This document shows, piece by piece, positions 1-64,000 of a stretch of DNA of 64,000 bases. The stretch's first letter is position 1; the number at the start of each line of letters is the position of its first letter. Both the position numbers and the translations under genes were made by a program. Origin of the DNA: Eledone cirrhosa (taxonomy: Eukaryota); assembly GCA_964016885.1 (NCBI GenBank), contig OZ024741.1, positions 141,174,001-141,238,000 on the forward strand, written 5' to 3'. The notes under the pieces are model-generated. The model did not search any database. It was given only the letters and a program-made list of their open reading frames with translations, and was not told the DNA's origin.

Positions 1-525
1 TGTAATTGTTGTTTAGCTCGAGCTCAACTATGGGTGATGTGTGCGACTATATTATCTGATATGTCGTTTAGGTATTTGTACGAGTGCATTATATAATGTA
101 GGGTGTGTTTTGGGGGAGATTTGACATGCTATTACTAGACTTTCGAGTGGCCATCGAGAGGTTTTATCGTTGGTATCGTCATTTCAGTGTATATGTGAGT
201 GAGAGAGATAGAATAGACGAATCTGTTGTGTTCCATCAGGCAATTTCACTTCATTTACCTCTCTCTTTCTCTCTCTCTCTCTATATATATATTAATACTA
301 ATATGAAACATACTATTTGCATGACAACGAACCAGTCAAAATCATCTTGAATATGCTTGTTGATCAAATCTAATCGGCCACATATGGGCGAAACATATCT
401 ATAATCTACTGGCTATATTGATCCCTTATATCGAAGAATAAGTGGAGCGTAAAACACCATTCAAATCAATAGCACTATTAGCACATTATACATACGCACA
501 CATACGCACACAAACACACACAACA

Positions 526-556
<31 letters not shown>

Positions 557-1021
557 TGCACTATTAACACATATGCAGCTCTTTTTACACATTATAATAT
601 ACTGCAGAATATATATTATATATTATATATATAGATAAGCACCGACTTGGCTGAGTCGTTGTGGCGTAAGGTATGATGTACGATAACCACTAAGGCTAGC
701 TCTTTCATGTCAGTGATTTAATCGCACAGTGAGAGATAAGTTTAGTGAAGTACAACACGTTAGATCACCCTCATTTATAGTTAATAGTGATCTTGATCAA
801 AGGCTAGGCGACTTTCCAGTTGTTTTGTATTTCTAGTGTATGATATTTTTATTGAACAGCTACACTGAATTAAAAGTCACCGTCTAATGGTTAAATTAAT
901 TGATAATATTTTATGTTAACAGATGTGTAACTGCACACGTTATATGTTTCTTTAAACATATAAGATTAATATTAAGAGTTGTTATTTCTCTTGTGGATAC
1001 ATTCTGAATTGATTATAAAGA

Positions 1022-1024
<3 letters not shown>

Positions 1025-1082
<58 letters not shown>
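1025..1082. repeat. (TA)n microsatellite
   Basis: Direct reading. Confidence 0.95.
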
Positions 1083-1085
<3 letters not shown>

Positions 1086-1202
1086 AATACTTTTGAGTAT
1101 TTAATGTTGTTTGAATAACAATTGTCATCGGAACATGAAAACAATTTAATAACAATTTAAAGAGGTGTTTCAAACACGTTTTCTATATTATATTCACCAA
1201 AA

Positions 1203-1341
1203 AACATTGTATCTACTTTTGGCACAAGGTCAGCAATTACCCCAGTGCATTATTGGTGCATTGTTTTATCGACACCGTAAAGGACCGTAATTCTATGCTG
1301 AAAAGCATGGTGTCCGGCCCTCTACTGCTATTCCACCGCCT
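1203..1341 (-). mobile_element. SINE family A, internally deleted
   Basis: Tail and head match the consensus; the core is partly missing. Confidence 0.7.
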
Positions 1342-2292
1342 CAATTCAGCAAAAAATATTACCGCGTAACCTTAAACGATACGCGAGAAATAGGAACATA
1401 ATCAGCTTGTATACTCACGAAAACTATGAACAAACTACAATCCAGTAATTCTCCTGCATTTATCTCCCATGTTGTCCGGCTTTCCACTCTTTATTATTTT
1501 GAGTTTTCTCTCCTGCCTGGGTACAACTAACTTTTTTTATTCTCCTTTTTATGAATACATTTCAAACCCAAGTTTTTAATGTCCCGTCTTTCAAGCGTTA
1601 CTACATTGTTCAATTCCTTGTACCTGCTCTTGAGTTGTTTCAGTCGTAAGACCCTGCATTCTGTTAAGTATTGTGGTCTATTCTAGCCGGAAATTTTCTC
1701 GTTCGTTCTCCAACTTATTCTGTTTAATGTTGTTTTGTAAAAAAACATTCTTAATTCCATAATTCCCCCTCCGTCAATCTCTCATAACTTCTGCCATTCT
1801 ATTCAGGCATCGCTATCAAGTTATATTTCCTTTTTGTTTCTTAATGTTCCTATTCACCTCCCGATTTATCATTTTTAGAAGAAAATCTCAACTTCTCCTT
1901 TGGAACATTACAATTCTTTTCAACTTCATGTATCTGTCCCAGTCCTTTAGACTCATAATTTTCAGTCTAAAAGCATTCTCGCTGCTTCAAATATTTTCTA
2001 TTCTATTCCCGTTTATTTTTAGTACGTTTGCCCTGTTGTTCTCTATCGTCCGGCACACATTTTTCCAGTAAACGTTATATTACATACCCACTGAAATCCT
2101 CTGAAGACACCATGCCCCCTGCTGTAAATGATCATTTTCTATTTCTCCCATGCTAAAAAATAGAAATTGTTCAGTATATAATTTACTGTAACACCAAATA
2201 TCTTGCTTGTTAAAACGTATATACATGTGAATGTCTGTGTATAATATATATATATCAAATTCAATCTAGGGCCTTCTCACTCCTGTTATAGG

Positions 2293-2395
2293 AACCTCAC
2301 CTGATTGAGCTCGGCCAATTGCGAGTGTATATTTTCTGCAAGTCTGCTAGTCCAGAAATAGCCGTCGAAATGGCTTGAGCTCTGCCGTCGGGGTC
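2293..2395 (+). ncRNA. Decayed type I hammerhead with hairpin stem III (GUC site)
   Basis: AACCTCAC-CTGATTGA-...GCCGTC-GAAA-TGGC(TTGAGCTCT)GCCG-TC-GGGGTC. Lies between TA tracts. Downstream sequence is homologous to 47070-47130. Confidence 0.45.
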
Positions 2396-3767
2396 ATACA
2401 TTTTCCTATTACCCACTCTACTACCCTAAGTATTGAGTACTGTGGTGCGTTATGGTCCATCTGGTTCGTTACCACAACTCCTTCGTTATATATAACCCTC
2501 TTATCATATATATATATATATATATTATTGTGTGTGTGTGTTGATGCTGCCATTGGTATTGTTTAGTTTTAAGTCATCTATTATTATTATAATCTCACCT
2601 AGGGTGGTGTATATGAATCATAAATCATCCCAGTTGCATGTATATTTTATCATATCGATCAGACAAGGATGAAAGAAAAAGGTGATCTTGGCACGAACGA
2701 TAACATTTTTCCCCAATAAGCTATCGATTCTGGTAAACCCTCAGCCATATTCCACAGACCTCAGACCACAATCAATCAATCCATGATTGAATGTTTTTTG
2801 TCGGCAGAAATGTAAACCAGACTATACTATCTAATATATATTTAGAAGATGGTAGTGTTTGCTTGGAGCGAAATCTGGATAGTATTTTAGAAAATCGATC
2901 AATCAGTGTTTCTCAAAGACCCATTCCTCCAACATTTTGAATTGCCTTCTAATAGTTTCACTCCATGCACCATAGTTTCTTCTTTAGGCACAAGCCAGCA
3001 ATTTGTTGGTGATAACGCTAAGCATGTTGTCCGACGCCCTCACCCCATGCATCCCATGCACCATAATAACATTGCTTTTCAAAGCTGCGTAGTTGTAGTG
3101 TCCAGTGGTTTTCAGAAACCCAGATCATACTCTTCTCCTTACAATCTCATGTTTCTTCAAATCCTCATCATTTTCAATTGTTACCTATGCATTTCTCACA
3201 CGGTATTGTTAGCACGCTTATAGTTGGGCATATTGCTATATCATTTGATATATATACATAACGTATACTATAATTGTAAATACTGGTATTTCATCTGATA
3301 TATACATATATATAGAGAGAGAGACACGCATACATTACACACCCAGTTTCTCGGTTTCTATTCTTCTCCAGTTTCTCCCTTAGCTTAAATTCCTGACTCT
3401 CTATATGTGTATGTTTAATGTGAAAATTAAACGTGACTTAAATATCTCGTATCATCAATATTACAGACGACTTTACAGAGAAAACGTTGATTGAACTTAA
3501 ACCATTAATGTTAGAAATCAGTACCTGGAATATAAAATAAATTTAAGAAATCAATAATTTATATCACTAATATCTTTTGCCACGTATCTACGATCTGATT
3601 GTTAAGGATGCTCTGCTACTCCATATCTGGTTTAAAGTCAGGTGTTATTCAGATTTGAGAAGTAGCGTAGAATGTATTTGATTATTCTCTTTCTTCTTCA
3701 ATTCCTTTGTTGTGGAGACAGCTGCAAGGTGCGTGTATATGTGTATGCTGTGGGGCGTAACACATTA

Positions 3768-3885
3768 ATCAATACTCTTAATTCACTTTTACACCACAGT
3801 TACTTAAACTATTAACCAATATATTTTAAGACAGAGTTGTAGCAGTATAATCAAGCTTCATTTAAATATACCTTAATTGCCTTGC
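3768..3885 (+). repeat. Dispersed AT-rich repeat (second copy at 12318-12430)
   Basis: TTAATTCACTTTTA.ACCA.AGTTACTTAAACTATTAA.CAATATATTTTAA is shared by both loci. Confidence 0.6.
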
Positions 3886-4237
3886 AAGTATCTATAGAAT
3901 ATTTTACCCACTTACACTATAACATAACATACTGTATCTGTAATTTATAGGGTCACCCTTCTCAAACACTGTCTTAAGCAGAATATATCCTCGTGGATTA
4001 CGTTAAGGATACACACTTGTAGATTCATTACCCACTTGTACCTTAATTTCATGAGCAGGCTGCTTCATTTATCAAACTGGAATACTCATCGTCGTAACTG
4101 AGGGAGATCCATTCCTATATTCTCCTTCTAGATTCCCACGTTTGCCACCATTTTGATATATTCATTCACCCTTCAACTGTTAGAATCTCATGCAACAATG
4201 TTGTCTTTTATATATTTATACAGTTTATCCAGATGTT

Positions 4238-4420
4238 AATAATTGTTTCTACTTTTGGCAAAAGGACAGCAAGCCTCTCCCCAGTGCATTACTGGTACTT
4301 TATTTTATCGTCCCCGTAAGGATGAAGGGCAAAGTTAACCTCGGCGGGTTTTGAACTCAGTCCGTAAAGGGACGTAACTCTGTGCGGCACAGCATGACGT
4401 CCAACCCTCTACCGATCCAG
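4238..4420 (-). mobile_element. SINE family A
   Basis: Reverse complement of the family consensus. ATCCAGATGTTAATAAT is duplicated on both sides. Confidence 0.8.
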
Positions 4421-4739
4421 ATGTTAATAATATAACATAGAGAAGAGTGCTGGATTGACGGAATTGGGATGGCATTGTGGTATTTGTTCTGGCTCTTTAC
4501 ATTCTGGTTTAAAATACCGCCGGGGTCAACTATGTAATTTGTCATGCCTGGATCTATAAAATAATAAACCAGTCATGTACTGGGTTGATTTAATCAACTT
4601 TGCACTTCCCCTAAAATTTGCTGCCATTGTTTCTAAATTAGAAATTAATATTATAACACAATGCTATCTAAATCAATAATAAACTCTATTTGATGCTAAT
4701 ATTATTAACGAAAGATGGAGTAACGTTACTCCATAAAGC

Positions 4740-5056
4740 GAGTAACTCGGAGATCAGGGAGTCAATTCAAGTAGGGCCGCTGGTTAATCCGAATTGAGAG
4801 ATCACAACTCCGATACTTTGGGCATGTGGTTAGAATGTCTGCAGAAAGAACCACTGGAAAGAGTTTACGGGCAAAACCACCGGCAAGACCCAGGGGCAGA
4901 GCCCAAACAAGATCTTTGGATAACATCCATAAGCTTGGCTGGTCACACTTGGGGATCCAACTGGATCAATTGGAGACGGTTCCTTCTGACAGGACCCACT
5001 GGAAAGGGTGTTTGAGGACTCTGGACCCTCGATCCTCTCAGGAATAAGTGGGCGAA
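4740..5056 (+). mobile_element. 5'-truncated RTE (Rex3/Expander-like) 3' end
   Basis: FGHVVRM..ER....[14 protein letters not shown]...DRTHWK..L..LDPR motif. Homologous to 9130-9345. Confidence 0.75.
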
Positions 5057-5093
5057 GAAGTATATAACTTTTGGATATACTGTAATATTGTGA

Positions 5094-5310
<217 letters not shown>

Positions 5311-5424
5311 CAGAGGTTATATTTAATTTTAAAAATGTTATAACTGATATAAAGCACTCAACATATTAGTGGAGTAAATATACAATATATTAATAAATGG
5401 AAACTATATTTATAAAACCATATT

Positions 5425-5490
5425 TATTTTAGTATACTTATTTCAAGGGCAACCAAGGCAAATTATGGTACGCTTTCATCAGATAAAATA
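5425..5490 (-). ncRNA. Type I hammerhead ribozyme, slightly decayed inverted copy
   Basis: Reverse complement reads TATTTTAT-CTGATGA-AAGCGTA...TGCCCTT-GAAA-TAAGTA-TA-CTAAAATA. Confidence 0.6.
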
Positions 5491-6688
5491 CAGATTTGTT
5501 TTATAAATAAATATTGACATACCCCGAAAACTTTTTAACTTTTTAACCTTTTAACTGTTTAACTTTATAACATTTAATCCTTAGAGTGATCTGAGTTCTT
5601 AGAAAATCACCTCTAACTTCCTTTACACTTCCTTACTGTCTTTATAATATAACTCAGTGGTTATTCTTTTGTAAACTCTCGTAAATTTTTCATAAATTTA
5701 GAATTATTTGGATGTTTAAAATTTGACTTACAACTTTTAATAAAATAAACTATATTAGTTTTGCTCTAATGTAAAATAATATATATATAGCAAGTAAATT
5801 TATGACTTCGTATAAAATAACATATGGTTCATGTTTTAATTATATTCTTAAGATAAACAAATTTTTTTACTTTTTAACTTTATAACATTTAATCCTTAGA
5901 GTCATCTGAGTTCTTAGAAAATCACTTCTAACTTCCTTTACACTTCCTTACTGTTTTTATAATATAACTAAGTGGTTATTCTTTTGTAAACTCTCGTAAA
6001 CTTTTCATAAATTTAGAATTATTTGGATGTTTAAATTTTGACTTACAACTTTTAATAAAATAAACTATAATAGTTTTGCTCTAATGTAAAATGATATATA
6101 TTTATTTAAATAATTTATAATCCTGAACATTTAAACTAATTATTAATATTAAATTATTAAATTAAATCCTAAATATTAAGGTAAATTTTAATCTTTAATT
6201 TTGATTTCTAATTTTTTATTTTAATTTAATTTTAATCTAATTTTTCAACCTATCATTATAAGTATTATAATCAAAACTTAATGAATCCTGCATTATAAAT
6301 ATTATTCTTCCACGTTATTCTCATTTCTTATCTCTTTTACTTACGCTGTTTATCTATTCATGCACTCTATTTTCACTATCAATATAATCGTTCTTTTTTT
6401 CCTCTTCTATCTTTCTCATTCCTTTTTCTTTCTTTTTTTCTTTTTTCTTTTTTTCCTTTTTCTCTCCCTCACATATCACCTTCTCTCTCCCTCACATATC
6501 ACCTTCTTCCAACAGTTTAATTTAAATAAATCGTTAACTTTTCAACCTTTCGGACACTCATTTGCTTACTCACTCATAATTTTGTATTACTCTCAATAAA
6601 TGTAATATCTCCACTATCCAGGAAGCTCCAACCGTTAAGATTGTCTTTTTTTCCGGGTATGTCAATATTTATTTATAAAACAAATCTG

Positions 6689-6754
6689 TATTTTATCTGA
6701 TGAAAGCGCACTATAATTTGCCTTGGTTGCCCTTGAAATATGTATAATAAAATA
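6689..6754 (+). ncRNA. Minimal type I hammerhead ribozyme
   Basis: TATTTTAT-CTGATGA-AAGCGCA...TGCCCTT-GAAA-TATGTA-TA-ATAAAATA. 8-bp stem I, stem II 6/7 paired, near-palindromic stem III. Confidence 0.75.
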
Positions 6755-8580
6755 AATATGGTTTTATAAATATAGTTTCCATTTATTAATATAATGTATA
6801 TATCTATATATATGTGTGTGTGTGTATATATATACACACATATATATATGTATGTATATATATATATATATATACACACAGACATATATATATATATATT
6901 CATATGTGTGTGTGTGTATGGGCGTGTCGGTATGTGCAACATCTTTCGCGGGCATGTTAGCTAGTACCCGAAAAACATACTACAATTTCGAACAGTAATA
7001 CATTCTAGCTGTTGTTTAGATCAAACTTTATAAATGGGCAGCTCTTCCATTTTAATCAGTCGTAAAAATATAACCGCATTTGATGCATTTGTGCCACTTC
7101 CTCTTTGATAATGCTGAAAAGAATTACATCCTCCGCAATTTGAATAGAAATAATGAACCAAGAACTTATTACATGAAAAAATGATGTAAAATTAAGACTA
7201 TTGTATTATTCATGTCATAGATGCAAGGTCACACATTTGTTGGAAGAGTGGGTTATTTCTCGTGAAAAAACAAGTCATTCCTAAGAGCATAGCATTTGCA
7301 TAGTCAGAAATCAAGCCTCGTTGTTCAGACTTTTGATAACCTGCATTCAAATCGCGATCATGATATTTTTTCTTTAATTTGTTTTAAGCTATGACGACAT
7401 TATACAGAATATGTTTGCTTCATCTTTTAAAGACGTTAGAATGTGATTTGATGTAAATTTACCAGTTATGGGTGGGGGAATACATGCTTCGTTATTTGAT
7501 CAGGCTCACTGCGTTGTTTAAACGACAATCGAACCCTTTTTTTTTTAAATATATATTCAAGGTATGTAAAGCCGGCAGATAGTATCAGCAATGAAAGGTT
7601 GATTAGAAATAATTATATAAGCCGATCTAACGATCGGCTCCTTTCCGTTAAAGATATGTATTCAAAGGATGTTAGACCGGCAGACAGTAACATCAATGGA
7701 GGAACACATGGGAATAGTCTGGTGATCGACCGCTTTCCTTTCGTTTTTCGTGTGAAACCCTAGATAATCATTCATTCCTTGCAGGATATTACTCATCTAA
7801 GCAAATGGATTTGTCTCGAGTAGTAGGAAATGCGCCTTATATATTGGAGCAGAACATTTAATTTATAACTCATATTTGGCATAGTTTTCTTCAGTTCTAA
7901 ACTCACTGGGACCGACGTAACCTCACTTTCATCTTAGATCGATGAAATAAGTAACATAGATATACTAAAATCGATTCACATCTCTCCTCTCAAAGCCAAG
8001 AAATCAATAATTACTGACGCACAACAGTTAGCTATTTTTGTATTCTGGATCAGTCTCTTTATGACGTATGTTGCAATGATTTCATTAGACAAGGATAGAA
8101 AGCAAACAAACAAATTATTCAGTTTGCGACAGTTCAATGTGATTAAAGCTCAAGACGAGATCATTGGGTTAAGTGAGTTTGAGTCAATGTTACATTGAAA
8201 CCAATATCACTATTTGTGTTTTATAGTTATTTTTTGTATAGATTCGATGACCAATATATGAATTGAATCCAGTAGCATCTGAACTTGACTGAAGATACAC
8301 AAACACATACACACTCATATGTACCGATTCACTTATGTATATATGTGCAAATAGACACATATCTGTACAGATATACAGAAACACTTACACACACAGTTGT
8401 ATCGAGTCACAAACATATCAGAACAGAAACACACGCACACGCACATATGCACACACAAATCTCTACAGATACACAAACGCGCATATATAAGTTATTCTGG
8501 GTTCAATCGGGGGGTAACCACAGTAAGTAAGGTACTCAATACATAGCAGAGTATAAATGTTTTAATATAGAAAAACTTCT

Positions 8581-8615
8581 TGAGAGATCATCAGGAAGCT
8601 TCCTGATGATTTCTC

Positions 8616-8616
<1 letters not shown>
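8581..8616. repeat. 36-bp palindrome containing CTGATGA on both strands
   Basis: TGAGAGATCATCAGGAAG|CTTCCTGATGATTTCTCA, one mismatch, abutting a (CA)(TA)(GA) microsatellite. Confidence 0.7.
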
Positions 8617-8780
<164 letters not shown>

Positions 8781-9127
8781 TTATCAGAGAACATTTAATG
8801 TTCTATTTCTGGTGCATTTTTCAGTGGTAACATAAAATCTAGTTAGTGGATACTATAAAATCGAAGTATATACAAGCGTAGGCCTGGCTTTGTGGTTCAG
8901 GAGTTTGCTTCGCAGTCATGGGGTTCACTTAGGATTCAATTCAAACTATTCAGCACCTTGGTAGTCAAGTGTTGTCTTTTTTTTATAGTCAGCCTAGTGT
9001 TGAAAAATGGTTTGTGAAAGAAAATTGGTAGGCGGAACCTACAGAAGCCCGTTGGATGGGTTGTATCTGTAATTCAAATGTCCTGCTTCGTCACGACTTG
9101 GGAATTACATTAACATTAAATGTTCCG

Positions 9128-9348
9128 ATACTATGGACATGAGGTTTCAATATCTCGGGAAAGAAACGCTGGACAGATTTTACGAGCAAAATTCAATCGA
9201 CAGGAGACCGAGGGGTAGACCCCGAGCAAAATGATTGGATAACATCCATGAGCTTGGCTGGCCAGGCATGGGGAACCAGCCGGACCAGTTAGAGGGAATA
9301 TTTGAGGTCTCTGACCCCAGGACCCTCTCAAGAATAAGTGAAGGAAGA
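9128..9348 (+). mobile_element. 5'-truncated RTE (Rex3/Expander-like) 3' end
   Basis: YGH...RRPRGRPRAK*LDNIHELGW. Shares GGATAACATCCAT.AGCTTGGCTGG and the CTCTCA.GAATAAGTG end with the 4.8-5.0 kb copy. Confidence 0.7.
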
Positions 9349-10033
9349 GGAAGTGTCTGAAAGATACTCAACCTCTTACATTAAAATATCTGAAAACTTC
9401 GTCACATGTTTTGTCGTACTTATTGGAGTTGGGATTAACATTAAATCTACACATGTGTATGAAATTCGTAGCTATTTGTATGATGACACAAGATTTCTTT
9501 TACCTGTAATTCGATTGTCTAATTTTCTCATATATTGTGTCGTGCTTATTTAGTTTGGGAATTACATTGAATGTAGAGCTGTTGGATTTCCGTTGGTCGA
9601 ACAATTGAATGTAATTTGTCGCAACGGAGGGAGAATAGATTAATCGGAAGGTCCAGCTTTGAAACTTATTGCATCGTATCTGTTTGGTTTGAGGATTGCC
9701 CTAAGGGTGCACGTATCTGGAACACTCAAACACTCACATTCACGAAATGGGCTCTAAATTTATCGAACAACAGAATGTTCTTGATCGAAACTGACATCAC
9801 ACTTTACAATATAAATGTTTCGTAAGTTGTCTATGCTGTTATATATATATATATACTTTTATTTCCATGAATATATTTCTTTAAAGATGGGAAACTGTAT
9901 ATTTAATAATCGTTACAATTAAATTAAAAACATCAAATGAAACAAAAAAGAATGAGAAAGATGAAAATAAAAACCCAGAATTAAGAAACGAAATAAAGGG
10001 GGAAGGGGGGAAAGACTACATCCCAGTTGGAAT

Positions 10034-10159
10034 TATATGTAATAATTCCTTTTAACATTAAATTACGACGCCAAACATTATTCATTAATGTAAATAGGTA
10101 ATAAAGTTTGGCGTGGTCATTTAGTGTATTTTAATGTTAAAAGGAATTATTACATATAA
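10034..10159. repeat. Imperfect hairpin / inverted repeat
   Basis: TTATATGTAATAATTCCTTTTAACATTAAA and its perfect reverse complement near 10130-10159, plus an inner ACGCCAAAC/GTTTGGCGT pair. Confidence 0.7.
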
Positions 10160-13120
10160 CAGTGCAGACAACTTAGGAATGAAAATTTAGTTTCAAAGTA
10201 TTATTGGTGTTACATCTTCATATTTTGATCTCCCTGCTTATTAAACTTTCTCATAATGGGAAGAGTTGAAGACATGAGAATTATATGGTTGGTTAGGGTT
10301 TGTTGAATTCGTCTACTCATATTTTGTCTTTGGGTGGTTTGTGAGAGAAAGCACTGCATGTTTATATATGTAAACATTTTCACTTAAACATCTTTGCCAA
10401 GAAAGGTTTCTTTTTTTATAGGAATAGTTTTATAGGAATATTGTAATTTTAATACAGCTGTGGTTATATTTCAGGGAGTGTAGGTTACTTTCCCTTTTTA
10501 AAGTATATTTAATGTTGGGGAAATATGTTTCGTAGAGGAAGATATAATATATTGTCTGCATTAAGCTATTGTATTCCAGTGTGGCCTTGATATAATGTTA
10601 AAGGGTTAGTTTTACATGGTAGATTGTGTGAATCGTGGTGTTTTTGTTGCTGGATCTTAGTTGGCGTGGGTTTGTTGAATTCGTTTGCCTTTATTTTGAT
10701 GTTCAGTGGGGTTAAGAGAAAATAAATTTCATATATAGTTCATTATAATTGACACACTATAACATTTTCTTTGATAGATATGTTCAGTTGGTTTGGCAGC
10801 TTTCCCTACATGACATAGCCCTGTCACGGAATGTAATATATCATGAGCGTTGTAACAACGTTGCGTTCCCTTTGATAGCCTAAACAATATCTTTATAGAC
10901 ATGCTGTTTTATCGTTGGTCAAGCGGAGGGTAATTCAACCACAATTCTCAGACAAAGTTACGTATTTCGTTCTTGAACAAAGAATTTTGTTTCGTGTTAT
11001 TTCTGTTTGCTCTGCTAGAAATGAATACCCACCCGGTTTAGTTCTATGACCCATAATGCACTCTCAGTCGCTTAACACCCATAAAAACACCATAGGCTCT
11101 GGTCGTCATTTAGACGGGTGCAAGCATGGGAAATTCAACATAATACGATAATACTAACACATATATTATCTTGAATATTGGCTAAAAGTTTTATGCAGCA
11201 GCATCTTTAGGAATGTCATAATCTCTGACTGAACTAGATCATTGATTGCCTATTAATGCTCTCTTTATTCTTGTAGATCTAAACTCCATGTGCATACACA
11301 GTTTATCATTTCATATATGATAAAATGCCAATGCCAATAAAACACTGGTCTATTCAATAATATCACTGTCCTAGGAAATAGCAGTATTCCTAGATCGAAG
11401 GAAATCACTCCTTGATTTTATTGCATTGCTTGCATTAAACAAATATTGCGGAGATAATGTTTGCAATATTTTGAACAATAGAAGTTACTTTGTTCAGAAC
11501 AGTGTGTAAAGCATTTTAATGTAAACAGTGAAGGCTATTCAATTAATCTTTAGTTATTTGAAAACGCAAGTCAGCAACCGGTTCACTCAATAGCAGATTC
11601 GCTTGAAAAACTCTGAAATTCTGTTACAGCTAATCGATGACAAACATTACAGTTTAGAACAACACATCCATTCATTACTCAAAGATAAATGTGAAATCTG
11701 GCAAATTTCTGTGTCGAGAAATTAACATATTTTTTTGTTGAAAAACTATTGCAGTGCGTATAATGCTTTGAAACATCACAATTGTAATATTTGCACTTTT
11801 AGTCTGTAAACATATTGTTGCTGATGATGTTTAGACGAAGGTCAAGTTTGGAAAGGCTTATAGACAGACATTTTGACTATGAATAAACCACTGTGCATCA
11901 TGTTTAAAGATATTATCTCGTGATTGAAGGACTTTGGCTGCTATGCAATAAATAAGAGCCGCTCGTCAGATCAAACCATGAAAACAATGTTTTCATTGGT
12001 CTTCCCATTGATGATACTATATAATGGTCGCAACTCCTGGCAGGAGGAGATGGGGTTTGAACTCGGAATGAGCAGAGCTTGGTCAAATAATGCAAAATAC
12101 CCCGTCTGTTTCATTTGGAATTCAGCAAAACCACCGCCCCTTGGTTTTTGCTTTATTTATCGGCTGTTAAAGAATGAGCTCAACTGAATTTGTACTCAGT
12201 ATGCATTGAGCCGGAATGAATGCTCAGACAATTGATCATATATGTCACCCTAAAAATCCAGCCAAAACGCATGTATACAGAAGGGAGAGGAAATAGTAAT
12301 TCTGTGACAGAATGCGTTTAATTCACTTTTATACCAGAGTTACTTAAACTATTAATCAATATATTTTAATTAAGATAGAGCTATAACATCATAATCAATC
12401 CTAATTTAAATATATCTCATTTATCTTGCTTTAAAGTTTATCTCAGTGGAGTTGAAAGGGGTATTGCTGGCTGTTCTCCGCGTCAATCCCTTTGCCATCT
12501 TCTCCGCGGGGCAAAACTGTTATACTATGCAGCCAAAGAAGTAAAGTTTGCCCTCTCTCCTTGCTTGTTATGCTTTCTTTGTTCTGTTTTTGCTCTCATG
12601 ATTGTATATTGTATATTTAGATAATAAATTCCAAGAATAGCAATATTTTATTATACGTCATCACATTATTGGTGTTTAAGTTTATGTTTGTTCAAAATAT
12701 TTAATCAGATACGTTGTGTCCAGTAACAACCATACAATATTATGACGTCAATATGTCTGCCCAACAGAACGCAATATTGCTAAGGGAATGTTAATATTAA
12801 AAAAAAAATCAATCAATCTGCAACATTGTAATCAAAACATTTTTTTCTTTTGTAAATAAAAGAGTAACACCCATGTGCTTAAATATTTATAATCATATAT
12901 AAATTTATTATCTGATAATCAAACGATAACATTATTATACTGCAAACATTTTCGCTACCTTTGGCAAATATTTTGTGTTTATTCAAGCTGAGCTTTGTAC
13001 AGATATGTAACTTGAACAGACTAGAGCAACGTAAAATAAAGTGTCCATGATGTTAGGATAAGGAGCCTAATATCCTAACCACTAAGCCACGTGCTTGTTT
13101 ATGTTAACACACACACACAC

Positions 13121-13188
<68 letters not shown>

Positions 13189-13248
13189 TTATATATATTA
13201 GTTTAACCATGATAATAATAAGAAAGGTAAGTTATTTTACATATTTCA

Positions 13249-13387
13249 TTCATTGTTTTACGATCGTTTCAGAGGGTAGAGGGCTGATCATATTGATATA
13301 TTGACTGATCTATAGCAGTTAGAGAACTGTATACTATCAGACATAATATATGGGTTCGAACGTACCGTCTTCTTCGGAAACAATGAA
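13249..13387 (-). ncRNA. Hammerhead-like motif with extended stem II and variant core (CCGAAGA)
   Basis: TTCATTGTTT-CCGAAGA-AGACGGTA...TACCCTCT-GAAA-CGATCG-TA-AAACAATGAA. Perfect 10-bp stem I, palindromic CGATCG. Confidence 0.6.
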
Positions 13388-13576
13388 GGTAGAATCTTTA
13401 TTGTTAGTATATAAACAGGGTAGATATAAGAATAAATATACCATACAAATATATATTCCAGATTGCCTCCGCTGATTGATCAAGAAAGTGGAAGGGGACA
13501 ATCTGGAATATATATTTGTATGGTATGTTTATTCTTATATTTACCCTGTTCATATACTACCAATAAAGATGCTAAC

Positions 13577-13703
13577 TTCTTTGTTTCCTAAGAAGACGGT
13601 ATGATCGAACCCATATATTATACCTGATAGTATACAGTTCTCTAACTGATCCATAGCATATATCAATATGATCAACCCTCTGAAACGATCGTAAAACAAT
13701 GAA
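13577..13703 (+). ncRNA. Hammerhead-like motif, decayed core (CCTAAGA)
   Basis: TTCTTTGTTT-CCTAAGA-AGACGGT...ACCCTCT-GAAA-CGATCG-TA-AAACAATGAA. Confidence 0.5.
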
Positions 13704-13901
13704 CGAAATATGTAAAATAACTTGCCTTTGTTATTATTATCATTGTTAACCTAATATCTAATATATCAGACTGTGTATCTGAAGCAAGGACTCAGCGAAA
13801 CACGGAACCAATCTCTGGATCTCACTGAACTACTTGCTAACAGATTACATTGAGTTCTAACTACGGTATAGACCCTACCACGAAAGGTAGACCTCATTGA
13901 A

Positions 13902-13950
<49 letters not shown>

Positions 13951-13953
<3 letters not shown>

Positions 13954-14021
13954 TTTATTATGCGCATTTCCAAAGCAAAAATCATCATGGGATGATATTT
14001 GCGTTCTCATCAGATAAAATA
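13951..14021 (-). ncRNA. Minimal type I hammerhead ribozyme (inverted copy)
   Basis: Reverse complement has the same stem I, CTGATGA and GAAA-TGCGCA-TA, with a few stem II substitutions. Confidence 0.75.
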
Positions 14022-14352
14022 GGGAGACATGATATGAAGCTTAAAAAACATATTATTACTCACTATAGCATTTTTCTTATATTCTTGGCCATACAAACTA
14101 TATTTTTAATATATACTAATATTATCATTAGTAAATTTTGTAAACATATATTTGTTGACGTTATATTTTTTCTTCCTTAAATTTTCTTCTTTCTTCTCTC
14201 CTTCCGTGCTCGTGTTTCTTTCTTCCTCTTCCTTACCTTCGCCCCCCTCCTTTTTTTCCCAATCTCATATATCCATCTTACTTTATTTTCCATACGTTGA
14301 TTTAACACTTCACTGCTCGCAAATGTTTTTTAAGCTATATATCATGTCTCCC

Positions 14353-14423
14353 TATTTTATCTGATGAGAACGCAAATATCATCCCATGATGATATTTGTT
14401 TTTGAAATGCGCATAATAAAATA
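14353..14423 (+). ncRNA. Minimal type I hammerhead ribozyme
   Basis: TATTTTAT-CTGATGA-GAACGCAAATATCATC(CCAT)GATGATATTTGTTTTT-GAAA-TGCGCA-TA-ATAAAATA. Stem II 15/16 paired, perfect palindrome TGCGCA. Confidence 0.85.
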
Positions 14424-14543
14424 CATGGAACTCTTTTAACCATCTTTTGATCTTATATTATTTATACTCCAGTCCTATAAACTGTGGAGTGCTACTTATC
14501 CGATATTGCATTGCTTTATTGTGCTACAATAAAACTCACCTCC

Positions 14544-14654
<111 letters not shown>

Positions 14655-14901
14655 TATTGGAAAAAAGTGGATAATCGGCCACAGAAAACAAACTCTCATA
14701 TGCCTCTATGCCGAAAAGCTGTGTTACCGTTACACTAAAACAACTAACCACTAAATTCTGCCAACTTTAATGCTGATATAACACTAGTTATAATGTAAAT
14801 GCAATACAATGAACGTGGGAGATAGTATTGTCAAATTATTGATGTTTTTTGTTTTTTCTGTCAAGGAATGGGCCACAACGCGTTCATTATTATTATAAAA
14901 C

Positions 14902-15085
14902 ATTGGCAGTATCGGTAGAGGGTCTGACGCCATGCTTTGCGCATAGAGTTACGGCTCTTTATGACCTGAGTCCAAATCCTGCCGAGGTTAACTTTGTCTT
15001 TCATCCTTACGGGGTCCATAAAATAAAGTACCAGTAATGTACTGGTTAATTGCCGGCCTTGTGCCAAAAGTAGAAACAATTATTA
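14902..15085 (+). mobile_element. SINE family A (tRNA-like head; core CTTTCATCCTT.CGGGGTCGATAAAATAAAGTACCAG)
   Basis: A-box-like TGGCAGTATCGGTAGAG, B-box-like GAGTTCAAATCC, conserved core and ATT tail. More than 15 copies in the window. Confidence 0.8.
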
Positions 15086-18000
15086 TAAAATCCATGTGAT
15101 TAAATTGGAGGTACAGTAAATGGTCTAGCAAGTGAAGTACAGGAGCTTAGGTATATTCAATAGATGTGTCTTATAATCATTAATGGTGAATGAGACACAT
15201 GAGAACTCTAAATCCTGAACCATGTGTAACCTCAATAGCTAATTAAGACATGTGGTCTAATGGTTATGGTGTTGCATTCATGATTATAATGTGGATGGAT
15301 TCAATTCCTGGACAAGGTGACACGTGGTGTTCTTGAGCAAAATGTTGTATTTCATTTTGCTCCTCTCGAGAGTTGTGACCGGCAGATATTATTTGCAATG
15401 GAAACATTATTTCCTCGGTTCAATCAAACGAACCATTTAACGATCGATATGTAGTGGAGGCAATCCACAATATCAACCTGGGTTACCTTAACCCCAGGTC
15501 TACAAGGAATACATTTAAAACAGGATAACACCGATGTTTTGTTATTCCATTAAATTAGATTGTTATTTATATCCTTTAATCTCTTCTTACTTCCTTATCA
15601 TAACTGTTTAGTAAATTATCTACGTGTTTATCTACGCATTCGACACTTGTATCAATCTACAATCGTTTAGCAATTGACTTAGTTTCGGCATTAATAGCGT
15701 TATAAAGGTCCACATTGGTTTTCTTAATACTTTTAAATGATGTTAATTGTTAATATCAATAGGTATCTATTTTATAGAGACTCTATAGTCAAGGAGAGAG
15801 AAAAAGAAACGTTTATTAGAAGATAGGATAGTCAATATGGCTATAACTATAACGCTTATTTTGAAAGGAATTGCCGCACTTAGGAAATTTTTTATTAGTT
15901 TATCGTCTTCAAAAGGCGGTACTACTTTGATCTTATGTGAGGATATAGTAAAATGTTCAGTAGCCGTTAGAAGTAATGTAAGTTTTCGTAAGTAGAAATT
16001 CTTTTAACATACGATCTCTAATATCAACATATTTATATGTTCAAATAATGTTTTCGTTGAGGTGGGCTTCTGCTAAATCTAAGATGTAGAAGGCAGTAGA
16101 TATAAACAACTAATGCTGAGTCACATCACGAGTGAATGTCAGAAAACTAAAATGCACTTCTATTTCGCTAGTAATTATGAAGTTAAAACCATTGCTAAAT
16201 GATTAACCATTTTGATACGAAAACGCCTGAAACTGCCCATCATTGATAAAAAGAAAACCCTGCTCCTGTCCATATTTATTAAAACCTGTTAGTATACGTT
16301 TATGTAAAAACATAAGTAATGTTTCAAAGGGCTTACTAATGTAAAGCTTGCTACTAATTTACTCCATATTTTTGGTTATTTGCAAAATTCACTGAAACAT
16401 ATTGGCAGTATATTTCATTAGTAATATAAAGTCGAGTGCCGAGATATATCGATGAATACTCGTTAGTTCAAAGTTAGGATTAGCAATTAATGGCGATGTG
16501 TGTTCCAGTTGTTCTATCAACGGAACAGCTTACTCGTGAAATTAATGTGCATGTTGTCGAGGTTCCCACAGATGTGTGTACTCTTAACATAATCATCGGC
16601 GATTCAGCATAACAACATTTGAGAAAGTACAATCCAAACAGTTTCCGTTTACATAATTTCACTCACAAAGCAATCATCTTTTGACACCTAGTGGGAATGA
16701 ATACGGTGCGTAATGATGGCGAATCGAAATCCTTAATCATTCGTCTATTATTCGTCCACTAGCAAGCCATAAGTTATGAGCAATAATTACGTACATTAGA
16801 AAAAATGCTAATCTTTTACATCATCATTTCACCATGTATTACTTTCCTACCTACAAAGTATTAGCCAATCCGAGATTAGAGTATAGTACACTACACACAT
16901 GTTCTGTGCAGGTGCTGAGGTATCTCAAAAGCCAATAGAATTGATCAGAAATTCACAAGAACAATTTACTAAACATCCATATTATCACGAGCTAATGAAA
17001 TAGTTGTTCTTGCTTTGATTTGTCCCCGATCAATCTTGGTTGAGCTGAGTTATGATCAGATGTGTCCTAACCATACCCATTCCATTCTCCTCTCGGGTAA
17101 CACGTACCCAGGTTTTCCTCTTTTATGACTGTAGGGTTCAATTTAACTCTCAAGACCCTCTAGCACAATAAAACTATATTAGATAGTCATTTGTGAAAAT
17201 GAAAAAACTGCACTATGACTGCACTACATTAATATTAATGGATTTACTCTAATACAGCACATTTTCACAACAATATGTCGTCTAGTAAAGATACTATACA
17301 CATTTTGATTAAATCATATGAAACCATATTAGCAAAGACATTTTTTTAAAACAACATTACGAATGCATTACATTAACATTAAATTATTTACTCTAATGTT
17401 GAGAATTTTCACAATATTCTTTTAACTAGTAAACATCACAAAATCGTTTTAAATTTTCAAATTTTGAATTAACAAAACGGTTTTTAGATATTTTCTTCTA
17501 AATCATTACATGATGTTAAGAGTTAACGTTTTGGCTGATATTTCTAGCAGGAAACGTGTCCACCTAGACACCCTTCCACATTGGCTGCAGGTCTTTTATA
17601 ATGCAGTCTTTAGATCATCACAAATCATATCTCAAATAAAGGAATCTTATTACAGGCATGCCAATATATTCTGCTGTGTCACGAATGTAATTACAACACC
17701 CTCGCAGCTTTTCAGTAAATGGTGAATACTTAACAAAAGTTTATGGTTTACCGAGCCAAATTCTTCCCTAAAGCACGGGGGAATACTTCATGATATCAGT
17801 TATTGATACTCTGAGATTAGACATAAAATTGAATTCTCCATTACATACATTAAGCAATTCCAACAAATATTATATTATGACGACAGATTTATTGGATGGT
17901 CATTCATCTTTGCTTTGTATAATCCCTTACATACATGCATACGTACAAAGAAATATGTGCCAAATTAGATACAAATATAGAGATGCTGTGCATAGGTACC

Positions 18001-18587
18001 TCGTATATTCATTCAAGCATATATAAGAATGCAAATACATACGTGCATCCGTACTTATATAGACGTGAAAGCATGCGTACAGACGTATATAAATACATTC
18101 ATACATACATATATGAATATATAGATTCATAAACAGATTATGTATTTGTAGATGCGCGGGTGAATATGTGTGTATAGAACATGCCTGTCGATTAATTAAG
18201 ATCCTCGCCTGCTAATCATAATATGCCAGTCTTGATTCGAATACGTGTGAACTTAGACAATAGTATTATGTCATTACGATAACTTAGAGTCGACAACTGC
18301 CTTGTAAGAGAAATTGGGTAGAAGGAGGAGAGGTTGCTGAAGTTCGTCTGATATAATATAACTGTATTTTAAACTGTATCTGGCTGAATATTCCATTTGA
18401 TTGTCTATGGCAGAGTCATGACGGAATACGTGAACACTTCTACACTAATTCTATGATAAGGTAATTAGGTTGATCAACCCACTAAATATTCATTATCTAT
18501 ACGGTTTAGAGATCCATCAGCATTTACTTGGTGGGGGAACTAAATGAATCTATATGTGTGATTCAGTATTAATGGAACATATAATGA

Positions 18588-18830
18588 AGGCGCGTGGCTT
18601 AGTAGTTATGGTGTTCTGCTCACATGCATAGGTCGTGATTCTGATTCTCGGCACCCCGTTGTGTTCTTCAGCAAGACATTTTATTTCATGCTGCTCCAGT
18701 CCACTTGCCTGGAAATACTAAGTTACCATGTATTAGACTGAATCACGCTGAATCTCCCTGAGAATTACGTTATCTTTACTCGTATCTGTGCTATACTCAG
18801 CCGTAGGCATGTTAAGTATTGACCAAATGG
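18588..18830 (+). mobile_element. SINE family B
   Basis: Head GGCGCGTGGCTTAGTAGTTA (A-box-like), then GTGTTCTT.AGCAAGACA.TTTATTTCA..TGCTCCAGTCCACT and CACGCTGAATCTCCCTGAGAA.TACGTTA. Confidence 0.65.
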
Positions 18831-20299
18831 TACAATCGATTTCGGAAAGATGTTATGGGGACATTTGTCTGTAGAATGTTCAGCAATCTTCAAGGGAATT
18901 CTTGAGCAGACAGTGCTGTTGAGCCATCAGTTGGAGCACTTATTATCGATATCGATGCAGATCCATTCCAATTTAAAGAATTGTTTATAAACAGCGTACT
19001 GTCGGTAGCAGAATTCCTTGTTAGGAAACTTTCTGGAATGTGAAGAAAATGTAATGAATCTTAACATTTTGTATGTTAAAAATTGTAAATTACAAGAAGA
19101 AATCCTTCATTATTTGCAAGAGATCAGCATGGAATAATCACCCAGGCATAAATATGTGATAGGTGGTTTGACTTAATACTGATCAAAGATAATTTTATTA
19201 TTGTTCGATGGACTTCGCTAGTTTCTACGATGTGCGTTCTAATTGTCAGATCAAAGAATCAGGCTGCTCATGAAATTGTGTAAGTCTTTCACAAACACGT
19301 ATGCATTTAGATTAATTTTGAGCAGGATAGATAATTATGTTCAGTGCACATGGATTGTAGAATGTTCACCCACTTGCATATTAATTTCACGAGTAAGTTC
19401 CGCCACTGTTCAGATGTAACGTAGGTTTAACGCTCTATATATTGACAAGATTTATATTTAAGGAAACTTGCCAATGCTTTGTAAACAACCGAGTGGACGC
19501 TCTCAGATTCTATGACACCATATATGTGTTGACCCGCATCTAACCCCAACTGTACCACAATTTCACATGAAACAACAATTTCTGATCCAAACCACAAACA
19601 TGTCTTCTTGACGAACACAACATTCTATAATTTTAGCTTTGTTACTGATTTTCCACAAATCGGAGATTAATGCTATTTTCGTTTTCCTGGTTTTTTAAGA
19701 GAGAAATAAGAACTGGTTACATCAACTGTTATATAACTATTAAATATTTAACTATTTATAACAGAATTTGGAAAATTCCATCCAGTCATTATTGTAAACT
19801 GCGGATTTAGGAGACAAAAGCTAAATGCTGTAAATGCTTAATGTGTGTTTCCTGAGTTTTTCTGGAATCAACTTATCTAGGCAGTAAATTATTAATGGAT
19901 TATATTATGTTTAAATGGTTAAGATTTGTGTAAGACAATTTATTTCACAGTTTAGATTTATATCATGTCGTTGTCAACGACATACATAAAACTAAATAAA
20001 CGTATATCACTTCATCAAAGAACAACATGAAATCGGTTAGTATTGAGTTAATCTGACGAGAGTGGGTGGAATGGGATAGATAATGCGTAAATATTTCCAG
20101 CAACGTTGTAGGTGTGTTTGTATGGTGGGGCTCCTTCAATTCCAACGACGATTGTTTCAGTTGTTCGAAAAACGGAACAGTCTGCTCGTGAAATTTACAT
20201 ACATTTGGTTAATCAGTCCACAGACACGTGTACATTGAAGGTAATTCGGAGAGAAATTGACCTTGATAAATTGTAGAACAAAAGTGTCCCTTTGAATCC

Positions 20300-20378
<79 letters not shown>

Positions 20379-22420
20379 CTTTGTATTTCTAATTTTTCAT
20401 TTGTGTGTTTGTGTTTATATTCCGTATCTTAACGGTTCCACGAAAAATAAAGACCGATAAAATAAGTATCGGTCTTTAAATCATAAGTACTGAAGTGGAT
20501 ATTATCGACTAATTGAAGGTTATGCCCCAGCATGGTTACAGTCTAATGAAAAAAAAACGGTAAATAATAAAAGAATAAGTTTCCTATCCTAAATACGGGC
20601 AAGATTACAGATTCGAAGCAATAACTGTATGGTGAACTCTCTACTTGTATAAGGATTATCCCTCTCACTCACTAACCCTATCTTCTCACTCATCTTCTCT
20701 CGCTCTCTCTCTCTCCGTCATCAGTCACATCTAGTTAGGAAGTAATTCATTCTGCCTCCATCGCAATGTTTCACGATAATGTTATATCGTTTATCGGAGA
20801 GGGTAATCTGAGTGTGTGGCGGTAAATAATCGATCTGATGTGCAATATTGATAAATACCAATCAATGTTGACGTCCAGTTAAGATGGTTGTTGTGTATGT
20901 GTAAAGTGAAGAGCTATTGATCGCCTTTCGTAATGAATTCATTAATACGTGTTCGAGTAGTTTTGTACATTACCATGTACATATATTAACATATAAAGTG
21001 ACCAATACACACAGACACACACACACACGTGTATATGCGTGTTATGAAGACGCTAGGTCAAGTGGTTTGAGTGTTGAATCTCAATTATTAAGTCGTGATT
21101 TGGGTTCCAGGAACGGGTGACATATCGTACACATCAGTGAGACACTTTAGGTCATGTAGCTTCCGTCTGCTTCACCTAGAAAAAACTGAGTTGCAGCGGC
21201 ACGGGTGCTAGGTTATCGTCCTTTGCCGATATATCTATATATGTGTGTTTTGTGTGCGTGTATGCGGTTTTGGTTATGTATGTATCAGTTTGTGCTTGTT
21301 TATTATAGGGATTGTTTCTTTTGTTATCATTCGTATTCGGGTTACCTCTATTTCCAGGTCTTTATAACACATGATTTATTCGTGCACTGATACTCCGACT
21401 AGAAGGTACTTTTTTGTTAGAAATCATTATTATTGGTTGGGCGGTAATAAGCAGAGATATTGCCAGAATCGGTAGAGCGTCCAGTAAAGTGCTTTTCAAT
21501 ATTTTTACGGCTCTTTATATTTTTCGTTCACATCCAGCCAAGATCAACTTTGCCTCCCATCTCTCCGTCGTGTCGATAAAATATATCAGCCAACAACTGA
21601 GAAGATCGATTTAATCGATTTTCTGTTCCAAAGACATCACCCACACACACAGACACACACCTACAAAATAATTGCTGACCTTTTCCCAAATTCAGAAATC
21701 ATTATTATCATTATTTTTTTAAATAATAAAATACATTTTAAATAGTAGACATTCTGAAATGCTGCACCTGACTGAGATCTTAGTATGTAATTATAGTAAA
21801 TGAATTAGTCGACAAGGTAAATCATTTTCTCTCTAACACAATAAATATTATGGAACTGGACAAAACTTTCAATGAACTTCGCGACTTCGATTATCGATAA
21901 AGAATTATGTCGTGCCACAACATATTAATGTACAGTAAAGTATTGTATTCTGGAAGGAAATTTAATTATTACTGTTCGCTATTTTTCCTTGTCGCTGAAC
22001 ATATTCACATTTTGCTGTTTAGTAATTTTGACTTTAAGATATTTTAATTGAATCATTTTTATTCTTCACAATTATTTCTTATTTCCGAGTAATACACAAT
22101 ACAATACATTCTTATGAAGTCATCATAAATATATTAACCATACATACACGCATGTATAGTCTTACTATATATAGTAACTAAAGTTACTAATTGTGGAAGT
22201 GTACGTTTCTGTGTTGGATCTCCATCGGTTCCGACGACGATAGATCCTGTTGGTTCCATCAATGTGACACTGTATGAGAGCGCTGGTCAGTTGAATTAGA
22301 GATACAACTCACTCTCTTCAGCTCAGTGAACTGGAGTAAATTGAAATGAATATATCTTGCTGAAAGACAACGCACCGCTAGAAATCTTTCGATAGTGAAC
22401 CGAACACTCTAATTACTAAG

Positions 22421-22562
<142 letters not shown>

Positions 22563-25527
22563 GGTTGCGTTCCAATATGTTCTGAATTCAAATCCCGGTG
22601 AAATCAATTGTGCCATTCATCCTTCCAGAATCGATAAAATAAGGTACCAGTTATGTACTGGACTCCATATAATATCGATATTTCCCATCACAAAATTGAT
22701 TACGTTGTTCCTTAATTAGAAATCAGTATTATCCTATAATCTAGGCGCGAATCAGATTAATTAGGTTGATCTGCTCCCCATCGTAAGGTCACGAGATTGA
22801 TTCCCGAGATGTGGTGTGCTGTGTCCTTTAGGTCATGTTACTTCATTTCACTCACTTTGGAAAATATGAGTTATACCTCTAATTTTAAGAGTCAGCATTC
22901 TAACATATGTTACGTTGAATCTCCTTCAACAAATAATCTCTTTACATTCCAAGCAAGTCTCATTGTTTAGCGAGCATTCTAAATCTATAAGTAAAACCTG
23001 AGTAATTTACACAACGGTATGTTTTAGTTTCTTGTTATACATATTTTAATTTCGTATTTAACTCTGATGCTCTTGATGGAGAAAAGAATACAATGTCTCA
23101 CCCACAGTTACCGCTTATGCCAAGAGATATGAACCTATTCATTCATGAATGACTATGGGTTCTGTATCAATGACTTACTGACCATATTTGCCTCTCAGAG
23201 GCACAGGCCAGGGTAAGGTGCTTCTTTTGGAAGGCATCCGACGCCAATGAATGGAAGGCTCCTTTAACCATGACACCTATTATATCCAAGGGCAAGGCAA
23301 ATGCTGGTACCGCTTAGAATGAATGTCATCGCAAATCATATATACACTATATACATAGAGTATACATGATGTAAGACAAAGGGCGATATAGCATGATACT
23401 ACTGGTGCTGCAATTTATTTTTCGAGCTGCTTGAATTGGAGCAAGGTGAAATAAAATGTTTTGCTCAAGGACATAACATACCACCCGGATCGGAATTAAA
23501 CTCACAACTCTACGACCACTAAGCTACCCACCTTTACCTATAATTGCTTTCTATCTAACCAAACAGCACATTCGTAATAGTTTACTCATGCAATATGGCA
23601 TCTATTAAGCGTCGAACGATTTAGAAGCAGTTTCTATACTCGAATGAATACATAAATATTATGCAGTTATGTAGTCGATATTCACTCCACCATGTATTTA
23701 CTCTCCAATATATTTTTTTCCGTCTTGTGAAAAGAAATATTCTTTTCAGATAGAGAGGATAGTGGTGTCTCTAGAACTTTGGACTTAATCCATTATAGTA
23801 ACATTTCTGAGTGCAAATCTCACTGGAATCGACTCGTTCTTTAATAACTTCCTCGTCAATGAAATAAATAGCGAGATAAATTGAATCGATTTACATATTT
23901 CTCTACTGCAACAAATATTTTGTTGGTGCCAGGTGAAAGGAAATCGATACTTTTGAGCTATTCCGATGGATTCCGCCTGTGTAGAATATATTTCTATGTA
24001 GAATATATTCCTTAATCATTATATCAGTTAACACACACATGTCAAAAGATTTATTATATAAACATACTTTGCTACTCGGCATTGACAGAGAGTTGTATCT
24101 GTTTAAAATTTATAGCTAACATCTGCCCCCTTTTATAGAAATTAAAATGATTCAAGCATGTATAATATATCTAACTGCACATACATTCATACTCCATCAT
24201 ATGTGTATAGTTGTAAATTCTTTCAACACATTAAATGTTGCACTAGTACCTGTGCTTATTAACAATATAATAAATCCCTTATTAGAATAATTGGCTAAAT
24301 ACGATTGACGTTATCTGGTCAGCTTAACGTATCTGCTCCTCACTGAAGCTGATATATCAAACGATAATTCTGAATTGATAACGCCTGAGGTGAATTTACA
24401 TATATTGGCTCTTCGTCTATTGTTTTGAAATAATGGACATTAGCTATGAAATTATAGAATAATACATCTAGAATAATACACGGTAGATGTGTAGACCTCG
24501 GTTTGGTAATCAATCGCCAGATCATTTCATTCGTACACTAGAAATCAATATTCGAGGGATTTATTGATCATTCAACTTCCAAACAAAGCAAGTTACCCTA
24601 TTGATTTTCGAATAAACAGCGAGAAGTTGAATACATAAAAACTGCACGTTACTACTATTCCTCAACTAAATTCATACAAACTTTCAATATATAAATGCTA
24701 TATAAATAAATACATTTCTTTTATTTTTTTAATTTAACGCAGTTAATTATTGATAGTATATGAATGGCTTGTTTTGCTCAACGTCGTTCAACATGATTGG
24801 AATATATTTTCTTTTGAACTCAAAGGATGAACATTTTTCTATGTTCTTTCTTTACTTGTTCACGTTTCAGTCGTTTTCTATAATCTCATATATAATTCCA
24901 CTCTATGACACCGAACAAAACATCGAATATTTGTTTTGGGTAGGTGAGAATAGATTTCAGATATTTAAATAGTCTTTTTGACATAGCTCAGTCTATTTTA
25001 TCTCTCGGGAGCTACTTCGTTGCTGGGTTCAGAGACCGTCAAACCTTAAGCTTGGTATACAGCTAGTACGTATTCCATAGAACATACAAGGGCTACTTGA
25101 CTGATACTTGAATGTTAAAAATCGTGGTAATCGTGGTAAGAGCATGAAATAACTACAATAGAGTAAAAGAATACATAGTGAAATCACCGAAAACTTTCGC
25201 ATAATTTTAATTTAGTGAATCATTCAACTCAATACGGACCATGAACTGATCGTTTCCATTTTGTGTCGGTTTTCTCGGCAAAATCCGGACGAGAGCATCT
25301 CGCCTGAGAGAGGAGCACCATGAAGTGGAATGACTGAATCAGCGAGTATCGGTAGCTATCTTCTGCTGCAATGCTTTTACAATCATGTCAGATTTGGACA
25401 ATCTATATAGACCCGAGAAACAAAATATTCATTTGTTCTCCTCTTTCTTTCCAATCAGTCTACCGAAAAGTACAACAAGTTCATGATCAATCTATGTATT
25501 TTTATTATTATTTTTAGTTATATATTA

Positions 25528-26005
25528 TCTAATCTAATCTGGCTGCGTTTACACTCGCAAGAACCAGAGCCGCCCCAAGCAGCATTGGATTTGGTGTACT
25601 TCATATTTGTTTCGGTTGCTGAATACAATCAGGGGTCAATGCTTCTCCTGAAGGTCAATAGTTCTCTTCTAACTCGAGCGGGTGCGCCTTTCCATTCCCA
25701 ATTTGCATTGATCATCCGAAAATCCGCATTGTTCTCAGAACCACTACACCTGTCTCTTAATGCCTGCAGCAGCTGGAAATACTGCCACCCATTGGTTTGA
25801 CAGGATTTTCTTTTTTAGATGGCCGTTGGCTCTTATGAGTTCTTCCCCCCTTTGTCAGGTTTAGTTTTTTGTCCTGCAGTGTGTCCAAAATCACCCTCCT
25901 CACCAAGTTAACTTGGTGGGGTTGCCGGTTTAGTCACCGGCGACAAGACTATGTGACAGGTTGTACTGGGTTACACGCTACCAGTAGCACTCGAGAGTGA
26001 CCTGA
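25528..26005 (-). mobile_element. RTE-related non-autonomous element (5' UTR-like head, (ATTAG)n tail)
   Basis: Minus-strand AAACCTGACAAAGGGGG..GAACTC.TAAGAGCCAACGGCCATC resembles 42221-42268. Short tandem tail at 25528-25540. Partial second copy at 26803-26897. Confidence 0.55.
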
Positions 26006-27104
26006 CATTATATTCTAACTATATTAAAAGGTGGAACACTTATTTATGTTACATATAATGTTAGGAATTAAAAAGAATAAGGAAGGTGAGCACTGGCTGT
26101 AAACAGGTTCTCTAGGCATATCAAATCAATATATCTCAACTGTGCCCTGAGGACAAGATGTCAAATGCTGCTGCTCTGCGACATGGGGCTCTATTTTTCA
26201 AGCGTGTATGCGCTGTTGTCAACTTGGCGGAGGCAAACGACAATCCGGTACTAAAATGAAGAAATCGCTCAACTCTAGGTATTTGGATTGAAACAGTATT
26301 TTTCTCCAAATATGTATAGGCATCTTATGTTACAAATATATTATATTATATTACGTTGCTGTATAAATCGTTTCGATTACCTAAAAATATAGCAATTCAA
26401 ATTGCTCTAATCTACGCAGTTATCGAGGTATATGGTCGAATTCGATAATAATGAATATATATTCTTGCATTTTGAAAACTATTTATAGTTAGGCGTATGA
26501 CATTTTCCATTAGAGCTGGAAAATATTTGACTACTGACCAAGATATCCTCAGAATCATAAACTAAGTTTGATGTGACATAGATTATATGTATAGATATAT
26601 TAAATTGATCTACCTACCAATGACTGTCTGAAACTGCTACACGGACTCATTAAAGATAACGAAATACTTACTCAACATTTTTTGATTTAATCAGGCGTTC
26701 ATTTACGTTAAATGAACTAAGAATTTATCAGTGGATATCTCAAACTGACATCTAAAATGATTGATAAATCGGTAAGTGCCACTGCAAGCTGCTGAAATTG
26801 TGTGTTCTCAGAACCACTACACCAGTCGTTTGATGCGTGCAGCAGCTGGAAATACTGCCATCCATTGGTTTGGCAGGATTTTCTTTTTTAGATGGCCGTA
26901 ATATAGTAATATTCAAAGAATTAGGCAATGTAGAAGAACATGTTTTATTTCTTGTATTTTAAACACTACTTTTTTAGTGGAAAGGTCACCAAAAATATTA
27001 TAGAACTGTATCATAGCGTAATAAACGTCTCCATTATCAAAGGACGGGCATCAATGTGAATTAATAGAACATTATGATATTTCCTTATTACAGTTTTAGT
27101 ATAG

Positions 27105-27320
27105 GGTGGTGGTTTGGCCGAATCAGGAGGGCGTCGGACACCATGCTTTGCAGCATAAAGTTACGGCCTTTTATGATCTGAGTTCAAATCCTGCCGATAT
27201 CTACTTCGTCTTTCATTCTTTTGAGCTCGATAAGATAAAGTACCAGTAAAGTAACGAGATTGGTTGGATCGATTTTCACCTTCCGTAAATTCCTGGCTTG
27301 TGACAAAGTTAGAATTAATA
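27105..27320 (+). mobile_element. SINE family A, older subfamily
   Basis: Diverged head, B-box-like motif and GATAAAGTACCAG core. Similar old copies at about 4465, 21440, 22570, 29620, 52640, 52870, 56420 and 57090. Confidence 0.65.
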
Positions 27321-27491
27321 GGGCTGCACATACATTCATATATAGAGACAGGCAGAAAATATATAGTCTTGTGCAAAAATGTTTCTAATTGTAATTTAGG
27401 ATAACGCATCCATTGCGTCCAGATTTTTTTGTTGAGACACCACCCTTTCCATCTCTATTTCTTCTCTCACTCACCCCCTGATTCTCTTTCC

Positions 27492-27900
27492 TTCATCTAC
27501 CATCTCCCATGAATGTCTGTTTTCTGTTCAGTCCAACTGAATCAAGCAACAAAAGGAAGTTTGCGACGTGCAAATCGTGTTTTATGATGTCGTTGAGAGC
27601 TGCTTGACGTAGGAAGCGGTCGGCGCTGTTATGGCAAGATAGTGTATAAAGACCGAAAATGGCGACAGTGGACAGTAGTGGCATTTGTGTGGCTCACAGA
27701 TCCGGAGACCAAACCTCAGGGAAACGCCGATGCGGAAACTGTCGCTGTACAACTAAATAGCAAGGGTATTGCTTAAGTCAGGCACCGCTGTGGTGTTGGG
27801 AGGCGTATTAATCTGTCCGAGGCCATGTCACACTGGATGGCGTCTTATTTCATTAGGGAGGATTGGGCGTCCAAAAGGTGGCGGCCGAGTTGGTTCTGAC
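27492..27900 (-). mobile_element. Degenerate CRE/NeSL-like non-LTR fragment (zinc-knuckle region upstream of the REL endonuclease)
   Basis: Across frameshifts it reads QHHSGA*L..DSFRIGVSLRFGLRICEPHKCHYC..GLYTLSCHNSADRFLRQAALNDIIK. Confidence 0.65.
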
Positions 27901-28204
27901 ACAATCTGTCTGATAATGTGGAATTTTCGGTGAATCTCTTCAACCTATTTTCGTGTTTACCAATGCCTTGTGCGTAGAAAAACGTATGTGTGTTTTTACG
28001 TTTGTGCCTGTTCTCTCATTCGGCACTTCAACATACTTCAACAAATTCAATATATACTAGGCGCAAATTGAGCGGCTAAAATCAAAGTGGTGTCCCTGCT
28101 TGGACTCGATCTATTGACTCGAATCAGTGAATGTGTATGCGTTCATGTTCTGGTATCCTTTTTATAATTGTGTATTCATGGCTCGAGGGAATATTTGTTA
28201 TTGT

Positions 28205-28515
28205 GATCCTACGTCGGTTCTGCTGACGAGTGATCTAGTTGTTCAAACAACGCAACAACCTGCTCGTGAAATTAACGTGCAAGTGGCTGAGTATTCCACA
28301 GAAACGTGTACTCTTAGCATGGTTCATGGGGATACTCGGCGTGATACAGTTCGTAATACGTCTAGCCCTTTAAATTAACATTATAACTATTATTTTTCCA
28401 GTTGAATAGAAGGAGCAACCTGAAATAGAGAGATTTGCTCAAGACACCATGTGCTTCAGAAGTATCGAACACATGAATAGAGTGTGGCGCGTCAAGCACC
28501 CTCAGCATTAAGCTA
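28205..28515 (-). mobile_element. SINE family B
   Basis: CCTGCTCGTGAAATTAACGTGCAAGTGGCTGAGTATTCCACAG core. Confidence 0.7.
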
Positions 28516-30832
28516 AACGCATTCCAACCGATATACACTGTTCATAAGTGACGAATATATCAAATATTTCTCAAATGGTATTCCATATAATTTATTGAAA
28601 TATCATTATATAAACATGCAAATATCTTCCTGCTTAAAAACAAATGGCTTTCGTATCATTTCGACTTATTTTCCATTCCATGTTTTAGAGTTTTGAAACA
28701 TGACATCAAAAATGAATATTGGATATTGGTGCTATGCATTTTTCGCTTGTTTCAATTTCATAAGACATCAACTACAATTTATTACTATTAGCTTTTTCTT
28801 TATATTTTTATATTTTATTCGGCAGTAATTTAAGGTAGTGAAAGAACGTAAATCATTTCAGTTTAATGCTATTATTTTCTCTTCAATAACATCTATTGAT
28901 TTTCTTAAGCCATTCTCGTACGTTTTAGTAATATTTTCCTCCTTAATTACCGCATTCTGTGAAAAATGTGCAGTGTGTTATTAACAAAACAGAACATCTA
29001 TTAACAATATGCAAAAGAGCAAGTTTCAAAATATTGACATTGTAACGTCCATAATTTGATAGAAAGTAATGAATTCATATTTTTAAGAGGACTGCTTCGT
29101 TTAGCACCATAAAATAAAATAGCATTTAACAAAACATATAAGCATTATATGGTTTAAATAAAATGTTTTCTCACATAATTAGTATGTCTTAATGCTATGT
29201 ATGTATGTATGTGCGTTTGTGTCTATAAGTGTAGTGTGACATACTTATACAAACATATATATAAAAGCACTTGTACGTAATTACATGTACAACGCAAAAT
29301 CCCAATGATGAGTGAATATTAATTGTTCTTTTACTTCTTAGCATTGTTTAATATAAGAAGAAATGAATAAAATGTTATATATTTTACAATAAAAATAAAA
29401 ATAGGGAGTGGATAAACTCTACATTCTTGCTTAGACGCTATATTTCAGAGACAAGGAAACAAACGTATTGCTGGAGAAATCAGTCAACGATATGCACTGC
29501 ACCAACCATTTAACCTCGTGAGGCTTCGTCCTCAGTTTTGATGACAACATCCAGATTTAGCGCAGGAATTCTGTGGATGGTGACCGACAGAAAAAGAAAT
29601 AGAGCAATCTGTACCTGGTATTTAGTCATCTTCCGCGTCTATATGTCAGTCTATATGCCACATAGGTTAGCTTTCCCTTTCATCCTTACGAGGCCGATAA
29701 AATAAAGTACCAGACACGCACTGGAATCGATTTAATCGACTTTTCCTTCCCCAAAAATGTATTGGCCTTGTGTCTGAATCAGAAACCATTATTATTATGT
29801 CATTCATTAGAAGGGTAGGCTGGTAGTATTGTTAGAGCATCAGGCAAAATAATTTGCAGCATTTATTTACGGTCCTTTGTGTTACAAGTTCAAATCCTGT
29901 ATATCACTAGAATAACTTCCGAATAGTAAATTGTTGTACATTAATACATTATATGATGGCTATTTTGATTTTTTCTTCACACTGAAAATATTTTCTAACA
30001 TAACCTAACTGTCGATTACGGACAATGTGTTCCATTTATTTTATCAACCTCATAGCCTGCTCGTCAATTGATGGGCATGTATATGAGCATTCCACAGACA
30101 CGTGGAACCTTAACGTAAATCTCATGGGATTTCACTGTGAACCCATGCACATCAAGCCCTTTGAATTACAGTATCAAATCATATTCTACTAGCGAAGTGG
30201 ACAAGTGAATGTAAATAAAGCGTCTTGCGCACATCGCCGGGAATCGAACTCCTGCGCAAGTAGGCCAGCCACCTTCACAAATAACTTAACATTCAGTAAA
30301 TACACTTCCGTTTTAATACATTACTTCACATATGATCCCAGCCTAGTAATTAAGATTTCATTTATCATGCGACCAGAAGATTCTCTATGCTCTCAGGATT
30401 GTGTAACTTCTATCAAAATATACCTCGATGTAATAATTGAAATGAAGGGAAATTAATATCATATGTTGAAAATATCAAAATATTCACGAGTAGTGGCAAT
30501 ATTACTGTAAATTATTTCATGTCTGCAACTAAAAGAGCTTAATAATTATTGTGTTGTTGGTGTTTCCTAATCATCATTTATCAAGCAATCATAATTAAAG
30601 CCAATTGATCTATGACTGCGTACTTTTTGTCAGACAAGTTTGACAACATCTATTGTGTTTGGGGTTTTTTGTCATGTATCATTTAATCGTTTCATTCGTT
30701 AATTTTCAAATAGTTTTGAAAATATATATTTGAATTGATTTAATAATATATCGAACATTCTCATTATTAATTTATTTCGATCATTACGTGTCTAAAAGCA
30801 TGATGAAAATGTATTAGATAAATATCTTAATC

Positions 30833-31016
30833 ATTGGCAGTATCGGTAGAGGGTTGGACGCCATGCTTTGACGCATAGAGTTACGGCCCTTGCCATTCTG
30901 AGTTCAAATCCCGCCGAGGTTAACTTTGCCTTTCATCCTTATGGGGTCGATAAAATAAAGTACCAGTAATGTACTGGGTAATTGCTGGCCTTGTGCCAAA
31001 AGTAGAAACAATTATT
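30833..31016 (+). mobile_element. SINE family A
   Basis: Near-consensus full copy. Confidence 0.85.
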
Positions 31017-31585
31017 TCACTATATTTCAATAAGAGAATTTACTCCGATTTCCAAGTAGTTTAAAACATAAATGAAGACTGTGAAGGGATTCAATAATAT
31101 AGCTATTTTTCCAATTTCCAAACTAGGATCTTTATTTAGATGAATAAATACATTTAAAACCGAGTTGTGTAGCGTAGAACCGGCGACGACTTGAGGCTAT
31201 TTGGTATCAGGGGGCTTAAGATGTAACTGTTATTTAATCACACTAGGACATCAAAAATATGTTTTATTCGAAGAATGTGATTGCATTCAAACATGTAAGA
31301 AAAAATATACATCATATTAAAAAGAAACCATGATATATTAAATATCGCTGAAGCGAATATCCATTCACGAAATTTATTTAATAGTTTTTATTTTCGATAT
31401 ACATCATACTGCCAACAGCCAAATCAATAATTCCAATCACAACTTTACAGAACATCTATTATCATAATTATCCCGATTATAGAGGATTTGTTATACAAAT
31501 AGTATATTGATATGTTTTGTTTATACAATTTTGATAGTAATTATCGTTTTAGATCATTTGGTGCACACACACACGCACACGTATG

Positions 31586-31647
<62 letters not shown>

Positions 31648-31724
31648 CGGGAGTGGGGCCTGTCTGATCCTGTGAGTACACATGAAACTTCAGAGTGAAA
31701 CAGTAACCATACTTATCACTTAGA

Positions 31725-31777
<53 letters not shown>

Positions 31778-31780
<3 letters not shown>

Positions 31781-32127
31781 AATCTGAGTTTTTCGAATAT
31801 TAATAATAACATTCGATTCGTTTGAAATTATGCAAACAAGCCTCAATTTTATAGCCATGTCAGTTGAATGAACACTTCATTCTTGCTCTTATGTTGGCAT
31901 GCGAACGGAACTGAAGACACTAATGTTTCTGGGTATCACCCTTCATCAGTACAGCTCACTCTTCGCCTGCCAAACTGTGAAATCTAGTGAAAATATATGC
32001 TATTTTCAAAAATACACAGAACAAGAATGAAGTGTTCATTCTACTGACATGGCTATAAAATTGACGCTTGTTTGCATAATTGCAAATGAATCGGATGTTA
32101 TTATTAATTCGAAAAACTCAGATTACA
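31778..32127. mobile_element. Fold-back element with ~110-bp inverted arms and a hammerhead in the spacer
   Basis: 31778-31889 is the reverse complement of 32018-32127. Follows (TA)n at 31728-31775. Confidence 0.7.
31908..31957 (-). ncRNA. Minimal type I hammerhead ribozyme (GUC site), slightly decayed
   Basis: Reverse complement reads GAGCTGTA-CTGATGA-AGGGTGATACCCA-GAAA-CATTAGTG-TC-TTCAGTTC. Stem I 7/8; stem III is one change from palindrome CACTAGTG. Confidence 0.65.
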
Positions 32128-32567
32128 TTTATTGTATTCAGCCATGTAGAGCGAAATTTTCTTTTATATATATATATTGACCAATTAGAACAAAAGGTGT
32201 TTAAATAGGAAACAATGCCTTCAATATATAGAAAGTCTTTCATCAGGAAAAACATGTGTGAAATTAGGATAGAAAAATAATTAATAAAGCCGAGGTGAAT
32301 TGAACAGAAGTGTAGGGCAGTATGTTATCCTACAGGAATATATATACATATATGTGTGTGTTAGCTCAATATGTTTTCGGTTCCTTACAATTCACAATAC
32401 ATAATGTCCGTTTATATAATACAATACTTCTGTCTTTCAAACAGAAGCATTCACATTCATAACCGCCTTGTAAGACAATAGAAATTGAATTTTCATTCGA
32501 CATATTTCTTTCTCACAAGATATATATCTTAGAATTTCAAGGCAGATATATTTCATATTATTATTTC

Positions 32568-32758
32568 ATGGTGGATTGGCAGTATCGGTAGAGGGTCGGA
32601 GGCCATGTTTTGACGTATAGAGTTACGGCCCTTGCCATTCTGAGTTCAAATCCCGCCGAGGTTAACTTTGCCTTTCATCCTTACATGGTCGATAAAATAA
32701 AGTACCAGTAATGCACTGGTTAATTGCTGGCCTTGTTGCGAACATAGAAAAAATTATT
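32568..32758 (+). mobile_element. SINE family A
   Basis: Near-consensus full copy. Confidence 0.85.
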
Positions 32759-32804
32759 AAATTCATAGTCGACACATCATACCAATCTATCATATAAGTA
32801 TCAA

Positions 32805-33027
32805 TATATATATATATATATATATTACGTTTATATATATATATTACATTTATATATATATATTACATTTATATATATTACATACATATTACATAAATAA
32901 TATCTATGAATGTAATATATATATATATGTGTGTGCTTCTTTAATATTATGTATGTAATATATACATATGTGTGAGTATATATATTGTATATATTTGTGT
33001 ATGTATATATATTTATGTGTGTATACA

Positions 33028-33062
<35 letters not shown>

Positions 33063-33376
33063 ATATATGTATGTGTGTGTGTATATATGTATGTGTGTGT
33101 GTATATATGTATGTGTGTGTGTATATATGTATGTGTGTGTGTATACATGTGTGTGTGTGTGTATATATATATGTGTGTGTGTGTATACATATATGTGTGT
33201 GTATATATACATGTGTGTGTATGTGTATATATATATGTTTGTGTGTATATATATATATGTCTATATATGTGTGTGTATATATGATTTGTGTGTGTGTATA
33301 TATATATATGTTTGTGTGTGTTATGTGTGTGTATGTATGTATGTATATATATATATATATATAAACATATATATAC
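32805..33376. repeat. Compound TA/TG microsatellite with a 20-bp higher-order unit
   Basis: GTATATATGTATGTGTGTGT repeated across 33061-33140. Confidence 0.9.
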
Positions 33377-33378
33377 AT

Positions 33379-34171
33379 CAGTATTTAGCGATAATCATCA
33401 TCAGTGCCTGAGGTATCTGTCAGGTTGCCAGTTCTAAAGAATGCTCAAACTGATTCAAAAATGCGGAAGTAAATTACCGCCAAAAAAAACAATACATGCG
33501 CATGACAATGAATTCTAAAAGGAATTCAGGCCACGTGGTAGAGCTCAATTGGAAATTGAAAAAATATCTGTGTGAACAACATTTGATGACCCACACAGAT
33601 ATTTTCTCGGGCAAAATAACAGAATATAAGGAACAATCAATATTCATATATAAAAAAATAAACAAAGAAAGCCTAACCTTATACCGGGAAATTCAAATCT
33701 GTTGCACCAAGAGTAAATAAATAAATACAATATCGGAGAAAGCTTTTTAGCGATACTCCGGCCAAATTCCAACTCACTCAACAAACATTAGGAAATAAGT
33801 GATTATATTCCCAATTATGCGTTCGGGGTGCTAACTAAAAGAATTGCGTGGAAAATTGGCTGTATTATTTCATATGAGACATATCGAATATATCTCTTCC
33901 CAGACGGATGTCTCGTTTCATTATAGTATTCCTACAATTTGGGTTAAATTATACCAATTTATGTAGGAGCTTGTATACCATCAATAGATATATATTCAAG
34001 TGGGCTCCTATAATTCATCAGTGGTTGCCCCAATAATACTAATATTGATAATCTAACCAACATAGTATTTAGCGATAATCATCATCAGTGCCTGAGGTAT
34101 CTGTCAGGTTGCCAGTCCAGCAGTTCTAAAGAAATGCTCAAACTGATTAAAAAATGAGGAAGTAAATTACC

Positions 34172-34174
<3 letters not shown>
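33379..34174 (-). mobile_element. Penelope-like remnant with ~105-bp terminal direct repeats between microsatellites
   Basis: 33379-33482 is repeated at 34063-34174. Internal 33735-33960 is similar to 45337-45570. CTGATGA plus a stem-loop on the minus strand near 34035-34090. Confidence 0.5.
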
Positions 34175-34210
<36 letters not shown>

Positions 34211-34363
34211 ATAAATGCTCTGAAATAGCGATATATATGTGAATATAGACATAGAATATTCGAAAATATTCTGTATGTTTATAATAAACATTTTGAAGAC
34301 CTAATCGCTATAGAATAGAATACGTCACGTATTACAATTAGATTCTCGATAAAAGCAAGGGAA

Positions 34364-34406
34364 GTAATCTACGCGTTTCATTCTTGTTAGAAATCATCAG
34401 GACTAC
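34364..34406 (-). ncRNA. Minimal type I hammerhead ribozyme (tandem unit 1)
   Basis: Exact reverse complement of 35150-35192. Confidence 0.85.
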
Positions 34407-34673
34407 ATATCCAGTGCTTTTATCGAGAATGACACAGCTAGAGACTTATAGAATACTTAGCTGTGTACAGGAACTGGTTTGAAAGAGCGGTTGCCGGTCC
34501 GGCAGAAATTAGAAATTGGAATAAATGCTCTGAAATAGCGATATATATATGAATATAGACATAGAATATTCGAAAATATTCTGTATGTTTATAATAAACA
34601 TTTTGAAGACCTAATCGCTATAGAATAGAATACGTCACGTATTACAATTAGATTCTCGATAAAAGCAAGGGAA

Positions 34674-34716
34674 GTAATCTACGCGTTTCATTCTTGTTAG
34701 AAATCATCAGGACTAC
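34674..34716 (-). ncRNA. Minimal type I hammerhead ribozyme (tandem unit 2)
   Basis: Exact reverse complement of 35150-35192, 310 bp from the previous copy. Confidence 0.85.
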
Positions 34717-35149
34717 ATATCCAGTGCTTTTATCGAGAATGACACAGCTAGAGACTTATAGAATACTTAGCTGTGTACAGGAACTGGTTTGAAAGAGCGG
34801 TTGCCGGTCCGGCAGAAATTAGAAATTGGAATAAATGCTCTGAAATAGCGATATATATGTGAATATAGACATAGAATATTCGAAAATATTCTGTATGTTT
34901 ATAATAAACATTTTGAAGACCTAATCGCTATAGAATAGAATACGTCACGTATTACAATTAGATTCTCGATAAAAGCATATTTTCGAATATTCTATGTCTA
35001 TATTCACATATATATCGCTATTTCAGAGCATTTATTCCAATTTCTAATTTCTGCCGGACCGGCAACCGCTCTTTCAAACCAGTTCCTGTACACAGCTAAG
35101 TATTCTATAAGTCTCTAGCTGTGTCATTCTCGATAAAAGCACTGGATAT

Positions 35150-35192
35150 GTAGTCCTGATGATTTCTAACAAGAATGAAACGCGTAGATTAC
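35150..35192 (+). ncRNA. Minimal type I hammerhead ribozyme
   Basis: GTAGTC-CTGATGA-TTTCTAACAAGAAT-GAAA-CGCG-TA-GATTAC. Stem I GUAGUC/GAUUAC, stem II UUCU/AGAA, palindromic ACGCGU stem III. Predicted cleavage after 35186. Enclosed by a 16-bp inverted repeat ATTCTCGATAAAAGCA/TGCTTTTATCGAGAAT. Confidence 0.85.
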
Positions 35193-36900
35193 TTCCCTTG
35201 CTTTTATCGAGAATCTAATTGTAATACGTGACGTATTCTATTCTATAGCGATTAGGTCTTCAAAATGTTTATTATAAACATACAGAATATTTTCGAATAT
35301 TCTATGTCTATATTCACATATATATTCACATATATAAGTGAACAAACGTGCATATTCAGACAGGCATTTTGGAGACTTGGCATCCTTAAGGACTGAGTGG
35401 GTGAAGAGGGTGTATATAAGTAGAAAGGTGGTGACAGGATTTCTAAATTTCTACTTGATCATTACATCGGACCGTTGGAGTATCCAAGCTGAAACTCCAA
35501 GCCAAATCCACTTTTTTTCTACTCTACACAACAGTATTAACTGCTTATTCAGATAATATTTGAACATTTTAAATATTAAGATATTTTTAAAAAGTTATAT
35601 AATTACATACATATGTGGATGGAGGGGCAAGGGTAAATGCATGTATGTGTGTTGATGTATGTATGTGTGATTCATAAATCATGAAATTGAATTTTTACCT
35701 AATCAGTGATTAACGTCCATAAACTAGAATGTAAGCAAAGAATGAAGAACAACACAACGTGAATGAAAATGAAATCAATATTTGACTTGATAATAATAGT
35801 TTTATCGTGCATAACATTGAACTACGAATGCAGAAACCAAATGGCAATCACGTAGAATGCTCAGCTTCATATATTTTCAAAATACGGTAAAAGATATTCA
35901 TAGATTTCCAATAATTAATAAGCCAATATATTTCTAAGATAGAAAGTTTAGTTTAAATTCTCTGAAACATTGTTAGAGAGTTTACTGCTCTCTGCCTGTA
36001 CAGGAGTGCCAATTTATCGATTTGAAAGAATTAACATGAAATATATTTATTTAAAAATCAAAAAAGACAATTAATTTTCGGCTCCATCACATAATCATAT
36101 AAATGCACATAAACTCACAGACACTCATATATATGGATATCCATACATACATATATATTTATATATATGTATCTATGTATGTATACATAGATAGGACAAC
36201 ACACGCTGTCTTTTCGTGGAGTAAGTTTTTAATTAATTTTTGTTTCTGAAACATCAAAATACAACAATTTTTTGGGTCACTGGACTCGGGAATGTCACGA
36301 CAGAAGTTTGTGGAAGTTACACAAATATTTTCGTATATTTTACCAGAGCAATCCTTATTTATATTTTACATTTTACATTTTACATTTACTTACATCTCAA
36401 TATAACATGGCTAAAATTCAAATTTTGCAAACAGAAGAACACGGACAAATGAACTAGAAATATCTCACTGCCCCCCCCCCCCCCCCACCACCACCACAAT
36501 AACATCTACACTCTCTTCCCACCATCACATGTCATTATCCTATCTAGACTAAAGTCCCCGACCTGTTGTCAAACTCTCTACTCTGTGTTGAATGTGTGTA
36601 TATATATATATATGTATATGTGTGTATATACATCACTCAGTCAAACGACCAGATTTCAACCCCAACACCGGCACTAATGTTTACAGCAACAACATCTTCA
36701 GAATGAATTGAAATGAACATTTACAACAACAACAACAGGGCATCAAACGATTAAAAAAAAAACAACAAACAAAAAACTCAAAATAACAAAACACACACAC
36801 ACACGCACACAACACAACAACAACATCAACTGCCACCTCCACCACCACGACCGCCGCCATCACCATCACCAGCGACCGGGCCTTAAGAAAACAACTTTAA

Positions 36901-37317
36901 TAATAATAATTGTTTCTACGTTAGGCAGAAGACCAGCAATTTACCAGTGTATTACTGGTACTTTATTTTATCGACCCCGTAAGGATGAAAGGCAAAGTTA
37001 ACCTCGGCGGGATTTGAACTCAGAATGGCAAGTGCCGTAACTCTATGCGTAACTTTAATAATAATAATTTTCTGCTTTTGGCACGGATCCAGCGACTGGT
37101 CCAGCGCATTATTGGTGCTCTCTTTTGTTGACTCCGTGGGGATGAAGTGCGAGGTTGACCTCGGCGGGATTTAAACTCAGAGCGTGAAGAGCCATAGATC
37201 TATGCTGTAAAGCAATTATAATAATTGTTTCTACGTTTGGCACAAGGCCAGCAATTATCCAGAGCATTACTGGTACTTTATCGACCCCGTAAGGATGAAA
37301 GGCAAAGCTAACCTCTG
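36901..37317 (-). mobile_element. Cluster of three head-to-tail SINE family A copies
   Basis: Copies at about 36901-37050, 37058-37213 and 37219-37317. Confidence 0.8.
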
Positions 37318-37405
37318 GACTGTAATAAGAACGGCTTCAACTATACGAACTCTTGAAAGTCAACAGTTGACATAATCTTGTAATTTTGTATCAGTAATGA
37401 TGGTA

Positions 37406-37436
<31 letters not shown>

Positions 37437-37814
37437 AAATTGAGGTTGGTAATGGCACATGGAACATATAAGAGACAGAATACTTTTTTGTGAAAGGCAC
37501 ACAGCAGTCAACTTGCGGCTACCAAGATGAAAACTGCTATGAAATCCCACAATGAATTTTATACTTGAATTTTCAAATCTCAAATTTTAACTCTTCTTAT
37601 TATTAATTTTTCTTAATATTAATCAACATTTGAAAAGATGGCTTTTACAGACCCATCGAAACCGGTCATTTTTTATACCCTTTATTATTTCCTTACCTTA
37701 TAAAATTATATGTTTTTTCACAAAAAAGTATTCTGTCTCTTATATATTCCATGTGCCATTACCAACCTCAATTTTCTCTATAACCTTCGTTTTGTGTAGT
37801 AAATTACACTTTTC

Positions 37815-37854
<40 letters not shown>

Positions 37855-38002
37855 AAGTGAGTAGCGTGTGTGTGTTTGTTTGTATGTATGAGTGTTGCTG
37901 TTTGCGCGCGTATGTATGCGTGTGTGTTCGCGCGTATGTATGCGTGTGTGTTCGCGCGTATGTATGCGTGTGTGTGCGCGCGTATGTATGCGCGTGTGTG
38001 TA
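37815..38002. repeat. Microsatellite with a 24-bp higher-order unit
   Basis: CGCGCGTATGTATGCGTGTGTGTT occurs about 4 times. Confidence 0.85.
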
Positions 38003-38345
38003 TGTCGTACGTATAAGTGTCAATAAGTGATTTTTTTTGCGCGCGCGCGGGGACATAGAAATAATCGGGCTGGATGCCCGATCGCGCAGTTAAACCACTG
38101 GGAGTGAAGAACCCCTAGCCCTAGTCAGAGCATTCTTCTAGGAGAAGGCATCTCAGGAAACTGGGTTAACTCCGACATAAAACCTGCGGCTCAGTAGTTA
38201 CCGATGATGTTGATCTTTTCTTCTTCTCGGGTTATAGCTACTGTCGCTCAGAGAGTGGGATTGGCTCAGTGCACAGTCTTTCCTCACTTTAAAAATATTC
38301 GTCACGCACAGGCATTGCACGATTGCATTAATAATTATTAATAGT

Positions 38346-38402
<57 letters not shown>

Positions 38403-38403
<1 letters not shown>

Positions 38404-38778
38404 GAAGCGTTCCAAAAAGCATGAAGGGGCCAATTTTCTTTAACCATCTCTGGAAACTTTTTGAGATAGTACCTAGTGCGCCTATGACAATCGGGACCAC
38501 TTTGACTTCATGGCAGTTCCAAATCCTTTTTCCCTCCCACTTTAAGTCCTGGTATCGGTTAATTTTCTCCCTCTCCTTCTCTTGCACTCCCGTGTCGAAT
38601 GGGCAGGCCACATCCACAATCAGGCACGATCTTTTGTCGTTGTCCAAAACCACCAGGTCAGGTCTATTGTGTTCCAGTTTCTTGTCCGTCTGTATCCTAA
38701 AATCCCACAGCACCTTCACCTGATTGTTTTCTATCACCGACTCTGGCTTATGCTCATAACCACTTCTCAGAATGTGGT
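38403..38778 (-). mobile_element. Fragment of an R4/Dong-type non-LTR retrotransposon (restriction-like endonuclease domain) nested in the RTE 5' region
   Basis: Translation YEHKPESVIEN..VLWDFRIQTD..NRPDLVV..IVDVACPFD..EKINRYQDL..VVPIVIGALG (PD-(D/E)xK-type). Flanked by (TTA)n at 38346-38403 and 38781-38824. Confidence 0.85.
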
Positions 38779-38989
38779 AAATTGTTATTATTATTATTAT
38801 TATTATTGTTACTATTATTATTACTTTTTTTTTCTTTTTTTCCCTCCAATTCAATGATGTTCCAGAACAATATAAAAGAGATAATTGGCAATTTAGGTTC
38901 TGGAACAAAAAAGATAATTGGCAATAAGGGCAGAGGCCCCAGGTTATCACAGCCTGGGCCCGCTCGTCATCGTGCCATTGTAATAGAGC

Positions 38990-41900
38990 CAAACAAGGCA
39001 TTTAGTCTTGGCTGCTGGAACGTACGGACGCTGCTTGACAGGGATTCCTTGGAGCGTCCTGAACGAAGGACCGCTCTTGTTGCAAAGGAGCTTCGACGTT
39101 ACGATCTTGACATCGTGTTTTTATATGAGACGAGGTTAGCTAGAGATGGTCATCTTACAGAATTTTGTGCAGAATATATATTCTTCTGGAAAGGAAGAGA
39201 TGACGGAACCAGAAGAGAGGCTGGGGTAGGATTTGCTGATAAGACTGTTCTTGTGAATAAATTAGAAGAATTCCCAGTAGGGATTAGTGAGCGTCTTATG
39301 TCCATGAGAATTCAGCTGGACAAAGGAAGATATGAGACCCTGGTGAGTGTGTATGCTCCAACTATGAACTCTGTCGATGAAGAAAAAGTGTCCTTTTACC
39401 ATGCCTTGAAAGGTGTTTTAAGAAATATCCCTCAGGCAGACAAAAGTCATCGTGCTTGGTGACTTTAATACTAGAGTGGGTAGGGATTTAAACACATGGA
39501 ATGTAATCGGAAGGCATGGGGTGGGAAAGTGTAACAACAATGGTATGCTCCTGCTGCAGATGTGTGAGGGGCTGGATCTGTGCGTTACCAACACCATATT
39601 CCAACAAAAGAACAAATTCAAGATCACATGGTTGCATCCTGCATCTAAGGAATGGCATCTTTTGGACTACGTCCTAGTCAGGATGATTGACAGACAGGAT
39701 GTGTAGTGTGTTCGTGCTCTTCGTGGAGCTGAGTGCTGGACGGACCACTGCCTGGTACGCGCAAAAGTGAAACTAATCACTAAACGTAAAATCCGTGCTC
39801 CTGGTGTTGCCCTGCCCAGAAGATTGAATGCTGCTCGTCTTAAGGATAAAAATGTGAAGAGGACATTGGAAGAAGAGATGCAGGCTGCAGATCTTGGTGA
39901 GGATTGGCCGACCGTTAAAAAGTCGGTTTATAATGTAGGCAGGCGTGTTCTGGGATTGGTGCAGAGAAAATATCAGCACTGGTTTAATGAGAATAATGTA
40001 CATATAGAAGACGTGTTGGGTGATAAGAGGCGTGCTCTGTCACGCTACTTGACGGCAAAACCACAGGAGAGGAATACGTTGCATGAGGAACTCAAGGATG
40101 TAAAATCACGTGTTAGGCGGAGTCTTTCTCAGATGAAGGGTCAGTGGTGGAGTGAGAAGGCTGGTGAGATACAAACTGCGACGGATTCCAATAACACAAA
40201 GCTGTTGTACAGTCTCTTGCGTGAGGTTTATGGACCGTCTTCTTCTCTGCTGACACCGCTTCGCAGCAAGGATGGCAAAGAACCTCTTCGTGACTCACAA
40301 GGAATTCTACGAAGGTGGCAAGAGCACTTTGATGATCTTTTGAATCAGCCGTCTGTCGTCAGTGAATATTTCCTCAATCTTTCCAGAAAGTCCTGTGAAA
40401 GTAGCTCTCGCAGAACCTCCGACGCTTGTGGAGGTTGCAGTGGCTATCTCGAAGCTGAACAGTGGGAGGTCTCCAGGTATGGATGGCATACATGCTGAGC
40501 TCTTACAATATGGTGGTGAGAGACTCCTGCAACATCTTCACTCTTTGTTTGGGGGCTAATGAATCCGTACCTGAGGACTGAATAGATGCAGTAATAGTGG
40601 TCTTGTACAAGGGAAAGGGTAACAGGAATGATTGTGGGAACTACAGAGGTATATCATTGCTTTCTGTCCTAGGGAAAGTTTTATGTAGGGTGCTTCTGGA
40701 CCGTTTGCTGACACACATTGCAGATTGTGTTCTTCCTGAAAGTCAATCTGGTTTTCGTGCTGGACGTGGCACAACTGATATGATCTTCTCAGCTAGACAG
40801 CTCCAGGAGAAGTGCATGGAACAAGGTTTGGATCTGTATTAGGTATTTGTCGATCTGACAAAAGCTTTCGATACTGTTAACAGAGATGCATTATGGAAGG
40901 TTCTCCAGAAACTTGGTTGCCCTGATAAGTTCCTTGCTTTTGTTATGTCATTCCATGACGACATGAAGGCTTGGGTTAATGTCGGAGGTAACATGTCGGA
41001 GCCTATCTCAGTAAAAAATGGAGTGAAACAGGGGGATATTCCAGCACCGACCCTGTTTGCCATATACTTTGCAATGGTTTTCTGTATTGCATTCAGGAAT
41101 TGCGAGCATGGTGTTTACATCCGATATCGAACATCAGGCAGCATATTTCACATCAGGCGCTTTGCTGCAAAGACAAAAGTATTTACATCAATCATAAGAG
41201 ACCTCGTGTATGCAGATGATTGCGATCTTGTAGCGCACACAGAGAGTGATATGCAGCACATTTTGAATGCATTTTCTGACGCTTGCACTGCCCTAGGATT
41301 GACTGTCAGTCTCAAGAAAACGGTCGTCATGTACCAACCTGCCCCTGGTAAGCAGTACACTGAACCAAATATCTATGTGTATGGTAAACGACTTGGAGTG
41401 GTTGATCAGTTTGTCTACCTGGGAAGCACTGTCAATCGATATAGCAACCTTGATAGTGAAATCTCACTTAGGATTAGGAAAGCAAGTGATGCTTTCGGAA
41501 AGGTAGAAAGCCGACTCTGGGGTCGGCGAGACATATGCAGGAGGACAGAGGTAAAGGTGTACAAGGCATGTGTGCTCTCTTGTCTTCTTTATGCCTGCGA
41601 GACCTGGGTCACATATCGACACCACCTTAAGCAATTGGAGCGTTTCCATCAGATGTGTCTCAGACGGATCCATGGCGTTCACTGGAGGGAGTACATCAGT
41701 GATGTCGAGATTTTGGAAAGCTGTATGTGTGACAGTATAGAAGCTCTTGAGCTTAAGCTACGACTCCGTTGGAGTGGTCACCTTGCCAGGATGAAGGATT
41801 CTAGAATACCAAAACAGCTCTTTTATGGAGAGTTACTTAAAGGAAAACGACCGCCACATAAACCAAAAAAGAGGTATAAGGATTCCTTGAAAGCCTCTTT

Positions 41901-42160
41901 GAAAGACGTTAACATCTCTGCTGATACATGGGAAAATATTGCCGCTGATCGTAATAAATGGAGAAAGACTGTATATGAGGGGAAAGTAGCCTTTGAGGCA
42001 TCTCGAATCGCATACGAGAAAGTAAAACGGTATGTGAGGAAGGGCATTGCTGTTGCACTTCCAGACGGCGAGGGTCCTCGTTGGTGCTGACATGCAGCGT
42101 CTGTGCGAGACTCTGCATAAGCAAAGCTGGACTCGAAAGTCATCTTCGCAGTCATAAAGT
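38990..42160 (+). pseudogene. RTE ORF remnant: AP endonuclease + reverse transcriptase + C2H2 zinc finger, with several frameshifts and stops
   Basis: Motifs: GCWNVRTL, ETRL, LGDFNTRVG, HLLDYVLV, WTDH (APE); YRGISLLS, QSGFR, FVDLTKAFDTVNR, GVKQGD, YADD, YLGS, LYACETW, LRWSGHLARM, GKRP (RT and downstream); CSVCARLCISKAGLESHLRSH. Breaks near 39445, 39705, 40380, 40560, 40840 and 42090. Confidence 0.92.
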
Positions 42161-42685
42161 AAGACCAGTGGTTGACTACCAGGCTGCTGTTGGAGATGCT
42201 ACTCATCATGCTTGCCAAGCAAAACCTGTCAAAGGGCAAAGGAGCTCTTGAGAGTCAATGACCTTCCAAAATCACCGGGAGAGATGACCCCTTAGCCTTT
42301 GTCAAGGCAGAATTCTAGGAGAAGGAAAACTCTGATATAACACCTGCAACCCTGATGGTATCCAATGATGTTGACTTGTTCTTCTTTTTGGTAAATATCA
42401 TCTTGTTTAAGAGAGTGGGACTGGCTTTGTGCAGTGCCTTTACTCACTATAAAAGCTTCACGGCACAGGCATTACTTTATATCTGGAGATCTCTCTGCAC
42501 TTGTCATCACATGGTACCATGGGCCCAGAACTATGTGTCAATGATTGTCACAAGTGTAGTGTTTGTACCAGAGTTTTCAATCGCTGGCTGGACTAAAAAG
42601 TCACACTCGTTCAGCGCATCTGTAGGGGTTTTCCTACATGGATTTAAAGTAGTGGCCGTAAACGAAAACGAGTTGGCAGCCACCA

Positions 42686-44652
<1,967 letters not shown>

Positions 44653-44859
44653 CACAAATGTTGTCAATAGAGACAGTCGGTTTCTAACATAGACACAAGA
44701 GACTCTCATTGGAATTTACACATCAACTAGGTAGATATGTATGCATGTCTGCATGCATGTGAGTGCAGGTATGGATGTTATTGTATGTTAGGATGTGGAT
44801 GTTTTGAGCTGTATTTGTACATGTGCATACGCTTTGTATCTGTACATTTGTATATGCAG

Positions 44860-45135
44860 TTATTATTTGCAAAAGTTTTAGAATGTTTTACATATTTTTA
44901 CTGTTCCATTTACTGGATTGTGCGTGTAATTTCCTAATTAGTTGTGTTCTTTCTGTTTCTGTGAAGCCTAGATTCTTAAGATTTGCATTGAGGCAGTTAG
45001 TAACATATCCGAGTGCCCGAATAATCACAGGCATAAATCTGAAGACATGATCAGTGTGGAGTATCTGCAGATTTCTCATTAGTGCTGCATAAATAATGTT
45101 CTCCTTTTCGCTAATCTTTGATATGATATTAGCGT
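44860..45135 (-). mobile_element. 3' fragment of an R4/Dong-like REL-endonuclease non-LTR element
   Basis: Translation DANIISKISEKEN..Y..LMRNLQIL....FRFMPVIIRALGYV matches the C-terminal REL motif P(V/I)IIGALG. Confidence 0.65.
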
Positions 45136-45247
45136 CTGTATGTATGTCTGTATGCATGTATGTATGTTTATATGAGTGGCCCAGCTTATGTTGTTGTCCA
45201 CAATGTATATGTATGTATATATATATATATATATATAGGAACAGGGT

Positions 45248-45335
45248 CAGGACTCCGACGACTGAGATCCGGCCGTTTCGACAGCTAGTCGGATCTAGCT
45301 ATTGAAACAGCCGGAGCTCAGCTGTTGGGGTCTTG
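45248..45335. repeat. Hairpin made of two inverted hammerhead 3' halves
   Basis: Plus strand: GAAA-CAGC...GCTG-TT-GGGGTC. Minus strand: GAAA-CGGC...GTCG-TC-GGAGTC. No CTGANGA. Same family as 2293-2395. Confidence 0.55.
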
Positions 45336-45786
45336 CAGAGAAAGCTTTAAGCGATACTGACCAACTCCATCTCACGCAACAAACATTAGGATATACCTAA
45401 GTATAATCCCAATTTAGTGTTTGGGGTGCTAACTATATAGTATTCCGTGGATAGGTGGTTGTATTATTTTTTATTTATTTTTTATGATTAAATAAATCTC
45501 TTTCCTTCCATACGATCGTTTCGTTATAAGATTTGTACAAGTTGGGATAAATAATCTCCAGGTTATGTATATATATATACGAGCTTTCTTCTATATTCTT
45601 GCTATTGTCTGGCGTCCTTCCCTCTCCCTTTCCTTTGTTTCTATATTCCAATGAAGCATTTGCCTCCGTAAAATTGAGATTTGTTCAAGCAGTTACTCAT
45701 TGACCATTTTTAGTTTATATTTTTCTCTTTTATTTCCATTTTATTTCTCTTATATTTTCTCTTGTGTATATGTATACATACATAGA

Positions 45787-45861
<75 letters not shown>

Positions 45862-45868
<7 letters not shown>

Positions 45869-46182
45869 AGAAAAAAGAGAATCAGTGTTGCGACGAAAGG
45901 AATTTATCGGGCCAATTTATCGAGCGACCAGCTCGAGGCTCGATCGATTTGGTGATCAAACCTGACTCTGAAATCGTGCGGTCCTCGGATACGTCTCGAT
46001 TCTACGAAATTATAGGAAAATCTGCTTCGTAGAATCGAGACGTATCCGAGGACCGCGCGATTCCAGAGTCAGGTTTGATCACCACATCGATCGTGCCTCG
46101 AGCTTGTCGCCCGAGAAACAATTGTAATATGTCCAATAAATTCCTTTCCTCGCAACACTGTTTCCCTTTTTTTCTGTGATAT
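45862..46182. mobile_element. GC-rich fold-back element (~150-bp arms, ~17-bp loop)
   Basis: 45862-46009 is the reverse complement of 46026-46182. Directly follows (TA)n. The right arm has GAAA-CAATTG-TA (46115-46126) followed by AATAAA. Confidence 0.65.
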
Positions 46183-46395
46183 CATACTCTGCTCTACGAG
46201 GGCATCGAGTGCTCATACGGCCTACCGCATACGGACGCTTTAAGCATCCAACACCAATTATATATATATATATATATATATTATTGTGTCTGTGTGGTAA
46301 TTGTAATGTACAGAAGGATAATGTGCATTACCTTCTTATGCACTTAACACAAACGTTTACTTAAGCAAGAGGGTAAGCATTGTAAATGCTGTGAT

Positions 46396-46464
<69 letters not shown>

Positions 46465-46469
46465 CATGA

Positions 46470-46514
<45 letters not shown>

Positions 46515-46950
46515 CATGAGTATATATAAACATATATTTGTATCTATCTATATGCATTCTATTACTCTCGTATACATAAACCAATCAGTTTTTAAATATT
46601 TGTTTCAGGTTAAGTCTTAGTTTTCAATGAAATCACTTAAAGAATTGCAAACATATTCTGGATTATCGAACACGAACTGATACTTGCTTGCCTACATAGT
46701 TACGTGGGAAAACATAACGCATTGCTCTGATTTCTCGTCACAGCATAACAATGCTCACCTCAATTAATCAGACATAAATGTGTAAACAAAATGTTTATTC
46801 TTTCAAACTGTTTACAAACCTGACGAACAGTAATCCTACATTCATGCACACCTTTTCTTTCAATTATAAAATATAGAGTTGATAGATAGAGACATGAAAT
46901 AATGATTATTTCATATTTCGAATAATGGTTATGTGGTTAAGAATATATAT

Positions 46951-47071
46951 ATTAGAGTGTAGGGGCCCGACGGCTGAGCTATTGCCGTTTCAACAGCAAA
47001 TTTCAGGCTCAGGTCAGGAATTTGCTCTCGAAATGGCAAGAGCTTAGACGTCAGGTGCATACTCTCTAATA
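46951..47071. repeat. Hairpin made of two inverted hammerhead 3' halves
   Basis: Minus strand: GAAA-CGGC(AATAGCTCA)GCCG-TC-GGGCCCC. Plus strand: GAAA-TGGC...GACG-TC-AGGTGC. Same family as 2.3 and 45.2 kb. Confidence 0.55.
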
Positions 47072-47145
47072 TATTTTCACTCTACTATACCAAGTATCAA
47101 GTACTCTGTTGAATACTGGTCTAACTAGTTTAAAGCTAGTAAAAT

Positions 47146-47182
<37 letters not shown>

Positions 47183-47291
47183 ACCTTATTCATTATAGTT
47201 TTAGGAACACAAGTCGTAGTGTGCTTCACGTCTGTTTACGACTAAAATCGGGGGATTATTTGATCCACCAACTTTCTTCACTTCAATAATA

Positions 47292-47333
<42 letters not shown>

Positions 47334-47589
47334 TAATAAATTTAAAAGTTTTTTTATATTCCACATGGTTAGCAATATAAAGAAAATAAGTTTTTTTTTT
47401 TTCGATTTTTAAATCATATATATATATGTGTAAGTGTACGTACAGTAACTTGGTGTTTCGACAAAAGATCATCAAAATAAGTACCAGACTAGAAGAATTG
47501 AGTACTGTGACTCAATATAATTGACTTTAATTCGGTCGCTCCGCATATCGACAGCTGTAAGACTAAATCCAATATATTAAGAGTTTAAA

Positions 47590-47783
47590 ATAATAATTGT
47601 TTCTACGTTAGGCACAAGGCCAGCAATTACCCAGTGTATTACTGGTACTTTATTTTATCGACCCCGTAAGGATGAAAGGCAAAGTTAACCTCGGCAGGAT
47701 TTGAACTCAGAATGGCAAGGGCCGTAACTCTATGCGCCAAAGATGGCATCCGAAACTCTACCAATACTGCCAATCCACCGCCT
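47590..47783 (-). mobile_element. SINE family A
   Basis: Full copy. TTTAAAATAATAAT on both sides is a possible target-site duplication. Confidence 0.85.
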
Positions 47784-48281
47784 GTTTTAAAATAATAATA
47801 TAGTCTATTCCTCTCATAAAATGTAATACTTCTTTATTCTCAACTATGAGCTAGATCATTATATCTCTTTCACTTTGATAGCTTGAAGGTTTAGGAAGAT
47901 TTAGGTATTTAAAATTTTATACAATTCTACTGCTTAAAAATATTCGATATTATCTGGAATTTGACACTACTATTAGAGAAATTTTCGATAATTTTCTTTA
48001 ATTATGGGAAATAGCATACGGAAGGAAACCTCGGTATTTATGGCTCCTTACAAACAAAATGTAATCAATGGAAGTAAAATAAATACGATTTTGCTAATAT
48101 TTACAGACATTCAATTAAGTAATGAAAGTGCTTCATTAATGAATGAATACCAATTTACATTTACTAAGAACCAATAGAAGGAGGATCTTAAATAAGTTAA
48201 TTGAGACAACTCACTAATATGAGGCTAATAATTTATATCTATTCAACATTCAGAAGTAAACCTCCCAGTACTACACCTCCT

Positions 48282-48422
<141 letters not shown>

Positions 48423-48652
48423 CCCCCCCCCCGCTTGAACCCGAGACGAGCACAAACACACACATTTATATATACTCAAATTTATTTTGTGATTCACCAC
48501 TAGATAGGATTGGTCATTCCGTTTAGTTAATGATAATGTATAAGTTTAAAAAGCACTCTACGTCATGCAACTCATCTATCGTTGATGTTTAATCCCATGG
48601 CTGGTGCAGGAACGGAGTTAAATATTAATTTGGTGGTATCCCTTTAAAGATT

Positions 48653-48709
<57 letters not shown>

Positions 48710-51689
48710 AAATGTAAGGATCATCAATGTTTAACACAGTAATACATTATTTATGTTATTTACATGTGTTTCATTCAACTACAAAGGATGTGGCATTCAA
48801 TACCTTTGTCTATATAGTATATTCTAGTTTATTTATATGGTCAATTTTCTATCCTCTGTTCCCACACGGGATGCCCAATTAATTGCATCATTTTTTGTTT
48901 AATCATATAACTGCAGATATGGATGTGTGATTTCGTTGGTTTCGAGTTGCGATTCAATGTTAGGTACCGTGTTCAATTGTGTTTCACTCTAGACTCGGTT
49001 TGATCAATACCTTGTTCAAGAAAGTTAGTAGAGAGAAATCACGGAGGCCTGCCGGGCGTCTGAGATTTATATCCATTAACGTAGAGCCTCAACAAAAAAT
49101 GATGTATAAGCATATTTTTATCAGATTTGATAAACAGAAGAAGTACAGGGGTTAACATGATCGGCTATATCAATATGATGCCCCAGAATGACCGCAGTTT
49201 TCTGGCTGAACGAAGCAAAACAATAAAAGAATTGCTGTTACATATGTATATGATGTTTCTTCAGAAATATCGTAAAGTCTTTAATTTACTTCTCAATTAT
49301 AACTTACTAAGTAGTAGTTATATGTTATATATGTTATCAATTGTTTAAAGTTTATTTCAACAGTTGATTTTTTTTTCTCTTTGTATAAATCTGATAAGCA
49401 TTTAGGAAACAGTTTCAATAGATTTGCTTGTTGATATTTATCGGCATCGTTTAAGTTCCAAAGCACATCACATACGCTGAAAATACCATAGTGATTACTG
49501 GTGATTGCTAGTTTAAACGTCTACAAGGCGTTGATTATCTGGAAAACATTTGATAATGTTTTTATACATTGAAAATCGATGCAACATCAGTTTGAAAGAC
49601 TTTATCATTTGTATTTCTGCATTCAAGATTTTTTATGTCTTTTGATGAAATTGTTTCCAGATTGCTGTTATCAGGCAACGAAATGTTATATCTTTAAGCT
49701 ATTTATTTAACTTTTAACTACTTTGAAGTTGATAGGAATCTTCAATTATTCGTAGAGCACATTGACATTTCATGCGATTAATGAATATTGATAATACAAC
49801 AGTATATAATGTTTTAGTAGTTGGTTACATTTTAAGTGATTTTCATACGTGCTATTAGACTTTTAACAACGTAAAGACAACTGTGCTATATTAAGTTTCA
49901 CGTCAGTTTATCAACCCATTGTAAAGTGGGAAAAGACAAAATTGATATTTTGTACGGTGAAGTTGACATACCTTTTATATATTTGATATCGCTTGTTGGT
50001 AATTTCTTTCGATGAATTTTACTTCCTAGAATAATTAGTGGACTTACTACTCATCGACACTTAGGGTCGCCATCATGAAATATAATCTGTCGTGAGCACA
50101 TAAATCTGGCAGAGCCTATCTCTTCAATGAAATGAAAGAGAGAGAGAGAAGAAGAATCGACCCCAACGCTACTTCATTTATTAATGTTGGAAAGCAAAGT
50201 TTTCTTCGGCGGAATTTGAACTCGGAGCGTAGAAATCCGAAACACTAATAATACAAAGCATTCTATTCGAGAGTCTATCAACTTGCCTCCTTTAGAATAA
50301 CTATACTTGCATGCTAATTTACTTGAATCATACATTCCAGTTTGATTTCGAATAGAATTTAATTATATCCTCTGCTGGGAGATTTCTCCTTGCACAAACA
50401 GCCATATATTGAATAGATGATAATTAATGCAGAGAATTATTATTTGATTAATATAAGGCAAATACCAACCGTATTACTGCTGAAATAACTTATATCTATA
50501 GGCTCACTGAAATAAATCAACATTTATTGTTGCTAATATTGATTTCTAACAACGACACAAGTCCATTTATTTGTTTGCTGGAGAGTATAGTCGATTAAAT
50601 CAATCTCATTACTTGATTGGTACATTATCCTATCGTTCACGGAAGAATGAAATGCAACGGTTACCAGAGTTTAGCTCAGAATCTAAAGTTGTAATTAAAT
50701 ACCACAAGGCATTTTGTCCGACACTTTAACGACCCCATCTATGCAACTGTTAATATTCAAATCAGTGATTCTTTGAAAGGGGGTGTTAATCAATTCACCC
50801 CAACCCCTTTACGAAATTGCTGACTTTTACCTATATTATTTAGTTATAACATTTAGTTAGGAGAATTGAAGGAGTCTGTAGATTGTCACAGTTTTTTGGG
50901 ACGTTTCTATAAGTTAACTAAATATGAAGCATGTATCAGAGGATAGTTTCACCCTCGTTATTGGGATAGCATTATTCCTTCTGATATCGAAACACCCGAT
51001 GCTATGAAACTATCACAATGTTATGTAAGAACATTTAAGTTATGCTCCAAATATCAGCATAATATTGAGACAGTTAATTATATAAGTAAATCCCACCAAA
51101 TTTCCGATTTGAAAATATGGTCAGTCGATTTCATTAGATATATGATAACGAAAGCGTTGAAATGGGTGGATTAACATCTCACTTGTCAAGCACCAAGTTG
51201 TTGTTCTGAAAAGCAGCTGTCGTTTTGTTTATTTTTTCTCTTCTAAGTGTCAATAATGGCTTCATTATATATTAATTGTTAATCTAAAGTGTAGATTTAG
51301 TGAATCGTATCGTAATATAAACATTGAAAAATAAACCGAATCATTAATTCAACTCGCCTGAGAAGCTTCCCCGCTAAAGTTGGATTTTGTTAAATAGAAC
51401 TAGATCTGGTTTTTGGCGTAGTTGGTAGCGAAATGATCGCTTTTGATACAGGCAGAGCATATATTTTTGTCTTGAATCCACGCATTCAGTAAAATAATTA
51501 TTAGGTTCTTGTTAAAGCTACAGCAATATATTTTCGACAGAAATAATAAAATATGTTATTGGAAATCATTTAATACTAAAAGGGAAAATCTCGCCGTCAC
51601 TGACTCCGCTGTTGGCCAAAGCTTAAGTGTAAACATGTTCGTTAAAATAACCATGGTATATACCCAGTCATATAAATATATAGCCTTAC

Positions 51690-51840
51690 CAGCATCTGTT
51701 TTGAGATCAGTAGGATCGATTGCTGTCACCATGATTCTATGAATGTCGTCTTCTGTCGTCTCTAACACCAACATTACTGCTATCGTCATCATTGCCAGTA
51801 ATAAGAACTACAGCATTAACTGCAAATGATGTTCCAGTCT
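51690..51840 (-). other. Candidate spliced exon of an unidentified host transcript
   Basis: Acceptor CTTATTTCAG| and donor G|GTAAGG enclose 151 bp of non-repetitive, GC-richer sequence. No frame is open end to end; ATG-initiated frame MMTIAVMLVLETTEDDIHRIMVTAIDPTDLKTDA runs into the donor. Confidence 0.3.
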
Positions 51841-53529
51841 CTGAAATAAGCATAGCCCTGTCAAAACAAGTTATTGATCCTAACAGAAATAATGAGCTAG
51901 AATATATCCTGAGTAAGACATAAAAACCAAAACCAGCTAGAGGACAATGACTGGAAGAAGAGATGGATATAAAATATAAACAAAATTAGCATATATAACA
52001 GTGGGAGTTCTTAAACAGATCACAAGAATAATTATATTTGATAAATAATTAAACTATTGTTATTAACGTGTATGAAATAGAGCTAATTTCTATAATAAAT
52101 GTTACTAGCATTGCAAAGACCACATGCTAGGCACTGTAATCTAAATATTGACCGCTTCCCTTTAACCCTTACTGATGAATGCCTAATACTATTTTTCAAA
52201 TTACAGTCAGCTAAGTATTTTTTCTTTACTGGTTTCATTGACTAGACTGTCCACACTGGTGCGGTACACAACTTTAAAGAGATTTTAGTGGATCATGGTA
52301 CTTACTTCTTGCATGTCTACATAGAGGCAATTATAAACAAAAGCATGTACACTTGTATACATACGACGGGATTATGCTGGTTCCGATTACCAAAATCCAC
52401 TAAAAGGCATCTGTTAAACTGAGCCTCTAATATATGATACTTATCCATGGTTAATACGAAATCACATAGCTGCGAAGGGGTTTACTTAACCACACAACTA
52501 TTCTAATATACTGCAGTTGTTTACATGTGAGTGCTGCTGGAAATTTGAATTAATTGTATAACATGACGACATTAAGGGATACACCATTTAAATAAATCTG
52601 AACGCTGGTTAATATTACGTGTATAATGATATAGATACATTCGTAAATCAGTAGAGCGTCACACAAAATGTGTTGCAGTGTTTAGTTAAATTCCTATAAA
52701 TGTTGATTTCAGAACCAACGGAAATCAGCTTTTACTTTCAATCTTCTGGGATCAATAAAAAATATTACCAATTAAGAACCATTTAGCCCTCCTTCCCAAA
52801 ATTGCTGGTCTCGTACCTAAATAAGAAATCAATATTTCATGTGCATTAAGTTATGTGAATAAAGAAAATCTGTAGAGCGTCGCACAAAATGAGTATTTAG
52901 TTATGGTCCATATATTCTGAGTTCAAATCCTGCCAGATTCAGCTTCTTTCATCCTCACAGGATCGACGAAATAAACCGTGCCATCACGTAATCGATCCAA
53001 TCGATTAAACACAAATTCAATAGACATAGACATATGGCAGATAGATGTAAATAATTTTCCATAGAGTGTAACTTCTTTTCTATATCATTAAAACTAACGA
53101 TTATCGATCAGTGACCTTTGTACAAGACGACAGGTTTGTTGGATAGCAGTTAGTGTAGATTAAACTAAATATAAAATATTACTCTCAGATAATTTGTAAC
53201 AGAAGTGTGAACGGCAAATTTTACCCTGTTAAGATTTAAAGCTGCGTGTGAGTGTATTTAATCAAATATTGTTTTACCATGTTCATATATTATAAACCCA
53301 AGTCAATACAGTGTGTTATATCTATGTATGTACATAATCATGTCGGTTACGTGATTCTAGGGAATACAAATTGCTTAATATCAAGATGTTATAAATCAAC
53401 TGATCTCACATTATTTATCATTCTATTTTCATCATTCTATTTTCTATATACTGCTTGTTTATTTACATACAATTGTTAGTTTATTTGTGCAACATGTAAA
53501 TATATATATCATGTGAATATAAATGCACA

Positions 53530-53830
53530 CTAGGGTAGGACTTTTATCGGTTCCGATAAAGAATGTTCCAGTTGTTCGAACAACAATACAATCTGCTTGT
53601 GAAATTAACGTGCAAGTGATTAGGCATTCCACCAACGAGTGTACTCTTAACGTAGACATCGGAATAGGAATCATAAGTTAATATGACTGGCCCTTTGAAT
53701 TTCAGGTAGAAATAATTTTTGCCAGCTGAATGAACTGGAGCATCGTGAAATAAAGTATCATGCTCAAGCACACAATGCGCCTCCGGAAACTGAAGTCGCC
53801 ACCTCAGACTAGAGTGTCGAGCACACTTCT
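53530..53830 (-). mobile_element. SINE family B (core GCTCGTGAAATTAACGTGCAAGTGGCTGAG)
   Basis: Core shared with about 16490, 20130, 28210, 30050 and 63130. tRNA-like head on the minus strand. Confidence 0.7.
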
Positions 53831-56800
53831 TTACATTCAAGTAAATATTTATATACAAGAATGAATATATTACAATATTTTACGATTGTGATTTTTTTAT
53901 TCTTTATTTTCTTCTTTTATTGTTTTCAGTCATTAGTGGGCACGACAAAGCAGGGCCACCGCCTATTGCTTCGTAACCACGTGTCTCGTTGTTGAGGTCT
54001 GTTACGCCGCAATTTGGGCAATTATATTCTTCTATAGTTGTCTATAGTTGACAATTGCCTTGTGAGTGTAATTTAGTAAGCATTGGTCACCTATAAGTGA
54101 ATGTTCTTGACCAAGGTTCGGCGCCTCGGAATGTGACCCAGACGCACGTATTTGCGAAGCAAAATTCATAACCATATAGACATACCTCTGCCTCTGTGTT
54201 GAATATATATAAAGAAAGAAGATTTTCAATATCGTTTCAATATTTAATATGTATTCACATTTCTGATGTATATATTCTTTTTAATTATCGTTTTCTTTCA
54301 CCTCTCCCACGTCAATTCAAAATATTCCTTAGATTGCTCTGTCCATATTTAAATATTTAGACATGTTTTGTTCTCAGTGTAAATCTGATCACATAAAAAC
54401 ATATTACATTTCATTCCTGTCTATTGAAACTCAGTTTTAATAATGTTTCCAGAGACGATATTGATTATCACTATACAGTTTCCTACATAACTGCATAATA
54501 TTGATCTGGGGTACTTTATTCGTGTACTGAAACACAATATTGAATATCAATAGCTGCATTGTGATTGGATCGGACGTTAAGCTGATCGTGGTGGTTTTTA
54601 TAAAGACATATTTGAACAGTAAACCTGCTGCTTATGCTTATATAGTCATTAACCTGCCTCAAATGTGTATCGCTACCTTCCAGAGCTAGAGCCGTTCTTC
54701 TAGTTTAACCTGATGTAATTCATCTATTGCCAGTAACTTGTTATGAAATAAAAGCGAAAGAGCTTGTAAATCATACCAGTTCTAACAGTCAATGTTGATT
54801 AGCCGTCTGAGATTATCTAAACTTAGTGAACTCTAATTACCACAATGATCAGTCTAGGCAAATACCTATTATTGGAAAGTTTTTCTTCTCGTGAATATAA
54901 AAGACTACTCTGTCCTCGTGTCACATAAGCTGGTGCAGTAGAAAATTTAGACAGAATAAACATTATCAACGTTTGTTTAAGATTGTTAAATGTTTTATTT
55001 CAGCACAGGTATCGTGTTGAAACAGCTACATTCAAGACGACTACTCGTGTGTTTCGTTAAAATTTTCTATAATATTTAGACATAAATATATTAAACGTTG
55101 GTACTGGGAAATGAGGCTGTTGAGAGAAGCCGATGTAACTAATCTTTAAGTTCAGTTTTTTAATGTAAACGAACAATGATGACACACAAATAATGAGTGG
55201 ATTGCACAGACCATTGAAGTGACTATAGAAAAGAAAGAGAGAGAATACAGTATGTTAAAGCTATTGCACTATATCAATTGAATAATCAAAGAAATATTCT
55301 TATAAAAGTTAATATACCAGCCGAAATAGCCTTAGATTGATGCTCTAAAAGTCTCCCATTCAATCCTGAGTCTCAGCATCCAGAGGTTAGTCTATATATT
55401 TTTCAATGGCGTCAGAAGCAGATAAAAGAGTAAACTAGTATACAAAATATGTAAAAGTCTTTTAATGCGTTTGGCTGAACAGTTAGTTAGATTCACGCTC
55501 GTCTAGATATGCGTTCGAATTCCACCGGACCGTTACATCCTTCAATAAAAGCATTACGTTTCCTCTTGCTCCGATCAATACGGCTACAAATTATGAGTTG
55601 CCCTGATAATTCAAACGACCAGCCTTGTCCCACATAGCATCATGATGAATCTCCCTGACAACTGAGTTGTCGATACACGTGTCGGTAGAACGATCTGTTA
55701 CTTTCACTTTAAGTTCGCGAATGAACTGCAACACGGGTCATTGCAACCGAGGGAGAACGAGACCAATGTGAAATAAGGCCTTACTCAAGAACACAGCGCA
55801 CCACCAAATATACAAATCATGATCTAATCTGAACGTGTTAACCACTCAGCCACTATTGTTGGATAATTTACGTGAATTAAGAGTAATTCAAATGTGTGAA
55901 ATTTCCTTTCTGGTGTGTATTGATATCTATAAAGATAATTCGATTCATGTATTTATCTTTTTGATAATGCAATTCGTCATAACATAATTTAATAAGTGTT
56001 ACAACTCGTCAAGTCATTTTAAAATGTCATTTGTCATATTAGATATAACTGTTATCAATAAAATTCTTAAATTTTAAAATATTTTATCAGATCTACATAG
56101 TATATTGTGAAATATGTGTAAAATATGTGTCAATAGCATATGAAATTCCATTTTCCATAATCTCATTAAATTATACTGTGCTAAGATAATGACGTGTGGC
56201 TTAGTGGTTAGAATGTTGATCTTACCATCATGAATAAAATTTCTCGTTGCTCCTATCTAGCCAGCTGGCAAAAATGAATTGCGCCTGTAATTTAAAGAGC
56301 CAGCTCTGTAATATCCAGTGCCGCGTTAATATCCCCGAGAATTAGATTAAGAGTAAGAAAAGGGTATTTTGCCGATTCCGGTAAAATAGACCCCCAGGAT
56401 ATTTTGCTGGTAAGAGTGACAGACACATGCTTTACAGCATAGTTGCGACTCTTTACGGTCTGATTTCAAACTCCGCCGTGGTTAGCTTTGCCTTCCATCC
56501 TTAAGGGGTCGATAAAATATAGCACCCGTAATGCACTGGGGTTGATTTAATTGATTTTCCCCTTTCCCAAAAGTGTTGGCCTTGTGCCTAAATCAGAAAC
56601 CAAATTATTATGAAGGTAATGTTAAAAATAATAACAAATATCTTTAACACAGAAGTATATTTGTTTTCACCACCAATTATTAAGACAATTTAAAACCTCA
56701 TACACAACTATTTGTATTTACCGGTAAAATAAGCTTAAAACGTATGTCTACCTGTTTGTAGCCTATTCGTTCAGAACACACATCTATGGTATGTTTAGCC

Positions 56801-57493
56801 ACTTGAACGTTTTCATGATTGAAACAACGGAGAACATTGACCTTCAGAACCGACTGAGGCCCATCATACCTATTTCACAGGTAAAATACCTGGGAAATAG
56901 GTAGAACACAAGCAAGAATAGTTCTTAATTTCATCGCGCTACATTCTGGTTACTATGTAACACCAAGTAAACATTATTTTACCTTGCCCTGGTCAATACA
57001 ATAAAGTCCAGTAATCTACAGCAAGAATTCAATACACTATAAATTTCTATACTGATATTTTGATTTTGGAAATTACTATTTTCTAACTCATCTAAGAGCG
57101 TTGGATTTTCATAGTCGTTTGGTTGTCCAACAAATGCGTAGTAATATTTTTCCGGCTCTTTCCGTTATGAGTTCAGATTCCGCCGTTGTCAACTTTACCT
57201 TTCTTCATTTCGATGTCAATTATTGGAGTCGATTTAATCGACTTACACTACCCATAATTGCCTTGTGCCTAAAGTAAAAACCAGTATTTTCTAACAGGTG
57301 TTTTAGTTCTTGTATTTACCCCATTATAATTTTATTGGTTTCAGTCGTTAGACTACGATGAAGCTGGGACACTGGTTTCAATGGTTTTAGTCCATTATGT
57401 GGATCCAAGTAATTATTATTTTCGAATTTGCTACATATTTTATCGTCCTCTTTTTGTCAAACAATTATGTTACGGGCCATAAGCAAACTAGAA

Positions 57494-57665
<172 letters not shown>

Positions 57666-57790
57666 GATCCCTGTGAGGTGTCAGAGAGTAAACAGCTAAA
57701 GAACTTACTGAATTCATTAGTAGAGTATAGGCATCTTTATTATATATAGAAATGATTTCTACGGGACAAAAACTGTTTCATTCGTATGAA

Positions 57791-58175
57791 CTTATCATTC
57801 CTGATGATTTCAGTCATGCACCACTTATCATTCCTGATGATTTCAGTCATGCAGCACTCGGCATTAAAAATATCAAGTGCATGTAGATCAATTCCGTTGA
57901 GTTATGTAATACGATGTCGTCTACAAATTTCAATCGACTAATTTTACACCTGCCAGTCGTGATGCCACTTCCAGCTCGGCTGCGCATATCAATCCTGATC
58001 ATAGCAGTACGCACCCTTCGGAAGAGTCCCACTCCCACATTGAATGGTCATAAATCTTGGGTAATGATCAAAGGATTACGATCGCAAATACAAGATGCGG
58101 AAAGGGGATTCCTCCGAAGAGTCATTGGAGTAAAATTTCTCGATAGAGTGTGTAGCTCGGAGATCAGAGAGTCAG
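57791..58175. mobile_element. RTE (Rex3-like) fragment with an internal inversion
   Basis: Minus strand 57791-58000: RIDMRSRAGSGITTGRCKISRLKFVDDIVL (FADD-type RT motif). Plus strand 58005-58175: PTLNGHKSWVM...IQDAERGFLRRVIGVKFLDRVCSSEIRE. Confidence 0.7.
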
Positions 58176-58185
58176 AAAAAATATT

Positions 58186-58620
58186 TATGGGAAGGGAAGT
58201 ACCTTACGGACATAGGGAGACATGATTGCAAAGAAACGCAATTCAAGATACATTTTTGTGCACTAAGTGGTGCTGGCAGAAAACAGAAAGGATAAACGCA
58301 AAAGATATACACACGAAAGAAAATAAAAAGAAAGTTTTTATGAAATACCTGGAGAAACGTCACGGCCAATGCGGGAAAGGTATATGACTGAAAGTATAGT
58401 TAAGCATTTTGGATTGATAGACTTTGGTGATATATCCAGACAACGTAGAAGAATAAAACCTTATGGGAAGGATGAGTCCCTTACGGACATATAAAGTCTA
58501 TGAACCAAAATGCTTAACTATACTTTCACAGTCATACACTATACTTTTCCTGCATTGCCCGTGATGTTTCTCCAGGTATTTCATAAACGCTTTCTTTTCA
58601 TTTTCTTTCGTATCTTTTCT
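58186..58620. mobile_element. Tandem-plus-inverted repeat element
   Basis: 58300-58423 is the reverse complement of 58496-58620. TTATGGGAAGG...CCTTACGGACATA occurs at 58186 and 58461. Confidence 0.55.
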
Positions 58621-59736
58621 TCTGTGTCTATCGCCTTTATGTTAATCTGATTCTTTGTTGTTTGCGCATTTGTTTCTCTATTTGCTTATCTCTCACAATA
58701 TTTTCTAGTTCCGAACAACGTCTGAAATATGTTGGTATCTCCTACATAGTTCCAGGCGATGATTCATATTCCTTATTTCAAAGGAAAGGCCTGAATAGAT
58801 TGCTGAAGCTCGGAAACTTTTGTTTGTGTTTTTGTTTCCTGCTTTCTATTTGATATAGGTAGCCATTCATTTGCAGTTGGGTGGAACATGGAGCGATATA
58901 GTTCCGAAGCCAGCTCAGTCATCGATTTCTGGAGGCTATTCTCTATAATTTTAAATGTATTTTTAAATTGTCATTTTACTGGAGTTAATATAAACTAGAT
59001 ATTCCCATTCCATAAAATGAACTGTCATTACAAGAGCATCGAGGATAGACTTAACCATTTCGTTGGAATATTTTTAATGAAAAGCACTGCCTAATGTTTT
59101 TATGGATGATCCCGACTTTATAGGGATTTAGTAATATTTCTAAATTTCTTTTCTGATATCAGATGTTTGGAACGTAGCTTAACAAGCTTTCTTACATGAA
59201 ATTATAATGGAATGTTTTAGCTAAATATAAATACTTTAATCTTTTTGATACTATATTTCTAATGAAAGAATGTCTTAAAATAATTCAGAAAATGAAAATA
59301 ATCAACGAAATAAAACTAACTTTCTCGTTAATAAACTAAAATTATAACGAAAGGCGTTAAATACATATCAAAAATTTAACCTGGACATATTTATATCTCA
59401 AGACCAAGTGTGATTTCATGTTTCAAAAATGCAATAGGTAACATATGAATAAATTATATATCTTCGTATTGGTATAGCAATTACTGTTTTTTGTAAGTCA
59501 GTGACGTTCTACAGACACATGTTCACAACATTCCTCATCAAATAGTGTCACATTTCACGAGACAAAAGAAAGACGTGCTTTTATACGAACTTTGTTATTG
59601 ATTAACACCATTCTAGAAATATTCTGCAAATGCTTTCGTAGACTAATTCAGGGACGAAGTAATACAGAAACCTAGAGGACTGTATGCGCAATATTTACCC
59701 CACCACCACCAATTTACTAACAAGTATATAAATGCG

Positions 59737-59820
59737 TATATATATACACACACATACTATATATATATATATATGTGTGTGTGTGCCTGTGTGTGTGTGT
59801 GCGCGCATGTGTATGTGTGT

Positions 59821-59895
<75 letters not shown>

Positions 59896-59920
59896 TGTGT
59901 GTGTGTGTGTGTGTACATAC
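59737..59920. repeat. Compound (TA)/(TG) microsatellite
   Basis: Direct reading. Confidence 0.95.
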
Positions 59921-60519
59921 ATCTATATAATTTTGTGTCGGTAAACAAGATTATTTCCTCACAGGAAACGTTTTTGTTCGGCTCACGTTCTTCAAACGTA
60001 TTGATCCTGTAACTACACAAAAAATATTTCAATATTTAAATACTCTGACCATCATCCGACTTCGTTATCTCAGTTTCACCGCCAACTACGTTAGATGAAC
60101 ATGGATCCTACGAGAGTTTCAGTTATAATGAAATATATTGTGTATTCGTAAAACTGGTGAATGCTTTTAATACAGATGTGTATTGTATATTTACACGGAA
60201 ACAAACAATTATTTTCAGATGGAAGACTACCAACTACACATGTTTTCCCTTATGTTTTTTCTTCCGTTTTCTTTTATCTTCCGCCTGTCTTCTTTATTTT
60301 CTCTCTCTATCTCCAATGGGCCCTTAACATTTGATGGAATCATTGAGACGCCGTAGACAACATATACAGTAGGTTTTGAGTATATAAATCTAATGGAGCA
60401 GATCTCTCTCCAGCTTCTAACAAAGCCAATTTCATCCGCACAAAAATACGAGAACGCATGATAAAGTGACAATGAGGAAGAACCTATCCTAGTGATGGGC
60501 TGATTTTTAAATATCGACC

Positions 60520-60726
60520 ACGAAATAATTGTTTCTAATTTTGGCACAAGGCCAGCAATTACACAGTGTATTACTGGTATTTTATTTTATCGACCCCGTA
60601 AGGATGAAAGGCAAAGTTAACCTCGGCGGGATTTGAACTCAGAATTGCAAGGGCCGTAACTCTATGCGTCAAAGCATGGCCTCCGACCCTCTGCCTATAC
60701 TGCCAATCCACCGCCCACGAAATAAT
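60520..60726 (-). mobile_element. SINE family A
   Basis: Full copy flanked by CCACGAAATAAT direct repeats (target-site duplication). Confidence 0.85.
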
Positions 60727-63129
60727 GAAAGGCAAAATTGACGGTTTTGAACTCAGAGAGTCGGAACAAATATAACGAATAATTCTATGTTCTAACGACT
60801 CTTCTAATTCTCTGTCTCTCTATATATATCTTCATTTAAGTTATATATTAATGTGATATTATTGCAGTGTGTTATTATCCGGTACTCTTCTGTTTATATC
60901 TTTTAATTAGATAGTTAGTGACAATACGAGCATCTATAAATAATAATTAACATATTTCAAATTTATCCACCTTCGTTAACTAAACATATGGTGTTGACCC
61001 ACACCGAGCTTGATGCATAAATCTATTAAAAGACAGTGACTGTTGACAGGTGAACTTTAGTGAACATCCGAGTGGCATACCAGAGATGCGAAGTTCGATT
61101 TCTGCAAGCGTCTCTGTTTACTTTTTACGTTCCTACGTGAACTTTACTCGACTCTTAACTATTACTTATGGCTATCTGTATTTTGGCTAACATATTTTCA
61201 ATATAAATATATATATATGTGTGTGTATGTGTGTGTGTGTAAAAGGTAAACAGAAATAACAACACAATCGTTACAGTATATGGAAGGAATATATTAGGTT
61301 AACGCTTGAAATAGCAGGAAGAATGTCTTAACGTTTCGGACGCTAGTCCTTCAAGAGAAGAAAGAATGAGAAATTAGATAGATTGAAGGGACGGGATAGA
61401 TTGATGGAAAGGGATAAAACATTTTTAGAGAAAAATAACAGGTCCATTCATGTTACCATCTCTTGGAAAACTGTTGATGGTGGCGTTTTGTGTATGATAT
61501 ACTTTTTTTAGAAAAGTGGATGACGGAGCGCGTCTACCTGAAATGGAAAAAAAAACATTTTGTATAAAAAGCTATATTTGTGCGCGTCCGCATGTACGTG
61601 TGTGTGTGTGTGTTATTATATATCCGTACGAAGCTAAGAGGATATGTGTATGTATATGTAAGTAAAAGAGTGTGTGTACTTGTAACTACGAAGCTATGAG
61701 CAAACGTATGTTAATATAAGGAACTGTGAAGGGAAAGTGGAGTGTGCGTATTTTGTTGGTCTGTATTAGCTGTAAGAGTATATGTTTCTGACCATAAGAG
61801 AGCCATATATATATATATAAAGTTGTAGGCAGAAACAAAACAATAGTGCAATCAACACATGTTGAAGTTGGATATTTTTGTTTTCAGTTATATTTAACTT
61901 CGGATTTTCTCAAATGGTTTAGACGTGTTTTTCTATTGAAACCGCTGGTATTGATTAAAACTGTTTACATACACACATAAGTGTATGAATATATATGTGT
62001 GTGTGTGTATGTGTGTGTGTGTGTGTCACTCAAAGTAAAACCTATATTATACGTGAAAAAAGTAATGTTGTGGCATTATATAGAGTTACGTGTAACCACG
62101 GGGTGCCGTTTCGTAGCAAAGAATACCTACAGCGAAGAAAACAATTTATAAATATTTAAATCAGAAAAGTGTCCAAAGAAGCTTCGAAGCTTTTTTTTTT
62201 ATTCGTTTTTTTTTAATTGAATTATTTTTATCATACAAATTATTTTCACTTCGAAAGCGGGATAATATTTTAATTCGCATAGGAGCATTGTTTAGCTTAT
62301 AATTTTAAATCATAGCTTTACGCTTCACTGTATCGTAACCACAATATAGTTTTCACACATTCGATTTTTTTTTCCGCATCTCAAATATTTGACGTGGACT
62401 TATTGTTCGTCTTCTATCTGTTAATGCCATCATGTGATATCTATTGTTCTCATAACTTCACAGTGAACAAAACAAATATATGGGCATAGTTAGATATGAT
62501 GTTATGATAATACCGGTTAAAAGATAATATGCATTCTCTTTTATTTTACAGAAAAATGATTTATTCTAAACAATACATTTTAAACATGATTCTCCTATAT
62601 AATTTTAACCATTTTACTTTCTTGTATTCTTAAAAGCAAAAAATGAAAATTGTGATAGTTAAATTAGAGATAATATATGAGAGGTAACTCTTATCATTAA
62701 CAATATTTGAAGCAGTTCTTTGTTGATAAACAGTATTGCATAAAAATAATATACATCAGCGTATAAAATGTCTATTTGGGATAAATTATTGATAGATTTT
62801 GCATTTTCAGGAATTTTACATATTTTAGAGGACTTTGACGTATTGAAACAGAATATTATACCCTTTCATTAGGAAAAGAAACGTGAATTTAATCGATTGA
62901 AGAAGATCGTGGAAGTATCTATTTTCATTTAGCACGATAATAATTATTAAACCACGCGCGCGCGCGAGTGTGTGTGTGCGTGTGCATGCGTGCGTGCGCG
63001 CCATGATTCAACCACCTTGCCAGAATAAAGCGTAAAATGGTGTTTCATTAAATTGAAAATTACACTCTATTTCGATATAGCTATTTATAAGTTTATATCC
63101 ACTTGTGTATGTTTCATCCAAATGTCTCT

Positions 63130-63440
63130 GTGTGGTGGACCTACGTCGGTTTCAACGATGAATGTGTCGGCTATTCGAACAACGGAACGACTGCCTCGTG
63201 AAAAATGGAGGGAAACTTATTGAATATTCAACACACATGAACCTTTAATGTGGTTCTCGGAGAGATTCAGCGTGACTCAATGTGTGACAATACTAATCCT
63301 TTGAATTAGAACTACAATTCATTTTCCCCAGCTTAGCGGGTGGGAGAAACGAGAACATCAGAGGTTTGACGAAAAACGACGTGCTACCTGGAATTGTACT
63401 TCCGTTTTTCAGCCAAAAACCCTAACCACTAGGCCACTCA
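63130..63440 (-). mobile_element. SINE family B, diverged
   Basis: GGAGAGATTCAGCGTGAC..GTGTGACAA..CCTTTGAATTA segment and a tRNA-like end CCTAACCACTAGGCCAC. Confidence 0.6.
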
Positions 63441-64000
63441 CTTTCACACAACGGAACAGATAATGAATTTCTCACATGGAGAATATTCAGGTACCATTGC
63501 TTCCACAATGGTCATCCACCTCCACCATTGGAATTACAAATACCATTAATACCATTCCCGTTGATATTATTGGGAGCTGACGAGGAAGGGGGCGGAGAGG
63601 AATATTTACCATCATCATCATCATCCTTCCTATGATTATTATCGTTATTGTTAACTCCATCACTGTCATGTTTTTGTCGGTATTCTCAGCGTACAATTTC
63701 AAATATTAGTTGAACCGAGTAATCGACGACAAACATTCTTATTAATGCAAACAAAGTTTGTTAGTTCTTTTAATTCCAGTACATGACGTAAAGCAAAAGC
63801 AGTTATGATCAATTTTTTTCAAAACATTTTCTTTATTGTTTATTATATCAAATGAAGTTATCAGAAACATCTAAGAGAAAACAAAGATGAGTTCAGACGT
63901 AAATATCTTTACTACATCATTTCCATATAGATTCCGGTATAGATTTAAATTATAATTACTGAATTCATAAGACGGTGAATTGGCAGAGGTGTTAGTGTTG

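Follow-up and report, generated by a model that had tools for sequence, protein, structure and literature searches.

A young 310-bp tandem hammerhead family in Eledone cirrhosa with a Penelope-like insertion footprint

The Eledone cirrhosa genome holds a young family of non-coding 310-bp hammerhead repeats whose insertions carry the tail and inverted-copy footprint of Penelope-like elements (PLEs). We classify the family as a variant non-LTR retrozyme whose Penelope mechanism can be read from its insertions. The explanation that we favour, with somewhat better than even confidence, is a retrozyme likely mobilised in trans by the RT-endonuclease of a Neptune-type PLE, for which a single 310-nt RNA circle probably served as template at both strands of a cleaved (TA)n target. 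The work started from one insertion in the window, the 64,000-nucleotide stretch of contig OZ024741.1 (GCA_964016885.1) that was analysed. An earlier note on the same DNA had described this insertion as a candidate retrozyme with an inverted unit; it missed that the inversion, together with the two fixed ends, is the main mechanistic signal.

The window insertion and its ribozyme

Coordinates below are those of the window. Unit position 1 is the first base past the predicted cleavage site.

34175..34206, no strand: (AT)16 target tract at the long end (TRF)
34205..34977, minus strand: long-end arm, 773 bp or 2.5 units, spanning unit position 13 through to its fixed end (165)
34205..34230, minus strand: 'tail', unit positions 140-165, found solely at the long outer end
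34342..34430, minus strand: 16-bp inverted repeat (34342-34357 / 34415-34430) clamping the ribozyme and recurring in every unit
34364..34406, minus strand: type I hammerhead motif (motif match and covariation), predicted cleavage after 34370
34679-34370, minus strand: predicted 310-nt monomer between two predicted cuts
34674..34716, minus strand: type I hammerhead motif, predicted cleavage after 34680
34974..34977, no strand: 4-nt microhomology joining the inner (RNA 5') arm ends, unit positions 13 and 98
34974..35325, plus strand: short-end arm, 352 bp, starting at unit position 98 and wrapping round to its fixed end (130-139)
35150..35192, plus strand: type I hammerhead motif in the short-end arm; cut predicted after 35186

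TRF reports a tandem array at 34205-34977 with a period of 310, 2.5 copies and 99% match; its units differ at a single base (34549). The inverted arm (34974-35325, 352 nt) is 99% complementary to the tandem units, and a small duplication of its last bases adjoins its outer end (after 35325). The earlier description, 2.5 near-identical units plus an inverted unit, holds for the tandem part; the inverted part is a 5'-truncated second arm with a fixed end of its own. This copy is typical of the family, with end 165 at the (AT)16 tract, the other end at 139 and a 13/98 junction sharing four bases.

The motif GUAGUC-CUGAUGA-UUUCUAACAAGAAU-GAAA-CGCG-UA-GAUUAC is present three times in the window, twice on the minus strand and once on the plus strand, each time inside a 16-bp inverted-repeat clamp as first described. 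Helix I has 6 bp, helix II 4 bp and helix III 1 bp with a palindromic tetraloop. The type I motif is intact, but its assignment to the minimal PLE subtype does not stand: the helix sizes are those of the canonical metazoan build, and the minimal-hammerhead hallmark, a G10.1-C11.1 pair plus one additional base following position 9, is lacking, with U-U (or A-U) at 10.1-11.1. An Rfam scan of the window insertion returned nothing at the gathering score. The best sub-threshold match was Hammerhead_HH9 (19.2 bits against 52 required, E 0.18); miRNA matches by E-value alone were rejected, since they stem from the inverted arms and from runs of TA.

The unit contains 34% G+C (106/310), and the longest Met-ORF of the tandem unit is 30 aa, in agreement with the claim of no ORF. 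Its circular MFE is -67.8 kcal/mol (z -4.1), and 0/150 shuffles folded as low. The six hairpin word pairs listed earlier are all exact reverse complements; five form in the circular MFE structure, and ATGTTTA/TAAACAT is absent from it. Cofolding of two ribozyme regions predicts the suggested dimer pairing through ACGCGU, and the two predicted cleavages would free exactly 310 nt, as the note had it.

Self-cleavage of this ribozyme is a prediction. The U-U at the base of helix II, raised earlier as a worry about activity, weighs less in view of an active precedent and of its recurrence. Axolotl HHR_Amex2 shares this U-U and self-cleaves, more readily in dimeric form (PMC7229834, as excerpted). 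The U-U is also found in one sister family and in an autonomous PLE, and 19 of 98 insertions have A-U instead. For Xenopus, 8/9 hammerhead dimers are reported not to have cleaved (10.64898/2026.07.22.740005, in the part used here).

Base pairing is conserved beyond the family. In an alignment of ten rows, which are related (about three lineages) and whose helices were chosen from the window's fold, 95% of cells pair, and every slid control is far lower. Compensatory changes occur in 12/27 pairs, including helix II, the clamp (5/11 scored pairs, in sister families) and the core pair C3-G8, which becomes U3-A8, a covariation reported for PLE hammerheads (PMC4209133, in excerpt). L082 was left out as a rearranged copy, and the counted pairs do not include those of the 214-248 hairpin and helix I, which align poorly across sister families.

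Within the family, the 12 invariant core bases carry 0/143 array-wide variants versus 5/134 single-unit variants; in so young a family this conservation is not significant alone (0/31 distinct variants, where some 1.2 would be expected). Four array-wide variants are commoner than all others (25, 20, 19 and 16 insertions), and every one of them lies within unit positions 284-295, at N7, at 10.1 (U to A, giving an A-U pair) and in loop II. Their concentration in a 12-nt ribozyme stretch is possibly tuning under selection.

Family size and two-armed layout

The exact 31-nt ribozyme core has 4,587 copies in the 3.0-Gb genome and its reversed control has none, so the window motif is not a chance occurrence. 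The exact long end followed by ATATA has 1,051 copies (control, 0). Both counts are exact pattern matches. Since just 137 of 871 motifs in sampled insertions have the exact window core, the family must be larger than the core count; a rough estimate is 9,000-29,000 units in 1,000-3,300 insertions. Single-unit variants number 134 in 267,941 bases (5.0e-4 per base). These figures bear out a young, multi-copy, non-coding hammerhead tandem element, as had been proposed from the window. Sister families at about 65-70% identity occur in the fetched loci and have the same two end positions. Other tandem type I hammerhead families, with a palindromic CUAG loop III, were seen at L073, L078, L082, L107, L171 and L172; the base of helix II is U-U in some and G-C in others.

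The mapped set comprises 98 insertions selected for a long end that continues into ATATA: the window copy and 97 from contig C1. Left unscored was L099, its long-end arm being too short. Two inverted arms with RNA 3' ends outward are present in 91/98. The second arm ends at unit position 130-140, which is 26-35 nt short of the first, in 88 of these 91; of the other three, two extend past the fetched stretch and the third carries a local duplication. Among the 7 single-arm insertions, one runs off its stretch and two end in assembly gaps. The 29 insertions added later, within the 98, repeat the pattern (28 two-armed, 27 with a partner end at 130-140). The element base at the short end is 131 in 36/87 insertions; this end is ambiguous within the TA run, and the tail is therefore given as 26-35 nt. 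As a control for end-based choice, ten insertions were selected by their ribozyme core instead. Their outer ends, 18 of them visible, were all placed at 139 or 165-170, and 9/10 insertions adjoin (TA)n. L034 lies at a unique-sequence site, where its short end is reduced by an apparent 13-bp duplication.

The inner junctions fall at all unit positions, mostly with a few-base overlap. Median arm lengths are 1.3 and 1.0 kb, with arms of up to at least 8.5 kb, and 139/189 arms are longer than two units. Arm ends seemed to cluster at unit positions 13-22 (14 versus 4.2, scan P 0.017), but the excess did not repeat in the 29 new insertions (2 versus 1.85) and was discarded. At L037:3099-3370, 272 bp of unrelated, GC-richer sequence lies between the arms, perhaps captured template. 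At L042, L052, L104 and L124, insertions stand tail to tail in TA tracts following autonomous PLE 3' ends, which suggests that PLE ends act as hotspots.

Long inverted arms are also a feature of foldback or MITE-like DNA elements, and an assembly artefact can merely look inverted; two sampled arrays do end in assembly gaps. A foldback element, however, has equal terminal inverted repeats and a fixed core, whereas the mapped insertions have outer ends unequal by a constant tail, independent arm lengths, and a junction and haplotype particular to each locus. Against an artefact, 0.69-1.00 of the sampled words are present in 20 sequencing runs (16 studies, 17 organism labels), a measure of word containment in which organism labels and junctions are taken as they stand; no RNA run is listed among the 20. 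We regard both forms of this reading as already largely refuted and extremely improbable.

Twin priming of L1 joins two target-primed cDNAs by microhomology into an inversion. The 310-bp insertions resemble it in their microhomology-joined inversion and, under the favoured explanation, in the two target-primed cDNAs. Unlike L1 products, their arms start at fixed internal sites 26-35 nt apart, copy the same sequence and have no poly(A).

The copied template

Under the favoured explanation, tandem arrays would be transcribed, two hammerheads would pair via ACGCGU and cut out the 310-nt monomer, and a host ligase would close it into a circle. The PLE protein would cut both target strands and prime two cDNAs, at unit positions 165 and 130-139. 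Both cDNAs would run round the template for a variable distance, and their ends would be joined by microhomology.

Arms cross the cleavage site 898 times, and 5/186 inner ends lie within 5 nt of it versus 5.9 expected, so the template was continuous there. Variation is mostly array-wide: 125 of 143 array-wide variants are seen in both arms, and 76 well-covered arrays fall into 28 haplotypes. Private array-wide variants number 14; were a change in one unit of the parent to spread to the whole daughter array, 12-15 would be expected. In-register, unit-specific variants common to both arms occur at 2 loci (L089 and L108), versus 9-35 expected for a linear multimer. This last comparison covers 70,387 doubly covered bases with 68 unshared events; it assumes that single-unit variants are real and heritable, and fails if they are assembly errors. 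The array-wide haplotypes, the private variants and the scarcity of in-register loci together favour a reiterated monomer as the main route. The main template was probably such a monomer, most simply a circle.

The same PLE-driven, two-armed insertion could instead have copied uncut linear multimers from homogeneous source arrays, with the hammerhead cutting rarely or at another stage and circles as by-products. The absence of an end pile-up at the cleavage site fits this equally well, and the anole PLE uses chiefly unprocessed RNA in vitro, according to the portion of PMC11167929 used here. The two in-register loci also speak for it: in both arms of L108, and in register, two units of one haplotype give way to another haplotype, while L089 has one variant in unit 1 of both arms. 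Both need a multimer template or a joint template switch. As a general route, however, uncut multimers would require at least 28 separately homogenised sources plus the private variants and predict several times more in-register loci than were seen; arms would also be expected to shrink each generation without a reiteration step. We consider this account unlikely for the bulk of the family; a minority of insertions likely used uncut multimers or two templates. Two loci (L084 and L116) have arm-specific variants, which also tell against a pure version of the monomer route.

Li et al. 2026 discuss unequal crossing-over for vertebrate retrozymes, and short two-armed PLE-type insertions could likewise have been expanded later into arrays at the DNA level. 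Variants repeat in scattered units in the two longest arrays (L093 and L076), showing that DNA-level shuffling also occurs, and L071 has a duplicated junction. Yet the length of most arms (139/189 beyond two units) contrasts with the low single-unit divergence, the two inverted arms have a common haplotype, and inner junctions are spread over the unit as for truncated cDNA. Later expansion is thus an improbable source of the arrays.

A reiterated monomer need not be a covalent circle: the RT could jump from the 5' end to the 3' end of a cut linear monomer. Such jumping would account for the array-wide haplotypes, and array-wide indels are limited to single added nucleotides 2-4 nt past the cut site, in 7/98 insertions. 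These 1-nt changes are identical in every unit and shared between loci, however, as inherited changes are and random jump scars are not, and the site is crossed freely with no excess of stops. We give this variant little credence and retain the circle as the simplest template. An RNA-editing scar, in the form of an A-to-G excess among the array-wide variants (8 A>G versus 4 T>C, P 0.11), is not supported; tolerance of G-U in stems explains it equally.

Penelope-like elements and known systems

Autonomous PLEs co-exist with the 310-bp family. The genome contains 10,596 GIY-YIG candidates, of which 150 were scored, and 4/5 ORFs scanned have RVT_1 and GIY-YIG. One family, b (P0002), encodes RVT_1 with a C-terminal GIY-YIG and has 5,901 exact ribozyme copies. 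Its hammerhead has U-U at the base of helix II, a one-pair helix III and a palindromic tetraloop, as in the 310-bp unit; measured from the cut site, its copies end near +124 and +157, and both kinds of end occur, one on each arm, in the two-armed copy L175. The link to PLEs suggested by the note is thus supported, by a shared two-armed and tailed footprint and by abundant Neptune-like PLEs of the same hammerhead build and end spacing. Homology of the unit to an autonomous PLE pLTR was not found in 50 GIY-YIG loci (of the 10,596 candidates) or in the 3' regions of seven PLE families. Because no sequence aligns between the unit and the seven families, the PLE partner is a candidate by geometry only. 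Family b was tried as a homologous partner (score 56 versus a shuffle maximum of 47) and rejected, the match resting on TA runs.

On contig C1, P0002 copies are often tiny inverted pairs with cores 91-133 nt apart, five of them at exactly 112. Both arms of these pairs may run off a fixed 5' end that lies some 40 nt upstream from the core. CCAAT- and TATA-like words lie just above this putative end at L164, and it may be the transcription start of uncut RNA. Another PLE family, P0001 (L170:6100-6135), has a hammerhead with a CCGG loop III and a U3-A8 core like that of older sister families of the 310-bp unit.

The excerpts of PMC11167929 drawn on here describe a PLE protein that cuts and extends both target strands and starts at two internal RNA sites bounding a 30-40-bp genomic tail. 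They also report that the anole PLE hammerhead is dispensable for insertion in vitro, where unprocessed RNA is the main substrate. PLE insertions are described as inverted 5'-truncated copies with a tail at one end and a (TA)n bias (PMC8557442, in part). The 310-bp insertions match on each count: two alternative 3' ends with a 26-35-nt tail, an inverted 5'-truncated copy (91/98) and microsatellite targets. They resemble EN+ PLEs (anole Poseidon PAc, PMC11167929; Neptune/Naiad, PMC8557442), as these are portrayed in the same excerpts, in two 3' ends a short tail apart, the inverted truncated copy, (TA)n targets and a hammerhead about 130-165 nt upstream of the ends. Unlike them, the family has no ORF, and its arms are pure multimers of one 310-nt unit; inversion is found in >90% of insertions, against 'often' in EN+ PLEs. 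Non-autonomous multicopy Chlamys PLE derivatives are mentioned in the same excerpts (PMC11167929/PMC8557442). The minimal hammerheads of PLEs (PMC4209133, in excerpt) share a palindromic 15.2-16.2/loop 3, predicted dimer action and U3-A8 in relatives, and differ in the 10.1-11.1 pair and in helix sizes, 'canonical' in the 310-nt unit.

The family also has the traits of non-LTR retrozymes: a tandem monomer of 310 nt (range 170-400 nt), GC below 45%, no coding capacity, dispersed multiple copies, and a type I hammerhead with intact core in each unit, as judged by motif, helices and covariation with Rfam sub-threshold. Metazoan retrozymes (coral, mussel, axolotl; PMC7229834, as excerpted) likewise have a non-coding unit with one type I hammerhead per tandem repeat; thousands of copies and co-existing PLEs are described there and in 10.64898/2026.07.22.740005, also used in part. 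Axolotl HHR_Amex1 has the same helix III as the 310-bp unit (PMC7229834). The two sources, in the same parts, describe head-to-tail arrays, whereas paired inverted arms with two fixed ends mark the 310-bp family. Circular RNAs are shown in PMC7229834, and the 310-bp family is known here from DNA alone. Searches of the open-access literature listed no paper on a two-armed retrozyme or a cephalopod retrozyme.

In the excerpts of PMC7229834, mobilisation of retrozymes by PLEs from circles is proposed, not shown. It is supported by co-occurrence and pLTR trees in a vertebrate survey (10.64898/2026.07.22.740005), and in the parts of both papers used here the mobilising enzyme of animal retrozymes and the circle as template remain proposals. 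How PLEs form inverted structures is named as an open task (PMC8557442, in excerpt). The 310-nt family offers a substrate with nucleotide-level predictions (starts at 165 and 130-139 on both strands of a (TA)n target). Its genome also supplies young candidate enzymes and >1,000 natural insertions whose variants separate a circular from a linear template. More tentatively, and with less than even confidence, we suggest twin rolling-circle reverse transcription: a dimeric PLE enzyme would start at two sites 26-35 nt apart on one ribozyme-made 310-nt circle and write outward from both strands of a (TA)n break, with the ribozyme under selection and the family near-identical in runs labelled with 17 organisms. 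If so, each insertion would record in the genome how a circle the size of a viroid replicates by way of DNA.

Several other elements lie in the window. Directly left of the insertion, between TA tracts, is an 800-bp element (33376-34175) with direct repeats of about 110 bp at its ends (90% identical), each containing CUGAUGA without a GAAA box. Its middle part matches window 45338-45569, L175 and L112, and tblastn of two PLE proteins gave no match to it. At 8594-8618, two CUGAUGA motifs stand back to back on opposite strands beside a microsatellite, resembling a short two-armed hammerhead element at L170:7695-7905 and L178:3620-3826. A frameshifted LINE with RVT_1 (38701-42090, E 2.8e-18) is, we assume, RTE-like, and a minus-strand fragment at 38198-39001, which has no Pfam hit, is presumably of the restriction-like endonuclease type. 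A 157-bp repeat (36899-37315, 2.7 copies), with an inverted copy 4 kb off at 32606-32759, looks like an abundant SINE-type repeat.
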